The notes: generated by a model from the sequence alone, not told the origin. A stretch of DNA of 64,000 bases from Gemmatimonadota bacterium (GCA_020348925.1 CP070758.1:310001-374000), one strand, 5' to 3'; shown: positions 1-64,000, counted from the first letter of the stretch. Made by a program: numbers and translations.

Positions 1-631
1 CTATGTGTTAATTTTTGAAGAGTGAAGTATAGTTATCGTCACTTTCGGCTTTTAACCCGATCAAGGAGGTAAAGTAAATGGTACCGCTCCATAAAAGGAA
101 TTTTTTCTACCGTTAATGTCCATGTCGGCAGTACAGAGGTTTCTCCCCTGTGTGCACATATCGTATAAGCGATTTTCCCCGGGCCATAGGTTTCCTGATC
201 AAAGTATCTCCATGCCCTGAAAAGGGGCAATGGACGCTTTGTGGTGTTGCCGACCGGGAGGACTCGCGATTTTAGAGCTTGCTGGGATGGTCTGTACGCT
301 CGAAATTGAATGAAAGGAGGTGAATTGTACTCGTAATTTCATTTGGGGAGGAGAACACCCCTCGAGTACGTCGATTGACCGGCGGAACGAAATCATCGAC
401 GGTAGAAGAAACCAAGACCTTTGTGATTGAAACTCAGGCGCTCTTGATCCTGGGCTCACATACTGCGAATCGACCACTGCTTTCAAAAAAAGAATCATGT
501 TGTGAACAGAAGAAGGATTGAGGGATCTCTCCTTGTGCAAGCGTTGATCAGCGCCTAAGGTACCTTACTCTCCTCACATTTTCGTTGTCTGTTGTCCATT
601 GACGTTTTGTCTTTGAAGGAGGAGGTATGCC

Positions 632-1672
632 ATGAAAAAGCAGTTCACAGTAGTCCTCGTATTCGCCCTCCTGCTGGGCCAGAGACTCTGCCTCTCGGCG
701 GAGCTGCAGAATACGATGAACAGGACTGTCGTCATCAATGAGATTATGCAGAATCCGGCTGCTGTCTCCGATGCGAAAGGGGAGTGGTTCGAATTGTACA
801 ATATGGGAGATGAGGATGTGGACATCAATGGTTGGAGGATCGCGGATAACGGAAGTGACGAGCATGTCATAGATGGCGGCGGTCCGCTCCTCGTCCCAGC
901 CAAAGGGTACCTTGTTTTGGGGAAAAATGCCAATCAGGAGGATAACGGCGGTGTTTCGATTGACTACCAATATGGAGATTTTACCCTGGGCAATAGTGAT
1001 GATGAGGTCATAGTACTTGATGCGGACAGCCTTGAAGTGGACCGTGTCGAATTCGACGGGGGCCCCGCATTTCCCGATCCCGCCGGTGCCTCCATGGAAT
1101 TGAACAGTCCGGAGTTGGACAACAACGTCGGAGAGAACTGGCACACCGCTTTTACCCCTTATGGAGATGGGGACTTCGGCACCCCTGGGAACCCCAACAG
1201 TATTGGATTAACGATCAGGACGTCACAGCTTCCCGATGGGGCGGTGGGGATCGAATATAGCCGGATGATCGAAGCAGAAGGCGGTATTCAACCTTACACG
1301 TGGCAACTTGTCGCCGGAGCGTTGCCGGAGAGTCTCTCCCTCGACAGCACCGGTGTCATCTCCGGAGTCCCCGCGGTTCCCGATACTCAGGTCTTTACTG
1401 TTGAGGTGAGGGATGCTGTTGACAATGTGGCTACAAGGGAGCTGTCGTTGATCATTGTGGCCTTTCAGATCAATAGAGGCGATGTGGACAGTAATGGCGA
1501 GATCGATGTGCTGGATGTACTGGCTGTGGTCAACAGCATTCTCGGGCTTGTGGAGCTGGGATCCTTGGAACTCCAATGCGCGGACTGCAATGCTGACGGT
1601 GGGGTCGATATTCTCGACGCCCTGGGTATCGTGAACGTGATTCTGGGTCTCGGCGAATGCGAGCCGGTCTGA
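632..1672 (+). CDS. Secreted lamin-tail-domain (LTD) protein with putative Ig-like domain and C-terminal dockerin
   Basis: RBS GGAGGAGGT; signal peptide; LTD motifs VVINEIM..NP, GEWFELYN, GTPGNPNS; Ig-like segment (GGIQPYTW..GALP..L.LDSTGVISGVP); paired EF-hand-like dockerin GDVDSNGEIDVLD / ADCNADGGVDILD. Confidence 0.85.
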   Translation: MKKQFTVVLVFALLLGQRLCLSAELQNTMNRTVVINEIMQNPAAVSDAKGEWFELYNMGDEDVDINGWRIADNGSDEHVIDGGGPLLVPAKGYLVLGKNANQEDNGGVSIDYQYGDFTLGNSDDEVIVLDADSLEVDRVEFDGGPAFPDPAGASMELNSPELDNNVGENWHTAFTPYGDGDFGTPGNPNSIGLTIRTSQLPDGAVGIEYSRMIEAEGGIQPYTWQLVAGALPESLSLDSTGVISGVPAVPDTQVFTVEVRDAVDNVATRELSLIIVAFQINRGDVDSNGEIDVLDVLAVVNSILGLVELGSLELQCADCNADGGVDILDALGIVNVILGLGECEPV

Positions 1673-1844
1673 AATCATCGTAAAGTTGTAGTTTTTTATT
1701 TTCGAGAGGAGGAATGAAACGGATCCTTATTGAGTAGCCACTCTTTTTTCGGAATGTGAGATGATTCCGGATCATGGCATGTGACGTCACTGCTTTCACA
1801 TATACGATCGTCATAAATTGAGCGGAGCGGAGATCAGCATGCCA

Positions 1845-1881
1845 GGCCGCCCCAGTTGAAATAATTGGGGCGGCTTTTTTT
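1845..1881 (+). terminator. Intrinsic terminator hairpin
   Basis: GGCCGCCCCAGTT-GAAAT-AATTGGGGCGGCT followed by a T-run. Confidence 0.75.
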
Positions 1882-2392
1882 AAGCCCCGTATGAACTTTC
1901 ACCAGAAGTTCTCATTAAGCTCATGCTAAGACGGTGGATTATGTATGGCATGATGGGTCTCCACGTGAAATAATACCTTCATGATGCCAATCGAAATTCA
2001 ACACATGCAACATCCTCAACGTCACCTAACATTAACAATATAATAGCGAAGGACGAGGCTAACGAATACATAATGTCAATTCGATAATAACGCGAAACCA
2101 TTTTTTTATTATTGACAATAGAGCGAAAATGGCTTTCGATAACTAATTTATTGATAACGACATCCGTTTGATCATACCATTATTCTCAAATAATAAATAT
2201 TTTTGAAAAAAGACTTGACAATTAATTAGCAAACACTATATTGAAAGTGCAGTACTGTTTTTGGTAGGATTTACTCTTGGTCCTCGTCAGAGACTTCCAC
2301 CAGACAATTCACGATTGAATACGGGTGTCCTCCGGGCAGGTATCAGACTGACCAGGATAATGGTTAGAGGAATAATTATCAAGGAGGGAAAA

Positions 2393-5300
2393 ATGATGAA
2401 AACAATCATTATGCTCAGTAAAGTGCAGACAATCGTGGCCTTGATGTGCCTGCCGGCGGTTCTCTCACCCACCTCTGCACCGTCGGTCAGGGCAGAATCC
2501 TCTACGCTCGTCATCAGCGAGGTGTACTATTATGCCCGGACTGAGCCGGAGGAGGAGTGGGTTGAAGTCTACAACCTGGGAGAGACGGCCATTGACCTGA
2601 CAAACTACAAGGTCGGCGACGAGGAGACCAGGGGGCGAGGGGAAGGAATGGTGCAGTTCCCCAGCGGTGCGACCATTGAATCCGGTCAGGTGATTGTGAT
2701 TGCCAACAAAGCCACCGCTTTTTTCGATCTCTACGGGTTCAATCCCGATTATGAGATGAGCGACAGCGACCCCGCTGTGCCGAATATGACGCATTACGGA
2801 GCATGGGCTGATGGCTCTTTCGGTTTAAATAATTCTGGGGATGAGGTCTTAATCCTCGACGGGAGCGATACGGTTGTGGATGCAATGTCCTATGGAACAT
2901 CGTCTGTCTTTACTCCGGGTGTGCCTGCCGTACTGCGGCGCCACTCGCTGGAGCGATACCCGGCCGATAAGGACACCGATACCAGCGCCGACTGGATTGA
3001 CCAGGACACGCCTGATCCTGGCAAGGTGAAAAACCTAATCATTTCCATTTATGACATCCAGGCCACCACCGACCCTTCAGGCGACTCACCCTTGAAAGAT
3101 TCGACCGACGTCACCACCGAGGGCGTCGTCACGGCTCTCTTCGACAACGGTTACTTTATCGAGGAGCCGGCTGGCGGAGCCTGGAGCGGCCTGTGGGTGT
3201 CCGATCCGTCGAACACCCCGGCTCGGGGTGACCGAATGCGGCTGACTGGCACGGTCATAGAAGACTCCAACTTGACCGAACTGAGCAGCCTGACAGGCTA
3301 CGAGGTCCTGTCCGGCGGCAACGCCGTGCCCGAGACTATTCTGGCCACCGGCAACGTGTCGCAGGAGCAATGGGAGAGCGTCCTGGCTGGAGTGAAAAAC
3401 GTCACCGTCATCAACGAGAACCTGGGCAACGGCGAGTGGTCGGTCAGCGACAGGACAGGGGAGGTCGTCGTTGGCAACAAGGGCAGGTATACTTATGACC
3501 CGGTCAACGGTGACTCCCTGGTCGCTGTCATCGGCCCGCTGGATTACGCGGAGGGTAGTTTTAAGATTCAGCCGCGCGACGATGGCGACATTGTCCTGCC
3601 GCCGCCTCCGTTCGTGATCAACGAGATTCACGCCGATCCAGGCGGGGGCATAATAGGCGATGCCAATGGTGATGGGACGAGCCACGCCAGCCAGGATGAG
3701 TTCGTAGAGATCGTGAACCGCTCGGGCAGCGACGTGGACATCTCGGGCTGGACCCTGGCGGATAACTTCAAGGTGCGCCACATATTCCCTGAAAGCACGG
3801 TTGTCCCTGCCAATTGTGCCGTGGTCGTCTTCGGTGGTGGGAATCCCACCGGCACATTCGGCGGTGCAGTCGTGCAGACGGCCAGCAGCGGCGTGCTTTT
3901 CCTAAATAACGGTGGTGATACCCTCACCCTCAACGACGGTTCGACCGATCAGGCGACAGCCATCTACGGTTCCGAAGGCGGAGACAACCAGTCACTTACC
4001 CGTGATCCCGATATCACCGGTATCGGATTTGTGAAACACACCACCGCCACCGGCTCAGACGGAGCGCTCTTTTCGCCGGGCACGATGGTGGACGGCTCGT
4101 CGTTTGAGGGTTGTCGAGACGAATTTGTATGCGGCGGTCCGGCCACACCCATCCACGTCATCCAGGGGAGTGGCTCAAGCAGCTCTGAAGTGGGCAACAC
4201 CCATGAGATCGAAGGTGTGGTCGTGGGCGACTTTCAGGACAAGGTCACCCAACTCGGCGGTTTCTTCCTTCAGGAGGAGGACACCGACATTGACTCTGAC
4301 TCCGCGACTTCCGAAGGCATCTTCATCTACGACAACGGTTTTGGCGTTGACGTGAATGTCGGTGACATTGTGCGCGTGCGAGGTACCGTGGCCGAGTTCC
4401 ACGGCCTCACGGAACTGCTCGGCATCAGCGATAAGGTCGTTTGCTCCTCCGGGGGCAGCGTTTCGGTTGCAACGGTCACCCTGCCTGTGTGCAGCCTGGA
4501 TGTCTGGGAACAGTATGAGGGGATGCTGGTCAACATCCAGCAGGATCTGACTGTCACTGATCATTACGACCTGGGGCGCTACGGACAGGTCGATCTGTCC
4601 CTGAGCCGTCTGTACAACCCGACTCATTCAAAGACACCGGGACCAGAGGCTAATGCCTTGGATACCCTCAACGACCGAAACTGCATCATCCTCGACGATG
4701 CCAACACCGATGTGAACAGGGATCCCATAGTCTATCCTGTGCCCGGACTGAGTGCGAACAACACACTGCGAACAGGCTATACGGTCTCCGACTTAACGGG
4801 CGTGTTGGACCATCGCTTTGGTACATACCGGATCCAGCCGGTAGGCCCGGTGGATTTTGCACCAGACAATCCACGCCCAGCCATGCCCGATCCCGTTTAT
4901 GGCACACTCAAAGTAGCCAGCTTCAATGTTTTGAACTACTTCAACGGTGACGGGTTGGGCAGCGGCTTCCCTGGCCCGCGCGGGGCAAGTTCGGCTGAGG
5001 AGTTCACCCGTCAGCGCGACAAAATCGTACGTGCTATTACCGCATTGGATGCCGATGTGATCGGATTGATAGAAATTGAGAACGACGGCTACGGAGTGAA
5101 CAGCGCTATTCAGGATTTGGTGAGCGGCTTGAATGCGTTTGCCCCCGCTGGCATAACGTACTCCTTCGTTAATCCCGGATTCGCACTTGGCACGGATGAT
5201 ATCAAGGTTGCGTTCGTCTATCGGGTTGAGACGGTCAGACCATCTGGCGCGGCAGCGACAACGACCGACGAGCCTTTTGATACACGGCCTCCGTTGGCCC

Positions 5301-6064
5301 AGACATTTGAGGAAATTGCGACAGGTGAGCGTTTCACAGCGGTTGTCAACCATTTCAAGTCGAAGCGTGAGTGTCCTGATGACGGGAGTTTGAATGAGGA
5401 CCAGAATGACGGTCAAGGTTGCTGGAATCTTCGACGTACTCAGGCCTCGGCAACTCTGACCGATTGGCTGGCGACAGACCCCACAGGTAGCGGCGATCCC
5501 GACTTCCTCATCATCGGCGACCTGAACGCCTGCGCTCAGGAAGATCCCATCTCTGTCATCAAAGATGCAGGTTACAGTGATTTGGTCGATGAATTCATTG
5601 GGAGTAATGCGTATACGTATGTCTATGGAGGGGAATCCAGCTATCTCGATCATGCGTTGGCAAATGATAGCCTGAGGGCACAGGTAACGAGCGTAACTGT
5701 ATGGCATATCAATGCAGACGAACCTCGTTCCCTGGACTATAATGTTGAGTATAAGTCGCCTGGTCAAATTATCAGCCTGTACGGTAATGATCCCTATCGC
5801 TCCTCCGACCACGATCCCGTGGTGATCGGCCTGTGCCTCACCTCTGGCGAGAGGGGTGATGTCAATGGAGACGGGACTACTGACATACTGGATGTGCTGG
5901 AGGTGGTCAACCATATAATCGGCAGCGGAGGACCCTTCACGAATCCTGCTTTCCTGTGCTTGGCTGACTGCATTAGTGATGGAGAAATCGACGTCCTGGA
6001 TGTCTTGGCCATTGTAAATGTGATCCTGGGTATTTTCCCAGAGTGTCCAGGTGGGACTTTATAA
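2393..6064 (+). CDS. ExeM/NucH-family extracellular endonuclease with two LTD domains, OB-fold regions, EEP nuclease domain and C-terminal dockerin
   Basis: Start moved to ATG 2393 after AAGGAGG; signal peptide; LTD motifs (LVISEVYY, FVINEIHADP); EEP motifs VASFNVLNYF, GLIEIEND, VNHFKSK, IIGDLN, LDHAL, RSSDHDPV; dockerin at C-terminus. Confidence 0.9.
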   Translation: MMKTIIMLSKVQTIVALMCLPAVLSPTSAPSVRAESSTLVISEVYYYARTEPEEEWVEVYNLGETAIDLTNYKVGDEETRGRGEGMVQFPSGATIESGQVIVIANKATAFFDLYGFNPDYEMSDSDPAVPNMTHYGAWADGSFGLNNSGDEVLILDGSDTVVDAMSYGTSSVFTPGVPAVLRRHSLERYPADKDTDTSADWIDQDTPDPGKVKNLIISIYDIQATTDPSGDSPLKDSTDVTTEGVVTALFDNGYFIEEPAGGAWSGLWVSDPSNTPARGDRMRLTGTVIEDSNLTELSSLTGYEVLSGGNAVPETILATGNVSQEQWESVLAGVKNVTVINENLGNGEWSVSDRTGEVVVGNKGRYTYDPVNGDSLVAVIGPLDYAEGSFKIQPRDDGDIVLPPPPFVINEIHADPGGGIIGDANGDGTSHASQDEFVEIVNRSGSDVDISGWTLADNFKVRHIFPESTVVPANCAVVVFGGGNPTGTFGGAVVQTASSGVLFLNNGGDTLTLNDGSTDQATAIYGSEGGDNQSLTRDPDITGIGFVKHTTATGSDGALFSPGTMVDGSSFEGCRDEFVCGGPATPIHVIQGSGSSSSEVGNTHEIEGVVVGDFQDKVTQLGGFFLQEEDTDIDSDSATSEGIFIYDNGFGVDVNVGDIVRVRGTVAEFHGLTELLGISDKVVCSSGGSVSVATVTLPVCSLDVWEQYEGMLVNIQQDLTVTDHYDLGRYGQVDLSLSRLYNPTHSKTPGPEANALDTLNDRNCIILDDANTDVNRDPIVYPVPGLSANNTLRTGYTVSDLTGVLDHRFGTYRIQPVGPVDFAPDNPRPAMPDPVYGTLKVASFNVLNYFNGDGLGSGFPGPRGASSAEEFTRQRDKIVRAITALDADVIGLIEIENDGYGVNSAIQDLVSGLNAFAPAGITYSFVNPGFALGTDDIKVAFVYRVETVRPSGAAATTTDEPFDTRPPLAQTFEEIATGERFTAVVNHFKSKRECPDDGSLNEDQNDGQGCWNLRRTQASATLTDWLATDPTGSGDPDFLIIGDLNACAQEDPISVIKDAGYSDLVDEFIGSNAYTYVYGGESSYLDHALANDSLRAQVTSVTVWHINADEPRSLDYNVEYKSPGQIISLYGNDPYRSSDHDPVVIGLCLTSGERGDVNGDGTTDILDVLEVVNHIIGSGGPFTNPAFLCLADCISDGEIDVLDVLAIVNVILGIFPECPGGTL

Positions 6065-6101
6065 TCTCAAACGACAGATTTCAGATAACAGATACAAGAA
6101 T

Positions 6102-6130
6102 TTGTCCAACCCTCTCTTAGGATGTATAAT
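6102..6130 (+). promoter_or_regulatory. Sigma70-type promoter with no substantial ORF downstream
   Basis: TTGTCC-N17-TATAAT. Confidence 0.55.
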
Positions 6131-6135
6131 TTTCA

Positions 6136-6370
6136 CTGACAAGAGGTGAGGGCGTTGGGAAATGAAAGGAGGGAGCAGGGATACCACATGACATCGTGGG
6201 TTTGGAACGAACGAGAAAGGAGATAAAGACTCCAACTGGACCTATTTCTGGAACTGGTTGTAGTCAGTGGCCTGGAGTCAGGGACAAAGCCCATGGTTCT
6301 GATGAAGTGAGCGTAGTATTCATCGGGCTCAAGAGCCGCCTCAGTTGCCATAGCTGGAGCGGCTTTTTTT
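6136..6370 (+). ncRNA. Candidate small RNA (GGA-rich, structured)
   Basis: Bounded by the promoter at 6102-6130 and a terminator AGCCGCCTCAGTT..AGCTGGAGCGGCT-T7; 11 GGA triplets; internal inverted repeats. Confidence 0.35.
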
Positions 6371-6589
6371 GGGTGTCCCAAAGGGAGAGTGCATTGCAGT
6401 ATGGTTTTTCTCAAGACAATGTGAGATTTTTACCCGGAGCCCCATGAAGTGAAACAAAAATCCACGAATATATGTCTTACTGTTGCTTTTTGAGAGAAAG
6501 TCAGTCTTATTTCAAGGTGCGAGAAACGTCCGTGGATTAATATTTCCACAGGAACGTATCCTTAAATCTTATACGACAGGAGGACACAA

Positions 6590-8749
6590 ATGTGTACCAG
6601 ATTCTTGTGTTGTCTGTTGGCGGTCGTTCTCACCATCATGACAGTCGCTTTCGTGAGTGGTGAGGAGGGGATGTGGATGCTGGACGAGTTGAGATATCTT
6701 CCCCTGGACAAAATGAAGGCCAGGGGTTTGGAATTAACTGCGCAGGAGATTTATGAGTTAAAGGAAGCAATCGTCCTCATCGGTGGTGGCAGCGGGGCCT
6801 TTGTCTCCCCCGAGGGTCTGATTCTGACCAACCATCACGTGGCCTTCGGAGCCATTCAACACGAGAGCACCCTTGAGGAGAATTTTATCCAAAACGGATT
6901 CCTGGCCCGGACGATGGAGGAAGAGCTGCACGCTCCCGAATACGATGTCTACGTCACCTTGGATTTTGAGGAGGTGACCGATGATATTCTGGAAGCGGTC
7001 AACGATGATATGTCCTATTTCGAACGGTACCAAGCCATCGAGGAGGCGAGTAAGGAGCTGGTCGCCGAGTGTGAAAAGGACGGAAAGGTTCGGTGCGAGG
7101 TGGTCAACGTGCTCAGCGGCACAAAGTACTATCTGTACACGTACGAGAGGATCAAGGATGTACGGCTCGTCTATGCCCCACCGAACTCGATCGGTGGATT
7201 CGGAGGTGACATCGACAACTGGATGTGGCCCCGACACACCGGCGATTTTTCCTTTATGAGGGCCTACGTTGCTCCGGACGGGAGCTTCGCCGAATATTCT
7301 AAGGAGAATGTACCGTATAAACCGAGGGTTTACTTGCCTATATCCACCAGGGGATATGACGAGGGCTCCTACGCCATGATATTGGGTTATCCCGGCTATT
7401 CCTATCGCTACAGAAGCTCCTACTCCATCGATCTGAGACAGAATGTGAACTATCCATCCTATATCGAGATGTCTTTGGCCCAGCTCGATGTGCTGAGAAC
7501 GGCGAGTCAGAATGATCCGGAGCTAGCCATCAAGTTTGCCGATAGAATAAACAGCAGTGAGAATTTTCTGAAGAACAGCGAGGGGATGCTCGAAGGATTG
7601 AAGAAAACTAAGCTCCTCCAGAGGAAGCTGGACCAGGAGGCTGCGTTTACTCAATTTCTCTCCGAGCATCCTGATATGGAGGAGAAGTTCGGCGATGTTC
7701 TGCCGGGCATAGAGAAGGTCTACGACGAATTGTATACGTACAACAAGAAACAGGACATGCTCCAAAACTTCTTCTATTACAGCGACCTTGTTGGATTGAC
7801 ATACACTATAGTGAAGTGGGGTATTGAAAAGACAAAAGATGATATGGATCGTGAACGACAATACCAAGAGAGAAACATTCCCTCCTTACGCGAAAATATG
7901 GAAACGGCTCAACGCGATCTCCACGTTCCCACCGACCAGCTCATGCTGGAGATGCTGATCAACAAGGCCACGGAATTACCCGCGGAACAGAAAATTGAGG
8001 CCGTGGAGAGAATCGTTCATGGGAGAACAGGTGACGAGAAAGAGAGGGCGATCAAAAGCTTCGTTGCACAACTCTTCGGGAACACCAGTGTCCACGTCAT
8101 GAATGAGCGGTTGAAGATGTTCGACATGACGATAGACGAGCTGAAAGAGAGAAACGATTCACTGATCGATTTTGTGGCCGACCTGGAGGAGGAGAACAAA
8201 GTCCTCGACGACAAATTCAAAGCCTTTGTCGGCGCGGTCTACGAGCTTCGCCCGCGGCTCATTCGCGGCATGTACGAGTGGAAGAAGTCTGGACTTTACG
8301 CCGATGCCAATCGTACCCTGCGTTTTACTTACGGCACGATCAAAGGGTACTCACCCCGGGATGCCGTCCGATACAATTATGTGACGACTCTGAACGGCGT
8401 CATTGAGAAAGATACTGGCGAGGAGCCGTTCGACGTGCCGGAGCGGCTGAAGCAGCTGGTTGCAGATCAGGATTTCGGACGGTACGCCGACCCGAAGCTG
8501 AAGGATATTCCCGTCGATTTTCTGACGACCCACGACTCGACCGGGGGAAGTTCAGGCAGTCCGGTTATCAACGGCAGGGGCGAGATCATCGGGGTGGCCT
8601 TTGACGGCAACTACGAGTCCATGACGAGCGATTACCAGTACGATTACGAACTGACCCGGGCTATCAATGTGGATGCACGCTATGTCCTTTTCGTGACGGA
8701 CAAATTCGGCGGTGCACAGAATGTACTGGAAGAGCTGGATATTCAGTAG
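6590..8749 (+). CDS. S46-family dipeptidyl-peptidase (DPP7-like)
   Basis: Signal peptide, EEGMW, TNHH, FGGDIDNWMWPRHTGDFSFMR, TGGSSGSPV, FDGN (Gly as in DPP7, not Arg as in DPP11). Confidence 0.92.
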   Translation: MCTRFLCCLLAVVLTIMTVAFVSGEEGMWMLDELRYLPLDKMKARGLELTAQEIYELKEAIVLIGGGSGAFVSPEGLILTNHHVAFGAIQHESTLEENFIQNGFLARTMEEELHAPEYDVYVTLDFEEVTDDILEAVNDDMSYFERYQAIEEASKELVAECEKDGKVRCEVVNVLSGTKYYLYTYERIKDVRLVYAPPNSIGGFGGDIDNWMWPRHTGDFSFMRAYVAPDGSFAEYSKENVPYKPRVYLPISTRGYDEGSYAMILGYPGYSYRYRSSYSIDLRQNVNYPSYIEMSLAQLDVLRTASQNDPELAIKFADRINSSENFLKNSEGMLEGLKKTKLLQRKLDQEAAFTQFLSEHPDMEEKFGDVLPGIEKVYDELYTYNKKQDMLQNFFYYSDLVGLTYTIVKWGIEKTKDDMDRERQYQERNIPSLRENMETAQRDLHVPTDQLMLEMLINKATELPAEQKIEAVERIVHGRTGDEKERAIKSFVAQLFGNTSVHVMNERLKMFDMTIDELKERNDSLIDFVADLEEENKVLDDKFKAFVGAVYELRPRLIRGMYEWKKSGLYADANRTLRFTYGTIKGYSPRDAVRYNYVTTLNGVIEKDTGEEPFDVPERLKQLVADQDFGRYADPKLKDIPVDFLTTHDSTGGSSGSPVINGRGEIIGVAFDGNYESMTSDYQYDYELTRAINVDARYVLFVTDKFGGAQNVLEELDIQ

Positions 8750-8851
8750 AGGATCTGGGCGGGAGAGTTATAAATTTTATACATTCAGATATAGGAAAGT
8801 GATATATGGTATAAACCTGCGATACAAATCTCATTGGGGGAAGGGACAGAA

Positions 8852-8888
8852 AAGCCGCCTCAGATGGAGAGATGGGGCGGCTTTTTTT
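8852..8888 (+). terminator. Intrinsic terminator hairpin
   Basis: AAGCCGCCTCA..TGGGGCGGCTT followed by a T-run. Confidence 0.7.
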
Positions 8889-8920
8889 ACCGAAAATATT
8901 AGCCTGGTTTACTTCATGAG

Positions 8921-9009
8921 CTGTCATTCCGGCTGGAATGCCGGAATCTCCTCGATTGATGCAACGGATTCTCTATTCAGGGGATTCCGGGATAAACCCG
9001 GAATGACAG
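8921..9009. repeat. REP/MITE-like palindromic element (GTCATT...AATGAC family)
   Basis: Perfect 12-bp terminal inverted repeat CTGTCATTCCGG...CCGGAATGACAG with internal GGAATC/GATTCC. Confidence 0.75.
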
Positions 9010-9262
9010 AGTATACAATCGTGGGAGATACTATGGAACAAAGTTCAAAACCAGTGGTCATTATAATTCCATAAATATATTCATGTTACGTCGAGTTTAC
9101 AGTGGTTTTATGAATTATCCAGGTTAGTAAGATCTCAATTTGACATATCCCGGGAAAATTATGAGTACCAATACAAAAAAGTATGTCTTGACAAAATTCT
9201 CAATAATTATAATTTTGGGGCATGGTATGTAAGGGAAAAAATGAAAATTTAGGAGACCCTTT

Positions 9263-10066
9263 ATGAGAAAGCTGAACGGAAAGTCCATCCTGCTGTGGGC
9301 CATAGCCCTTGTCATAACCATGACAGCGGCAGTCTATCAGCGCAAAACCGGACCCACTTATCCCATTGGCGAGAAAATCAATCTGGCAGGGAAAAGTATC
9401 ACTGTCACTTTGGATCGATCACATGCGGGCCCAGGGGATCAGGAGGTTATTGTTGCTATTGAAGACAGGAGTGTCACGGGTGAGCTTCATTGGCGGCGCT
9501 ATCCCACTCGGGATGAATTTACTGCAATACCCATGAAACGGAAAGAGGAGCGACTGGTTGCATACTTACCTCACCAGCCCCCTGCTGGGAAACTGGAATA
9601 TCAAATTCACCTCCGAAGCGGAGACGAAACTGTGATCGTTCCTGCCGAAGGAACGGTTGTAACGCGGTTCCGAGGAGATGTGCCGGCCTTTGTCATCATT
9701 CCGCACATTTTGTTCATGTTTCTGGCTATGGCGTATTCCAACCGAGCGGGCATTGAAGCCTTATCCGGACGGAGCAGGCTTCGATACTACACTTTCGTTA
9801 CGGTGCTTCTCCTTTTTGTCGGAGGCATGATTCTCGGGCCGATTGTTCAAAAATATGCCTTTGGAGCGTTCTGGACAGGTTTCCCATTCGGTCACGATTT
9901 GACTGATAACAAAACGCTTGTTGCCTTTCTTGGCTGGGTCATTGCTCTGCTGAAGGTGCGCAGGAATCCAAACGCTCGAGTCTGGATCGTCGGAGCCGCA
10001 CTCTTGACTCTCATCGTCTACCTCATTCCCCATAGCCTCCTCGGTTCGGAGTTGAAGTACGAATAG
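9263..10066 (+). CDS. Conserved hypothetical membrane protein
   Basis: N-terminal TM, soluble domain (TGPTYP, LPHQPPAGKLEY), about four C-terminal TMs (WTGFPFGHDLTDNKTL); RBS AGGAG. Confidence 0.75.
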   Translation: MRKLNGKSILLWAIALVITMTAAVYQRKTGPTYPIGEKINLAGKSITVTLDRSHAGPGDQEVIVAIEDRSVTGELHWRRYPTRDEFTAIPMKRKEERLVAYLPHQPPAGKLEYQIHLRSGDETVIVPAEGTVVTRFRGDVPAFVIIPHILFMFLAMAYSNRAGIEALSGRSRLRYYTFVTVLLLFVGGMILGPIVQKYAFGAFWTGFPFGHDLTDNKTLVAFLGWVIALLKVRRNPNARVWIVGAALLTLIVYLIPHSLLGSELKYE

Positions 10067-10118
10067 CATGTGATTGACAGAAACCGAAGGGGGGTTCTGC
10101 GTTCACTCTGAATTTGAT

Positions 10119-10349
10119 ATGCTGACGATAAAGTGCTCGAAATGCGGCGAGAAAATCTTCAAATACGAAAAGATCGGCAAAGGCCGGGTACTGCATTGCT
10201 GGAGAGATCGAATAAAAAAGGACTACAGCCTTCGAAACGGTGATGAAGTGAGGTGTCCGTGTGGCAATGTCATCGGTGTTCATGAGAGAAGATGGGTCAA
10301 GATGAGACAGCAGGCTTTTACCTATTCGGGGACGAAAGTGAGGAAGTAA
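10119..10349 (+). CDS. Small Zn-ribbon-like protein
   Basis: MLTIKCSKCG..KYEKIGKG..LHC..RI..CPCGNVIG; Cys pairs; start chosen at ATG 10119. Confidence 0.65.
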   Translation: MLTIKCSKCGEKIFKYEKIGKGRVLHCWRDRIKKDYSLRNGDEVRCPCGNVIGVHERRWVKMRQQAFTYSGTKVRK

Positions 10350-10370
10350 AACATCTTCTCCGTAAAATAC

Positions 10371-10399
10371 TTGACAAGATCTTATTAATATTGTACATT
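10371..10399 (+). promoter_or_regulatory. Sigma70-type promoter
   Basis: TTGACA-N17-TACATT in an AT-rich intergenic region. Confidence 0.5.
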
Positions 10400-10483
10400 A
10401 GAATTTAAGACAGCTTGCTTGTTAGAAATATCTTTTAAATATAACCTAAATTGAGGGATTCTTGGCGAACGATATGTCTCACC

Positions 10484-10588
10484 TGTCATTCAGACTCCGA
10501 TGTATCGGGCAAAGAAGCTCTTAGCTGCCCTGCGTGGTCCGTCTTCACTCACTCTTCGCTTCGTCGAAGTGATCCGTTCAGAATGACA
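10484..10588. repeat. GTCATT...AATGAC family element (degenerate)
   Basis: TGTCATTC...GAATGACA ends with internal CTTCGCTTCG. Confidence 0.55.
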
Positions 10589-10998
10589 ATTCCGGCAATC
10601 GGTCTGAAAAATCTCTCAGCTTGGGAATCATATACAATGACAGTATGAATTCGATATAACAGTGTGTCCGTGTAACACGAACGTGGCCATGACTGCTGCC
10701 TTCGTGTCCGGGGTTGCACGATCTTGCCCCCTTATTCTCACTCTCTTGAAGAAAGGAGGCCATTTTCTCAGTACAATTGAATAGGCTTGGGATTTAGGAT
10801 TTTTATTTTTGTGGTGATGTTCATCCAAGCCAAAAGCGTGTTGTAGAGTTGGTCACGACGCCTTCTTTATACTCGTAAAAAAATGAGTGAGGGGGCGTTT
10901 TCTGTTTTTAAGAGGGAAATGGATTTCGTTGCGAGCATAAAAGTCTCTCCAAGTGAACTGTGGAATGCGGGGATAGAATATCCTGGAAGGAGGTCGCA

Positions 10999-12024
10999 AT
11001 GACAGTGAGAGTGATTCTGATGATCTGTCTCTGTCTGCCCGTTCTTGTTTCTCTCACCCAGGCAGACTTTCAAGAAAATAAGGAGAAGGTGGCTGAGGTG
11101 GTCAAGGGGATGGGCTGGGTTCAACAAGAAGGAAGAAAGCAGGAGTTACATGAGGGGGACGTTGTTTATGAAGGTGACATAATATTAACCCAAAAGAAGC
11201 GTATGAAGATACGGTTGTGGCAGAGGTTAACCACGCTTGAGATCAAAAAAAATTCTGAATTGGAAATAGTATCCAGGTCAATATTTAAGGTGCTCAAGGG
11301 GGATGTCAAATCCAAAATATATGCAGCGGAGCCTGTGGTCTTCGAAACCCCTATCGTCCGTTTTGGTGCTTACGGCACTGAGTTTTTGGTTCGTGTGAAA
11401 CCCGATACGACCTACGTGGGTGTATCAGAGGGTGAGATTAAGGTGAGACATCTCGAGTCCGAATCCGAGCAGATGACAACGCTCTCTCCAAATCTTATGC
11501 TCAGGGCCACTTCCGATGACCCTTTGAAGATAGCCCCGTTACCTAAGAAATCCTCTACCCCGAAATGGATTACAATAGGAGCGTGCGCCGCCGCAGGCAT
11601 TGGTGGGTATCTTCTTATCGATCATTATGCCGGTGGCAGCCCTTCCGCAACAAAAGAAATAAAGAGCCTTCAAGATGCTATTAATGCAGCAGATTATGTC
11701 ATTGGTCATTTAGAAACCGCGGATAGCTTTTTGGTAAATTTAAGTACTGCTAACGTTGACTCGGCTCAAGACCATATTGATTTCGGGAATATTAAAGTGA
11801 AAGACATCCGTGATGGTGGAAAGGAAATAAGAAAGTCTATGCAAAAAGTTAAATATGGAATCGCAGCGCTTGCAGCAGTCGTCAGTGTATATTCCACCGT
11901 CCGTTTGTTCCAGGATCGGGATGTCTACCGAGGGATTGAAGATCGAAAATGGTGGGTCTCCTTTAAACCAGACCTTTTAGGTGAGGATCCTTCGATGAAG
12001 CTGGCTTTGAATGTCAAGTTCTAA
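10999..12024 (+). CDS. FecR-domain exported protein with C-terminal hydrophobic segments
   Basis: RBS GGAGG; signal peptide; FecR-like VKG..L.EGD.I.T, ETP..GAYGTEF.V, V.EG.I.V; ends in aromatic ...LNVKF. Confidence 0.7.
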   Translation: MTVRVILMICLCLPVLVSLTQADFQENKEKVAEVVKGMGWVQQEGRKQELHEGDVVYEGDIILTQKKRMKIRLWQRLTTLEIKKNSELEIVSRSIFKVLKGDVKSKIYAAEPVVFETPIVRFGAYGTEFLVRVKPDTTYVGVSEGEIKVRHLESESEQMTTLSPNLMLRATSDDPLKIAPLPKKSSTPKWITIGACAAAGIGGYLLIDHYAGGSPSATKEIKSLQDAINAADYVIGHLETADSFLVNLSTANVDSAQDHIDFGNIKVKDIRDGGKEIRKSMQKVKYGIAALAAVVSVYSTVRLFQDRDVYRGIEDRKWWVSFKPDLLGEDPSMKLALNVKF

Positions 12025-12101
12025 ATAAAGGAATGATTGAAGTAAAAAAGAACGCAGTCTTCAAAGCACATTCTCTTTGAATGTTCGAGGGGGAAATATC
12101 C

Positions 12102-13628
12102 ATGTTAAAGAGATTTCGCTCCTTTCGTATAGTTTTCGGACTCAGTATAGCTGCAGGATTTCTGTCTATTCTGCTTTCTGAAAAACGATCTCTCGAAGAG
12201 CTTGAATTGAAGTCTCGCGATTTTCGTCTGAAGTGGTTCCAGAAAAGTGGTGAGTGTGATACATCGATAGTCGTTGTTCTCATTGACGATGAAGACCTCC
12301 GGCGATACGGAGTTGGAGCAGCGGATTCAAGCTTGTGGCCGTTACCACGTAATGTGTATGCGCGGCTTATTGACACATTGTATGCTATGGGCGCTGAGGT
12401 CATCGGCATAGATCTTGTCTTTTTGGGAGGTGATAGACACGGGGCTGGTAACGATACCTCTTTTGCGCGGGCAATACAGAGGGGAGGGAATGTCATTTTG
12501 CCTTTTACTTTTGCTTGCAACTCAAGCAGTGGAGACGTTCGGGATATTTTGAGGTTTGAACTGCGATCGAACATTGTACCCGCTGGTTACACAGGAGAGA
12601 AAAGTATAACGAGGGTTTGTGTACCACCCTCAATGTTTTGCGATGCAGTGCCTGGTATGGGATTTGTGGGATCCATTCCTGATAAGGACGGTGTCCACAG
12701 AAAAATTCCACTCCTCATCCCTTACAATGAATGGCTTTTTCTCCACTTTGATGTTTGGGTTGCTTTGCAGTATCTTGGTCTCTCTTATGATAGTGCTGCT
12801 GTTCATTCCGGGGACATTCGATTCGCCAGTGGAGATATGCAGAATTTACTCTCGATTTCTATCAATGAAAAGGCACACATGCTCATCTCATTTCGCCAAG
12901 CCAACACATTGAAACAGATCAAGCTGAGAGAAATTTTGGATCATTGTTCGACCAACATGCAAGACAAAATTGTATTGATTGGAGTATCAGCTCCCGATTT
13001 AAACGTACCCGAATGTTACCCAACACCGTTTGACCACGCAATGCCAGGCGTTGTTTACCACGCATGTGTTATAAATGATATTCTGAGCCGGAACATATTG
13101 ATTGAGACCGGGATGAAGACAAATTTAGGGCTCATTCTCATCGTATGCTTGTTGTTGGGCTTTATCTTGTCTTTCTTATTCCAGATCCCTCAAAGAGATC
13201 AAAGCGCTCTCACAATGCGAGAGCGCTCTCAATTCGGTGCGAAAAGCCTTTTAATCTTCCTGATCCTTGCGCTGACGTACAGTGGCATTGTAATATGCGC
13301 CTTCGCTTTCTGGGGTATATTTCTCCATTGGACGTCGTTAATTTTAACAATTGTACTGGCATACATGTTTACTTTTTCAGGCTTGTTTGTTCCCCAGGGA
13401 TTGTCGTTAGTAAGTCAGAAAGTAGCCGAATCCTTCAAGAAGCCTGATCTTTCGAAGTTCCTTTACTTCGTTATAAAGGGGATCATCATAACGGGATTTT
13501 TTCTCCTTGGACATTGGATCTGCAATCCTCCAGAGGAATACGGGCTGTACGAGCTTTTACTCTATCTCACGGCTATTGGCGTTTTAAATTCAGGAGATCT
13601 CAAGGAATTTATCAAAAAGATAAAATGA
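12102..13628 (+). CDS. CHASE2-domain membrane protein with no cytoplasmic output domain
   Basis: IVVVLIDDE..WPLPR..A.LI..L...GA.VIGIDLVF, PDKDGVHRKIPL, DKIVLIG, TP..MPGVVYHA..IN; C-terminus is only TM helices. Confidence 0.8.
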   Translation: MLKRFRSFRIVFGLSIAAGFLSILLSEKRSLEELELKSRDFRLKWFQKSGECDTSIVVVLIDDEDLRRYGVGAADSSLWPLPRNVYARLIDTLYAMGAEVIGIDLVFLGGDRHGAGNDTSFARAIQRGGNVILPFTFACNSSSGDVRDILRFELRSNIVPAGYTGEKSITRVCVPPSMFCDAVPGMGFVGSIPDKDGVHRKIPLLIPYNEWLFLHFDVWVALQYLGLSYDSAAVHSGDIRFASGDMQNLLSISINEKAHMLISFRQANTLKQIKLREILDHCSTNMQDKIVLIGVSAPDLNVPECYPTPFDHAMPGVVYHACVINDILSRNILIETGMKTNLGLILIVCLLLGFILSFLFQIPQRDQSALTMRERSQFGAKSLLIFLILALTYSGIVICAFAFWGIFLHWTSLILTIVLAYMFTFSGLFVPQGLSLVSQKVAESFKKPDLSKFLYFVIKGIIITGFFLLGHWICNPPEEYGLYELLLYLTAIGVLNSGDLKEFIKKIK

Positions 13629-14062
13629 GAGCACCCACAGGAAACAGTTGCCTCGGCTCTTGAATCAAGAGTGCAGTGTGATCGAAAATACAAAATTGTT
13701 GGACCATTTTCAATTCAACGGACGAATTCAATACTACATGTACTGACGACCCGTTCGCTCCGAAATGGTCAAAGGATCGGTTAGGGTGACGAAACCTGTC
13801 CTGAACCAAAACCCGTACAGGGTCCATTTCGTCGTCCCAATCTTTCGGCATCAGCCACTCTTTATCTTCAAGATATTCATGATGTTTCAGCAATGACCTT
13901 CAACCAGATTGGAGAAGAATTAAATTTATTAATTATAAAGAGGTAAAGAGTAGAATTGTTTTAGCGGTATGAGAGGGATAGTTTTTTCTTGCCTCCTTTA
14001 CATAGAAGTTTTATAATTAGACAGAATATATCATAGAACATGAGATATTATGGTACAAACCA

Positions 14063-14962
14063 ATGAAGTTTCGAAATCGAATTATACTATTTCTATGTGG
14101 AGCGGTCTCCGTATTAGCTTCAGCATGCGGAAGAGAGAGGACGATGAGCATGAGTGAACTTATACCCCATGAGATACGGGGCTGGAAAATCCAAGAAGAA
14201 GCAAAAAAGTACAACCGCGAGACCATTTTCGAGTACATCGATGGGGCGGGTGAGGTGTATCGCATGTATGCGTTCCGGGAGTTGGAGGTGTTCCGATTTA
14301 CCAAGCCCGATGAACCGGATATTGTCCTCGAGATGTTCGATATGACTGCTTCTGTGGATGCCTTCGGTGTTTTCACGCACGGTCGCGAGGGTGAAGAAGT
14401 ATGTATCGGTCAAGGATCGGATTACAGGGGAGGATTGTTGTGCTTTTGGAAGGACAAGTACTTCGTATGCATCTATGCCGAAGGAACATCGGAGAAGGCT
14501 CTCAATACAGTCCTGGATCTTGGCAAAACAATTGATGGCGCCATTATAGTTATCGGTCCCAAACCTGAAGTACTTAAATACTTGCCACAGGGTGGATTGA
14601 TTGAGAATTCCCTTCGCTTCTTTCACACACATGTTTCTCTCAACTATCATTACTTCCTGGCCGATTCGAATATCCTCAATCTTGATGACAAGACGGATGC
14701 TGTGCTCGCCAGATATGATAAATCCGAAGGGAAATCACTATTACTTTTAATAAGCTATCCGAATGAGGATCTGGCGCATCTTGCTTTTAACGGCTTTATG
14801 ATTGCATATATGCCAGAGGCTCAAGAGACTCATGTACTTCAAACCGAAGATAGTACGTGGGTGGCTGCGAAGACGGAACATAATGTTGTGGCAATTGTTT
14901 TTGAAGCAGTAGAAAAAGAGGCAGCTGAGAGATTACTCCGAGAAGTAGTTGTTATAAAATGA
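14063..14962 (+). CDS. Predicted lipoprotein (DUF6599-like)
   Basis: Lipobox ASAC; IFEYIDGAGEVY..Y.F, DAFGVF, FWKDKYFV. Confidence 0.7.
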   Translation: MKFRNRIILFLCGAVSVLASACGRERTMSMSELIPHEIRGWKIQEEAKKYNRETIFEYIDGAGEVYRMYAFRELEVFRFTKPDEPDIVLEMFDMTASVDAFGVFTHGREGEEVCIGQGSDYRGGLLCFWKDKYFVCIYAEGTSEKALNTVLDLGKTIDGAIIVIGPKPEVLKYLPQGGLIENSLRFFHTHVSLNYHYFLADSNILNLDDKTDAVLARYDKSEGKSLLLLISYPNEDLAHLAFNGFMIAYMPEAQETHVLQTEDSTWVAAKTEHNVVAIVFEAVEKEAAERLLREVVVIK

Positions 14963-15004
14963 GCTGTTCCAATAAAGAGACAGTAAAGCAATGACAATTT
15001 CAAC

Positions 15005-15144
15005 TGTCATTTCGATCGCACCCCAAATCAATTTTCGGGGTGCGTGGAGAAATCTGGTTATTCCCAATTACAGATTTTTCGTTTCGGCTCCGCCTCACTC
15101 GGATGACAAGCTGGTGAGTTGAATGGGCTCTATTCGGAATGACA
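15005..15144. repeat. GTCATT...ATGAC family element(s)
   Basis: TGTCATTTCG..GGAGAAATCT..AGATTTTTC..GGATGACA, plus CGGAATGACA at 15135-15144. Confidence 0.5.
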
Positions 15145-15169
15145 ATAATCATGGCAGGAGGTGGATATT

Positions 15170-16069
15170 ATGGCAGAGACTGAGAATCGGATAACCCGCA
15201 GAGATTTTATTCGAGGGACAACCTGCGCCACCCTGGCACTGGCCATGGGGATAGGCCTGGAGGCACAGGAGAAGGAAAAACCTTTGAAATTGACGAAAGT
15301 GATGCTCGTGAGGGATGAAAAGGTTTTTGACAAGGAAGGGCGCATCGATCCAATGGTGATCCAGAAGATGATGGATGATGCTGTTACTGTACTGTTTGAC
15401 AAAAAGAAGCCCGTCGAAGCGTGGAAAACAATCATCAAACCCAAGGATATTGTCGGTATCAAGAGCAATGCGTGGGGCTCGCTTCCAACCCCTGATGCGT
15501 TGGAACAGACTCTCAAGCGCGGAATATTGGATGCAGGTGTCGACGAGAAAAACATCTCCATTGACGATCGGGGCGTGTTAGGAAACAAGGTTTTTCAGAA
15601 AGCAACCGCTCTTATCAATGCTCGTCCCCTGCGAACGCACGCCTGGTCAGGTGTCGGAAGTCTCCTCAAGAACTACATCATGTTTGTACCGAGTCCGTCA
15701 GATTATCATGGCAACACATGTGCTGATCTGGCTGCGATATGGAAACTTCCGATTGTCAAGGACAAAACGAGATTAAATGTGCTTGTCATGTTGGAGCCAC
15801 TCTTTCACGGAGTTGGGCGCCACCATTTCGATAAAAAATATACCTGGAAATACCACGGTCTCTTAGTGGGCACGGATCCGGTGGCTGTTGATGCCGTCGG
15901 ATTGCACATCTTCAAGGCAAAGCGCCTCGAATACTTCGGTGAAGACCGACCCATGACCCCCCCGCCCCATCATATCGCTTTTGCCGACACGAAACACCAT
16001 TTAGGCACGAGCGATTTAGAAAAGATTGAGTTGGTGAAGCTGGGCTGGAAGGAGGGGATATTGATCTGA
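15170..16069 (+). CDS. Tat-exported DUF362-family protein
   Basis: ITRRDFI twin-arginine motif; DIVGIKSN, LIN..PLRTH.WSGV...LKN, GTDPVAVD. Confidence 0.8.
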   Translation: MAETENRITRRDFIRGTTCATLALAMGIGLEAQEKEKPLKLTKVMLVRDEKVFDKEGRIDPMVIQKMMDDAVTVLFDKKKPVEAWKTIIKPKDIVGIKSNAWGSLPTPDALEQTLKRGILDAGVDEKNISIDDRGVLGNKVFQKATALINARPLRTHAWSGVGSLLKNYIMFVPSPSDYHGNTCADLAAIWKLPIVKDKTRLNVLVMLEPLFHGVGRHHFDKKYTWKYHGLLVGTDPVAVDAVGLHIFKAKRLEYFGEDRPMTPPPHHIAFADTKHHLGTSDLEKIELVKLGWKEGILI

Positions 16070-16117
16070 GCAGGGCCGTGTTACAATCGGCAGAACGAAA
16101 CAATTTCTTGTTCGACA

Positions 16118-16145
16118 GAGATTGCTTCGCTTCGCTCCCAATGAC
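16118..16145. repeat. Half-copy of the GTCATT...AATGAC family
   Basis: GAGATTGCTTCGCTTCGCTCCCAATGAC. Confidence 0.5.
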
Positions 16146-16260
16146 GGGTAGAAAGGTTGAGATTGCTGTGCGGAGTCTGTCCCGGGCTCAGCTCGGGAGT
16201 TGGCAACGATGTCCCTATTCTCATACCCTGCAGGTAATATTTCTATTAAAGGAAAAGCTG

Positions 16261-18720
16261 ATGAAACGTGATGTTGGTCTGACAATTCTTTTTCTATTTC
16301 TTACTGTTTTTTTAACGTCTCACTCTAGGGCCCAGGATACATCACGCATACCCTCCTACTATTCGAACGTGGACTTTCTCCTCTCAACACCCGGAGCTGC
16401 AGGATCGGCCATCGGGGGGTACGTCAATCCAGCGGTGTACGGTGTAGTTCCTGGGCCGGAACTGCAACTCTACTGGTCCGACGAGCGGGCCAAATTGAAT
16501 TCCTGGAAAAACTGGGGTCTATTCACTGGCCTTCCTCATTTAGGATTTGGGCTTGTTCACCGTGAATTACATGAACCCGGAACGGGGGAGAAGCCCAAGG
16601 ATTTCGGAGTGACAGATTATCGAATTGCTCTGGCCCACGGTGATAGATCGATGAGTTTCGGCTTCGGATACGGATGGTCCAAAGGATATCCTGAAAATCA
16701 TCCGAGGGATGACATCCTTCAAGTCGGAACGATTCAACGGCCGAGTCGATACGCTTCAATCGGAATTGCCGGGGCTTTTGCCATGGGCAGCTCCGATCGC
16801 AAAGGTTTTCTGGATGTGGCTCTTCGTCCCTTTGGCGATCCTGCGGTAACCCTATTCGGTGATGCGGAGTGGGGGAAAAAGGATCGGGTAAAAGATGTCC
16901 GCTGGGGAACAGGCGCGGCTGTCGAATTGTTCCCCGGAGTGCGATTGGCCGGGAAATATTTCGATACAGAGGAATTCACCCTGGGATTGAGCTTCGATTT
17001 CGGAAAGTTACAACTTTCGTCCGCTCCACATTACGATAAGAAGCAAGAGCTTGGATACACCGCATACGGAGTCCGGCTGGGTTACCCAAGGGAAAACATC
17101 TTTGATCGATACTTCAAAAAAGACAAACGATACCTATCAGTAGGACTGAAAGGCAAAATCGCCTATCGAAAATATCGTTATTTTGATAATGAAACCAGTA
17201 CATTGAGCGACATTCTCTTTGCTCTGGAGCAAACGATTGAAGATTCTCGAATGGCCGGTGTCGCTTTGAATCTTTCCGGTATGAACATCTCACGCGTCAT
17301 GGCCTGGGAGATTCGGGAGAAACTGAAAAAAGTTCGAGAGGCTGGCAAGGGCGTGGTGGTTTACATCGATCAGGGAGAAATGGCCGAGTACCATCTGGCC
17401 AGTGTGGCTGACAGGATCGTCATGGATCCCCAGGGTATGCTCTTTCTGCCCGGATACGTAGCCGGACGCACGTATCTTCGAGGTACCCTGGATAAGCTCG
17501 GTCTGGGGGTCGACGAATGGCGGTTATTCAAATACAAGTCCGCTTTTGAAGGTTTGTCCAGAGAGGGGATGTCCGATGCAGACCGGGAGCAGCGACAGGC
17601 ATTGATCGATGATTTCTATGCAACGGTCAGAAATGATGTCTGTGCCTCACGCCAGGTCTCACCCGACCAATTTGACTCGTGGATCAATGAGAAGACAATA
17701 ATCCCGGCTGACAGCGCCCTGGTTCATGGGTTGGTTGATACGCTGGGACGGTGGGAAGATGTGCGAAGTGTCATCACATCCTTCGAGGGTGCAGCCAAGG
17801 CATTGGTTGGTCGCAAACAGATAGCTGCCCGGGAGTTTCCCTCCCAGATGTGGGGAGAGAGATCAAAAATTGCCATCGTCTACGGGCTGGGTACCTGTGC
17901 CATGGACGAGGGGATCAAAGCCCGTCGACTGGAAAAAATCTTTCAGCGATTGAGCAGGGAAGATGGGATAAAAGCGATTGTCTTTCGGGTGGATTCACCC
18001 GGGGGGGATGCGTTGGCCTCGGATGTGGTGGCCGAGGCCCTGCGAAAGTGTGCGGAGGAGAAACCTGTGATCGTGAGCCAGGGGAACGTGGCCGGCTCGG
18101 GCGGGTATTATATCTCCATGTACGGCGATACCATAGTGGCTGCACCGGGGACGGTGACAGGCTCCATCGGAGTCATGGGAGGGTGGATCTGGAACAAAGG
18201 GCTCGGATCGAAATTGGGATTGAGCTCCGATCATGCACAAGTCGGCGATCACGCCGATCTTTTTTTTGGGATTCGATTGCCCTTTCTCGGAATACAGGTG
18301 CCGGATCGTAATCTGACCGATGAGGAACGCGGGAGAGTGGAGGAGGCGATGCGGGCCCACTATCATCAGTTTGTGGACAAGGTGGCCTGGAGTCGGGAAC
18401 TGACCGAGGCCCAGGTCGATTCAATCGGGCAGGGCCGTGTCTGGAGCGGTATCGACGGAAAAGAGAACGGCCTGGTGGACGTCATCGGCGGGCTCGATAC
18501 CGCCATCGCCCTGGCCAGACAAGCTGCGGGAATTGGACCGGAAGCAGAAGTTGATATTGTCGAAATGCCTGAGAAGGGATTGTTCAAATTGGATTTCCTG
18601 AAGCTGGAAATGCCGGCCTTCAATATGGGGGAAGAACGGGAATGGCTCTACCTGAAGCTTCTTTCCGAGCACCTGGGCGAACCTCTACCCATGATACCAC
18701 CCGACATGTATCCGGAATAG
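16261..18720 (+). CDS. sppA: Signal peptide peptidase SppA (S49, two domains) with N-terminal beta-rich extension
   Basis: Start at ATG 16261 with signal peptide; YHLASVADRI, KYKSA.E, FRVDSPGG, AGSGGYY, TGSIGV, QGRVWSG..GLVD. Confidence 0.88.
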   Translation: MKRDVGLTILFLFLTVFLTSHSRAQDTSRIPSYYSNVDFLLSTPGAAGSAIGGYVNPAVYGVVPGPELQLYWSDERAKLNSWKNWGLFTGLPHLGFGLVHRELHEPGTGEKPKDFGVTDYRIALAHGDRSMSFGFGYGWSKGYPENHPRDDILQVGTIQRPSRYASIGIAGAFAMGSSDRKGFLDVALRPFGDPAVTLFGDAEWGKKDRVKDVRWGTGAAVELFPGVRLAGKYFDTEEFTLGLSFDFGKLQLSSAPHYDKKQELGYTAYGVRLGYPRENIFDRYFKKDKRYLSVGLKGKIAYRKYRYFDNETSTLSDILFALEQTIEDSRMAGVALNLSGMNISRVMAWEIREKLKKVREAGKGVVVYIDQGEMAEYHLASVADRIVMDPQGMLFLPGYVAGRTYLRGTLDKLGLGVDEWRLFKYKSAFEGLSREGMSDADREQRQALIDDFYATVRNDVCASRQVSPDQFDSWINEKTIIPADSALVHGLVDTLGRWEDVRSVITSFEGAAKALVGRKQIAAREFPSQMWGERSKIAIVYGLGTCAMDEGIKARRLEKIFQRLSREDGIKAIVFRVDSPGGDALASDVVAEALRKCAEEKPVIVSQGNVAGSGGYYISMYGDTIVAAPGTVTGSIGVMGGWIWNKGLGSKLGLSSDHAQVGDHADLFFGIRLPFLGIQVPDRNLTDEERGRVEEAMRAHYHQFVDKVAWSRELTEAQVDSIGQGRVWSGIDGKENGLVDVIGGLDTAIALARQAAGIGPEAEVDIVEMPEKGLFKLDFLKLEMPAFNMGEEREWLYLKLLSEHLGEPLPMIPPDMYPE

Positions 18721-19096
18721 GGAGCTGGGACGGCCCAGAGGCGAAGGCGCACTTCAAAAGCCTCCATATCATATTGCTTTTTGCATAAGTTAAGGAAAGA
18801 CTTATTCTCGACAAACCAGATCGACGATAGATCGAAAAGCTGTTCGGAATCCATCCATTATGCAGGGAGCAATAATAATCGAACTCATCCAAAAATTCCC
18901 GCCTGTGGGGAAATCACAGCACTGTTATTCATAGAGTACTGTAACGTTTTTTCGAGATATCGACCGAAAAAAATGCTCACGAGCGGCATAAGATCAAGAA
19001 TCGGCTTGACTTTTCCTTCAGGTTTTGTAACTTAGTGATCTGTTTTTGTCCTGACACGAGCAGTTCGCACAATGATTGAGAGGATGCAGGAAAGAA

Positions 19097-20632
19097 ATGG
19101 AGAAAAAATTTTCAGAGCTTGATTTTTCTATATTAACAACCCTTTCAAAAATCAAAGAGGAGCTGTCCATCAATGATGTGGCCGATCGGATAGGGATGGA
19201 TCAGGCCAAGGTGTCCGCTGCCTGCCTGTGGTTCGCCGACGAAGGCTTGATAGATCTGACCGAGGAGCAGACGACCGTCGTCCGCATCGGAGATGAAGGG
19301 AAGCGGCTCCATTCGGAGGGATTCCCGGAGCGACGGGCCCTCGAAATTATCGAGAAAAAGGGTGGCCAGATACCCTTCAGTGCCGTCGCCTCGTCCTTAT
19401 CCCTGGACAAAGCCGGTAGCGGAGAAGTCATCAAGTGGGTCCTGGCGAAGAAATGGTGTGAAAAGAAAAACGGGAATCTGGCCATTACGGATGAAGGGCG
19501 GCGTTCCCTTGAGAATGAAGGCGAAGATGAAAAACTGGTACATTCTTTGGCCGCGAAAGAGCAGGCCGATCTGGAGACATTAAAGGGCGAAGGCATTGCT
19601 GTTGAGGAAGCGCTGAGGCTTTTAAAGAGCAGGCCCAGGTCGGTAAAAATGAAAGAGAAAGTGATCCGAAAGGTGCGTCTGACCGAGCGTGGGATGGCTC
19701 TGGTAGCGCGTGGACTCGAAAAGGAAAAACCCGAGGTTACGGAGCTCTCCCAGACGATGCTGACAACGGGAAAATGGCGGGATGTCAGGTTCAAAACATA
19801 CGATATCACTCTGCCCAGTGCTCCTCTCTACCCAGGAAAGGTCCACCCGCTCCAGCGAATCGTTGATGAGACGCGGCGATGCTTTTTTGAGATGGGCTTC
19901 ACCGAGATCGTTTCACCCCACGTGGAAAGTTCCTTCTGGGATTTCGATGCGCTCTTCCAGCCTCAGGATCATCCGGCCCGGGAAATGCAGGACACGTTTT
20001 ATGTGAAATGCCCCAGAGAATCCGATCTCCCGGATGCATCGATGGTCGATGCTGTCAAAGCGACTCATGAAAACGGTGGTGATACCGGATCTCTTGGATG
20101 GAGGTATTCCTGGGATGAGGCCAAGGCGCGGCGCAATGTTTTGAGAACCCATCTCACAGCTGCCACGATTCGGCATGTAGCCCGTGACCCTCAACCGCCG
20201 CAGAAGGTCTTCCATATTGGTCGGGTATTCCGCCGGGAAAAAATCACCTTCAAGCACGGGGCCGAATTCATCCAGGTCGATGGAATCATAATCGATAACG
20301 ATGCAACATTCGCGACCCTCCTCGGCACATTGGCGGAATTTTATCACAAGATGGGCTTTGATGAAGTGAAGTTCAGACCGGCGTTCTTTCCATACACGGA
20401 GCCAAGTGTGGAAGCTTTCGTCCGCATGGAGGAGCGAGGCGATTGGATTGAACTCGGTGGTGCGGGAGTGTTCAGGCCTGAAGTGACCGTACCCTTCGGG
20501 TGTCCCTGCCCGGTTCTTGCCTGGGGGCTGGGACTGGAACGCTTGACTATGATGCGGATAGGAATAAATGATATTCGCGAACTGTACCTTTCAAACCTCG
20601 AATGGCTCAAGGGGGTGCAGCTGTGCCGGTAA
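19097..20632 (+). CDS. pheS: Phenylalanine--tRNA ligase alpha subunit, long archaeal/eukaryote-type
   Basis: GKVHP, FDALFQPQDHPAREMQDTFY, LRTH, GRVFR.E, FFPYTEPS, AWGLGLERL; about 240-aa N-terminal extension. Confidence 0.93.
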   Translation: MEKKFSELDFSILTTLSKIKEELSINDVADRIGMDQAKVSAACLWFADEGLIDLTEEQTTVVRIGDEGKRLHSEGFPERRALEIIEKKGGQIPFSAVASSLSLDKAGSGEVIKWVLAKKWCEKKNGNLAITDEGRRSLENEGEDEKLVHSLAAKEQADLETLKGEGIAVEEALRLLKSRPRSVKMKEKVIRKVRLTERGMALVARGLEKEKPEVTELSQTMLTTGKWRDVRFKTYDITLPSAPLYPGKVHPLQRIVDETRRCFFEMGFTEIVSPHVESSFWDFDALFQPQDHPAREMQDTFYVKCPRESDLPDASMVDAVKATHENGGDTGSLGWRYSWDEAKARRNVLRTHLTAATIRHVARDPQPPQKVFHIGRVFRREKITFKHGAEFIQVDGIIIDNDATFATLLGTLAEFYHKMGFDEVKFRPAFFPYTEPSVEAFVRMEERGDWIELGGAGVFRPEVTVPFGCPCPVLAWGLGLERLTMMRIGINDIRELYLSNLEWLKGVQLCR

Positions 20633-22461
20633 TTGGCGTTCCAGTTGACCGTTTAAATACCATGCTGAGAGAACCTGTGGAGCGGGAGACTCTGCTGGGG
20701 TATCTTGAGCAATTGGGCTGCGATGTTGAGGGATTTGCAACCGTCAACCGGTTCCGGTGTCAGCGCTGCGGTGGCGTTACTGAGATTACCGAACAGGAGG
20801 GATTCCCCACCGCCTGCGACGGGTGTGGAGCCGACTTCACCAAAGGGGACGGAACGGCGGAGAACGTCGGCCAGACTGAGGTGATCCGCATGGAGCTGCT
20901 TCCGGTTCGACCGGACATGTTCGATGTCGGCGGCCTGGCCAGAACCCTGCGGGGCTATTTAGGCACGGAAGTCGGAAGCCCCTCATACAACGTCTCTTCA
21001 TCAGGATACTCTGTGAGCGTCGATGAGGGACTCTGCAGGCAGACGTCGTATCGACCGAACATCGTGTGCGCCGTTGTCCGCGGTTTGCTTTTGGATGAAG
21101 AGCTTCTAAAAATTATTATGAAGATGCAGGAGAACCTCCATTGGGCTCTGGGCCGAGATCGAAAGAAGGCGTCCATCGGAGTTTATGATCTCGACACAGT
21201 GGTGCCCGATTTCCATTACAAAGCCTTAGCCAATGATGAGATTCGATTTGTCCCTTTGGGTGGTATGCCTGACGATGCACAATCCCGGGAGGCATCGCCT
21301 CTTGAAATTTTGGGAGGGCATCCCAAAGGGACGGCATATCGCCATCTGCTTGCCGATTTTGACAGATATCCCATTCTTATGGATTCGAAGGGGACGGTCC
21401 TCTCAATGCCCCCCATTATCAACAGTGAGGATACGCGGGTTTCCGACAAAACAAAAAATCTTTTCATCGATGTGACCGGACCGGAAGCCAAGGATGTCCA
21501 CAGGGTCCTCAGCGTCCTTGTCACGTCGCTCACAGAGTTCGGCGGGACAATCGAAAGCGTGACGGTCATGAGCCCGAAGGGCGAAATCGTTGCCCCCGAT
21601 TTGAGTACGCAGACAATGGATCTTGATCCGAAGGAGTGTCAGAGAATCACAGGTATCGACATGACGGCTCATGAAACCGCTGACCTCCTCCGAAAAATGC
21701 GGCACAACGTACTGCAGGACGGAAATCGTTTGAGGGTCGAGATTGCGGCGTACAGAACTGATATTATGCACCCTGTCGATCTTTATGAGGATGTGGCCAT
21801 CGCCTACGGATATCACAATATACCGAAGCTGCTTGTGCCGACGTTGACCGTCGGCCATGGGAGGTCCATCGAGTTCGTATCTTCACTCGCCCGGCAGAAC
21901 ATGATTGGCTTGGGATTTCTCGAAGTGATTACGTTCATGCTGACCAATCCTGAGAACCACTATGCGAAACTGCGCATGGGTGAACCGCCGGATTATGTCA
22001 CGATAGAAAATCCGTCCTCGATTGAGCAGACAATGGTCAGAACACATCTCATTTCAGGGATATTGGAGACTTTCAAGCTGAACCGTTCACAACCGACACC
22101 GCAGCGAATATTCGAACTGGGAGATGTCTGCACCCTCGATCAAAAGACAGAAACCGGTGCCCGGGATGTGAGAAAGATAGCGGCGGCCACTATGGATCCT
22201 AAAACGGGGTTTGCTGAGGTCAAATCCGTCCTGGAAAGTATCGCGAGAGAGATTGGACTGAAGCCGGTTTTGACATCCAAGGATGTGCCTCTCTTTATAC
22301 AGGGCAGGAGTGCCGTCTTGATGGTTGGTGATCAGGAAGTCGGCCAGCTCGGTGAAGTGCATCCCGAGGTTTTGGAAAATTTTGATCTTGTTCAGCCGGT
22401 ATCTCTCTTCGAACTGATACTTCCCGAGGGGACGAACCGGTCGCATTTGGCGAGTTTGTGA
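20623..22461 (+). CDS. pheT: Phenylalanine--tRNA ligase beta subunit, archaeal/eukaryote-type, with CxxC..CxxC insertion
   Basis: GTG start overlapping the pheS stop; RPDM, QENLH..LGRDRKKASIGVYD, LSMPPIINS, RTDIMHPVDLYEDVAIAYGY, GEVHPEVL; no OB-fold or FDX-ACB domain evident. Confidence 0.9.
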   Translation: MPVIGVPVDRLNTMLREPVERETLLGYLEQLGCDVEGFATVNRFRCQRCGGVTEITEQEGFPTACDGCGADFTKGDGTAENVGQTEVIRMELLPVRPDMFDVGGLARTLRGYLGTEVGSPSYNVSSSGYSVSVDEGLCRQTSYRPNIVCAVVRGLLLDEELLKIIMKMQENLHWALGRDRKKASIGVYDLDTVVPDFHYKALANDEIRFVPLGGMPDDAQSREASPLEILGGHPKGTAYRHLLADFDRYPILMDSKGTVLSMPPIINSEDTRVSDKTKNLFIDVTGPEAKDVHRVLSVLVTSLTEFGGTIESVTVMSPKGEIVAPDLSTQTMDLDPKECQRITGIDMTAHETADLLRKMRHNVLQDGNRLRVEIAAYRTDIMHPVDLYEDVAIAYGYHNIPKLLVPTLTVGHGRSIEFVSSLARQNMIGLGFLEVITFMLTNPENHYAKLRMGEPPDYVTIENPSSIEQTMVRTHLISGILETFKLNRSQPTPQRIFELGDVCTLDQKTETGARDVRKIAAATMDPKTGFAEVKSVLESIAREIGLKPVLTSKDVPLFIQGRSAVLMVGDQEVGQLGEVHPEVLENFDLVQPVSLFELILPEGTNRSHLASL

Positions 22462-22468
22462 GATCCGT

Positions 22469-22999
22469 ATGGAGAATATTTACCTGATACCGATCGGTCA
22501 TATTGACGAAAAATTGTTGAGGCAATTAGCGAATGATCTTGAAGAGGAGTTTTCATACACGTGCGTCGTTGGTTCCAGATTGGACATCCCTCCGGTGGCG
22601 TACAATGTTGAGCGGAGTCAATTTTTAGCATCGGTCATTCTTGAAGAGATGAAATCGCATCTGCCCCAGAATGCCGAGAGGGTTTTGGGGGTGACGGATG
22701 TCGATCTCTATGTTCCTGACCTCAATTTTGTCTTTGGAATGGCCGATGTGCCCGGACCTGCGGCTCTCATCTCCGTGTGTCGGCTCTGGCAGGAATTTTA
22801 TGGACTGGAGCGGGACGAAGGACTCTTTCGGAGACGAATGATGAAAGAGGCAATTCATGAGCTCGGTCACTCATTCGGTCTGGCTCACTGCCAGAATCCC
22901 CAATGTGTCATGTCCTTCTCAAACAGCCTCATTGATACCGATAGAAAAGGTGAGGCTTTCTGCGCCGACTGCCGGAAACACATTAAGATTCCTGGGTAA
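22469..22999 (+). CDS. Archaemetzincin-family (M54) Zn metalloprotease
   Basis: DLY..LNFVFG.A, KEAIHELGHSFGLAHC..P.CVMSFSNS..DTDRK..FC..C. Confidence 0.9.
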   Translation: MENIYLIPIGHIDEKLLRQLANDLEEEFSYTCVVGSRLDIPPVAYNVERSQFLASVILEEMKSHLPQNAERVLGVTDVDLYVPDLNFVFGMADVPGPAALISVCRLWQEFYGLERDEGLFRRRMMKEAIHELGHSFGLAHCQNPQCVMSFSNSLIDTDRKGEAFCADCRKHIKIPG

Positions 23000-23008
23000 T
23001 ACATACGA

Positions 23009-24019
23009 GTGTCTCGGTTCTGTATGGAGCCATATATGCCTTCCAATGGAGTGGATCGAGTGACGTCGAAGGGTGAAGAGTGTGGTTCAATAGGTCCGCT
23101 GGAGCGCCGCGTGGCCATAATAGGCACCGGAGTCGTCGGGACGGCCATCGGGATAGCGCTGTCCCGTCGTGGTTATGCTGTTTCCGGTGTGGCGGATCGC
23201 ACCATTGATGTTGCCAGGAGGACGGCTCGCCGTCTTGGCCAGATTCATTATGGTACCGATGTTATCGAAGTCGCGAAGAAGGCCGACTTCATTTTTATCA
23301 CGACCGCTGATGATGCCATTGTCCCGACCTGCGAGACCATTGCTGCGGGGGGAGGAGTTATGCGGGGCGATATTTTTATCCACTGCAGTGGGGCTCTGAG
23401 TTCTGACGCCCTGGGATCGGCCAGGGATTGTGGCGCTTTCGTGGCGTCGATGCACCCTGTGGGCGTCTTCGCTGACGTTGAGACTGCCGTGGATCAACTC
23501 CCTACCCTTTCATACAGTTTGGAAGGAGACGATGAAGCCGTCACTGAAGCAGAAATTATCGTCAAGAAACTGGGTGGCACCCCTCTTCGTGTGTCGAAGG
23601 AGGAGAAGGTTTACTTACACATCGCTGCTTGCCTGACGGCCAACTACACGGTCACCCTGTTTGATGTCGCCCTCCAGGTGGTACGTCGTCTTCGGTTCTC
23701 CAAAGATGAGGCCGTTTCCGTTCTGCTGCCTCTGTTGAAGGGTGCGGTCGAAGCCTTAGAAAAAAATGGGATGCCGGGAGCTTTAACCGGACCCCTTGCC
23801 CGGGGCGATATCCATACGATTCGGCGACACATTGAAGCCATTCATTCCGTTGAAGAGCTCGTTCGCTTGTATTCTCTTCTCGGCATACGCACTTTATCCA
23901 TCGCTCGAGAGGGAGGGAAAATTGATGAGAAGACGGCATCGAGACTGAAGGATATTTTGAACGAATCTCTGATGAAAAGCAACCGTAATCCGCTCAACGG
24001 GGGAGGTGACAAACCATGA
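23009..24019 (+). CDS. Rossmann-like + DUF2520 oxidoreductase-family protein
   Basis: IIGTGVVG, HCSGA, SMHP, H.AA....N, ALTGPLARGD..TI..H; true start may be later (e.g. GTG 23051 or 23060). Confidence 0.82.
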   Translation: MSRFCMEPYMPSNGVDRVTSKGEECGSIGPLERRVAIIGTGVVGTAIGIALSRRGYAVSGVADRTIDVARRTARRLGQIHYGTDVIEVAKKADFIFITTADDAIVPTCETIAAGGGVMRGDIFIHCSGALSSDALGSARDCGAFVASMHPVGVFADVETAVDQLPTLSYSLEGDDEAVTEAEIIVKKLGGTPLRVSKEEKVYLHIAACLTANYTVTLFDVALQVVRRLRFSKDEAVSVLLPLLKGAVEALEKNGMPGALTGPLARGDIHTIRRHIEAIHSVEELVRLYSLLGIRTLSIAREGGKIDEKTASRLKDILNESLMKSNRNPLNGGGDKP

Positions 24020-25074
24020 TGGAACAGCTGGGATTGACCGGAGTGACGAAGGAGATCGTGCTCTCTGTCTTAATTGTCGCTGTATCATTTATAGCCGCGA
24101 AACTTTTGGATTTTCTGATCCGATGGATTGGGAGGCATGTGACCAGCCGTACCCGTACCGAGCTGGATGATGCTCTCATTAAGGCCATTGAAAAACCTGT
24201 TATTTATGCGGTCATTTTGGTTGGTTTTTACATCGCCGCTCACAGGTTGGCTCTCGCACCAGATGTCAAAGGGACCACGCTCAAGATTATTGACAGTATA
24301 CTCTTCACGCTTGCCATCCTCGTTGGAGCATCGATTCTTTGGCGAGTCTCTGACACCTTCATACACTGGTACACCCATACGGTAGCCGTTCGGACTTCGA
24401 CGCGATTCGATGATGAGTTCGCCCCCCTCATTGGCCGAGTGGTGAAAGCACTCGTCTTTTTTATCGCAGCCATTGTCATCCTCGATTACTTCGGAATTAA
24501 CGTCAACTCATTGGTGGTCTCCCTTGGCGTTGGATCCCTGGCTGTGGCACTGGCAGCAAAAGACACCCTGGCCAACATAATTGCGGGTATCGTCATCATG
24601 GTCGACCGTCCTTTTCGCATTGGAGATCGCATTCTCATCTCCTCAGGGGAGAAGGGGGATGTCTACGATATCGGACTCAGAAGCACGAAGATCCTCACCT
24701 TCGATAATACTCTTATCATTGTCCCAAATGCTCAGATCATTAACGAGAAACTCATTAATCTCACCTACCCAGATCCGAAAATTCGCGTAAGAATTGATGT
24801 CGGGGTAGCATACGGAACGGACTTGGAGAAGGTAAAAAAGATCATGGTTGATGTGTGCAAAGAACACCCGGATGTGATGGGTGAACCGGAGCCCCAATGC
24901 TGGTTTATCGGTTTCGGAGACTCATCGCTCAATCTTTCCGTGCGTTGCAGGGTACCGAATTTCGGACAGCAGTGGAGGGTTGAGGAAGAGATTCGGATGA
25001 AGATCAATAAGCGGTTTGAGGAAGAAGGAATCGAGATCCCTTTTCCACAGCGTGTCGTTCATGTGAAAAAATGA
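24016..25074 (+). CDS. MscS-family mechanosensitive channel
   Basis: LGVGSLAVALAAKDTLANIIAG..DRPFRIGDRI, IGLRST, VPN, GVAYGTD, FGDSSLN, GIEIPFPQR. Confidence 0.93.
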   Translation: MMEQLGLTGVTKEIVLSVLIVAVSFIAAKLLDFLIRWIGRHVTSRTRTELDDALIKAIEKPVIYAVILVGFYIAAHRLALAPDVKGTTLKIIDSILFTLAILVGASILWRVSDTFIHWYTHTVAVRTSTRFDDEFAPLIGRVVKALVFFIAAIVILDYFGINVNSLVVSLGVGSLAVALAAKDTLANIIAGIVIMVDRPFRIGDRILISSGEKGDVYDIGLRSTKILTFDNTLIIVPNAQIINEKLINLTYPDPKIRVRIDVGVAYGTDLEKVKKIMVDVCKEHPDVMGEPEPQCWFIGFGDSSLNLSVRCRVPNFGQQWRVEEEIRMKINKRFEEEGIEIPFPQRVVHVKK

Positions 25075-25145
25075 GTGCCTGTAAACGGTGGGGAGAACAA
25101 CTTTCACGCATGAGGTGAAAACTATACATTCAACGGAAAGAGGTT

Positions 25146-26090
25146 ATGGAACGGAAGACTGCTCTTGTTTACGATGACGACTATTTGCGTCATGACACGG
25201 GTTCACATCCAGAAAACGCGGAACGGCTTCGATGCGTCATGGAGAGACTGTCCGAAGATCCCATTTTCAATGAGTTGATACTGGTCAAACCGAGAAAAGC
25301 GCCCATCGAATGCGTCGAGTACGTTCATCCGATTGAATATATTCGGACTATTGACCAGACCTGCCGAAAGGGGGCGAGATATCTCGATATGGACACTGTT
25401 ATTTCTCCCCATTCCTATTGGGTCGCTCTCTTAGCAGCCGGAGGTGTGATCACTGCGGTCGATGCCATTATGAACGGCAGGGCCGATAACGCCATGGCTC
25501 TGGTGAGACCACCCGGTCACCACGCGGAGCCTGAGCGAGCCATGGGATTTTGTCTGTTTAATAATGTGGCCATCGGGGCCCGATACGCTCAGAAGCGATA
25601 CGATTTAGACAGGGTCGCCATCATCGATTGGGACGTGCACCACGGGAACGGCACACAGCGCATTTTTTACAGCGACCCTTCTGTTCTGTACATCTCGCTC
25701 CATCAGTATCCTCATTATCCTGGCACGGGTTCGCGGGGAGAGGAAGGGGTAGGCGAGGGCTGCGGTTTTACCCTCAATTTCCCCCTCTCGGCCGGAAGTG
25801 GTGATAACGAGTACATGGCCATCTTTCAAGAGCATATCCTTCCAAAGCTTGAGACCTTCCGACCCAATATACTCTTTATATCTGCTGGCTTTGACGGCCA
25901 CAAAGATGATCCCCTGGCAGGAATGAATCTGACGAATGAGGGCTACGCAATTATGACGGACACCCTTGTCCGCTTCTCGGAAAACCATTGTGAGAAAAGA
26001 ATCGTCTCTGTCTTAGAAGGGGGGTATAACCTTGGAACATTGCCGGGAACGGTCTTGTTTCACATCCGAAAACTATCAGGTTTTCAATAA
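25146..26090 (+). CDS. Histone-deacetylase-family amidohydrolase
   Basis: HPENAERL, RPPGHHA, GFCLFNN, DWDVHHGNGTQ, SAGFDGH..DPL, LEGGY. Confidence 0.93.
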   Translation: MERKTALVYDDDYLRHDTGSHPENAERLRCVMERLSEDPIFNELILVKPRKAPIECVEYVHPIEYIRTIDQTCRKGARYLDMDTVISPHSYWVALLAAGGVITAVDAIMNGRADNAMALVRPPGHHAEPERAMGFCLFNNVAIGARYAQKRYDLDRVAIIDWDVHHGNGTQRIFYSDPSVLYISLHQYPHYPGTGSRGEEGVGEGCGFTLNFPLSAGSGDNEYMAIFQEHILPKLETFRPNILFISAGFDGHKDDPLAGMNLTNEGYAIMTDTLVRFSENHCEKRIVSVLEGGYNLGTLPGTVLFHIRKLSGFQ

Positions 26091-26228
26091 GTTGGCAATA
26101 TTCTACCGTGAATAGGGCTTGATTTTTCAAGTGGAAGTTCATATATTTAATTTTTTCTGAGGGACAGGGACAGCAAAACGTAATATTCTCCGTATAACCT
26201 ATGACACCTTAATGAGAAAGGAGAGAAG

Positions 26229-27467
26229 ATGGATACATCTCTGTTTCAGAAAATAGGAGATCGTATAGAGGGCTATAAAGATGAAATGATCCATATGGAA
26301 ACGGAACTGACAGCCATTCCTGCCTTGAGCCCGGAGAACGAAGGCGAGGGGGAATTGGAAAAGTCGAAATACATAAAGAAGGTTCTTGACGAGTTACAGG
26401 TCGACGAGCTTCTCGAGATGAATGCCCCGGACGACCGTGTATCCTGCGGGTACCGGCCGAATCTCGGGGTACGCTTTAAGGGCAAAAGCAGCGAGAGGAC
26501 TGTCTGGGTTATGTCCCATATGGACATTGTCCCCCCGGGTGAGTTATCGTTGTGGGAGAGTGATCCCTACAAGGTGAAAGTTGAGGGGAATAAAATATAC
26601 GGCCGCGGAGTGGAGGATAATCAGCAGGGCCTTGTTGCCTCAATTTTTGCTGTGAAAGCGTTGCAGGATGAAGGGATTCAGCCCGAGCACGATGTCGGAC
26701 TGGTTATTGTGGCCGACGAGGAGACCGGGAGCAAGTTCGGCATTCAGTATGTTCTTCAAAACCACAAGGACATTTTTAAAACTCAGGATCTCATCGTCGT
26801 ACCTGATGCGGGGAATCCTGAAGGGACCATGATCGAGGTCGCTGAAAAGAGCATTCTCTGGCTCAGGTTTGAGACCAAGGGGAAGCAGTGCCACGGATCG
26901 ACTCCGGAAAAGGGCATCAATGCCTTCAAGGCGGCGAGCCATTTGGTCGTCAAGCTCAACGAACTCTATAAAATTTTCGATGCCAGTGACCCTCTCTTCG
27001 ATCCGCCGATCAGTACCTTCGAGCCGACGAAGAAGGAAGCGAACGTGCCGAATGTGAATACCATCCCAGGCGACGATGTCTTCTTCTTCGACTCCCGAAT
27101 TTTACCCAAGTACAATGTCGATGAGATTGAAGCGAAGGTGCAGGAGATGGTCCAGGAGGTCCAGAAAGAGTTCGGGGTAGCCATTACTATAAGCTCGCCG
27201 CAGCGGGAGTCGGCGGCACCGCCCACACCGGCCGATGCCCCGGTGGTTGCTTCGCTGAAGGCGGCCATCAAAGATGTCTATGGTCGTGAGGCAAAAGCGA
27301 TGGGGATCGGCGGCGGCACGGTGGCGGCCTATTTCCGGCACGCCGGCTTCAACGCCGCCGTGTGGTCCACCTTGGACGAGCTGGCCCACCAGCCCAATGA
27401 GTATTGTGTCATCGACAACCTTATTGGCGACACAAAAGTCTTCGCCCATATGATGCTGCAGACGTAA
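26229..27467 (+). CDS. M20-family metallohydrolase (ArgE/DapE-like)
   Basis: SHMDIVPPG, GRGVEDN, DEETGS, GKQCHGS, NTIPG, GGGT, AHQPNEY. Confidence 0.9.
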   Translation: MDTSLFQKIGDRIEGYKDEMIHMETELTAIPALSPENEGEGELEKSKYIKKVLDELQVDELLEMNAPDDRVSCGYRPNLGVRFKGKSSERTVWVMSHMDIVPPGELSLWESDPYKVKVEGNKIYGRGVEDNQQGLVASIFAVKALQDEGIQPEHDVGLVIVADEETGSKFGIQYVLQNHKDIFKTQDLIVVPDAGNPEGTMIEVAEKSILWLRFETKGKQCHGSTPEKGINAFKAASHLVVKLNELYKIFDASDPLFDPPISTFEPTKKEANVPNVNTIPGDDVFFFDSRILPKYNVDEIEAKVQEMVQEVQKEFGVAITISSPQRESAAPPTPADAPVVASLKAAIKDVYGREAKAMGIGGGTVAAYFRHAGFNAAVWSTLDELAHQPNEYCVIDNLIGDTKVFAHMMLQT

Positions 27468-27490
27468 GCCATCCTATCGATAAACAACAG

Positions 27491-27527
27491 AAAGCTGTCG
27501 GAACACATATGTCCCGGCAGCTTTTTT
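27491..27527. terminator. Probable bidirectional terminator between convergent units
   Basis: AAAGCTGTCGG..CCGGCAGCTTTTTT. Confidence 0.65.
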
Positions 27528-27699
27528 GGGACCTGGGACGTTGTCCGTATTGAAGGAATACACTGATCAAGAGCTTCCGATATGTATTTCCGATGATATG
27601 ATCTGATTTCGCCAATGGATCATATAGAATTTCAAAGATAGACTGTCGTGTTGAAAATCGAACATGGTTATTAGATATCCCCAAAAATCGCAGAAGTTA

Positions 27700-27905
27700 A
27701 ATAACCGTCTTTCATTATCGTCTTTTCGGAAATCTTTTCCCATCACTGATGTACCGTAGTACTCCCCAAGTCCTCAATTTAAAATCGCACCACATCATCC
27801 AATATTTTGGTGTGCTAACCGGAAACGAGAGATTCAACAAATACGATGTCGTTGGAACTGCTGTGGCCGACAAATGTCACCGCTTCCAGGAGTTGAAAAG
27901 TTGCC
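27700..27905 (-). pseudogene. Decayed FHA-domain gene
   Basis: Minus-strand translation TFQLLEAVTFVGHSSSNDIVFVESLVSG*HTKILDD..*IEDLGST..(frameshifts)..KISEKTIMKDG follows the FHA pattern GR...DI...VS..H..I....DLGSTNGT...L.DGD. Confidence 0.6.
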
Positions 27906-28069
27906 CCTCTTCTGAGGCTTTCGAACCACGACCTGTTTAGCCCATGAATCCTTACTTTCTGCGAGCTGGGACTGGCATTGTGTGCAATATATACGTTGAA
28001 ATCAATTTGGGTGGCCGCAATTGAGACAGAGAATCATCTATTCATACGCAATGTCTTCTTAAATTTTTC

Positions 28070-28776
28070 CGCCTCTTCTCGACGACTCAAAGGAAGGCTC
28101 CGCCGACTGTCGGGTCAAATTGTATCCCGGCTTTTCCCTTGAATTCCTCGATGGCTGCAGAAGGAGTATGTTTTGCGATAGGGGCGATCGCATGTCATGG
28201 CATCGAAAGCATCCTCGACAGTGATGATCCGGGCTCCGTTTGGTATCTCCAATCCTTCCAATTCTTTTGAATATCCCTCCCCGTCAAAAGCCTCGTGATG
28301 GTGCACAGCAAAGGGAAGAATCTCCGAGACCAGCTCAATGGGCTCTATGATATTGGCTCCCATGAGCGGATGATCTCCGACAGTTCCCCGTTCGACTTTA
28401 TTGAGCTTTCCAAGTCTGCGCAGTATTTTTTCGTCAATCCCTATCTGCCCAACATCAGGCAGGAGGGCTGTCTAACGAAGGAATTCGAACTGCTTGTCGG
28501 ATAGCTTCAGCTCAATACCTATGGCTTTCGCACATCCATTCACTCTGGCCGAATGACCACAGGTCTATGGATCTTTGGCCACGATGGCGGCAAGTATCTT
28601 CAGAATATCAAGAAAAAGCTATTGATATTTCAGTATTCTCTCACGCAGTTCTGCATAGATGATATCGCGTTCCGTCTCGCAACTCGGAACGGTCGTCTGC
28701 AATTGCCCGTATGTTTCTCCAATTTCTCCAGGAGCCGCTCGTTTTCATTCTTAAGCTTTTGAAGTTCATGCATCAT
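28070..28776 (-). pseudogene. Decayed HD-GYP phosphodiesterase gene
   Basis: AKDP*TCGHSARV, LL(P)DVG, HP..GA.I, HHHEAFDGEGY(S), DAFDAMTCDRPYRK, QFDP; three in-frame TAG stops, frameshifts, HD changed to PD and GYP to GYS. Confidence 0.85.
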
Positions 28777-28784
28777 TGGAGACC

Positions 28785-30536
28785 TTATGCCTGAATGATT
28801 TCGGTCCTCTCTAAATTATGGTTGTATCGAATAACGCAATTCCCTCCCGTTTTTTTTGCCACGTACAATGCCTTATCGGCATGTTCCACTAACTTTACCT
28901 TCGACTGAGCATCTTCAGGATAAATAGCGACACCAACGCTCACTGTCAGTCTCCCTCCTGAGATCCCACCCTGCCCCTCAAAAGGGTATTTGTGTACAAG
29001 TTTCCGAATTCGTTCAGCCTGATGCTCCGCATCGTCGGCATCGGTTTCAGGCAGAAGGATGCAAAATTCATCCCCCCCATATCTGGCGACGAAATCAATC
29101 TCTCTGACGTTCGTTTCAAGCAATTGAGCCAGCACTTTCAGGATGTTGTCACCGGGAATATGTCCGAAGGTATCGTTGTATTCCTTGAAATGGTCAATGT
29201 CCATCATGATGAAGGCCAGGGGTCGTTTAAACCTGTTGGAGCGCTTCATCTCTTCACTCAATTTCCGGTTCAAATGCCTTCGATTGGACAATTTTGTCAG
29301 ATCATCTAACGTTGACAGTTCCTCAAGTTTCTTGTTTGATACCTTCAGTTCGGCTTCGGTGCGCCTCACTTTGTCGATCAGCTTTCCCAACCCCACATTC
29401 TCTTTTTGAACCGCGCCCAAAAGGCGCAGTGTCTTCAGGTGTTGTCTTCCGGCAATTTTGAGCTCATGCCGCAATGAGTCGCTTGTTTTTCTCAACTCGC
29501 CACCTAAGCTCTCACGACACGATACGTCTCTGTCTATTATGGTCAGGCCGGTCACATAGCCCTCGGCGTCAGTCAAAGGAAAGCATGTTGTCAGAACCAG
29601 GTGTCTCCTGCCATCTTTCCCGATGCGAGATGATTTCGTTTCTATCGAACCTCCTTCCTCAGCAAGCCTCTTTGAGAGACCTTTTGATCTGCCCCGGTGC
29701 TCAGGCGGATCTAAGAGATCATCCATATTGTTGCCTATAACCTCTTCTTTTCGATAACCATAGAGACTTTCGGCACCAGCGTTCCAGCTCTTGATCGTAC
29801 CATCCATATTTACGGTAAAGATAGCGTCTTTCGTATATTCAGTCAAATTCGCCAAAAAGTTTCGTGTTATTCTGGTCTCCCTCTCTATACTCATTCGTTG
29901 CAGGGCTAATCCCACAATACTCGCAAAGACTTCCAACGTCTCGATGTTTCTGAGAGTCGGTTCATTCTTGTCCGGAGGATAGCTTACGGCGAACACACCG
30001 ATCATAGTATCTCGGTCATCCTGAAAGGGAACAATGACACTACCGTGAAAGGCACGACAGTTTTCAACATCTTTACCAGAGACCTCCTCCGGTGCATTTT
30101 CTTCAACTCCACTCCTTCCTGTAGGAGATTGAATATAATACGATCTGCTGATCTTTTTACCGCTGCGCATGACGCTCTTCACGGCGCTCAATGAAAACGT
30201 TTTTTTCTCCAATTTCCCGAATTTCTGAATCTCGCCTCTGGATACTCTGCACTCCAGTCTCATTTCTGAGCCATGGACGAGACAGACCATAACGCTTTCA
30301 TAACCGAAGCCGTCCTTCATGGCTCTTGCCATTTCTTTCAAAAGATCTTCTCTCTTCCGAAATGTCATAAATTCTGAGATTAGTCGGTGAAGAATAGACA
30401 ACAGCTCCGCTTCTTGCGACGATGACGTCGTCCCAGACGTGGGATTCGGCGAGAGATCATGTCCAATCGAGGGCATCTTGAGGCTATCTTCCTCGACCTT
30501 TCTCTTGCGGTCTATAGAGGGGTATCGGTTATGCAT
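28785..30536 (-). CDS. GAF-PAS-coiled-coil-GGDEF diguanylate cyclase
   Basis: PAS (DAIFTVNMDG.I.SWN.GAE.LYGY), D.LT.L.NRR, DIDHFKEYNDTFGHIPGD, I-site REID, RYGGDEF, AD.ALY.AK..G.N. Confidence 0.93.
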   Translation of the reverse strand: MHNRYPSIDRKRKVEEDSLKMPSIGHDLSPNPTSGTTSSSQEAELLSILHRLISEFMTFRKREDLLKEMARAMKDGFGYESVMVCLVHGSEMRLECRVSRGEIQKFGKLEKKTFSLSAVKSVMRSGKKISRSYYIQSPTGRSGVEENAPEEVSGKDVENCRAFHGSVIVPFQDDRDTMIGVFAVSYPPDKNEPTLRNIETLEVFASIVGLALQRMSIERETRITRNFLANLTEYTKDAIFTVNMDGTIKSWNAGAESLYGYRKEEVIGNNMDDLLDPPEHRGRSKGLSKRLAEEGGSIETKSSRIGKDGRRHLVLTTCFPLTDAEGYVTGLTIIDRDVSCRESLGGELRKTSDSLRHELKIAGRQHLKTLRLLGAVQKENVGLGKLIDKVRRTEAELKVSNKKLEELSTLDDLTKLSNRRHLNRKLSEEMKRSNRFKRPLAFIMMDIDHFKEYNDTFGHIPGDNILKVLAQLLETNVREIDFVARYGGDEFCILLPETDADDAEHQAERIRKLVHKYPFEGQGGISGGRLTVSVGVAIYPEDAQSKVKLVEHADKALYVAKKTGGNCVIRYNHNLERTEIIQA

Positions 30537-30594
30537 GCTTTGAGAATAATTTAGCTCAGAATCAATTGTGCATTCATCTCTTTTTCACCTGAGT

Positions 30595-30726
30595 CTAATC
30601 CCTTTCCAGTTGGGTAATCCTTTGACGAATCTCTTTGGCATCCTCCCTTGCACACAGGCTACGGAACGGATGTTCGGCCTGCAGCCTGATGTTTGATCCG
30701 GAGGTTGTTTCAGTTATTCGATTCAT
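30595..30726 (-). pseudogene. Possible remnant of a third TPR-paralog C-terminus
   Basis: LQAEHPFRSLCAREDAKEIRQRITQLERD resembles the TPR tails AFEGFSALEAKEDLAKVQKELTILE and AIEGFGNLGAKEDVARARKEI. Confidence 0.35.
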
Positions 30727-30870
30727 AATATGTTGTTTTCCTGCTTGTGTGTGTCCTTGCACCTCTGTAACAAGCAATCCAGGCTATACGTGCAATAAGC
30801 CCTTTTCGATATAAAAAGGCCTTTTGCACTACATCCATTATCATTCTTGAAATATTTTAGAATCGTATCC

Positions 30871-32151
30871 TCATGATTGTTTTTGCTCTAAGATAGTGAG
30901 TTCTTTTTGAACTTTGGCCAGATCTTCCTTCGCTTCCAAAGCGCTGAATCCTTCAAAGGCAGATTGAAACATGTTCACAGCCTCTTCGGTATCGCCCTTT
31001 CTCTTGTACATGAGCCCCATTTTGTAGCGGGTTTCCGCCAGACTGAGGGGGCTTTCGTATTTTTCGTTCAGCTTGAGACTTTCTTTAAAAAATTTCTCGG
31101 CTGCAGACCACTCCTCTTTCTGTGTGAAAATAATGCCGAGTATTTTCGTCACTTCGCCCAGACCCAAAAAGTCATCAAGACTGCAACAGAGTCTGTATGC
31201 TCGAGCGCAGTAGTTTGCAGCCATGGTATAATCTGACAGCTCCAGATAGAGCTCCGCTCGGTTCAGATAGATGATGGCCATCAAGGCGAAATCGCCGATT
31301 TTTCTTGAAATCTTGAGACTTTCCTCGTAGCACTCGGAAGCTCTTGTCAAATCCTTTTTATCGCCATACACCATTCCCAGGTTGTTGTATGTCTGGGCAA
31401 GGCCGCGCATATCTCCCAAACTCTGATACCCCAAAATACACTCATGATACTGTTTAATGGCTTTGTCGAACTCCCCTTGGATGGTATAGATGATTCCCAG
31501 GTTGTTGTGAATATGAGTTACCATATGTGTGTAGTCCAACGATTTGGCTATATTCAGGGCCTGTGAATAGTAATTTGTAGCCTGCTGGAAATTTCCTCTT
31601 TCGTAAGAGACGATACCCATACCGGACAGCACATCGGACAGGCCCTTTTGATCTCCGATCTTCTCAAGAATTGTGCGCCCCCGCTTATAGAATTCGAGAG
31701 AGGCGTCCCATTTGTTCAACCGGCAATGAATTTCACCCATCTCCTTGAGCGTCTGCGCCTGAATTTTCACCTCCACCAATTTTTCACTGAGATCGAGAGC
31801 GACCTCATAATCCTCCAGCGCCCGCTCGTAATGGCCGTGCTTTTGGTAAATTTTCCCGATGTTGTATGTGAGATAGAGCTGTTCCCTTTCACCCAGGAGG
31901 GGTCCCGTTCCGCTTTTCACAGCTTTCAATGCTAAGTCGATGAACTTGACGGCCTGCTCCATCGACTCCTCATCCATGGCAAATCGATCGAGCGCGTTTT
32001 CCACCCTCACAGCTGACGATAAAACTCCGGCCAGGGACAAAGCCTCCCTGATACTTTCCGAGTTCTCGCTCCCGGGATTCCTGTCGTATTCGTCCAAGAG
32101 TTCTTCCAGCTTATCGATCAGAGGCTCTGTTTTGTTACTGTCAGCAATCAT
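30871..32151 (-). CDS. Cytoplasmic TPR protein (paralog B) with about 80-aa helical N-terminal region
   Basis: Repeated AQTYNNLG..Y / A..Y..AL motifs; close paralog of 32589-33893. Confidence 0.9.
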   Translation of the reverse strand: MIADSNKTEPLIDKLEELLDEYDRNPGSENSESIREALSLAGVLSSAVRVENALDRFAMDEESMEQAVKFIDLALKAVKSGTGPLLGEREQLYLTYNIGKIYQKHGHYERALEDYEVALDLSEKLVEVKIQAQTLKEMGEIHCRLNKWDASLEFYKRGRTILEKIGDQKGLSDVLSGMGIVSYERGNFQQATNYYSQALNIAKSLDYTHMVTHIHNNLGIIYTIQGEFDKAIKQYHECILGYQSLGDMRGLAQTYNNLGMVYGDKKDLTRASECYEESLKISRKIGDFALMAIIYLNRAELYLELSDYTMAANYCARAYRLCCSLDDFLGLGEVTKILGIIFTQKEEWSAAEKFFKESLKLNEKYESPLSLAETRYKMGLMYKRKGDTEEAVNMFQSAFEGFSALEAKEDLAKVQKELTILEQKQS

Positions 32152-32212
32152 CTCGGTTTATTGTCACGGACACAATTTACCCGCCAAACATGATGGCGCA
32201 TCGCATTTCAAT

Positions 32213-32537
32213 TCACGACTTATAGCTATGGCGCACCGGCAGAAATGGTTTGTGAATAGGCGAGCGTAAATACTCCATTTCCCAGGTCTCCTCGTATCTC
32301 CGCATCGAGACGGCCCCACAGTCCGGCATCCTCATGGTAATATTAAACGCCGTCGCTCCCCGTATCGTCAATATCCGATAATTCACCAATGAAGAGGGAC
32401 CGGTTTGAAAATATGAGGGATCCCCATTGGTCTTGGCTGTACCCGAAAGAGCAACTGCGTCTTTTGAATTCTCAGGCCGCACAGGCAGTTCATTGGGCTA
32501 AAATCCACATGGCAATCTTAACAATACTGTTACTCAT
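32213..32537 (-). pseudogene. Decayed paralog of the gene remnant at 33931-34620
   Basis: Fragments MSNSIVKIAMWILAQ*, YYHEDAGLWGRLDAEI and (frameshifted) NHFCRCAIAISR match YCFNEEIGLWEWIGAQI and DHFSWYS of the upstream remnant. Confidence 0.5.
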
Positions 32538-32588
32538 TATTTTCTTCTCTTTCCCTTTTGTTCCTCGTGCTTTTCCTTGTTTCTCTAT

Positions 32589-33893
32589 CTACGATGTTAT
32601 TGACTCAATCTCTTTCCGAGCCCTGGCCACGTCCTCCTTTGCCCCCAAATTGCCGAAGCCCTCTATGGCATTCCTCAAGCTTTTCAAGGCTTCGTTCGTC
32701 TCTCCCTTTTTGGTGTACATCAATCCGAGTTCGAAATGGGTTTCAGCCACATTCAAGGGATTCTCATACTTCGTACTTAACTTCAAACTCTCCTCAAAGA
32801 ATCCCTGGGCAATGGCCCATTCCCTTTTGTGAGTGAAGATGACGCCCAAGATTTTGGTTGCTTCCGCCAGGCCCAGGTTGTCATCCAAGCGGCTGCAGAG
32901 TTTATAAGCCCGTCTGCAGTAGTTGGTCGCCATACTGAAATCTGAGAAGTCCAAGTACAGTTCGGCTCTGTTCAAAAAGGTGATCGCCATAAGTGTGAAG
33001 TCGCCGCTCTCTCTGGCAATTTTGATGCTGTTCTCATAGCACGCTGACGCATTGACCAGATCCTTTTTGTCTCCGTATACCATCCCCAGGTTGTTGTACG
33101 TCTGGGCCAATCCTCGTTGATCTCCGGCAGTCTGATAGCCGGCAACGCACTCCTGATAGTGGGTGATGGCCTTGTCGAAATCCCCCTGAACACAGCACAG
33201 AATACCCAGGTTGTTCTGTGCATCAGCAATAATCTGGGCAAGGTTTCCACCCTGAGCCGTCTCCAGCGACTGCATGAATTGTTCGCTGGCTTTTTCGAAC
33301 TCTCCTCGTTCCAAAAAGACGGCGCCCATATCGGAGAGGACTTCCGAGATACCCTTCTTATCTTTAACTTCCTCAAAAAGCTTAAGACTTTCATCATACT
33401 TCTGGAGGGCCTGTTCCCACTTGTTTCTCCTGAAGTGTATTTGGCCTATTCCCTTCAAAGCCAGGGCCCTGACTTTTAATGCCTGAACCAACGTACCATC
33501 ACCATCGTTCAACAGCTCGCTCAGTTTCAAAGCACTTTCATAATGCTCCAAAGCCCGTGTGAAATCCCCGTGAGTTTGATAGGCTCTCCCGATATTGTAA
33601 ATATCCTGGGCGAAAATAAGTCGCTCCCGCTGACCTATTCGCTGATCCCCCTGAACCTTTATAACCTGAAGAGCGAGATCGACGTACTTGATAGCCTGTT
33701 CTATCGACTCCTCCCACATGGCCGACTGGTTGGGGGCATTCTCGACCCGCACTGCAGACGATACTTCTCCGATCAGCGCCAGAGCCTCCTCAACCCATTC
33801 CGGATATTCCCTCTTCTTTTTCCTTTCGTAATCGCCCACTATCTCCCGCAGTCTGTCTATCAGAGGCTCAATTTTCCCGGTGTCAGCTCGCAT
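32589..33893 (-). CDS. Cytoplasmic TPR protein (paralog A)
   Basis: TPR repeats; shares EPLID.L, SSAVRVENA, EES.EQA.K..DLAL and RGLAQTYNNLGMVYGDKKDL with paralog B. Confidence 0.9.
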   Translation of the reverse strand: MRADTGKIEPLIDRLREIVGDYERKKKREYPEWVEEALALIGEVSSAVRVENAPNQSAMWEESIEQAIKYVDLALQVIKVQGDQRIGQRERLIFAQDIYNIGRAYQTHGDFTRALEHYESALKLSELLNDGDGTLVQALKVRALALKGIGQIHFRRNKWEQALQKYDESLKLFEEVKDKKGISEVLSDMGAVFLERGEFEKASEQFMQSLETAQGGNLAQIIADAQNNLGILCCVQGDFDKAITHYQECVAGYQTAGDQRGLAQTYNNLGMVYGDKKDLVNASACYENSIKIARESGDFTLMAITFLNRAELYLDFSDFSMATNYCRRAYKLCSRLDDNLGLAEATKILGVIFTHKREWAIAQGFFEESLKLSTKYENPLNVAETHFELGLMYTKKGETNEALKSLRNAIEGFGNLGAKEDVARARKEIESITS

Positions 33894-33930
33894 TGATTCA
33901 ATCTCCTAAAATTTATTACCTGCTGATAGC

Positions 33931-34620
33931 CTATGTATTGCAGGCAAAATTAGGGAAGCTCCTTGTTGAGTACCAGGAGAAGTGATCCGAATCTGCCTCA
34001 ACCTTGATGGGTTCACCACAATCATCCGCACCAATCTGGGCACCGATCCATTCCCAAAGACCGATTTCTTCATTGAAACAGTAGCAACCAAGATCCCCTT
34101 GCCCCTCCGCATTCGATATATCGAGATCCGTTACTTTATGAGTAAGTGCCAGGCTTTTTTCGAACACATTTCCATGGGATCCAAAAGCGAGATCCCCATC
34201 CGACATCATACTGTCACAGCCGAGATTCATGCCCTTCAGAACGTCTGTTGAAACAGCGTCCGGAGGACTCCTTGGTCTCGATTTGATGCAAACTTCATTG
34301 TCGTTAGCTGAAGGTTGATAACGGTCTTTGAGTTTGAGCTCTCCGCCAGCCTCTCGACCGATGAACACCTCAACGCGTGTTTCGTCTGCTGCAATGACTG
34401 GAGTTCCTTTTCATTCACTCTGCAGCTCAATAAATTTGAGGGCTGTGGCCGGTACACCGCGGCTCCCCTCCGGTTCAACCATTATCGAATTGAGAGAGGG
34501 AGGCGAACCGTTTTCAGAGGCCTCTCCAAAACTTGCGGATAAATCGCCTATAAAAGCCTCAAACTCTAACATCGCAACGAATTTCTTTGAAGAGGGGAAA
34601 TTACTTTTCTTCGTTCAACC
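33931..34620 (-). pseudogene. Decayed small exported beta-rich protein with C-terminal HFSxY motif
   Basis: Frame of ORF 33931-34368 continues upstream through TGA at 34411-34413 to KKFVAML..(degenerate signal-like segment)..ALKFIEL; core FIGREAGGELKL..YCFNEEIGLWEW..DHFSWYS. Confidence 0.55.
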
Positions 34621-34697
34621 ATGCTCCTTTTCCCTCCGAAAATTGTCTGCAACGGTTTTGGGGTTCATTCTCTCTCCGCCAACCCAGGGGTTGCAAG

Positions 34698-34740
34698 AAA
34701 AAACCGGACCACCGAAGAAGTGCGCGCTTCGGCAGCCCGG
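34698..34740 (-). terminator. Riboswitch expression-platform terminator
   Basis: CCGGGCTGCCGAAG-CGCGCACTT-CTTCGGTGGTCCGG-TTTTTT; the left arm is the 3' end of the aptamer. Confidence 0.8.
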
Positions 34741-34824
34741 CTATCATAATCGGTTGGTACTCGAACCGATTTTAGACCCGTAGCTTTGTGTCTCCCGGTT
34801 TCCCGGGGTTTACCCTTTTCGAAC
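34727..34824 (-). ncRNA. Cyclic di-GMP-I (GEMM-I) riboswitch
   Basis: TTCGAAAAGGGTAAACCCCGG-GAAA-CCGGGAGACACAAAGCTACGGGTCTAAA..TATGATAGCCGGGCTGCCGAAG: GNRA loop, AAA bulge, GAC.CAAAGC junction, tetraloop receptor TCTAAA/TATGA, G at the G20 specificity position. Confidence 0.9.
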
Positions 34825-34865
34825 GCTCTTCCCGAAGAACTGCCCCAGGAAGTATTTCTCAAGTA

Positions 34866-34882
34866 TGCGAAAACCATGCCGA
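34866..34882 (-). promoter_or_regulatory. Sigma54 (-24/-12) promoter upstream of the riboswitch
   Basis: TCGGCATGGTTTTCGCA = GG-N10-GC; implied +1 about 30 nt before the aptamer. Confidence 0.7.
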
Positions 34883-35115
34883 ATCGGTGAAAAGGAATCA
34901 AAGTTTTCACCTCAAAACGGTTAGAGAGAGAACCTTCGATCCTGTCGAGCGAGGGGCGAACAATGGTAACAAATTATTTTGGAACGAATTTCCAAGAATA
35001 AGTGACGGAACTTGTGAGGCCGGAGGATACATGCATCCCCCAAAAAAATAGGAAGGAGTGCCGTGTTAAAATGCGGTTGTTTGAATAGAGACGAAAGAGC
35101 TTTTGGGGAATATTC

Positions 35116-36159
35116 CTAATACTGGGGAGTATTACTCAGTTCTTCGACGGGTTCTGTGCTGTTTGATGTGGTTTTATCGAGTCCGTAGCGCTTCATACGG
35201 TAGCGGAGTCGATCGCGAGTGATTCGAAGGAATCGCGCGGCTTCACTCACATTCCAGTGACACATGTTCAATGTCTCTTCGATCAATTTTCGCTCCACAT
35301 CGGCCAAGGGTAGTCCCCAGGGCGGAATATTGAAAGTAACATCGCCCCACGGACTGATCTCCATTGGGGGTCGTGGCACTTGCGAGCGTCGATCTTTGAT
35401 CCGGCGGTCGATGTCGAAATTTTGTGGCTTCAGCAACTTTTCGCCGGCCAAAAAGACACCTTTTTCAATCGCGTTTTTCAGTTCTCTCACATTCCCCGGC
35501 CACGAATAGCTCCTCAGGAGGCCTTTCGCCCCTTTTGAGAAACCTTCTATATCCCTTTCATACTCTGAATTAAACTGATCCAGAAAATGGTCCGCGAGGA
35601 GGAGTACGTCCTCTCCTCGTTCTCTCAGAGGGGGAAGATGCAAGCTGATAACATTTAAACGATAATACAAATCCTCCCGAAACGTGCCCTCGTTGACCGC
35701 TTTCTCCAAATCGATATTGGTTGCAGCCAGGATCCTCACTGTGACTCGTATCTCCTCGGAGCCGCCTATCCGCATGAATCTCTTTTCCTCTATGGCCCTC
35801 AATATTTTTGATTGAAGCTTGAGACTCATCGTGCCAATTTCATCCATGAAAAGAATACCGCCATGCGCCAACTCAAAGAGCCCGTTCTTTTGAATCTTGG
35901 CGTCCGTAAAAGCTCCCCGTTCGTAGCCGAAGAGTTCTGCTTCCAGTAAATTCTCGGGAATTGTCGAGCAGTTGACGTCGACAAAAGGCTGCTCAGGACG
36001 GCCGTACTTGTGAATCAGTCTGGCTATCAGTTCTTTACCAGTACCGCTTTCTCCCCGGATCAGGACCGTCATTTTTGAATTCCGGGCGGCCTTTTTGGCC
36101 GTCTCAATGATTTCCAGGAGCCTTTTGTCTTCTCCGACGATATTTATCTCGTGATCCAT
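35116..36159 (-). CDS. Sigma54-dependent activator (AAA+ plus Fis HTH) lacking an N-terminal regulatory domain
   Basis: GESGTGKELIA, ELFGYERGAFTDA, LFMDEIG, FREDLYYRLNV, WPGNVREL, NVSEAARFL.I.R..LRYRMKRY; in-frame TAA two codons upstream of the ATG. Confidence 0.93.
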   Translation of the reverse strand: MDHEINIVGEDKRLLEIIETAKKAARNSKMTVLIRGESGTGKELIARLIHKYGRPEQPFVDVNCSTIPENLLEAELFGYERGAFTDAKIQKNGLFELAHGGILFMDEIGTMSLKLQSKILRAIEEKRFMRIGGSEEIRVTVRILAATNIDLEKAVNEGTFREDLYYRLNVISLHLPPLRERGEDVLLLADHFLDQFNSEYERDIEGFSKGAKGLLRSYSWPGNVRELKNAIEKGVFLAGEKLLKPQNFDIDRRIKDRRSQVPRPPMEISPWGDVTFNIPPWGLPLADVERKLIEETLNMCHWNVSEAARFLRITRDRLRYRMKRYGLDKTTSNSTEPVEELSNTPQY

Positions 36160-36439
36160 TACTTATCCAGTTCCATACATTCTTCTGATCCTCGGGAATC
36201 CGAATCCTTACTATGTGCAGCATGTGAAAAGTTGACACCCGTTCGGACGTTTCTAGAGTTTTCGAAATGGTATTTCAAAGCAATGTCAAAGTCAATCCAC
36301 AGTTTCACCAGAAACGAGAGACAGAGATGTTGAGTCACTCAACTTGTCCGCACGCTTCCCCGTTCAAGTTAGAGCATTGCGAGTATCAATATTCTTGAGT
36401 GACATTGAACGTCAATGTCTAAAATACGACAGTCTAAGA

Positions 36440-36455
36440 AGCGAAATCCGTACCA
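36440..36455 (-). promoter_or_regulatory. Sigma54 (-24/-12) promoter upstream of the activator gene
   Basis: TGGTACGGATTTCGCT = GG-N10-GC, same TTTCGC -12 variant as 34866-34882. Confidence 0.62.
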
Positions 36456-36725
36456 TCACAAAACAGACCCCTCTCACATTATATAATTCATTAAAATACA
36501 ATAAATAATTCGTACAGAGAGATACCTCGGAATCGAGGTATACAAAATGTCGAATAGCCAAAGGCGGGTTATTCAGCCCATTTCTTCGAAGGCTTCCTGT
36601 TGAACAGGTAGAAAGGTCGTTGCAAAACGAAAAGAATGGTTACCCTGTAAAAGACTTACTGGTTCAAGGAATTGATCGGACTCTGATTTGAACTCTCGAT
36701 TCCATAATTGAAAGACCAAGAAATT

Positions 36726-38318
36726 TTAAGGTTCACAGCTATCTGTCCCCAGAATAACGTTCACGATGTTGATGAGGTCAAAGAGGTCGATTACGGCATC
36801 GGCGTTGCAATCGGCAGCCCAGAGAGAATCACCCGTCAGGATCTCTGTTCCCAAAATATGATTGACAATTTCCAACAGATCAAAAAGATCGATACTGTCA
36901 TCACCGTTGACATCGCCCCTGGCTTGCTGAGACTGGCATTCGCCCTCGTAATCTACATTGACTCCGACGGCAGCAGCTTCGCAGGCGTTGGAGTATGTTC
37001 TCCCGTTGCAGCCGCACACAGGATCCCAGACATTCGGGCACCCCTGGGGTCTTGGCTCACAGACTCCCTGACCGGAGCAGTCGCCCGTTTCTTTTTCGCA
37101 ATAGTTCCCTGATGGGCAGTCGCCAATCGTTGAGCAGGCAATGGCGCATTCACCGATGTAGTCTATATTCACACCGGAGAGGGCCGCCTCACACTCGTTT
37201 GAGTAGGTCCTGCCGTCACAGCCGCAGACAGGATCCCATAGCGGAGGGCACAGGGTTGGTTTCGGTTGGCACCTTCCGTTGCCAGTGCAATTCCCCGTCA
37301 CCTTTTCGCAGTATTCCTCAGGTGAACAATCATTATTTTTAGAACACGAAACTGAGCACTCACCCTCATAGGCTATGTTCATTCCCAACATTGCCGCGAT
37401 ACAAGCGTTGATGTAAGTTCTTCCGTCGCAGCCGCAGACAGGATCATGTAGTATCGGGCAGACGGTCGGCTTCAGATTGCACGTTCCCTGACCGTTACAA
37501 TCGCCCACTGCCTTTGAGCAGTATTCTCCCAAGTCACACTCTCGGTTGCCTCTGCAGTAAAAGAGCCCGCATTCACCCTCAAATTCAACGTTCACTCCAG
37601 CCATGGCGGCGAGACACTCGTTCGAGTACGTGATGCCATCGCAGCCGCAGACGGGATCCACGATGTCAGGACATACTCCCGGCATGGGTTGACACGATCC
37701 CTGACCCTCGCAATCTCCTGTCGCCTTGGCACAATATTCATCTTGGCCGCAGTCGACGTTGAGCGAACAAGATGCCGCAGCGCATTCACCGTCATAGTCC
37801 ACATTCTCCCCGGCGAGGGCGGCATAGCAGGCATTGCTGTATGTTACTCCATCACAGCCGCAGACAGGATCCCAAACAGGTAAACATGACGCCGGTATGT
37901 CGGCGCACGCGCCTGTCTCATCGCAGTTGCCTGTTGTCTTTGTGCAATACTCCCCTCCTTGACAGTCATTGTTGTCGATGCAGCCCTCGGAGCACTCTCC
38001 TTCGTAGTCGACACTCATTCCGGCCTGGGCGGCAAAGCAGTAATTTGTATAGGTCTCGCCGTCACATCCGCATACAGGGTCCCAGATATCCTGACATGTG
38101 TTCGGTTTCGTTGCACAAGTTCCCAAATCATCACAGCCTCCGGTCTCCTTCATGCAGTATTCTGCAGGGCCGCAGTCGGTATTTTTCGAACAATCGGTGG
38201 CATTTCCGGTGTTCTCACCGGCGTTTCCGGTGCCCAGGGTGCTCACTCTTGGAACCGTGATACTGAAACCCACGATACACAGCACGATCAGAACTGAAGG
38301 TAACATATAGCGCACCAT
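36726..38318 (-). CDS. Secreted protein with six Cys-rich Kazal-type repeats and C-terminal dockerin
   Basis: Signal peptide; six units of about 70 aa with 10 Cys each containing DPVCGC(D/N)G.TY.N.C...GEC; dockerin RGDVNGDDSIDLFD / ADCNADAVIDLFD. Confidence 0.9.
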   Translation of the reverse strand: MVRYMLPSVLIVLCIVGFSITVPRVSTLGTGNAGENTGNATDCSKNTDCGPAEYCMKETGGCDDLGTCATKPNTCQDIWDPVCGCDGETYTNYCFAAQAGMSVDYEGECSEGCIDNNDCQGGEYCTKTTGNCDETGACADIPASCLPVWDPVCGCDGVTYSNACYAALAGENVDYDGECAAASCSLNVDCGQDEYCAKATGDCEGQGSCQPMPGVCPDIVDPVCGCDGITYSNECLAAMAGVNVEFEGECGLFYCRGNRECDLGEYCSKAVGDCNGQGTCNLKPTVCPILHDPVCGCDGRTYINACIAAMLGMNIAYEGECSVSCSKNNDCSPEEYCEKVTGNCTGNGRCQPKPTLCPPLWDPVCGCDGRTYSNECEAALSGVNIDYIGECAIACSTIGDCPSGNYCEKETGDCSGQGVCEPRPQGCPNVWDPVCGCNGRTYSNACEAAAVGVNVDYEGECQSQQARGDVNGDDSIDLFDLLEIVNHILGTEILTGDSLWAADCNADAVIDLFDLINIVNVILGTDSCEP

Positions 38319-38379
38319 CGTCTTTTCCCCTTGTTTCTCAGAACATCACAAAAAGATCAACTCGAACCGGACTTGAAAT

Positions 38380-41358
38380 CTACTTGAGGAACATCATCTT
38401 TTTCTTCGCGGTGAATTCTCCGGCCTGCAAGCGATAAAAGTAGACTCCGCTGGAGACGTCGTCTCCTTCCTCGTCCATTCCGTCCCAGGTTACAGTATGG
38501 TAGCCGGGCTCTTTGACACCGTCCACCAATGTCCTCACCCTCTGCCCGAGAAGGTTGTAAACATTCAGGGTGACGTGGGAGGGGGATTGATCACTGACCA
38601 CTGAATACTCGATAGTGGTTGTCGGATTGAAGGGATTGGGATAATTCTGAGCGAGACCGAACGCAACCGGAGCCGTTGAATCCTCCTTGAGCAGAGCCAT
38701 AAACTTGGCGAAGTGTTCATCTGAGAAGTGAGGTTTCAGCGACTCGAGGTATTCCAGCACTTCGGGAGTAAGGGCTGCCCTTTGCGCACCGGGTTGGCAC
38801 ACCCCCATCCCCAAAACGACGTTCACAATACCGATGCCATCCACGATATCAATGCTCCCATTTCCAGTGCAATCGGCCCCCCAAATGTGAGAGGGGACGG
38901 GTTCGACAAGACCCAGGATGATATTGACAACTCGTATGACATCCAAAATATCCACACTCCCATCCTCCGTCGCATCTCCTCGAACCGGCACGATTCGAAG
39001 CCAATCGATAATGTTCTCCATGATATGTGCCCGTGTCTCCTCGGAGTCATGTACGGGATCGATGATAGATTCGAAACCAAAAGGTAAAAAGACCAGACGG
39101 TGCTCACCACTGTACTTAATTCCTGCCGCTCTCCCGGAAGGCTCGTACGTAAAGAGAGCGCTGGCTTCAGGCATGGGAGCGATAGCGTCCGGGGAGAGTT
39201 GAATATCAGCACATTCATCCCCGGCAATGGTCACAAAATTGATATTACCGCTGATGGGATCACCTCCAATGCCGTAGATGATACCCTCATCGCTGTTATC
39301 GGCCATCCATTCAGCGTGCAGATACTCATTTAAAAATGAGGAGGATTGGATTTCAGTGGCAACATTCTGGCCGGAGATAAAAAGCTTTCCACCGCCATCC
39401 AAAAATGCGGCCAAATGTGTCTGGTCCTCCATTGAGAGGGTCTGTTGTGTGAAGCCGGTGGACCAGATGACGATCTCATACGTCTCGAGCCAGTCTGAAT
39501 CGCATGGACCGGCGCTCTCGTAATCCCAATGGTCAAAGATCTGTTCAAGGCTGTCTAAGGCTGCCCGATAGTATCCTTCAACTTCATGTTTCGACTCATT
39601 CGCGGTGGTATCGTAATCGTCATCAACCAAAAGAATATCAGGCTGCCCGATAGTCACTCTCAAGGATAGCTGCGTTATTTCTCCTCCAACATCTGACCAA
39701 ATATCCAGGGTAAAGTAGGCGTAATGGACATCGGCCGCCTCATCCACAGAAAAAGAGAAAGGTGCGGCACTGTTGTCGCCTGACGAATCGAAAGGAATAT
39801 TACTGAAGGAGGTTTCGTCAACGAGAAAATGTATGCTCTGATCCAGCGTGGAGAGTTTTCCCGAAACGCTCGTTGCATCTGCCCCGTAGTTTAACACACT
39901 TATTACCACATCCACTGTTTCTCCCGGATCGGGTTTCCCGTTGTCGTTCCCATCCGCGTCAACAACCTGGGTATCGTCATAGATGAAGAGGGGGTTTTTG
40001 GTAAAGACCTCCAAGTCCGCTATCATAATCGACTGCGAATCGCTGATATTCATCACCGCCACTTGAGAGAGATCGCCACTGTTGATCCGCGAGTTCGGAT
40101 TTGTGAAGAGGCTGAACATTCGATTCCCCGATGAACCGGGATACGAATCGCCGTCATCACCGCGGCCATTTCCCCTGTCCATATCGTTGCAGCCATCGGC
40201 CGACTCCAGATCCACCAGTTTGTGGTCCTCGTCATCGTTCTGCGTCGTGACGGTGTTATCGACGTGCCAGATGAGCAAACCTGTATTATAGAGATTGACA
40301 TCAAACCCGACATTCTGGCGGTTTTCCACCAGAAAATATTCATCCCCAGGGGCACCTTCGGTCCACAATTTGTAGACTTCGGGAAACTCCTCGACCTGAG
40401 CTATCGGCTGCGCGGGAAGGTTATCCGTCACCACGATAGGAGTCACCCAGCCTAACCGCTCTTTTGACCAAGCGCAGAAATGGACAGGCAGCTCAGGCGA
40501 TTGGCCGTCGCCGCCCCAGCTCCCAGAGCCCATCATGGCCCAGTTGCCGACGCCTTCTGAGCTGTCGTCCCGGTCGTAGAGATCCGGCAGGCCGAGCACA
40601 TGACCGTACTCATGGCAGAAGACTCCGATAGTAATAAGACTCCCCTCCTCATCCTCCTCCGGCTCCATGGCGTATGAATATGCGCGCACTCCATCGTCGG
40701 TCACATAGCCATCGCCTGTTCCGTCTTCATTCTCCGGTATTCTCCATTTGTGCGACCAGATATCGAGGGAATCGCCTGTCTCCTCTCCGCCGGGTCCCGC
40801 GTGGACGATAAAGAGGGCGTCGACGAACCCATCGCCGTCCTCGTCGAACTGGGAAAAATCGACGAAGGGGTCGGCCGCCACGACCGCATCGTAGGCCAGC
40901 CTTCGCCGGTTCTGCGGCCACTCCCCACGGCCAAACCCATCACCGGCATAGTATTCATTGGTCTGGGGCAGTAAAATCCAATTCGTGACCACACCGCTGA
41001 TGAAGAACTGCCCGTAGGAGACCTCCTGATAATAGTCGTACATACTGCCCGTGGGGACAGCTCCTGTTGAATCGAATAACAGTGTCTCATACGCTGAGGG
41101 AGGATGCTGCCCCCTGTTCGCTCTGTTGTCTGTAAATTCAACCAGCAGGACGATGGCCTTCCTGCTGCCTGTCACCGGGGCCCTGAGAGGCTCGGGCTCA
41201 TCCACGCCGGCCTGCGAATGCCGCAGAAAAGCCCCTATCTTTCTGCTGGACTCATTCTTGCTGAGGAGTCCCGGTTTGGCCGAGACAGCCAAAAGCGAGT
41301 TGGTCGAAACAAAGACCAGAAAGAGTAAACACCAAACGATCCCTTTTGCCCTTCTCAT
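38380..41358 (-). CDS. M6-family (immune inhibitor A-like) metalloprotease with dockerin and FlgD-Ig/sorting-type C-terminal domain
   Basis: Signal peptide; LLVEF.D, YY.EVSYG, HAG.G.E, IGVFCHEYGHVLGLPDLYD, W.MM.SGSW, EYFLVENRQ; dockerin; QNYPNPFNP..SSGVYFYRL. Confidence 0.92.
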   Translation of the reverse strand: MRRAKGIVWCLLFLVFVSTNSLLAVSAKPGLLSKNESSRKIGAFLRHSQAGVDEPEPLRAPVTGSRKAIVLLVEFTDNRANRGQHPPSAYETLLFDSTGAVPTGSMYDYYQEVSYGQFFISGVVTNWILLPQTNEYYAGDGFGRGEWPQNRRRLAYDAVVAADPFVDFSQFDEDGDGFVDALFIVHAGPGGEETGDSLDIWSHKWRIPENEDGTGDGYVTDDGVRAYSYAMEPEEDEEGSLITIGVFCHEYGHVLGLPDLYDRDDSSEGVGNWAMMGSGSWGGDGQSPELPVHFCAWSKERLGWVTPIVVTDNLPAQPIAQVEEFPEVYKLWTEGAPGDEYFLVENRQNVGFDVNLYNTGLLIWHVDNTVTTQNDDEDHKLVDLESADGCNDMDRGNGRGDDGDSYPGSSGNRMFSLFTNPNSRINSGDLSQVAVMNISDSQSIMIADLEVFTKNPLFIYDDTQVVDADGNDNGKPDPGETVDVVISVLNYGADATSVSGKLSTLDQSIHFLVDETSFSNIPFDSSGDNSAAPFSFSVDEAADVHYAYFTLDIWSDVGGEITQLSLRVTIGQPDILLVDDDYDTTANESKHEVEGYYRAALDSLEQIFDHWDYESAGPCDSDWLETYEIVIWSTGFTQQTLSMEDQTHLAAFLDGGGKLFISGQNVATEIQSSSFLNEYLHAEWMADNSDEGIIYGIGGDPISGNINFVTIAGDECADIQLSPDAIAPMPEASALFTYEPSGRAAGIKYSGEHRLVFLPFGFESIIDPVHDSEETRAHIMENIIDWLRIVPVRGDATEDGSVDILDVIRVVNIILGLVEPVPSHIWGADCTGNGSIDIVDGIGIVNVVLGMGVCQPGAQRAALTPEVLEYLESLKPHFSDEHFAKFMALLKEDSTAPVAFGLAQNYPNPFNPTTTIEYSVVSDQSPSHVTLNVYNLLGQRVRTLVDGVKEPGYHTVTWDGMDEEGDDVSSGVYFYRLQAGEFTAKKKMMFLK

Positions 41359-41574
41359 GTTACTCCTCCCATTGTTGAAAGGTGGTAGCTTCCTTACGGA
41401 AGCCTTCGGGTCTCAAAGCAAAAAAGCTGCAGAGAAGATGTACTCTCATACTGCCGTGTAATATCAGTTGTTATTTTTCCGGTGTCAAGGTTTAAATGAG
41501 TATACTGGCGTATAATATAATAAAAAGGTTGGGTTCTCAAAAGCATATTGTTTGGAGCGTTAAGCTGTTCACTG

Positions 41575-42333
41575 TCATGTGAACTGAAATTGTTTCTGTG
41601 TGAATAAGGTGATGCAGGTGTCCACGACTTCAGGATCGTACAGAGCACCCTTTTTTTGGAAAATTTCCTCCAAAGCTTTGTCTAAACCGTGGGCGGGTCG
41701 ATAGGGGCGATGGGAGGACATGGCCTCAACAACATCGGCTACGGCCAGGATTCTCGCTTCCGCGAGAATGTCATCGCCTTTCAGTCCCTCGGGATAGCCG
41801 GAGCCGTCAATTCTTTCATGATGCTGTAATACAATTTGCGCGACCGGCCATGGGAAATTAATCTCCTTCAATATGTCGTAACCGGCCTGGGGGTGTCCCT
41901 TGATGAACCCCATTAAGATGTCATGGCCGGCTTGTGGATGCGTCCTCACGTGAATGACTTCGGTATCATTGAGGAGACCTGGCTTGTTCAGGATTTCGGC
42001 GGGTACCAAGATCTTGCCCAGATCATGGAGCGAACCGGCCACGTGGAGCCCCTCGATCTGGTCATCTGAGAGGTTCATCTCTACCGCAATGGCGCAGGCC
42101 AGTTGAGCCACACGCTCTTGATGGCCGGCCGTATAGGGATCCCTCATCTCAACCGTGATGGCCAGGGCGCTGACTGTCCCGTTTAACGTCCGTCGCACTT
42201 TTTGCAAGCTTTGCCTGAGTTCCTCTTCCGTCTGTCTGCGCCCGGATTCGGCCTTTTCGAAATCGGAGATTCTCTGGCGCATTACGGCCAGTTCGTTTAA
42301 AAGTTGTTCTTTCGTCTTATACCTGTTTTTCAT
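41575..42333 (-). CDS. HD-GYP phosphodiesterase with short coiled-coil N-terminus
   Basis: RDPYTAGHQ, LHDLGKI, HHERIDGSGYP, ADVVEAMSSHRPYRP; start ATG 42333 after GGAGG. Confidence 0.9.
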   Translation of the reverse strand: MKNRYKTKEQLLNELAVMRQRISDFEKAESGRRQTEEELRQSLQKVRRTLNGTVSALAITVEMRDPYTAGHQERVAQLACAIAVEMNLSDDQIEGLHVAGSLHDLGKILVPAEILNKPGLLNDTEVIHVRTHPQAGHDILMGFIKGHPQAGYDILKEINFPWPVAQIVLQHHERIDGSGYPEGLKGDDILAEARILAVADVVEAMSSHRPYRPAHGLDKALEEIFQKKGALYDPEVVDTCITLFTQKQFQFT

Positions 42334-42389
42334 ATCACGTCCTCCGGACATGTTGTGACAACCTTGAGTATTCGTTCATTGTTCCATCG

Positions 42390-43172
42390 TCATGAGAGGT
42401 TGAATTCAGCCACCAAGAAGGTGTGATCCGAAGGTTTTTCGGCCCTGCGCGCACCGATGTCGATCCAGGCACCGGTAGACTTCCTGGCCAGGGGTTCCGT
42501 CGCCCAGATGTGATCGACGCGCCAACCCAATCTTCGTTCGAGAGCACCACGGACCCGATAATCCCAGAACGTGTACTGGCCAGGCTCATTGGGATGATGC
42601 TTTCGAAAGATATCGACAAATCCCCATGCCCGAACCTGCTCCAGGGCCGTTCGCGCCTTCGGATGAAAGTCCACGTGATCTTTCAATCGTTTCGGATCGT
42701 GAACGTCGATGGGCTCAGGGGCAACATTGAAATCACCCATCCATAAGAGCGGTTTGCGGGGGGAGTAATGATTCTCAAAGAGCGCACGAAGGCGGGCCAG
42801 CCATTCTAATTTATACTGAAAGTGAGGTGAGTCCGGAGACCGTCCTTGCGGTGTGTAGGTGTTCACCACAGGGACACCTGCGACGACGGCCCGAATGAGG
42901 CGCGCCTCGTCCGGCTCAACCTTGTCCTCGAAGCCGCAGACGACGTGTCGAGGTTCCTCGCTGCTGATTAGAGCAACGCCGGCATGAGATTTCTGACCTT
43001 TGAATACGACATGGTAGCCTGCATCCGTAAGCGATGCCACTGGGAAATCCGCGTCCTGAACCTTCGTCTCTTGGAGGCAGAGGATGTCGGGTTTCTCCCT
43101 GAGAAGCCAGTCGAGCAACAATCCCAGGCGACTTCTGATAGAGTTTGTATTGTATGTTGCTACTTTCAGCAT
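42390..43172 (-). CDS. xth: Exodeoxyribonuclease III
   Basis: TYNTNSIR, LCLQETK, GDFNVAP, YTFWDYR, GWRVDH, PSDH. Confidence 0.92.
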   Translation of the reverse strand: MLKVATYNTNSIRSRLGLLLDWLLREKPDILCLQETKVQDADFPVASLTDAGYHVVFKGQKSHAGVALISSEEPRHVVCGFEDKVEPDEARLIRAVVAGVPVVNTYTPQGRSPDSPHFQYKLEWLARLRALFENHYSPRKPLLWMGDFNVAPEPIDVHDPKRLKDHVDFHPKARTALEQVRAWGFVDIFRKHHPNEPGQYTFWDYRVRGALERRLGWRVDHIWATEPLARKSTGAWIDIGARRAEKPSDHTFLVAEFNLS

Positions 43173-43603
43173 GTTGTCCGTTATCACTCTTCTTTTTTAA
43201 CCTGATGCTCAGGACTGCAATTTAGTAACTTGGATTGCCAAATCCAACACATAAACTTGTTATCATTGATGGATACAGTTTCTGCGATTGATCCAGGACA
43301 GGTCCCACAACTCCGCTGCGCTCCGAATGATAGATTCTGTCAGTTCAGCCGGAGTGGAGGAATCTGTTTGCGGCACCGGCCCTGTAACATCATGGCTTCA
43401 GTTGGAATAGCATTTTGAGATCGCCCTGGGATTCCCATCCCATGGCGCAATTCAATGGGGCCTCTGCCACACATGAATTATGGATCATGAAGCTCACGGA
43501 TTACGCTCCTCGGGTAAGATACCCGAGGTGATCAGAAACATTTCACCACATCTCCTGTCTTATTGAACTGAACACGGTGGTCGAAGGCTTTGAAACTTGC
43601 ACC

Positions 43604-43632
43604 TTGACAATTCTATTGAAAAAAAGTAATAT
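43604..43632 (+). promoter_or_regulatory. Sigma70-type promoter of the His-rich transporter genes
   Basis: TTGACA-N17-TAATAT. Confidence 0.55.
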
Positions 43633-43653
43633 ATAGGGTCCAGGGGTGACACT

Positions 43654-44364
43654 ATGAATGAAACGACACTATTGATTTTAATTGGATCGGCAGTTTCCAT
43701 CGGGTTCGTGCACACCATCATCGGCCCCGACCATTATCTTCCCTTCATACTACTGGCGAAGGCGCGCTCGTGGCGATTGGGCAGGATCCTGTGGATCACC
43801 TTCGGTTGCGGCGTGGGTCACGTCTTGAGCTCAGTGGTCATCGGTGCCGCTGGCATTGCAGTGGGTGTTGCTGTGGGGCGACTTGAAATTATCGAGGGGG
43901 TGAGAGGCAGCCTGGCCTCCTGGCTTCTCATTGGCTTCGGATTGGTCTACGGCGTGTGGGGACTTCGCCGTGGGCTCAAGGGGCGAAAACACGCCCATCC
44001 CCATGTTCATACGGACGGATCGATGCACAGTCACTCCCATTCGCATCTGGGCGACCACAGTCATGTTCACGAGGAAAAGGGAACGGTGACGCCCTGGGTT
44101 CTGTTCATCATCTTTGTCCTGGGACCCTGCGAGCCACTGATCCCGCTTCTCATGTATCCGGCCGCCCAGGGGAGCTGGTTGAGTGTGGGCTTGGTGACGC
44201 TCACTTTTGGACTGGTCACCGTTGGTACGATGATGACGGTTGTCGGGCTCAGTACCTATGGTCTCCTGCACCTGCGTCTGGGATATATGGAGCAATACGT
44301 TCATGCCATTGCCGGCGGTATTATTGTCCTGTCCGGATTGTCGATCAAGTTTTTAGGACTTTGA
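43654..44364 (+). CDS. His-rich Ni/Co-transporter-like membrane protein (UreH/NicO-related)
   Basis: HTIIGPDHYLPF, CGVGHV, His-rich loop HAHPHVHTDGSMHSHSHSH, LGPCEPLIP. Confidence 0.75.
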   Translation: MNETTLLILIGSAVSIGFVHTIIGPDHYLPFILLAKARSWRLGRILWITFGCGVGHVLSSVVIGAAGIAVGVAVGRLEIIEGVRGSLASWLLIGFGLVYGVWGLRRGLKGRKHAHPHVHTDGSMHSHSHSHLGDHSHVHEEKGTVTPWVLFIIFVLGPCEPLIPLLMYPAAQGSWLSVGLVTLTFGLVTVGTMMTVVGLSTYGLLHLRLGYMEQYVHAIAGGIIVLSGLSIKFLGL

Positions 44365-44404
44365 GGCAAGAAAAAACGCCTCTCGCTTCAAAGAGGCAGA
44401 TCCC

Positions 44405-45046
44405 ATGAGACCGAAAGAAATCGGCAAAGAGTTCAGCCATCATTTTCCCTTTACGGTTTTCAGTACGGCCTTGGGATTGGTTGTCGTCGTCTTCCTGACC
44501 GTGTTACTGAAAGCACGAGACGCCCAGGGTTCTCCCGTATACTTCCGACAGCTCTTTCACCTCTTTCATCCGCTGCACATTCTCATGAGCGCGATCGCTA
44601 CAACGGCCATGATGTGGCGGTTCGACCGGAAGGTAGTCAAAGCAGTCCTCGTCGGCCTCGTCGGATCCTTGGGCATCTGCGGCCTCAGTGATATTTTTCT
44701 TCCCTGGCTGGGAGGATTGCTTATTGGCAGTCACATGCATCTGCATGTGTGTATTATCGAACACCCGCACGTTGTCGTTCCTTTTGCCCTCCTGGGTATT
44801 GTAACCGGGTTTCTTGTTGCAGACAGGTTCCCCGATCGAACCTCGACCATCTTCTCCCATTCCAGCCACGTCCTCACCAGTACGATGGCCTCTCTCTTCT
44901 ATTTTGTCTCCTTCGGCTTTCTCTTGAGTGCGGAGAACGCTTTCGTGCTTTTCATCCTCGTGCTCTTGGCCGTCATCATCCCCTGCTGCACGAGCGATAT
45001 TTTCTTCCCGCTCTTAACCGTGCGGGCGAAAGATCATCACCACTGA
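44405..45046 (+). CDS. His/Cys-containing membrane protein, possibly metal-related
   Basis: About six TMs; HHFPFT, FHLFHPLH, HMHLHVC, SHSSHV, PCCTSDI. Confidence 0.65.
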   Translation: MRPKEIGKEFSHHFPFTVFSTALGLVVVVFLTVLLKARDAQGSPVYFRQLFHLFHPLHILMSAIATTAMMWRFDRKVVKAVLVGLVGSLGICGLSDIFLPWLGGLLIGSHMHLHVCIIEHPHVVVPFALLGIVTGFLVADRFPDRTSTIFSHSSHVLTSTMASLFYFVSFGFLLSAENAFVLFILVLLAVIIPCCTSDIFFPLLTVRAKDHHH

Positions 45047-45197
45047 GGGACGATACCCCTACTTCACCGTAAAAACAACTTTCCCAGCGCCAAATTTCCG
45101 ACATCATCAATAGCCCTGATACAACAGGTATAACATGGGTCATCCCGTGACATTGGACATTTTCAATGGAAATCCATAAATTGTCGAAGGATAGATG

Positions 45198-45844
45198 ATG
45201 GCCAGACCATTGCGACTCGACTATGAAGGAGCTTTTTACCATGTAACCTCTCGTGGTACTGAACACAAACGGATTTTTTACGCCCGATCCGACTACGGGA
45301 AATTCAAAGATTACTTACGATGTGCGCAGGAGCAATCAGGAGCAATTTAGATACATACTTCATTGCCATATATTCATGACCGATCATTACAACTGCGTAT
45401 TGAAATGCCAAGATCCAATTTACGTCGTGTTACGCACCGTATCAACGGATCTCATAAGAACTATTTGAAAAAAACGTGGGAAGGTCGGGCATTTTTACAG
45501 CAGGATAAAAAGGAGCATTTCAAAAAGAGGATGTCTCTGGCCGGAGAAAGTCGCAGACAGCTCTTGGATTTGATGATGTGATTACTGCTCTTTGTATCGA
45601 TTTCAATATGACCCGTGGGGCGTTGTTTTCCCCCAAGAGGGGTCAGAGGAGCATAGCCATTTATTTATTGAAAATGTATTCTGGGTTGACCAACAGGCAA
45701 TGAGGACAGTTATTTGGTAGTGTTACCTGTTCTGCTGTAGCCAAGATTTTCCAGAAATTTTTCGATAGATTGGACAAGGACAAACGCTTGAAGAGACAGG
45801 TTCAACGGATCACGAAAAAATGTCACATGTTAAGGGCTGACCCC
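45198..45844 (+). pseudogene. Decayed REP-associated tyrosine (Y1/RAYT-like) transposase
   Basis: MARPLRLDYEGAFYHVTSRG..IF, frameshift from a 10-bp tandem duplication CAGGAGCAAT (45327-45346), then LHCHIFMTDHY and IEMPRSNL..INGSH; ends AAGGGCTGACCCC. Confidence 0.8.
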
Positions 45845-45964
45845 TTTGCCGTTCCTGCGATTGTGTCTCCAAAAGTGTTGTTTACCGTTTGAAAACATCT
45901 CTTTCAGGGCCCATATCCTATGAGTATCAGTAAGTTTGCTTGGTCCGACTTCAACCCAATGAAA

Positions 45965-46729
45965 TCAATACAGACCCTGACCGCCGTTGACGTGTATCGT
46001 CTCGCCGGTGATGAAGGACGCTTTTGGTGAGACCAGAAACAGTGTCGCGTGAGCGATGTCCTCGGGTTGACCGATGCGTCCCACAGGTATGGGTGCAACT
46101 CGCCTTTTTCGATCCTCCTCAGTCTTTATGTCCAGCATATCCGTCTCAACAGATCCCGGAGATATGGCATTCACCGTGATACCGAAGGAGGCCACCTCGA
46201 GGGCCACGGCCTTGGTGAAGCCGATAAGGCCCGCTTTCGTCGCTGCGTAGTGACATTCGACCTTTGTGCCGGCGAAACCGCTGAGGGACGACATGTTCAC
46301 TATCCTGCCCCAACCCCTTTTCTTCATATATGGCAGGACCCCTTTGGTCAACAGGAAAGCGCTGTCGAGATCGACATTGACCACCCTGTCCCAATCCTCA
46401 AAGGTCAACTTGTCGATCGTCAAGTGCTGATGGATACCGGCATTGTTGATTAAAATATCGACACCGCCGTAGTGTGACGCAACAAAACTCAAGATCGATT
46501 CCACCTGTTCACCCTCGGAGACATCGGCACCGAAGGAAACCGCTTCACCGCCACTTTCAGTGATCTGTCGCACTACCTGCTCGGCCTGCTCCTTGTGCTC
46601 GAAGTAATTGACAATCACCTTCGCCCCGGCCCCACCCAGGGCCAGGGCAATTCCTGCCCCAATTCCTCTCGATCCTCCCGTTACCAGAGCAACTTTGCCT
46701 GAAAGCTCTTTCTCATTCTCCTTTCGCAT
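45965..46729 (-). CDS. FabG-like short-chain dehydrogenase/reductase
   Basis: TGGSRGIG, NNAG, YAATK, VNAISPG, GETIHVNGG. Confidence 0.92.
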   Translation of the reverse strand: MRKENEKELSGKVALVTGGSRGIGAGIALALGGAGAKVIVNYFEHKEQAEQVVRQITESGGEAVSFGADVSEGEQVESILSFVASHYGGVDILINNAGIHQHLTIDKLTFEDWDRVVNVDLDSAFLLTKGVLPYMKKRGWGRIVNMSSLSGFAGTKVECHYAATKAGLIGFTKAVALEVASFGITVNAISPGSVETDMLDIKTEEDRKRRVAPIPVGRIGQPEDIAHATLFLVSPKASFITGETIHVNGGQGLY

Positions 46730-46759
46730 AGTTCATCCCTTTAGAAAATACCGACTCCG

Positions 46760-48331
46760 TCAGGCTACATTCCCTTTCATATCAGACCTGCTGGTACACG
46801 ATCCTGCCCTACGGAGCGTACCTTTTAAAAAATCCAGTGCCTCCTGTCTGCTCTCTATTCGTCCGGCCAATTGCTCTTCCCTCAACACATCCAAGAGCTC
46901 ACCAATACGCGGTCCTGGCTTGAGATGAAACGCCTCCATAATCTCGTGGCCGCTCAGGATTGGCTGAAAGATCTGCCGCTCATCTCGAATCTTCCTTAAC
47001 TGTTCCACTCGATCCAGCAACTTGAAATAATTTGATACCGTCGGTTTCCCCTCCGGAGAGATTGTGGCCATTCCATCCGAAAATATGAGTTTTAGAAGCC
47101 GTTGCCCCTGTCCTTCATCTTTCAAAAAGTACTTTTCTATCGTGCTGTTCTTCATGTGCTCAAGATCGCTGCGTATGCCGAGCAGGTGGTTCTTCACAAG
47201 CCACCAGACATTATCAGGATCGACATGAAGGGGTTCCTCACTCGGAGGGCTCGAGAGTTTCAGCCTCGTGCACACCGTCCTGGCCAGCCCGGCCCCGACG
47301 GCATCGTGTTTGTCGAATCGAATGCGATCGACGCCATCCTTCTCAGGCGTTTTTTTCGTAGAGGGTTTCCCGATATCATGAAACAGGACGGCCATGACCA
47401 GCTCCGCGTCGACCGACTCAGCGCCGAATTGCTTTTGAAATTCATCGGATGTCAGGCTCTCTAAAGCCATCCGGGTATGAGACCAGACATCGCCCTCGGC
47501 ATGATACATCTCCGGCTGGGGACACCCTTTCATCTCCAGTACTTCCGGCATCAAGTGCTCAAAGCCCCCGCTTTGATCGAACAGATCGAAGCTTCGGAGC
47601 GGATCGGAGACAAAGGCTTTAAGGAGTTCTTTGGCTATCACTTCAAAAGGGACGAGGCGTTCTTCGGGGCGATTCCCTCGATATTCGTTGATAGAGCGCA
47701 TGCGGTCTTTGACAGCATCCCACGTCTGCGGATCGATGTCAAAACCGAGCTGACATGAGAATCGAATGGCCCGGAGAAGACGCGAGTAATCCTCACAGAA
47801 ACGCTCGTGAGGACTCCCGACGGTCCGAAGCCGTTTCTTCTCAATGTCCTCAAGGCCATCGAACGGATCGATCAATCGGGACGCCTTCCAGTCCCAGGCC
47901 ATGGCGTTTACGGTGAAATCGCGCCGGCCGAGGTCCTCCTCAATGGGCAGGTCCGCGTCACTTTGAATTCTAAAATCGCGATACCCCCCTGGCACTAGGG
48001 AATGTTCTTTCCGGGGAAGTGCCACATCAATTTGATTCCTGGGGTCAGTACCTTCCGGCGAAAATTTGAAGATACCGAAGGTCTTTCCCACCAAACTCAC
48101 CGTTCCTCGGGATGTTAAAAAAGATCTCAAGCGATTGAGGGGCACGCCACCGATGACGACGTCGAGGTCCTTGGACTCCACCCTTCCTAAGGCGGCATCT
48201 CGGACCATCCCGCCCACCAAATATACCTCGCTCTCAGGGAATTCTCCAACCAGTTCCTTGATGAAAGCCCCCGCCGGTTCTTGGCTCACCATCTCCTGAA
48301 GTCGAGCCAGATTTTCCTGTGTAGAATTCAT
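46760..48331 (-). CDS. Class II tRNA nucleotidyltransferase (CCA-adding-like) with HD domain
   Basis: LVGGMVRD, DLD, RRDFTVNAMA, EDYSRLLRAIRF, H.EGDVW.HT, FHDIGKP. Confidence 0.88.
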   Translation of the reverse strand: MNSTQENLARLQEMVSQEPAGAFIKELVGEFPESEVYLVGGMVRDAALGRVESKDLDVVIGGVPLNRLRSFLTSRGTVSLVGKTFGIFKFSPEGTDPRNQIDVALPRKEHSLVPGGYRDFRIQSDADLPIEEDLGRRDFTVNAMAWDWKASRLIDPFDGLEDIEKKRLRTVGSPHERFCEDYSRLLRAIRFSCQLGFDIDPQTWDAVKDRMRSINEYRGNRPEERLVPFEVIAKELLKAFVSDPLRSFDLFDQSGGFEHLMPEVLEMKGCPQPEMYHAEGDVWSHTRMALESLTSDEFQKQFGAESVDAELVMAVLFHDIGKPSTKKTPEKDGVDRIRFDKHDAVGAGLARTVCTRLKLSSPPSEEPLHVDPDNVWWLVKNHLLGIRSDLEHMKNSTIEKYFLKDEGQGQRLLKLIFSDGMATISPEGKPTVSNYFKLLDRVEQLRKIRDERQIFQPILSGHEIMEAFHLKPGPRIGELLDVLREEQLAGRIESRQEALDFLKGTLRRAGSCTSRSDMKGNVA

Positions 48332-50295
48332 TGACCGCGAGTGTTATCTTTCCCTCTCGAACCGGCGGCCACACGGTAGAGAAACATTCCCAGGGCAGTG
48401 AAGAATATGACGGATATGATCTGACCCACCCACTGCGGGCTCCAGGCTATTTCAAATAACTTCGGAGTTTTTGACATGATGACGGCCAGAACGGCAATAA
48501 CCACCCCCATCAACCCTTCTCCTGCAATGAATCCTGATCCGAGCAGAATGCCTTGGTCTTTCCCTTTCTCGGTCTTATCTTTGTCCGCACCGTATTTTTT
48601 CTCGATGAAATGCCGTATCATACCACCGATGAATACCGGTGTCATGGTATACAGAGGAAGATACATACCGACGGCAAAGGGAAGAGGAGGGACCTTCAGA
48701 AAAAGGACGAGGACAGCAAAAACTGCGCCGACCCCGATGAGCTCCCATCGAAGATTGGCATCAAGTACCCCGTCGAGAACCGTTTTCATCAACGTCGCCT
48801 GAGGGGCCGGCAGGGCTTCAGTGCCAAAACCGTAGGCCTTGCCCAAATAATAGACGGCCAGGGCAACGAAAAATGCGGAGCCGGTGGCACCGATCACCTC
48901 GCTGATCTGCTGCTTCCTGGGCGTAGCGCCGATCAGAAAACCCGCTTTCAGGTCCTGCGAGATATCCCCGGCAATGGAGGCAGCGATGCAGACGATGGTC
49001 CCGATGGTGAGGGCCGTTATCTTGCCCGTCAGATCCGTCCAGCCGAGAATCTGAAAAACGATGCCCGTGCCCAGGAGGGTTACGATGGCCATACCTGAGG
49101 TCGGGTTGGAGGAGACGCCCACCAACCCCACGATTCTCGACGATACCGTGACGAAACAGAAGGCGAAGATGGCGATGCACAGGGCGCTGCAGAATCTCAT
49201 GACGAGCCCTGTATCATGACCGATGATGCCCTTCACCCCGGTCACGACCACAATGACCACCGCCACCCCGAGCAGCACCCACTTCATGGACAGATCCCGC
49301 TCGGTCCTCAGTCTGCCCGCATCCAGAGCGGCCGCACTGGACCGGAGCTCCCTCAGGCCGATCCGCAATGAAGCGATCATGGTCGGTATGGACCGGGCAA
49401 CCGTAATGATCCCGGCCGCCGCTACGGCACCGGCCCCAATAATCCGGATATATCCTTCCCAGATCTGTTTGGCTGACAATTCTCCGATCAGGGAGGCTGT
49501 CAGCCCTGGATCTCTGGACTGGAGGTACTTTAAGGTGTTCGGCCAGATTTCAGAATCCCCGAACTTCCAGGCAATGAAAGGGATAATAAGGACCCACGAA
49601 ACGAGGCCCCCGCCAACCATGATGGTTCCGATTCTCCGTCCCAGAATATATCCGACGCCCAGCAGGGCGGGTGTGGCGGAGACACCGACAACGGCTTTCT
49701 TGAGCAGGGGCAAGTGCAGCATGATCCTCGACGGCCAGAGATACAGCAGAGAAATCAAGCCCTTATAGAGCATACCGATGCCCATGCCGGCGAAGACGTT
49801 CTTCGCCGTGGAACCTCCCTCTGAGGCGGCCACCAGCACCTCGGCCGCGGCCGTCCCCTCGGGATAGGGAAGATGGTGGTGCTCCTTGACGATCAGGAAC
49901 CCTCTCAGGGGAATCATGAACAGCACCCCGAGGACCCCACCACACATGGCCAACAGCGTGATCTGAAGGAGTGATGGTTCATACCCCCACAGGAACAGGG
50001 CCGGTATGGTAAATATGATTCCGGACGCCAGCGAGGAACTCGCCGAGCCCGCTGTCTGCGAAATATTGCATTCCAGGATCGTTGACCGTCCAAACAGCGG
50101 TATGAGCACTCGGAGAATAGCGACCGACACAACAGCCAATGGAATCGCCGTGCTGATGGTCAGTCCGACGCGCAATCCCAAGTAGGCGTTGGCGCTCCCG
50201 AAGATGGCCCCGAGGAGAACCCCAAGGATGACGGTCTTGGGATTGAAGTCCCTCATCCGGACATCAGCAGGTACAAATGGTTTGTGTTCTTCCAT
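48328..50295 (-). CDS. OPT-family oligopeptide transporter
   Basis: [56 protein letters not shown]; start ATG 50295 after GGGAG. Confidence 0.92.
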
Positions 50296-50534
50296 CGCAT
50301 CCCTCCCTTCATGAAGAATATTGCCCCTGACATTAAACAATTTTTCTCATAAGATCAAGCAAAATCTTCACTAAAAAATAAATTTTGCCTGTCTTTCAAT
50401 TAAAAATCCTTGTACCTTTCTCCCATAATTTATTATATTTCAATTACCTAATGGTTGGGAGAGTGGACGAGACACAAAAAGTGCTCAAAGAGAACATTCT
50501 CTGTCATTGTGTAAGGATATACTGTTTCTTTTAA

Positions 50535-51152
50535 ATGGCACGCCACCTCTATATTGCGGGCAAAGTAATGTCAACTGCAGCTTTCCTTCTGGCAATGTTG
50601 AATTGTCGAAGAACAGTGGAGACATCGTTGCAAAAGCTGATTGGGGAACATCAATCCCGATACGAGAACTATGAAGTACAGGATGTGTACAAACTGATCT
50701 ACCAAGGTGTCTTCGGGGTAGCGCATATTTTAGAACATGAGGAGGCGGCATGGCAGTACCTCCAGAGGGAGTATGAATCTGTTGAACCGTCTGTTGAGGG
50801 GCCCCTCATGGAAAATATTTCCCTGAGTGGAGATGTCATCCGGATACATCTTCGCCCATTCAAAGCGAGTAAGGGTTCTCTCGAAAAGCTCTTTGAGGTG
50901 ATGGTTCAATCGGCACAGGAGATCCAGGGCAGTGAGGATGAGTTCATGAGCCTCTGGGATGAGTTTAACAATCTCGTCAAAACCGGAACACTTTCTTTTG
51001 ACAGCCGTATATTGGAAAAGTTCGATTCGGAGATGAGGGCCGCACGCTTTCCTCCTGTCCATCACTCTGAAGGCTACGAAGAGGTACACCGGCCTGCATA
51101 TAGAGTGGTAAAGCGAGTACTCTACGAAAGAGCCTTCGGGTCTCTCCGTTGA
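50535..51152 (+). CDS. Hypothetical protein
   Basis: Conserved-looking QDVYKLIYQG..G..H and PVHHSEGY...PAYRVV; possible lipoprotein signal. Confidence 0.7.
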   Translation: MARHLYIAGKVMSTAAFLLAMLNCRRTVETSLQKLIGEHQSRYENYEVQDVYKLIYQGVFGVAHILEHEEAAWQYLQREYESVEPSVEGPLMENISLSGDVIRIHLRPFKASKGSLEKLFEVMVQSAQEIQGSEDEFMSLWDEFNNLVKTGTLSFDSRILEKFDSEMRAARFPPVHHSEGYEEVHRPAYRVVKRVLYERAFGSLR

Positions 51153-52132
51153 TGAATGGAAAATGTCTCAAACATATGAATCGGTGTAGAATTCAAAAAG
51201 CAGTATTCATCCTGTTTGTACTTCTTGTCTCTTCCCTGACAGTTCATACGGCTGTTGCCGCTTCGCAGACCGTCCGGATAGTAGTATTACCTTTCGTCAG
51301 CGCGGAGGTCGATCCGAGTCTCTCGTCGTTAGCCGTGGAGAGAGTAAAGAGTGTCATTGTCGACGAGGGCCCTTTTCAACTCGTTTCATTTTCCAATTTT
51401 GACGAGATACAAACGTCTGCACCAAATGATTTTTCACAAAACGGATCGCTTCAACAGTTGATGAAAAAATACGACGTTGATATGGCTGTCGAAGGTCTTC
51501 TGGAAAGAGGAGAATCGGATGGCATCCGAATTCAAATTCGCATAACGACACGATCTTCAAGCTGGAGACCACCGACAACCCTGTCCGCGACTGCATCTAC
51601 CCCTGAATATGTCATCCCTCGAATTGAGAATCTTATTCGGCAGTTTCTCTCCCGTTATTACGATGAACAGAGTATGGAGCGTTTCTTCCAATCGGTTCTC
51701 GTGCCAGGGTTCGGCCAATTTCGGGAAGGATATAAATCTCGAGCGGGATTCTTCTTCTTCGGAACGATCGGACTTATTGCCGGATCCTTTTTGCTCTCCG
51801 ATGGAAATCCCTATGATGGTCAGGGTTCCGTCGAGTTTAAAAAAGGTTTAAACGGCTCTATTCATTGGTATATCGGTGATACGCCCGTATCGGCCGAGGA
51901 TGCTGAAGCGGAGCTTCAACGTCGGGCCGATGCTGAGGATTCTCGGGAAAAAGCGGAACGGAGAAAACTTTTCTTCATGGGTGCCGGCATCGCCCTTTAC
52001 GCTATTAACCTCTATGATATCCTGAAAATTACGAAGCGATACGACAAGCTTGAAGGCCTTTCTCTCAGCTTACATCTGAATCCTTTCTCTCCAGAAAAAG
52101 TGATGACTATCAACTGTTATTTCGACATATAG
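51149..52132 (+). CDS. Exported protein with TolB-N/CsgG-like N-region and DUF5683-like hydrophobic C-region
   Basis: Signal peptide, RIVVLPF, SVLVPGFGQF..G, C-terminal beta tail. Confidence 0.6.
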   Translation: MMNGKCLKHMNRCRIQKAVFILFVLLVSSLTVHTAVAASQTVRIVVLPFVSAEVDPSLSSLAVERVKSVIVDEGPFQLVSFSNFDEIQTSAPNDFSQNGSLQQLMKKYDVDMAVEGLLERGESDGIRIQIRITTRSSSWRPPTTLSATASTPEYVIPRIENLIRQFLSRYYDEQSMERFFQSVLVPGFGQFREGYKSRAGFFFFGTIGLIAGSFLLSDGNPYDGQGSVEFKKGLNGSIHWYIGDTPVSAEDAEAELQRRADAEDSREKAERRKLFFMGAGIALYAINLYDILKITKRYDKLEGLSLSLHLNPFSPEKVMTINCYFDI

Positions 52133-52415
52133 GACTCCCTTCCCTCTCGGCATTGAAACCGAAAAGAGAGTTTTTCTCTTGCCCAATATATTATGAAGCA
52201 CTACTTTTTACATCGCGGGAATTCAACAAGTTTCCACGATGTGGGGATCGTTTGAAGTCTCTCGGTCGATCGTGATTCAGGTGTATCGGCGGAGTAGGTC
52301 GAGTCCAGATCTCCCTCGGGAAGGGGTGGTGAGACCTTTTGGATCAGTCAGAGACTGAAGAGAGTGAAATTCTGTAATAATATTATTTGTATTCACGTTA
52401 CACGGGAGGTTCTTC

Positions 52416-52577
52416 ATGAAAAAGCGTGTTGCACAAAAAATCTTAAGATACAGAGATCGGCTTCACTATTCAGAGCCTCAAATGAAAAGGGCTGAGGAAA
52501 CGTTGAAGGAAATAGAGAAAAGGAGATCCAAGAGGAAGGGTAAGAAACCAGAGCAACGGGCAGAGACTCAAGAATGA
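52416..52577 (+). CDS. Small basic protein (53 aa), absent from the ORF track
   Basis: RBS GGGAGG 6 nt before the ATG; MKKRVAQKILRYRDRLHYSEPQMKRAEETLKEIEKRRSKRKGKKPEQRAETQE; stop overlaps the next start (ATGA). Confidence 0.7.
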   Translation: MKKRVAQKILRYRDRLHYSEPQMKRAEETLKEIEKRRSKRKGKKPEQRAETQE

Positions 52578-53497
52578 ACACTTTCCCGCAAGATGAAAAT
52601 TTAAAGACTCCAAGCTCGATGCTTCCCTCTGAAGCGGACAATAACCAATCCCCCCCCTCTCTCCGCGAAGCGATCGGGCTCTATCTCCTCTGCCTGGGAC
52701 TGATGCTCAGCGCCGGACTCCTTCTTCAAGCAGCCGATCTGAGGATAGGTCTCATTGTCACTGAAGGAGGATTGATTCTGCTTCCCACCCTCTATTTCAT
52801 TCAAAAAAACCGCCGCTCCTATCGCCAGGTCCTTCATCTGAAGTGGGTCAGCCCTCAGATCCTGCTTTTAACATTTCTGATCACTGTCCCTTTTCGCATC
52901 TGCTCCTTTCTTGTCAGTGCAATCGTTCAAACCGTTTTCCCCATGCCGGATTTCATTTTGCGCAGCCTGGAACATATGTACGCCGAACTCATGTTCCCTT
53001 CGAACACAATGGAGCTTTTCTTGAGTATGCTCGGCATCGTTATCATGGCCGCTCTCTGTGAAGAGGTGATGTTCCGGGGATTTATTCTGAAAGTCTTTCT
53101 GAAGAGGACGGGCACCTGGAGTGCCATTGTTATCTCTGCCGTTGGATTCGCTTTCTATCATCTCGATCCGTGGGCCATTCCAGAGATCATCATAATCGGT
53201 ATTTTCCTCGGCTGGCTTGTCGTTCGGACTGGTTCGATCTTCCCGGCCATGATCGCCCACGCCTCCTTCAATTTTCTCGGCATCTTTCTTCTCCCAAAAA
53301 TTTTCGGAGTTAAGACAATTGACGATTTTTTCCGGATCTCATTTCCCATCTATGTCTATCCTATTGCCTTCGTTATCTTGATCATCCTCCTTTACGTTTT
53401 TATCGAACACACGCACTCAAAAGCTGTCGCCGACGAGAGTACGACAACGGGAAAAATTCGTAACATCGAGCCTAACGGATTCTATCAGGGAGGATAA
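52574..53497 (+). CDS. CPBP (Abi/CAAX-like) intramembrane protease
   Basis: EEVMFRG, FAFYH, H..FN motifs; multiple TMs. Confidence 0.9.
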   Translation: MNTFPQDENLKTPSSMLPSEADNNQSPPSLREAIGLYLLCLGLMLSAGLLLQAADLRIGLIVTEGGLILLPTLYFIQKNRRSYRQVLHLKWVSPQILLLTFLITVPFRICSFLVSAIVQTVFPMPDFILRSLEHMYAELMFPSNTMELFLSMLGIVIMAALCEEVMFRGFILKVFLKRTGTWSAIVISAVGFAFYHLDPWAIPEIIIIGIFLGWLVVRTGSIFPAMIAHASFNFLGIFLLPKIFGVKTIDDFFRISFPIYVYPIAFVILIILLYVFIEHTHSKAVADESTTTGKIRNIEPNGFYQGG

Positions 53498-53507
53498 AGT
53501 ATACCTC

Positions 53508-54206
53508 ATGAGAACGAACGACTTGACAGTCATGATTCTGTTGTTTCTTGCTCTATCACCAACCATGCTCAACTGTAAGAGCAAAACCCAGACACGTGAT
53601 GCGGACAACAGGATAATTGCCCTGCCGGAGCCGGAACTCGCAGGTGCCTTGAGCTTAGAGGAGACACTCTCTCTCCGGCGATCCGTTCGGAGTTATTCCG
53701 AGGAGCCGTTAACGCTTCCTGAGCTTTCCCAACTCCTGTGGGCCGCCCAGGGAATCACGTCGGACGAAGGATATCGGACCGCCCCATCGGCCGGAGCGCT
53801 TTATCCGTTGGAGATCTATGCGTTGGTTGGCCATGTTGAAGGCCTCGCCTCCGGCCTCTTCAAATACCTTCCCTCCGATCATGCTCTTCAATTAATAAAA
53901 TCCGGTGATATAAGAGGGGACCTTTTTGATGAGGCTCTCCAACAGAGCCAAATTAATGAGGCCGCGGTGAACATTGTCATCACGGCTCTCTTTGAGCGAA
54001 CAACGAAAAAATATGGCGAAAGAGGGGTGCGCTATGTCTCTATGGAGGTCGGGCACGTCGGGCAGAACATCTGCCTCCAGGCGCAGAGCCTCAATCTGGG
54101 CGCGTGTCCCATCGGGGCCTTCGAAGATGAGGGCGTGAAGAAGGTTCTTGGGCTGTCAACAGAGGAGGAACCGCTGTATATCCTATCCATAGGAAAGCCT
54201 TGGTAG
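53508..54206 (+). CDS. SagB/ThcOx-like nitroreductase-fold protein with signal/lipoprotein-like N-terminus
   Basis: RRSVR.Y, LSQLLWAAQG, RTAPSAGALYPLE, KYGERG.RY..MEVGH.GQN. Confidence 0.88.
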   Translation: MRTNDLTVMILLFLALSPTMLNCKSKTQTRDADNRIIALPEPELAGALSLEETLSLRRSVRSYSEEPLTLPELSQLLWAAQGITSDEGYRTAPSAGALYPLEIYALVGHVEGLASGLFKYLPSDHALQLIKSGDIRGDLFDEALQQSQINEAAVNIVITALFERTTKKYGERGVRYVSMEVGHVGQNICLQAQSLNLGACPIGAFEDEGVKKVLGLSTEEEPLYILSIGKPW

Positions 54207-55381
54207 ACGTGAATACCAGGGTCGCTGTGGTTCGAACTCAGAGGAACTATTCGGAGGTTGAAGAGGCTGTTCGTGAGGCCCTCGATCTCATCGGTGGACC
54301 TGGGTCATTCATTCAGTCCGACCAAGACATACTCATCAAGCCCAATCTTTTGAACACAAAAGGCGGTGAATCTGGAATGACGACCGATTCCCGGGTAACA
54401 GCTACCTTGGTTAAGATCGCCAGGGAGCAGGGATCAAAAGTTGTCGTGGGGGATTCATCAGGAATGCGGTTTCACGGAGCCAGTGAGCGTGTGATCCGGG
54501 AGACAGGCACGCGGAGTGCCTGCGAAGCTGCAGGGGGACAGGTCGTAAGCTTCGACTCCACACCTTCACTGAGGGTCGAGATCCCCGACGCACGCATATT
54601 AAAGGAGTGTTACGTTGCACAACCGGCAATCGAGGCCGACGTTATTATTACTGTCCCAAAGTTTAAAAGCCACGCTCTGACAAAGTTCACAGGAGCGGTG
54701 AAAAACCAATTGGGGTGCCTGCCCGGGGGACAGAAGACCATCGCCCATAGGCTCGGTTCGACCCCTGAACGTTTCGCCCAACTCCTGGTCGATCTTTACA
54801 CGATCATCAGGCCACGGCTCGCCGTTATGGACGCCGTCGTTGGTATCGGCGGCTTGTGGCGCTCCACGGACCGGCTGACACCGGGATTGATCATTGCGGG
54901 AGAGGATGCGGTGGCCGTTGACGCCGTCGCCGTCAGAATAGGAGGGTTCGACCCCGGGGACGTCCCGACGCTCCGAATTGCTGCCGAATCCGGGCTCGGC
55001 GTCGCAGACCTCAATTGCATTGAGATTGCAGGTTCCAGATTGGAGGACATTGCGCCCGCCCACCTCGTCTCGAATCGCCGGATATCAGATCTTTTCGGTT
55101 TTCTTTTTTCAACCCTCAGCCAGTTCTTTATTTCGAAACAGAATCCCAAGGTGCATCCCGAGAAGTGTACGGGTTGCACCCATTGTCTGGAAGTATGTCC
55201 GGTCGAAGCTATTTCCATGGCCTCCGATCGTCCCCTTTTCAATCTCGACGAGTGCATCCGCTGTTTCTGTTGTCATGAGCTCTGTCCCCAGCAGGCTGTC
55301 GGCATAGACTGGGGCCTTTTGGGAAACCGTGTCATGGGACGAAGCAGGTCGTCACAAACATCCGCTGAAACCATTCCCTGA
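54200..55381 (+). CDS. DUF362 protein with C-terminal 2[4Fe-4S] domain
   Basis: LIKPNL, PKFKSH..T.FTGAVKN..G, DAVAVD; CTGCTHC..CP and CIRCFCC..CP. Confidence 0.88.
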   Translation: MVDVNTRVAVVRTQRNYSEVEEAVREALDLIGGPGSFIQSDQDILIKPNLLNTKGGESGMTTDSRVTATLVKIAREQGSKVVVGDSSGMRFHGASERVIRETGTRSACEAAGGQVVSFDSTPSLRVEIPDARILKECYVAQPAIEADVIITVPKFKSHALTKFTGAVKNQLGCLPGGQKTIAHRLGSTPERFAQLLVDLYTIIRPRLAVMDAVVGIGGLWRSTDRLTPGLIIAGEDAVAVDAVAVRIGGFDPGDVPTLRIAAESGLGVADLNCIEIAGSRLEDIAPAHLVSNRRISDLFGFLFSTLSQFFISKQNPKVHPEKCTGCTHCLEVCPVEAISMASDRPLFNLDECIRCFCCHELCPQQAVGIDWGLLGNRVMGRSRSSQTSAETIP

Positions 55382-55616
55382 AAGGTTTTGTCCTGAGGAC
55401 CCTATAATTTCAGATTTTTCTAATTCCTCCAAAAGCTCTTGACTTTCAACAAAGACGCACTCATATTATACGACACAACGCTTTAGGGTGTTCAAGAACG
55501 AGAGGTTCCCTTGCCTCGAGGTGGAGCCCCCCTCGTGAGCAGCAAAGGTCCCCTCGGAGAGCTCCGTGGTGAATCTCCTGTCGACCCAACTCAGTCGATG
55601 GAGGAGGAAAGTCAAA

Positions 55617-55826
55617 ATGAAAATCAGCGCCCGCAATGTTTTGAAAGGCAAAGTGAAGAGGCTCACCCACGGAATGGTAACTTCAGAAGCTGTCATTGAA
55701 CTTCAGGACGGGACCGAGATCGTATCGGTGATAACCAAACAATCGGCCCAAGACCTAAAACTGTCCGTGGGTATGGAAGTGCATACTGTCATCAAGGCCT
55801 CAAACGTGATGATTGCAGTGGATTGA
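55617..55826 (+). CDS. Molbindin/Mop (single TOBE domain)
   Basis: MKISARNVLKGKV..SVIT..S..L.L..G..V..VIKASNV; RBS GGAGGAGG. Confidence 0.92.
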   Translation: MKISARNVLKGKVKRLTHGMVTSEAVIELQDGTEIVSVITKQSAQDLKLSVGMEVHTVIKASNVMIAVD

Positions 55827-55934
55827 TGACAGGCCTTTTCTCAGGTACACTGTTGCTTTTACGATCTTTCGAAAAGTCCAAAGTTTCCTACGACAAAGTT
55901 ATTGGCACTGAACTCTTGAAGGGAGGTGAGATCG

Positions 55935-56114
55935 ATGCTGAGTTGTCACGACATGAAGGCAGGGGACATTTACATCTGTGAAGAGTGCGGTCTCGAACTG
56001 CAGGTTGTGAAAGAATGCTCGGAATGTGAGACTTCCACTGAATCGTGCGGCTGCGAAGACACAACCTCCGACTGCGTCTTCTCTTGCTGTGGCAAGGAGC
56101 TGTTGAAAAAGTGA
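55935..56114 (+). CDS. Small Cys-rich protein (desulforedoxin-like with Cys-rich insert)
   Basis: RBS GGGAGGT; YICEECGLELQVV..CCGKEL; 10 Cys in 59 aa. Confidence 0.75.
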   Translation: MLSCHDMKAGDIYICEECGLELQVVKECSECETSTESCGCEDTTSDCVFSCCGKELLKK

Positions 56115-56177
56115 CTCTCCGAACAGTCCATTTTCAGGCTTATCATGTGATGCTTTGCCATATAAGGAGAAGAGACA

Positions 56178-56387
56178 ATGCCCGAACACGTCTACAAAGT
56201 GATTGAATTGACGGGATCCTCGAAAAAGGGATTGCAGGATGCCATTGAAAACGCCATCGCCCGCGCTTCGAAAACGGTTCGAAACATGAGATGGTTTGAA
56301 ATTACAGACACCCGGGGCCATATTGAAGAAGGAAAAGTGGCCTACTGGCAGGTAACCCTGAAGGTCGGCTTCACACTGGAAGAGTGA
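56178..56387 (+). CDS. Dodecin (flavin-binding)
   Basis: [43 protein letters not shown]. Confidence 0.93.
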
Positions 56388-56513
56388 CCAAAACCTCGAG
56401 ATGGGGGTTACATCTTTGATCTTTGATAGCTATTCTTCACAGGGCGGACGGTTTCACTGTCCGCCCTTCTACATACTTCGAATTCAGATCTGCAAGTCGA
56501 GTGAGCGTGATAC

Positions 56514-57560
56514 ATGCCCACAACAGAAAAAAACAGAATCCTTGTCGCATTATTAGCCATACTTGCCCTCGTGGCAGTGGGATTTGTATTGAAAAGTGCC
56601 AAGGCCGTCATCCTGCCACTCATGATCGCCTGGCTGCTTTCGTACATACTCACCCCTATCATCAACGTCCTGGTTCGAATGAAGGTACCGACAACCCTTT
56701 CTGTTTTCCTTGTTCTTATCCTACTGCTCGGCATTTTTTACCTTGGGGGGGTCCTCATTCAGGAGCGAGTAACAGCCTTTGCCAAAGAGTATCCAAAGTA
56801 CCAGTTACGATTTGCTGAGATTACGAATGCTGTAAAAAGCAGTATAAAAATTCCGGCAAATTTTTTCCAAGGGATTCAGATCGGTCAGAAAGTCGGAACC
56901 TTCGTTGTTCGCCTCTCCGGGTCCCTCATGAATTTTTTCTCAAATCTCATGATGGTATTGATCTTCTTGATGTTCTTGTTGCTCGCAAAACCGTACTTCA
57001 AGTTCAAAATCAAAAAAGCTTTTTCGTCGGATCAGGCCGACCGGGTGAGCCGCATCATCGAATCCATTTCCAAGCAGATCGGCAGTTACCTGGCTCTTCA
57101 GTTTTGTATAAGTTTAACAACGGGGGTCCTCGTCTGGTTAGCACTGGTTGTAATCGGAGTGGATTTTGCTGCGACATGGGGAATCTTGGCCTTCATCCTC
57201 AACTTCATTCCCACAGTTGGATCGATTATTGCTTCCCTTCTCCCTGTTCTCGTGGCCACGATACAGTTTTATCCGAGTTATTGGACACCTATCATCTGCC
57301 TTGTTTCGATGTTAATCATTCAAATGATTATGGGGAATGTCGTTTCGCCGAAGGTCATGGGAGACAGGCTGAACCTGAGTCCGGTGGCCATTCTCCTGTC
57401 GCTGCTCTTCTGGGGGTGGCTCTGGGGCATTATAGGCGCATTGCTCTCCGTCCCCTTTACGGCAGCCATCATGATCGTCTGCGAAAACATCGAGCCCCTT
57501 CAGCCCATCAGCATCATGATGGGCTCGGGCAAGAGATATCAGAAAGAGTTCACATCATAG
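56514..57560 (+). CDS. AI-2E (PerM-like) family transporter
   Basis: LNFIPTVGS, GNVVSPKVMG..LNLSP, WGWLWGIIGALLSVP. Confidence 0.9.
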   Translation: MPTTEKNRILVALLAILALVAVGFVLKSAKAVILPLMIAWLLSYILTPIINVLVRMKVPTTLSVFLVLILLLGIFYLGGVLIQERVTAFAKEYPKYQLRFAEITNAVKSSIKIPANFFQGIQIGQKVGTFVVRLSGSLMNFFSNLMMVLIFLMFLLLAKPYFKFKIKKAFSSDQADRVSRIIESISKQIGSYLALQFCISLTTGVLVWLALVVIGVDFAATWGILAFILNFIPTVGSIIASLLPVLVATIQFYPSYWTPIICLVSMLIIQMIMGNVVSPKVMGDRLNLSPVAILLSLLFWGWLWGIIGALLSVPFTAAIMIVCENIEPLQPISIMMGSGKRYQKEFTS

Positions 57561-57580
57561 AACACCATATCCTGCGACGG

Positions 57581-58444
57581 GTGAACGTGCGAAAAAAATT
57601 TATTGTTCCGGCAATCCTCGTTGTGTTGAGTCTCATCGCACTTGGTTATTATGTAACATCTCAGATAGGCACGAACGAGATCCCCTCTGATCAAGGCATC
57701 TCGCCTGATTCCACGAGCTTCGATGATACGACGGGTTCATATGCATTGAGATCCTATACGTACAAGATCGTCAATATCTATCCTCACGATCAAGGTGCGT
57801 TCACTCAGGGATTGGCCTTCGCAGACGGAATTTTATACGAGGGAACAGGGGGTGTGGGAATATCGACCCTTCGCAAGGTGGACTTGGAAACAGGCAAGGT
57901 GATACAGCAACAGCGTCTTCCGAACAATTTCTTCGGAGAAGGGGTGACCGTCTACAAAGATCATGTGATGCAACTGACGTATCTGAGCAAGATAGGATTC
58001 GTCTACGACAAGCAACGTTTTACGGTCCTCCAACGCTTCAATTACCCAACGGAAGGCTGGGGGTTGACCCATGATGGGACGCACCTCATCATGAGCGATG
58101 GAACGGCGACGTTGTACCTCCTCGATCCTGAGACCTTTGAGAACAGGGGGAAAATTGCGGTCTATGATGACAATGGCCCTGTGCCTTTTCTCAACGAGCT
58201 GGAATACGTCAAGGGATACATTTACGCCAACGTCTGGCAATCGGACGACATCGCCATCATCTCCCCGGAGACGGGTCAGGTCGAGGGTTATATCCATTTA
58301 CAAGGGCTCATCGATCCAGCGTCGATCCAGGAGCCAATCGACGTCCTCAACGGCATCGCCTACGACTCGAAGAAGGACCGCTTATTCGTAACCGGCAAGC
58401 TCTGGCCTGAGCTCTTTGAAATTGAGTTGGTGCCCCTGAAGTAA
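57581..58444 (+). CDS. Glutaminyl-peptide cyclotransferase (beta-propeller type)
   Basis: YPHD..AFTQGL, FGEG, EGWGLT, LNELEY, ANVW, VLNGIAYD, TGKLWP; N-terminal anchor; start moved to GTG 57581. Confidence 0.92.
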   Translation: MNVRKKFIVPAILVVLSLIALGYYVTSQIGTNEIPSDQGISPDSTSFDDTTGSYALRSYTYKIVNIYPHDQGAFTQGLAFADGILYEGTGGVGISTLRKVDLETGKVIQQQRLPNNFFGEGVTVYKDHVMQLTYLSKIGFVYDKQRFTVLQRFNYPTEGWGLTHDGTHLIMSDGTATLYLLDPETFENRGKIAVYDDNGPVPFLNELEYVKGYIYANVWQSDDIAIISPETGQVEGYIHLQGLIDPASIQEPIDVLNGIAYDSKKDRLFVTGKLWPELFEIELVPLK

Positions 58445-58542
58445 TTGAGAAGTACCGACGTACGAAACCTGACCTGAAAATCATAATGGTACCCAATTTT
58501 CTGTTTCCGTGATGGTTTCAATTTTATCCAAGAGAGGCAAAA

Positions 58543-58746
58543 ATGAACGTTGGAGAAAGCATAAATCTGCGAGTGAGAAAGCTCGGTCTTGTGGACGTGA
58601 AGTTGGCCCAAGGGTGTGCTATCTTTCTCACCCTCATTATCGTTAAACTCTTACCTGAAATTATGAACATCAGCATCTGGTGGTTCATAGGACTATTGTT
58701 TCTGTGCGCCATCAAACCGATCTACACGTTTATTGGACAGAAGTGA
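58543..58746 (+). CDS. Small two-TM hypothetical protein
   Basis: RBS GAGAGG; KL...DVKL.Q motif and two hydrophobic segments. Confidence 0.6.
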   Translation: MNVGESINLRVRKLGLVDVKLAQGCAIFLTLIIVKLLPEIMNISIWWFIGLLFLCAIKPIYTFIGQK

Positions 58747-58805
58747 ACGATCCCGGGCCAGGCACTTCCAACATGCCTGACCCGTCGATACGAAGAGGAG
58801 GCAGA

Positions 58806-59864
58806 ATGGACATAGCCGTCATCGGGGCCGGAGGTTCAGTCGGCCGTCAGATCGCCCACATGATCGTCTCAGAGAGGTTGTTGGAAAAAGATGAGCGTCT
58901 CATTCTGGTGGGCAACCCTGAAGGATCAAGCGCCAAGAGTGTCTTTGGCTTCGCCGTGGACCTGACCGATGCCTACGCCGATATCAGCCCCCGAATCGAG
59001 GTGACCCTCTCACCGGATGAGATCCAAGCCGATTTGATCGTGATGGCCTGCGGCGCGACGATACCTGTGAGCCGAAAAACGGACAGAATCAGCCGGGACT
59101 ATCTTGCCGAGAGCAATCATCCTGTATTTGAACGCTATGCCTCCGCCTTGGCACGACACGGGCGCGGCAGCGAGATCGTCATCTGTATTTCCAATCCCAA
59201 CGAGCTCGCTGTGGCAGTCTTTGCCAAGCATCTGGGACGAAACCGAGTGATCGGAATGGGCGCCTTTCTCGATTCCCTGCGTTTTCGAAAGGAGATTGCT
59301 CTTGACCTCGGCATCCGCAGGCAGAGGATTCACGGATTCATGCTGGGAGAGCACGGGTTCAATATGGTCCCTATCTGGAGCGGCATTCACATCTATGGAT
59401 TTCAGGAAGACGACTTGCAGGACACATTAGGGAGGATTCGTAAAGGTTATCAAACGCCGCATTTCCATAGAGATGTCGCTCAGGCAAGCGGCACATTAAA
59501 GACGCTGATATCCGAGGGTAAAGTGCAGGAGACCTATGCGTTGGTCGATGAATATCCGCCTGATATTCGAGTTGCCCTAAAGCCCTTTGTGACCCATTTC
59601 AGCGGGTCCAAGACCGTGACCGGAACGGCCAAGGCCACCATGGAATTGATCCGCACGATTACGATGGGCAACGATGCCTTTATCTCGGGACAGCTCAGTA
59701 TTGAAGGCGAGTTCCACAGTATTCACAGCACGATAGGGGTTCCCTTTGTCATAGGAAATCAGGGGGTCGAGCGAATCGTAGAGATTTCCTTAGCGGACGA
59801 AGAGAAAGAGCTGCTCCTTCAAAGCTCCCGGAAGGTCCAGGAGAAAATAGACGCGTTTCTGTAG
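58806..59864 (+). CDS. Lactate/malate dehydrogenase-family protein (divergent)
   Basis: IAVIGAGGSVG, ISNP, LDSLRF, GEHG, GVP..IG..G; RBS GGAGG. Confidence 0.82.
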   Translation: MDIAVIGAGGSVGRQIAHMIVSERLLEKDERLILVGNPEGSSAKSVFGFAVDLTDAYADISPRIEVTLSPDEIQADLIVMACGATIPVSRKTDRISRDYLAESNHPVFERYASALARHGRGSEIVICISNPNELAVAVFAKHLGRNRVIGMGAFLDSLRFRKEIALDLGIRRQRIHGFMLGEHGFNMVPIWSGIHIYGFQEDDLQDTLGRIRKGYQTPHFHRDVAQASGTLKTLISEGKVQETYALVDEYPPDIRVALKPFVTHFSGSKTVTGTAKATMELIRTITMGNDAFISGQLSIEGEFHSIHSTIGVPFVIGNQGVERIVEISLADEEKELLLQSSRKVQEKIDAFL

Positions 59865-60071
59865 GAACACATTTCCTTAATTAACGGACGCTCTATCTGC
59901 CTGAAATGCAGGGCGATTTGAAGGATTCGTACCCCAAAACAGACGTTTCCCATTTCAGGTTACCCCGGACTATTTGCTCCGTTCCCTTAATAAACCCTTG
60001 ACTTCTATGAAGTTTCTCTCCATATTTAGCAGTCCGTTTCGAAGGCGCTTCGTAACGCGGGAAGAACAATT

Positions 60072-61631
60072 ATGGAGAAATCGATGAACGACGAGAATAC
60101 GAGAAAGGGCGGAGATTCTGTTATCCCGATTGAAAATAAGGCCCCTGAGCGAAAAAATATCCTGGAGAACCACATCATCGAGCCGGAGAACGCCCTGCCC
60201 GAGGTGACGCTGGAGGAGCTGCCCGAGAGGGTGCGCAAGGCCGCCGCCCGCGCGGGCTGGACAAAGTTGATGCCGGTGCAGGCCAAGGCGATCCCTTACA
60301 TTTTGGCCGGGCGTGATTTGATGATCCAGTCGCGCACGGGCAGCGGGAAGACCGGCGCGTACATTCTACCGATTCTGGAGAGAATCGACCAAAGCCGAAG
60401 CGTATGCCAGGTTCTGATACTGGTGCCCACGCGGGAGCTCGCCCGGCAGGTCACACAAGAGGCGGAGACTCTGAGCGGCGGCACGAGGATTCACACTGTT
60501 GCGGCCTACGGCGGCGTCGGGTACGGCCCACAGATCCAAGCCTTTCGCACAGGAGCCCACCTGGTGGTGGGCACCCCCGGGCGCATTCTCGATCACCTGC
60601 TGAAGGGCTCACTGTCGTTGAAGCACCTGAAAATTCTCATTCTCGATGAGGCTGACCGCATGCTGTCGATGGGCTTTTACCCGGACATGAAGGAGGTTCA
60701 AGGTTACCTTCCGTCCCGCCGAATCAACGGCTATATGTTCTCTGCCACCTTCCCTCCCCACGTGATCCGCCTGGCAGCCGAATTTCTCCAGAATCCTGAG
60801 TTTCTGAGCTTGAGCAGTGATCGCGTTCACGTGGCCGAGACCGAGCATGTTTACTACGTCGTTCCGGCCATGAAAAAGGACCGGTGCCTGGTGCGCATCA
60901 TCGAGATCGAGAATCCGACCTCGGCCCTCATCTTCTGCAATACCAGGGCCGAGGTGCATTATGTGACGGTGGTGCTGCAACGATTCGGTTACGACGCCGA
61001 CGAGTTGAGCTCCGACCTCTCACAGGGAGCTCGGGAAAGTATCATGACGCGTGTTCGAAAGGGCGCCCTCCGCTTTCTGGTGGCCACCGACGTGGCCGCG
61101 CGCGGGATCGACCTTCCCGAACTTTCACACGTCATCCTGTATGAACCGCCCGAGGATCACGAGATTTACATCCATCGTGCCGGACGCACCGGCCGGGCCG
61201 GGGCGGGCGGGGTGGCCATCTCGCTTGTGAGCGGTCTCGAACAAATGGAGTTGACTCGCATTGCCAAACGGTACGGCATCGACATGCAGGAAAGGCCATT
61301 GCCCAGCGAGGCGGACGTTGAGGCCATCGTTTCGCAGCGTGTGACGGTCCTGCTGGAGGCACGGCTGCGCTCGCGCGACACGCTCCAGACCGAGCGCATG
61401 CAGCGGTTCGTTCCCCTGGGTCAAAGTCTGGCCCAGAGCGAGGATGAATCGGCCATCATCGCCATGCTGCTGGATGATTACTACCAGCAGACGCTTCATG
61501 CTCCGCCAACGCCACCACGGCAGCCGAAGAGATCCGGGCGGACCACGGCTTCCGATTCGGACGGCAAAAGGAAAAAAAACCGCCACCGGACAGGCCGCCG
61601 GCGACGCAAAAAACAGGCTCCTCAGTCGTGA
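60072..61631 (+). CDS. DEAD-box RNA helicase
   Basis: TGSGKT, PTRELA, TPGR, DEAD, SAT, ARGID, HRAGRTGRAG; basic tail. Confidence 0.95.
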   Translation: MEKSMNDENTRKGGDSVIPIENKAPERKNILENHIIEPENALPEVTLEELPERVRKAAARAGWTKLMPVQAKAIPYILAGRDLMIQSRTGSGKTGAYILPILERIDQSRSVCQVLILVPTRELARQVTQEAETLSGGTRIHTVAAYGGVGYGPQIQAFRTGAHLVVGTPGRILDHLLKGSLSLKHLKILILDEADRMLSMGFYPDMKEVQGYLPSRRINGYMFSATFPPHVIRLAAEFLQNPEFLSLSSDRVHVAETEHVYYVVPAMKKDRCLVRIIEIENPTSALIFCNTRAEVHYVTVVLQRFGYDADELSSDLSQGARESIMTRVRKGALRFLVATDVAARGIDLPELSHVILYEPPEDHEIYIHRAGRTGRAGAGGVAISLVSGLEQMELTRIAKRYGIDMQERPLPSEADVEAIVSQRVTVLLEARLRSRDTLQTERMQRFVPLGQSLAQSEDESAIIAMLLDDYYQQTLHAPPTPPRQPKRSGRTTASDSDGKRKKNRHRTGRRRRKKQAPQS

Positions 61632-61889
61632 GAACCCTGAGGATAGAGTCAAGAAATAAAATCTTCCTGTTGAAGCTCAGCGCAATTCACAGACGAAAGG
61701 GGGCTTCCGATAACTTAAATACAATCAAGGATTTACACTCTTTCTTAATAAAAATCCTTGATTCTCACTAAAGCCCTCTCCATATTAGTGAGAAGTAAGA
61801 TACAAGGGATTGCCCAGTATATTAAATGAGTCCCTCCATCAACGACACATTCCACAAAGAATCTACTAAGTAACACGTGGATATATTAT

Positions 61890-62570
61890 ATGCCGATGCA
61901 GTACCGACAAATCATAAAAAAGCTCAAATCTCTATCCAGTCCTGAGAATGTGGCCGGAATGGCCAGGTTCGGGATCAATCCGAAGAAGATCCTGGGCATT
62001 TCCATGCCCACGCTGCGCAAGATGGCCAAGGATATCGGCAAGAATCATAAACTGGCTGAGCAGCTTTGGGCATCGGGCATTCACGAAGCCCGAATTCTGG
62101 CCTGTCTCATCGATGATCCAATTCTGGTCACCGAAGAGCAAATGGACCTGTGGGTGGAGGATTTCGATTCCTGGGATGTGTGTGACCAATGCTGCATGAA
62201 CCTCTTCGATAAAACAGATCGGGCGTACCAGAAAAGCGAGGAATGGAGCGAGCGAGACGAAGAGTTTGTCAAGCGCGCCGGTTTTGCCATGATGGCCGCT
62301 TTAGCCGTTCATGATAAAAAGGCCGAAGATATCTACTTCAAACCCTTTTTCCCTATCATCAAAAGGGAAGCCATTGACGATCGCAACTTTGTTAAAAAAG
62401 CGGTCAACTGGGCCTTGCGACAAATCGGGAAGCGAAATAAAAGATTGAACAGAGCTGCGGTCAGAACGGCCAAAGAAATACAACAGATTGATTCAAAAAG
62501 CGCCAGATGGATCGCCTCAAACGCTCTGCGAGAGTTGACGAGTGAGAAGGTGCAGGCAAAATTGAAATAA
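61890..62570 (+). CDS. AlkD-like DNA alkylation repair protein
   Basis: LW..G.HEAR.LA, SWDVCD, D.RNFVKKAVNWALRQIGKR. Confidence 0.9.
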   Translation: MPMQYRQIIKKLKSLSSPENVAGMARFGINPKKILGISMPTLRKMAKDIGKNHKLAEQLWASGIHEARILACLIDDPILVTEEQMDLWVEDFDSWDVCDQCCMNLFDKTDRAYQKSEEWSERDEEFVKRAGFAMMAALAVHDKKAEDIYFKPFFPIIKREAIDDRNFVKKAVNWALRQIGKRNKRLNRAAVRTAKEIQQIDSKSARWIASNALRELTSEKVQAKLK

Positions 62571-62644
62571 AGCTTTAGGTGAAGGCTCCAATTCCAAATA
62601 CATTCACTCAATACATCAGAATCACCAGGAAGGAGAAACGAAAA

Positions 62645-63013
62645 ATGCCGAGAGTCATTCATTTCGAGATCAATGCGGATAACCCTAAGCGCGCGGTCAG
62701 GTTTTACTCGGATGTCTTTGGATGGGAAATACAGAAGTGGGAGGGACCGATGGAGTACTGGCTCATCTCCGCCGGGGAAAAAGACGAGCCCGGCATCGAC
62801 GGGGCCATCACGAAACGTCAGCATCCGGACGTTTCGACCGTCAACACCATTTCAGTCCCATCGATTGATGACTTTATGGAAAAAGTAACGGGCTGTGGCG
62901 GTCGCATCGTGACCGAGAAGACCACCATACCCGGGATCGGCCAATTCTGCTACTGCCAGGACACGGAGGGAAATACATTCGGGATCATAGAGGAGGAAAA
63001 ATCCGCAGAATGA
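62645..63013 (+). CDS. VOC/glyoxalase-family protein
   Basis: MPRVIHFEI.ADNP.RA..FY..VFGW, IPGIG.F....DTEGN.FG. Confidence 0.9.
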   Translation: MPRVIHFEINADNPKRAVRFYSDVFGWEIQKWEGPMEYWLISAGEKDEPGIDGAITKRQHPDVSTVNTISVPSIDDFMEKVTGCGGRIVTEKTTIPGIGQFCYCQDTEGNTFGIIEEEKSAE

Positions 63014-63050
63014 AGATCCATGCGATGAGAGGGAGGTGAAGGGGCTCTCG

Positions 63051-64000
63051 ATGAAAAATATTATCGCCCTGTTTTTACTCCCTGCGATTGTATCTCTCGG
63101 AAACGCCCAGCAATTTCAGGAATTTCTCAGTCGTGTCAATTCCGCACCGGATTCACTGAAACCCGCCATTGTAGATAGCTTTATGGAAGCAGTGGAAGGG
63201 TTCCCTCTGATCGAACATGACATGTTTGCCCATTTCATATACCGGGGCAATGCCAACAGAGTCAACGTTCCCGGAGACGCCAATTCCTGGGATCCGAGTG
63301 CGTACCCCATGACCCGAGTCGAGGGCACCGATCTTTGGTATATGAAACAGACGTTCGAATCGGACGCCCGCCTCGATTACAAGTTCGTCCTCAACGGAAG
63401 TGCCTGGATCCTTGATCCCCTAAATCCCCACCGGGTATCCGGGGGGTTTGGCCCCAACTCGGAATTACGCATGCCGGACTATGTCCCCGCGCCGGAGATC
63501 GAGTACTATCCAGATATTCCCCATGGCGCTCTGTGGGACACGACCTTTTTCAGCCCTCAGTTGGGAAATTCCCGAAGGATTCGGATCTATACGCCTCCCG
63601 GGTATGAAACATCAAGCGATAGCTTCGGAACGATCCTTTTCCACGATGGCCTTGAATATGTGTCACTAGCCAATACGGATAATGTTCTGGATTATCTCAT
63701 CTGGCACAATTGGATCCAACCCGTCATCGCCGTCTTCGTGCCTCCCGTGAATCGGACACCCGAATATGCCGGCAATCAAAAAGATGAATTTACGGCTTTT
63801 ATTGTTGATGAAATCATTCCCTGGGTCGATTCCAAATATCGGACTATTCAAGATCCGGCTTACCGATCAACATTGGGTGCTTCCAATGGAGGAAATATCG
63901 CCTTGTGGTTAGGACTGCAGCATCCTGAAGTCTTCGGAAACATTGCAGCACAATCCAGCAACGTCGAAACATCTATCTCAAGCGGATTTCAGAATAGTCC
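63051..64000 (+). CDS. Exported esterase (enterochelin-esterase-like alpha/beta hydrolase), truncated by the window end
   Basis: RBS GGAGGT; signal peptide; V.VPGD.N.W..ARLDYKFVLNG..ILDPLNP, IYTPPGY, FHDG, GASNGG nucleophile motif; absent from the ORF track because there is no stop in the window. Confidence 0.88.
   Translation, partial: MKNIIALFLLPAIVSLGNAQQFQEFLSRVNSAPDSLKPAIVDSFMEAVEGFPLIEHDMFAHFIYRGNANRVNVPGDANSWDPSAYPMTRVEGTDLWYMKQTFESDARLDYKFVLNGSAWILDPLNPHRVSGGFGPNSELRMPDYVPAPEIEYYPDIPHGALWDTTFFSPQLGNSRRIRIYTPPGYETSSDSFGTILFHDGLEYVSLANTDNVLDYLIWHNWIQPVIAVFVPPVNRTPEYAGNQKDEFTAFIVDEIIPWVDSKYRTIQDPAYRSTLGASNGGNIALWLGLQHPEVFGNIAAQSSNVETSISSGFQNS

Follow-up and report, generated by a model that had tools for sequence, protein, structure and literature searches.

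In the account we favour, held with slightly better than even confidence, the window analysed here (a 64,000-nucleotide stretch of Gemmatimonadota DNA) carries a decaying version of a peptide-signalling system that is conserved among diderm bacteria of the FCB group and present in several uncultured lineages. The tail of a lipoprotein would be self-released, imported and bound by cytoplasmic TPR receptors feeding sigma54 and c-di-GMP outputs, an arrangement that resembles RRNPP signalling in its logic and not in its parts. The analysis shows the parts themselves, their linkage, the lipoprotein fold and the promoter enrichment.

According to this model, a sigma54 promoter would drive a lipoprotein of ~200 residues, whose ZU5 domain would cut itself between His-Phe and the following Ser/Thr. 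The resulting 7-10-residue tail would be shed and imported by a co-encoded Opp/Dpp-type ABC transporter, then bound by cytoplasmic TPR receptors that are free-standing or fused to a STAND ATPase, Ser/Thr kinase or HD-GYP domain. These receptors would set the activity of a dedicated sigma54 activator and of c-di-GMP enzymes, forming a feedback loop onto the lipoprotein promoter. In the window's genome, the lipoprotein-TPR unit would have been duplicated, brought under a sigma54 promoter and a c-di-GMP ON riboswitch, and linked up with a cyclase. Later, both signal genes would have died along with HD-GYP and FHA, with the activator, TPRs and cyclase staying open. What is left may listen for peptides made by neighbours, or may run as a positive loop of sigma54 and c-di-GMP that needs no peptide.

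Layout and decay of the window copy

The order of elements given by an earlier note, all on the minus strand, was confirmed from 36456 down to 27700 (Table 1). Four of the eight genes in the cassette are pseudogenes (both lipoprotein genes, HD-GYP and FHA), and the activator, both TPR genes and the cyclase are still open.

Table 1. Features of the cassette in window coordinates, with the basis for each assignment.
Position	Strand	Feature	Basis
36440..36456	-	Candidate sigma54-type -24/-12 site, TTCGC variant, ~300 nt 5' of activator	Shuffle p 0.015
35116..36159	-	Sigma54 activator (AAA+ and Fis HTH), GAFTDA loop	Pfam, motifs, quick tree
34866..34882	-	Candidate sigma54-type -24/-12 site, TTCGC variant, 42 nt 5' of aptamer	Shuffle p 0.04
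34728..34824	-	c-di-GMP-I riboswitch aptamer	Rfam RF01051, 78.4 bits (cut-off 35)
34696..34741	-	Intrinsic terminator, 15-bp hairpin and U-run, overlapping aptamer	-24.6 kcal/mol
33916..34668	-	Decayed ZU5-fold lipoprotein gene, copy 1	Sequence matches; fold from homologue P0021
32589..33893	-	Intact TPR-A: cytoplasmic TPR protein, helical region at the N-terminus	Pfam, motifs
32212..32537	-	ZU5-fold lipoprotein remnant, copy 2	Profile E 6.6e-7 and 0.008 in two frames
30871..32151	-	Intact TPR-B, paralogous to TPR-A	All-helical model, pLDDT 89.6
30598..30711	-	Possible remnant of a third TPR gene (last helix pair)	Weak: E 0.2, E 0.03
28785..30536	-	GAF-PAS-GGDEF diguanylate cyclase, intact, RxxD I-site	Pfam, motifs; paralogue in L006 cassette
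28115..28776	-	HD-GYP pseudogene with frameshifts and three TAG stops; PD in place of HD	E 1.8e-25 with X at stops
27700..28037	-	Zinc-ribbon-FHA pseudogene	FHA 7.6e-5, zinc-ribbon 1.8e-3, X at stops

The gene breaks noted previously are genuine, combining stops, frameshifts and motif losses. Short-read contigs span 33951-36800 (run X1), 30898-35195 (X2) and 27400-30788 (X1) with zero gaps, and list no difference at the stops of the lipoprotein genes or of HD-GYP, so an assembly-error reading of the breaks was rejected; the two runs may be source samples of the assembly. The FHA stop at 27817 reads as a sense codon in X2. Stop-codon recoding was also considered, since TAG accounts for every HD-GYP stop and TGA for two of the lipoprotein stops. 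It was rejected because of the frameshifts, the lost HD motif and the lost lipobox Cys, and because adjacent genes end in TGA, TAG and TAA. Strain differences in the TPRs and activator are synonymous in seven of eight cases (TPR-A, two synonymous and one conservative; TPR-B, four of four synonymous). Scans for sigma70 promoters and terminators found no more sites than in shuffled sequence.

Neither G000 nor G001 (87% complete) yielded an intact lipoprotein copy, and no lipoprotein remnant was found in the gap of the L006 cassette or ahead of the AAA-TPR genes. Related loci (L024, L026, L027, L056 and L067) contain DZR-FHA genes that are intact.

A putatively self-cleaving lipoprotein family

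By sequence, the two genes previously picked out for an HFSxY motif are dead copies of a family of ~200-residue ZU5-fold lipoproteins that end in His-Phe, Ser/Thr and a 7-10-residue tail. Copy 1, 47% identical to the intact P0018, has three in-frame stops and has lost its lipobox Cys, and retains HFS and a duplicated tail ending AISR. The decayed gene reaches to 33916, past the 33931 limit of the open reading frame noted earlier at 33931-34368. Copy 2 is frameshifted and partly deleted, and its tail (HFC..AIAISR) lies in a different frame from the E 6.6e-7 match.

The fold assignment comes from a model of P0021 (pLDDT 79), whose top four structural matches are all ZU5 proteins, namely ankyrin and UNC5b (Z 10.7, 10.2, 9.9 and 8.3; rmsd 3.2-3.8 A over 114-122 aligned residues). 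GAIN domains follow, and FIIND is also among the matches. Foldseek likewise puts ZU5 first for the lipoprotein model, at E 0.004. Pfam ZU5 scored in one of 22 family members (E 0.009), all ESM Atlas leads fell below 0.9 (ZU5 at 0.78), and the lipoprotein profile gave nothing significant against sequences of solved structures. A word-index protein search of the C-terminal part against longer proteins returned no matches; a full HMMER search succeeded. A metagenome scan yielded one locus, a ZU5-like stretch inside a large S-layer protein, which was left out of the counts.

His and Phe are invariant in all 23 aligned phmmer matches, followed by Ser in 22 and Cys in one, and the KSB1 genes found by profile have an HF[S/T] ending in all but three frames. 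The tail is 7-10 residues long in 130 of 134 lipoproteins, a count that is partly circular because 36 loci were found with an HFSRYA-containing pattern and the counts were filtered on HF[S/T]. Tail sequences include SRYAxxxx and TQYxLSxR, and the first four residues are near-constant. The lipoprotein bodies vary widely, in tandem arrays of up to eight. Some members repeat the tail past the ZU5 strand and two retain it without HF, which suggests that the tail matters outside the fold.

An extract of PMC3210808 describes PIDD cleavage at HF/S through a Ser/Thr/Cys nucleophile. The lipoproteins carry the same motif, His-Phe then Ser/Thr/Cys before the last strand, and on fold and motif together we infer that they would cleave themselves at this position. 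In the animal ZU5 proteins covered by the same extract, the fragments remain associated after cleavage (PMC3210808). Since the tail is the last beta-strand of the modelled ZU5 domain, release would therefore need an extra event; the near-constant first four residues also limit signal diversity and fit a structural role.

A rival account is an envelope-damage or proteolysis sensor, in which the cut tail stays buried until unfolding, pulling or degradation frees it, much as in the tethered agonist of adhesion GPCRs or in NLRP1, and import and TPR sensing then take place in the same cell. The last-strand position of the tail and the GAIN and FIIND matches agree with such a sensor, and varied bodies, arrays and repeated tails would amount to many sensors giving one signal. 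We nevertheless consider it rather unlikely, as no conserved damage-response genes were seen near the loci, and tail and TPR types with separate importers coexist in one genome, as signal channels would. Two genomes (G196 and G211) each hold two operons with different tails and different TPR clades. A damage sensor would share most of its steps with our favoured account, from which it differs in its trigger.

Linkage across genomes

That homologues of these genes co-occur elsewhere was checked at 75 lipoprotein loci from KSB1, Calditrichota, Ignavibacteria and relatives, with 16 loci carrying ZU5 inside large proteins as controls. The exported proteins and the TPRs recur in company with the activator clade and with sigma54 promoters. 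Same-strand genes encoded TPR proteins at 61 loci, sigma54 activators at 30, oligopeptide-binding proteins (SBP_bac_5) at 30, OppB at 26 and OppC at 25, against one activator and no TPR, SBP_bac_5, OppB or OppC in the controls; the locus counts are non-independent because the genomes are related. Outside the training set of the TPR profile, 34 of 40 loci still had a TPR-family gene. The importer, found at 30 of 75 loci, rises to 18 of the 36 loci flanked by 6 kb on either side (six of 20 in Gemmatimonadota), and L071 has the complete run oppB-oppC-oppD-oppA-activator-lipoprotein-TPR. Sigma54 sites precede the gene in 38 of 67 upstream regions, compared with 0.33 expected and none on the reverse strand. 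Profile matches to the lipoprotein occur in 59 of 167 KSB1 genomes, some of them ZU5 in large proteins, and in 41 of 151 Gemmatimonadota.

Linked activators nearly all belong to one clade, and the window activator falls within it in a quick tree, where support is 91 for the clade and 98 for the input-less subclade. The protein has Sigma54_activat from residue 7 and HTH_8 in Pfam, without an input domain, and Walker A/B, the L1 loop (here GAFTDA), the arginine finger and the HTH are all present; rpoN was found in the genome by Pfam. Being only AAA+ and HTH, it must be controlled in trans or via its expression. PspF and HrpR/S are input-less activators of the same kind. Unlike them, the linked activators form their own clade with GAFTDA (30 of 37 activator frames), and its members mostly retain a degenerate receiver, lacking the acidic pocket and lysine; five have none. 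An extract of PMC2941729 reports that a GAFTDA substitution lets NorR escape repression yet stay active.

Putative TPR receptors

TPR-A and TPR-B are 54% identical and lack a signal peptide or hydrophobic N-terminus. The earlier comparison with Rap is upheld in structure: TPR-B matches MalT domain III (Z 31.2, rmsd 3.4 A, 341 aligned), Rap-peptide (28.2), NprR (25.4) and AimR (24.4), the RRNPP matches spanning Z 21-28. APPBP2 outscores Rap in structure, however, and unrelated eukaryotic TPRs score as high as Rap. By sequence RapF reaches E 3e-16 against 1e-34 for LGN/Pins, and Pfam RNPP_C scores 25.5 bits, under its 26.5 cut-off. No close TPR orthologue was found, the best outside matches being at most 37% identical. 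Among 40 other genomes, the sole relative with a TPR match carries an AAA-TPR protein; row G001_AAA was disregarded in the TPR tree. AAA_16-TPR and kinase-AAA_16-TPR proteins occur in operons elsewhere.

Binding of tail by TPR gains weak backing from a predicted complex of the L041 pair of another genome, in which the TPR protein and the last 30 lipoprotein residues, including residues before the cut, scored 0.50 against 0.00 for the best control, with no interface returned. Of 157 solved pairs, 116 reach the mark for this score, as do two of 215 mismatches; among these, just 18 solved pairs and both mismatches lie at or below 0.60. The L041 runs agree in at least 79% of contacts, with partner pLDDT of at least 45.

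Alternatively, the lipoprotein might be an output: a sigma54-induced envelope protein, cleaved or uncleaved, whose tail does no more than complete its fold, with TPRs and transporter sensing another ligand, such as foreign peptides, cell-wall fragments or a sugar. The top match of the TPRs, MalT domain III, is a sugar sensor; the promoter precedes the lipoprotein; and the best fold matches are to ankyrin and UNC5 ZU5 domains, which are not known to self-cleave. In the window, moreover, TPRs and activator are intact, with their mostly synonymous differences, and both lipoprotein genes are dead. We think it improbable all the same, because it leaves unexplained why the protein ends 7-10 residues past an invariant HF-nucleophile, and offers no account of duplicated tails, of tails kept without HF, or of the weak pass of the complex prediction.

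Predicted wiring to sigma54 and c-di-GMP

Within the window, the riboswitch matches RF01051 over model positions 1-87, above the gathering threshold, and is a full member, ordinary as an RNA. The 5' arm of the terminator, which is absent from the list of a simple terminator scan, is the 3' strand of the aptamer, and a c-di-GMP ON switch is therefore predicted. By the family matrix, the sigma54-type site ahead of the aptamer reaches 10.4 bits, which places it fourth in the window and below the weakest family site (11.6); it sits at the family-conserved position ahead of the lipoprotein gene. The activator's own site has a near-identical copy ahead of another riboswitch in the genome, where TTCGC-type sites precede four of nine riboswitches against a 1% background. 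Pairing of sigma54 promoter and c-di-GMP-I riboswitch is thus a genome-wide habit of this organism. A direct scan, with L020, L048 and L052 left out, found a riboswitch 5' of the lipoprotein at one of 33 loci, and none was seen in 35 KSB1 genomes (63 candidates scored in each).

The link to c-di-GMP recurs in Gemmatimonadota, where 18 of 20 loci have a TPR-HD-GYP fusion and four genomes a riboswitch upstream. The cyclase of the window, with strong PAS and GGDEF domains and a weak GAF (E 0.005), carries the GG(D/E)EF active-site and RxxD I-site motifs of a diguanylate cyclase. No GGDEF gene lies on the same strand at any of the 75 loci, and one lies nearby at one of 20 Gemmatimonadota loci; judged by this distribution, the cyclase is a local addition and no conserved member of the wider system.

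It had been proposed that the cassette is a working, self-contained circuit, its TPRs binding activator or cyclase directly, and linkage of the circuit parts has stood. The predicted ZU5 self-cleavage site, which offers a candidate signal, and the oligopeptide importer of many intact operons had been missed, and self-containment now seems very improbable. Intact activator, TPRs, cyclase, riboswitch and promoters would fit it, as would a second activator-TPR-GGDEF-HD-GYP cassette (L006) in the same genome, and the fusions make TPR control of c-di-GMP enzymes plausible. Against this, half the genes are dead, both signal genes included; no linked-clade importer was found in the genome, its three peptide-binding proteins lying outside that clade; three of four strain differences in the unconserved cyclase alter the protein; and in the sole sister genome the activator is followed by neither TPR nor cyclase.

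Relation to known systems and significance

Peptide signalling by export, processing and reimport to cytoplasmic TPR receptors has been described mainly in Bacillota. The present system resembles RRNPP pairs (Rap-Phr, NprR-NprX, PlcR-PapR and AimR-AimP) in that an exported precursor adjoins its putative receptor, the candidate signal is a short C-terminal peptide, an oligopeptide permease would serve for import, and the receptors are TPR superhelices with an N-terminal helical region. It differs in its diderm hosts, its importer, often within the operon, and its precursor, a folded ~200-residue lipoprotein with its own predicted cleavage site in place of a propeptide of less than ~100 residues cut by external proteases. 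Its putative receptors have no HTH and occur as fusions with, or next to, STAND, kinase, HD-GYP and sigma54-activator modules. The window TPRs resemble those of STAND-TPR proteins such as MalT, without ATPase or LuxR domain. The autoproteolytic ZU5, GAIN and FIIND domains of PIDD, Nup98, CARD8, NLRP1 and adhesion GPCRs share the fold and HF-S before the last strand; here, by contrast, the ZU5 domain is the entire mature lipoprotein and only the tail follows. According to an extract of PMC3482391, bacterial ZU5 occurs in large polymorphic-toxin and surface proteins. No system with such a layout was found in the searchable literature.

Tentatively, and with appreciably less confidence than in the favoured account, we suggest a scheme that may be widespread in diderm FCB bacteria: a lipoprotein made of one self-cleaving ZU5 domain may store its last strand as a tethered peptide, shed, imported by a dedicated ABC transporter and read by modular TPR sensors coupled to sigma54, Ser/Thr kinases, STAND ATPases and c-di-GMP. 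TPR-receptor peptide signalling would then extend to KSB1, Gemmatimonadota, Calditrichota and Ignavibacteria, all diderm phyla, with a self-cleaving ZU5 precursor replacing the protease-matured propeptide. The animal-type HF-S site would have a bacterial use, the tethered strand being comparable to the agonist of adhesion GPCRs or to the fragment of NLRP1. As the predicted 7-10-mer ligands can be read from the genome, synthetic peptides and three proteins in purified form would suffice to test the scheme. The copy in the window is half dead, and its value lies in the added c-di-GMP wiring and its record of the system's decay: if the scheme is true, it would represent a lineage that ceased making the signal yet kept the receptors.

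Results

Organisation and decay of the cassette

Every element that the earlier note had listed for the cassette was recovered on the minus strand, in the order it had claimed. Four genes are intact (the input-less sigma54 activator, the paralogues TPR-A and TPR-B, and the GAF-PAS-GGDEF cyclase); the other four, namely both lipoprotein genes, HD-GYP and zinc-ribbon-FHA, are broken, and a third TPR gene has left a weak trace. The breaks are reproduced without gaps in short-read contigs, which may stem from the source samples. One FHA stop is a sense codon in one short-read run, so decay is still segregating among strains. Lipoprotein copy 1 shares 47% identity and a duplicated tail with homologue P0018, and copy 2 was detected with a close-relative profile; as both belong to the lipoprotein family, the (lipoprotein, TPR) unit is present twice in tandem. 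The window's genome, a single 5.04 Mb contig that carries rpoN and has only one relative within the genome set, yielded no intact lipoprotein gene.

Survival of the window TPRs after loss of both lipoproteins lends some weight to an alternative in which the lipoprotein is an output of the system, a reading we consider quite unlikely. Among the best-supported strain differences listed, synonymous changes make up 7 of 8 in the genes for the TPRs and the activator, against 1 of 4 in the cyclase gene, a hint that the receptors may still be under selection.

A ZU5-fold lipoprotein family

With copy 1 as query, HMMER returned 26 matches among 1.84 billion representatives: two pieces of the window gene itself, a weak match in a 1486-aa protein, and 23 proteins or fragments of ~200 aa that end in HFSRY(A)xxx, most of which have a signal peptide and lipobox. 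The best structural matches to the model of homologue P0021 are ZU5 domains (Z 10.7, 10.2, 9.9 and 8.3), followed by GAIN domains amid unrelated beta-sandwiches; Foldseek also ranked ZU5 first, weakly. The HF|S motif immediately precedes the last strand of this model, as it does in PIDD and Nup98 (PMC3210808). Two weak profile matches elsewhere in the window's genome are probably ZU5 domains of other proteins.

Conservation of the gene neighbourhood

A pattern scan yielded 36 loci labelled KSB1, Calditrichota, Ignavibacteria, Bacteroidota and Gemmatimonadota. Within the KSB1 phylum, the lipoprotein profile matched 59 of 167 genomes; 40 free-standing matches were fetched as loci and 16 matches within large proteins served as controls. 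The final set held 75 loci and 136 genes, one duplicate having been removed. The gene-neighbourhood search proposed in the earlier note upheld the co-occurrence of TPR, activator and lipoprotein homologues: same-strand neighbours were the TPR family (61/75), activator (30), SBP_bac_5 (30), OppB (26), OppC (25), Ser/Thr kinase (21), AAA_16 (16), HD-GYP (5) and GGDEF (0), against 0/16 TPR, 0/16 SBP and 1/16 activator in the controls. Because the genomes are related, neither these counts nor those that follow are independent trials. Of the 66 loci whose sequence extends far enough, 51 have a TPR gene beginning no more than 1.5 kb downstream of the lipoprotein. Training of the TPR profile used the first 36 loci, themselves initially tagged with window TPR-B alone; the family was also found in 34 of the 40 later loci, outside the training set.

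Two layouts recur: oppB-oppC-oppD-oppA-activator-lipoprotein-TPR, and lipoprotein array-AAA-TPR-TPR-kinase-AAA-TPR. Locus L024 is window-like, with a DZR-FHA gene and an input-less activator. Among Gemmatimonadota, 41 of 151 genomes gave profile matches, and the best 20 of these 41 all had the TPR (20/20), and most had a TPR-HD-GYP fusion (18/20).

Promoters, activator and riboswitch

Scanning with the -24/-12 sigma54 consensus showed that 38 of 67 loci carry a site no more than 330 nt ahead of their first lipoprotein gene, where 0.33 would be expected; the reverse strand had none. The window's own two sites are weak by the family matrix and fit a TTCGC variant seen ahead of four of nine riboswitches in the same genome. 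In a quick tree (support 91), the window's activator groups with the linked ones in a single clade of 33 rows, and the window genome's 22 other activators fall apart from it. Most linked activators carry a degenerate receiver, absent from the window's subclade. GAFTDA occurs in 30 of 37 activator frames; NorR with a GAFTDA change is described in PMC2941729 as active and escaping repression.

The 5' arm of the window's terminator is the 3' strand of the c-di-GMP-I aptamer, so c-di-GMP should favour read-through, which together with the downstream cyclase may form a positive loop. In four Gemmatimonadota genomes (G044, G306, G277 and G330) a riboswitch of this class immediately precedes the lipoprotein gene, and the order at locus L054 (sigma54 site, riboswitch, lipoprotein, TPR-HD-GYP) mirrors the window's logic.

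Related loci in the same genome

A second cassette compares with the window at 59% (activator), 34% (truncated TPR) and 44% (REC-GAF-PAS-GGDEF), and adds a REC-HD-GYP. Its TPR is short at the N-terminus, its activator is input-less and a sigma54-like site is present; no lipoprotein was found in it. The gene ahead of its activator we take to be formiminotransferase-cyclodeaminase-like. The sister genome has this activator without that cassette's TPR, cyclase or HD-GYP. All three SBP_bac_5 proteins of the window's genome have long branches and fall apart from the linked group. No lipoprotein remnant was found upstream of the AAA-TPR gene at L007. The L008 units are possible targets of the window activator or of the cyclase's c-di-GMP, and the OPT transporter is a possible alternative importer.

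Coordinates of features in the window, its genome (G000) and fetched loci (L)
Location	Strand	Feature
Window 12081-13628	+	CHASE2 protein
Window 27817		FHA stop codon; sense in run X2
Window 33916-33990; L053:5714-6514		Duplicated tail (also P0018, P0019): first segment after HF in strand position, then xRYAxxx segment
Window 36726-41358	-	Directly upstream of cassette, same strand: exported Kazal-repeat protein with dockerin; M6 peptidase with dockerin and FlgD/T9SS-type tail
Window 41575-42351	-	Separate intact HD-domain (HD_5) gene
Window 48328-50340	-	OPT-family oligopeptide transporter, 12 kb off cassette, housekeeping context
G000:C1:4477585-4484353 = L006:3586-10354		Second cassette, all genes open; SBP_bac_5 gene and histidine kinases face it
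L007:3801-7397 (G000:C1:2269801-2273396)		AAA-TPR protein, window's TPR family; 1 kb past it, sigma54 site and c-di-GMP-I riboswitch, then exported proteins
L008:4514-4613; 11383-11472		Sigma54 site and riboswitch units ahead of minor-pilin-like genes
G000:C1 near 2915500 and 2210300 (-)		Weak lipoprotein-profile matches, E 0.001 and 0.005
L024:14025-14618		Broken SBP_bac_5-like gene between DZR-FHA and input-less activator (recognised by eye)
L026:1360-8549		Eight-lipoprotein array, three tails: SRYAIGTEY and SRYAMAYGW alternating, one SRYVMAYGW
L041:2650-2718; 5036-5104		Weak tRNA-like Rfam matches (36 and 30 bits), immediately behind a lipoprotein gene and behind the TPR gene
L084:6442-7137; L094:7956-8597		Lipoprotein-family members: HF lost, SRY tail retained

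Discussion

These results establish the parts of the system together with its fold, motif, linkage and promoters. We propose that the lipoprotein would be cleaved at HF|S, and that the short tail would then be released, imported and bound by the TPRs; the direction of control in the circuit is likewise what we infer. The lipoproteins have hydrophobic N-termini and the window TPRs lack them, so the whole lipoprotein could not meet the TPRs; a transported fragment could. The main difficulty is that animal ZU5 fragments remain associated after cleavage (PMC3210808), so that the tail may come free only once the domain is unfolded or proteolysed. That need raises the alternative of a damage sensor, its tail freed when the protein unfolds or is proteolysed, which we judge unlikely.

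As to tail binding by the TPRs, the TPR-B model resembles MalT-III (Z 31.2), APPBP2 (30.1), Rap with peptide (28.2), LGN (25.7), NprR (25.4) and AimR (24.4), a predicted structure compatible with peptide binding and not specific to RRNPP. Tail types track TPR clades, a pattern that shared descent alone could yield; more telling are genomes G196 and G211, each with two operons whose tails differ. Predicting the L041 TPR with the last 30 residues of its lipoprotein gave a weak pass, with a score of 0.50 against 0.00 for the best control, and returned no interface (agreement at least 79%, partner pLDDT at least 45). Of 157 solved pairs, 116 reach the mark for this score, as do 2 of 215 mismatches; those scoring 0.60 or below comprise only 18 solved pairs and both mismatches.

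No description of the gene set was found in the searchable full-text literature, which covers few subscription journals. PMC3482391 and PMC8195603 deal with bacterial ZU5 domains as parts of toxins, of large surface proteins and of apoptosis-like systems. Its exported protein is not a propeptide of the RRNPP kind, and the system is therefore not classed as a member of RRNPP. Nonetheless, we propose that it works in the RRNPP manner. Overall, the system is real and conserved, and apparently undescribed.
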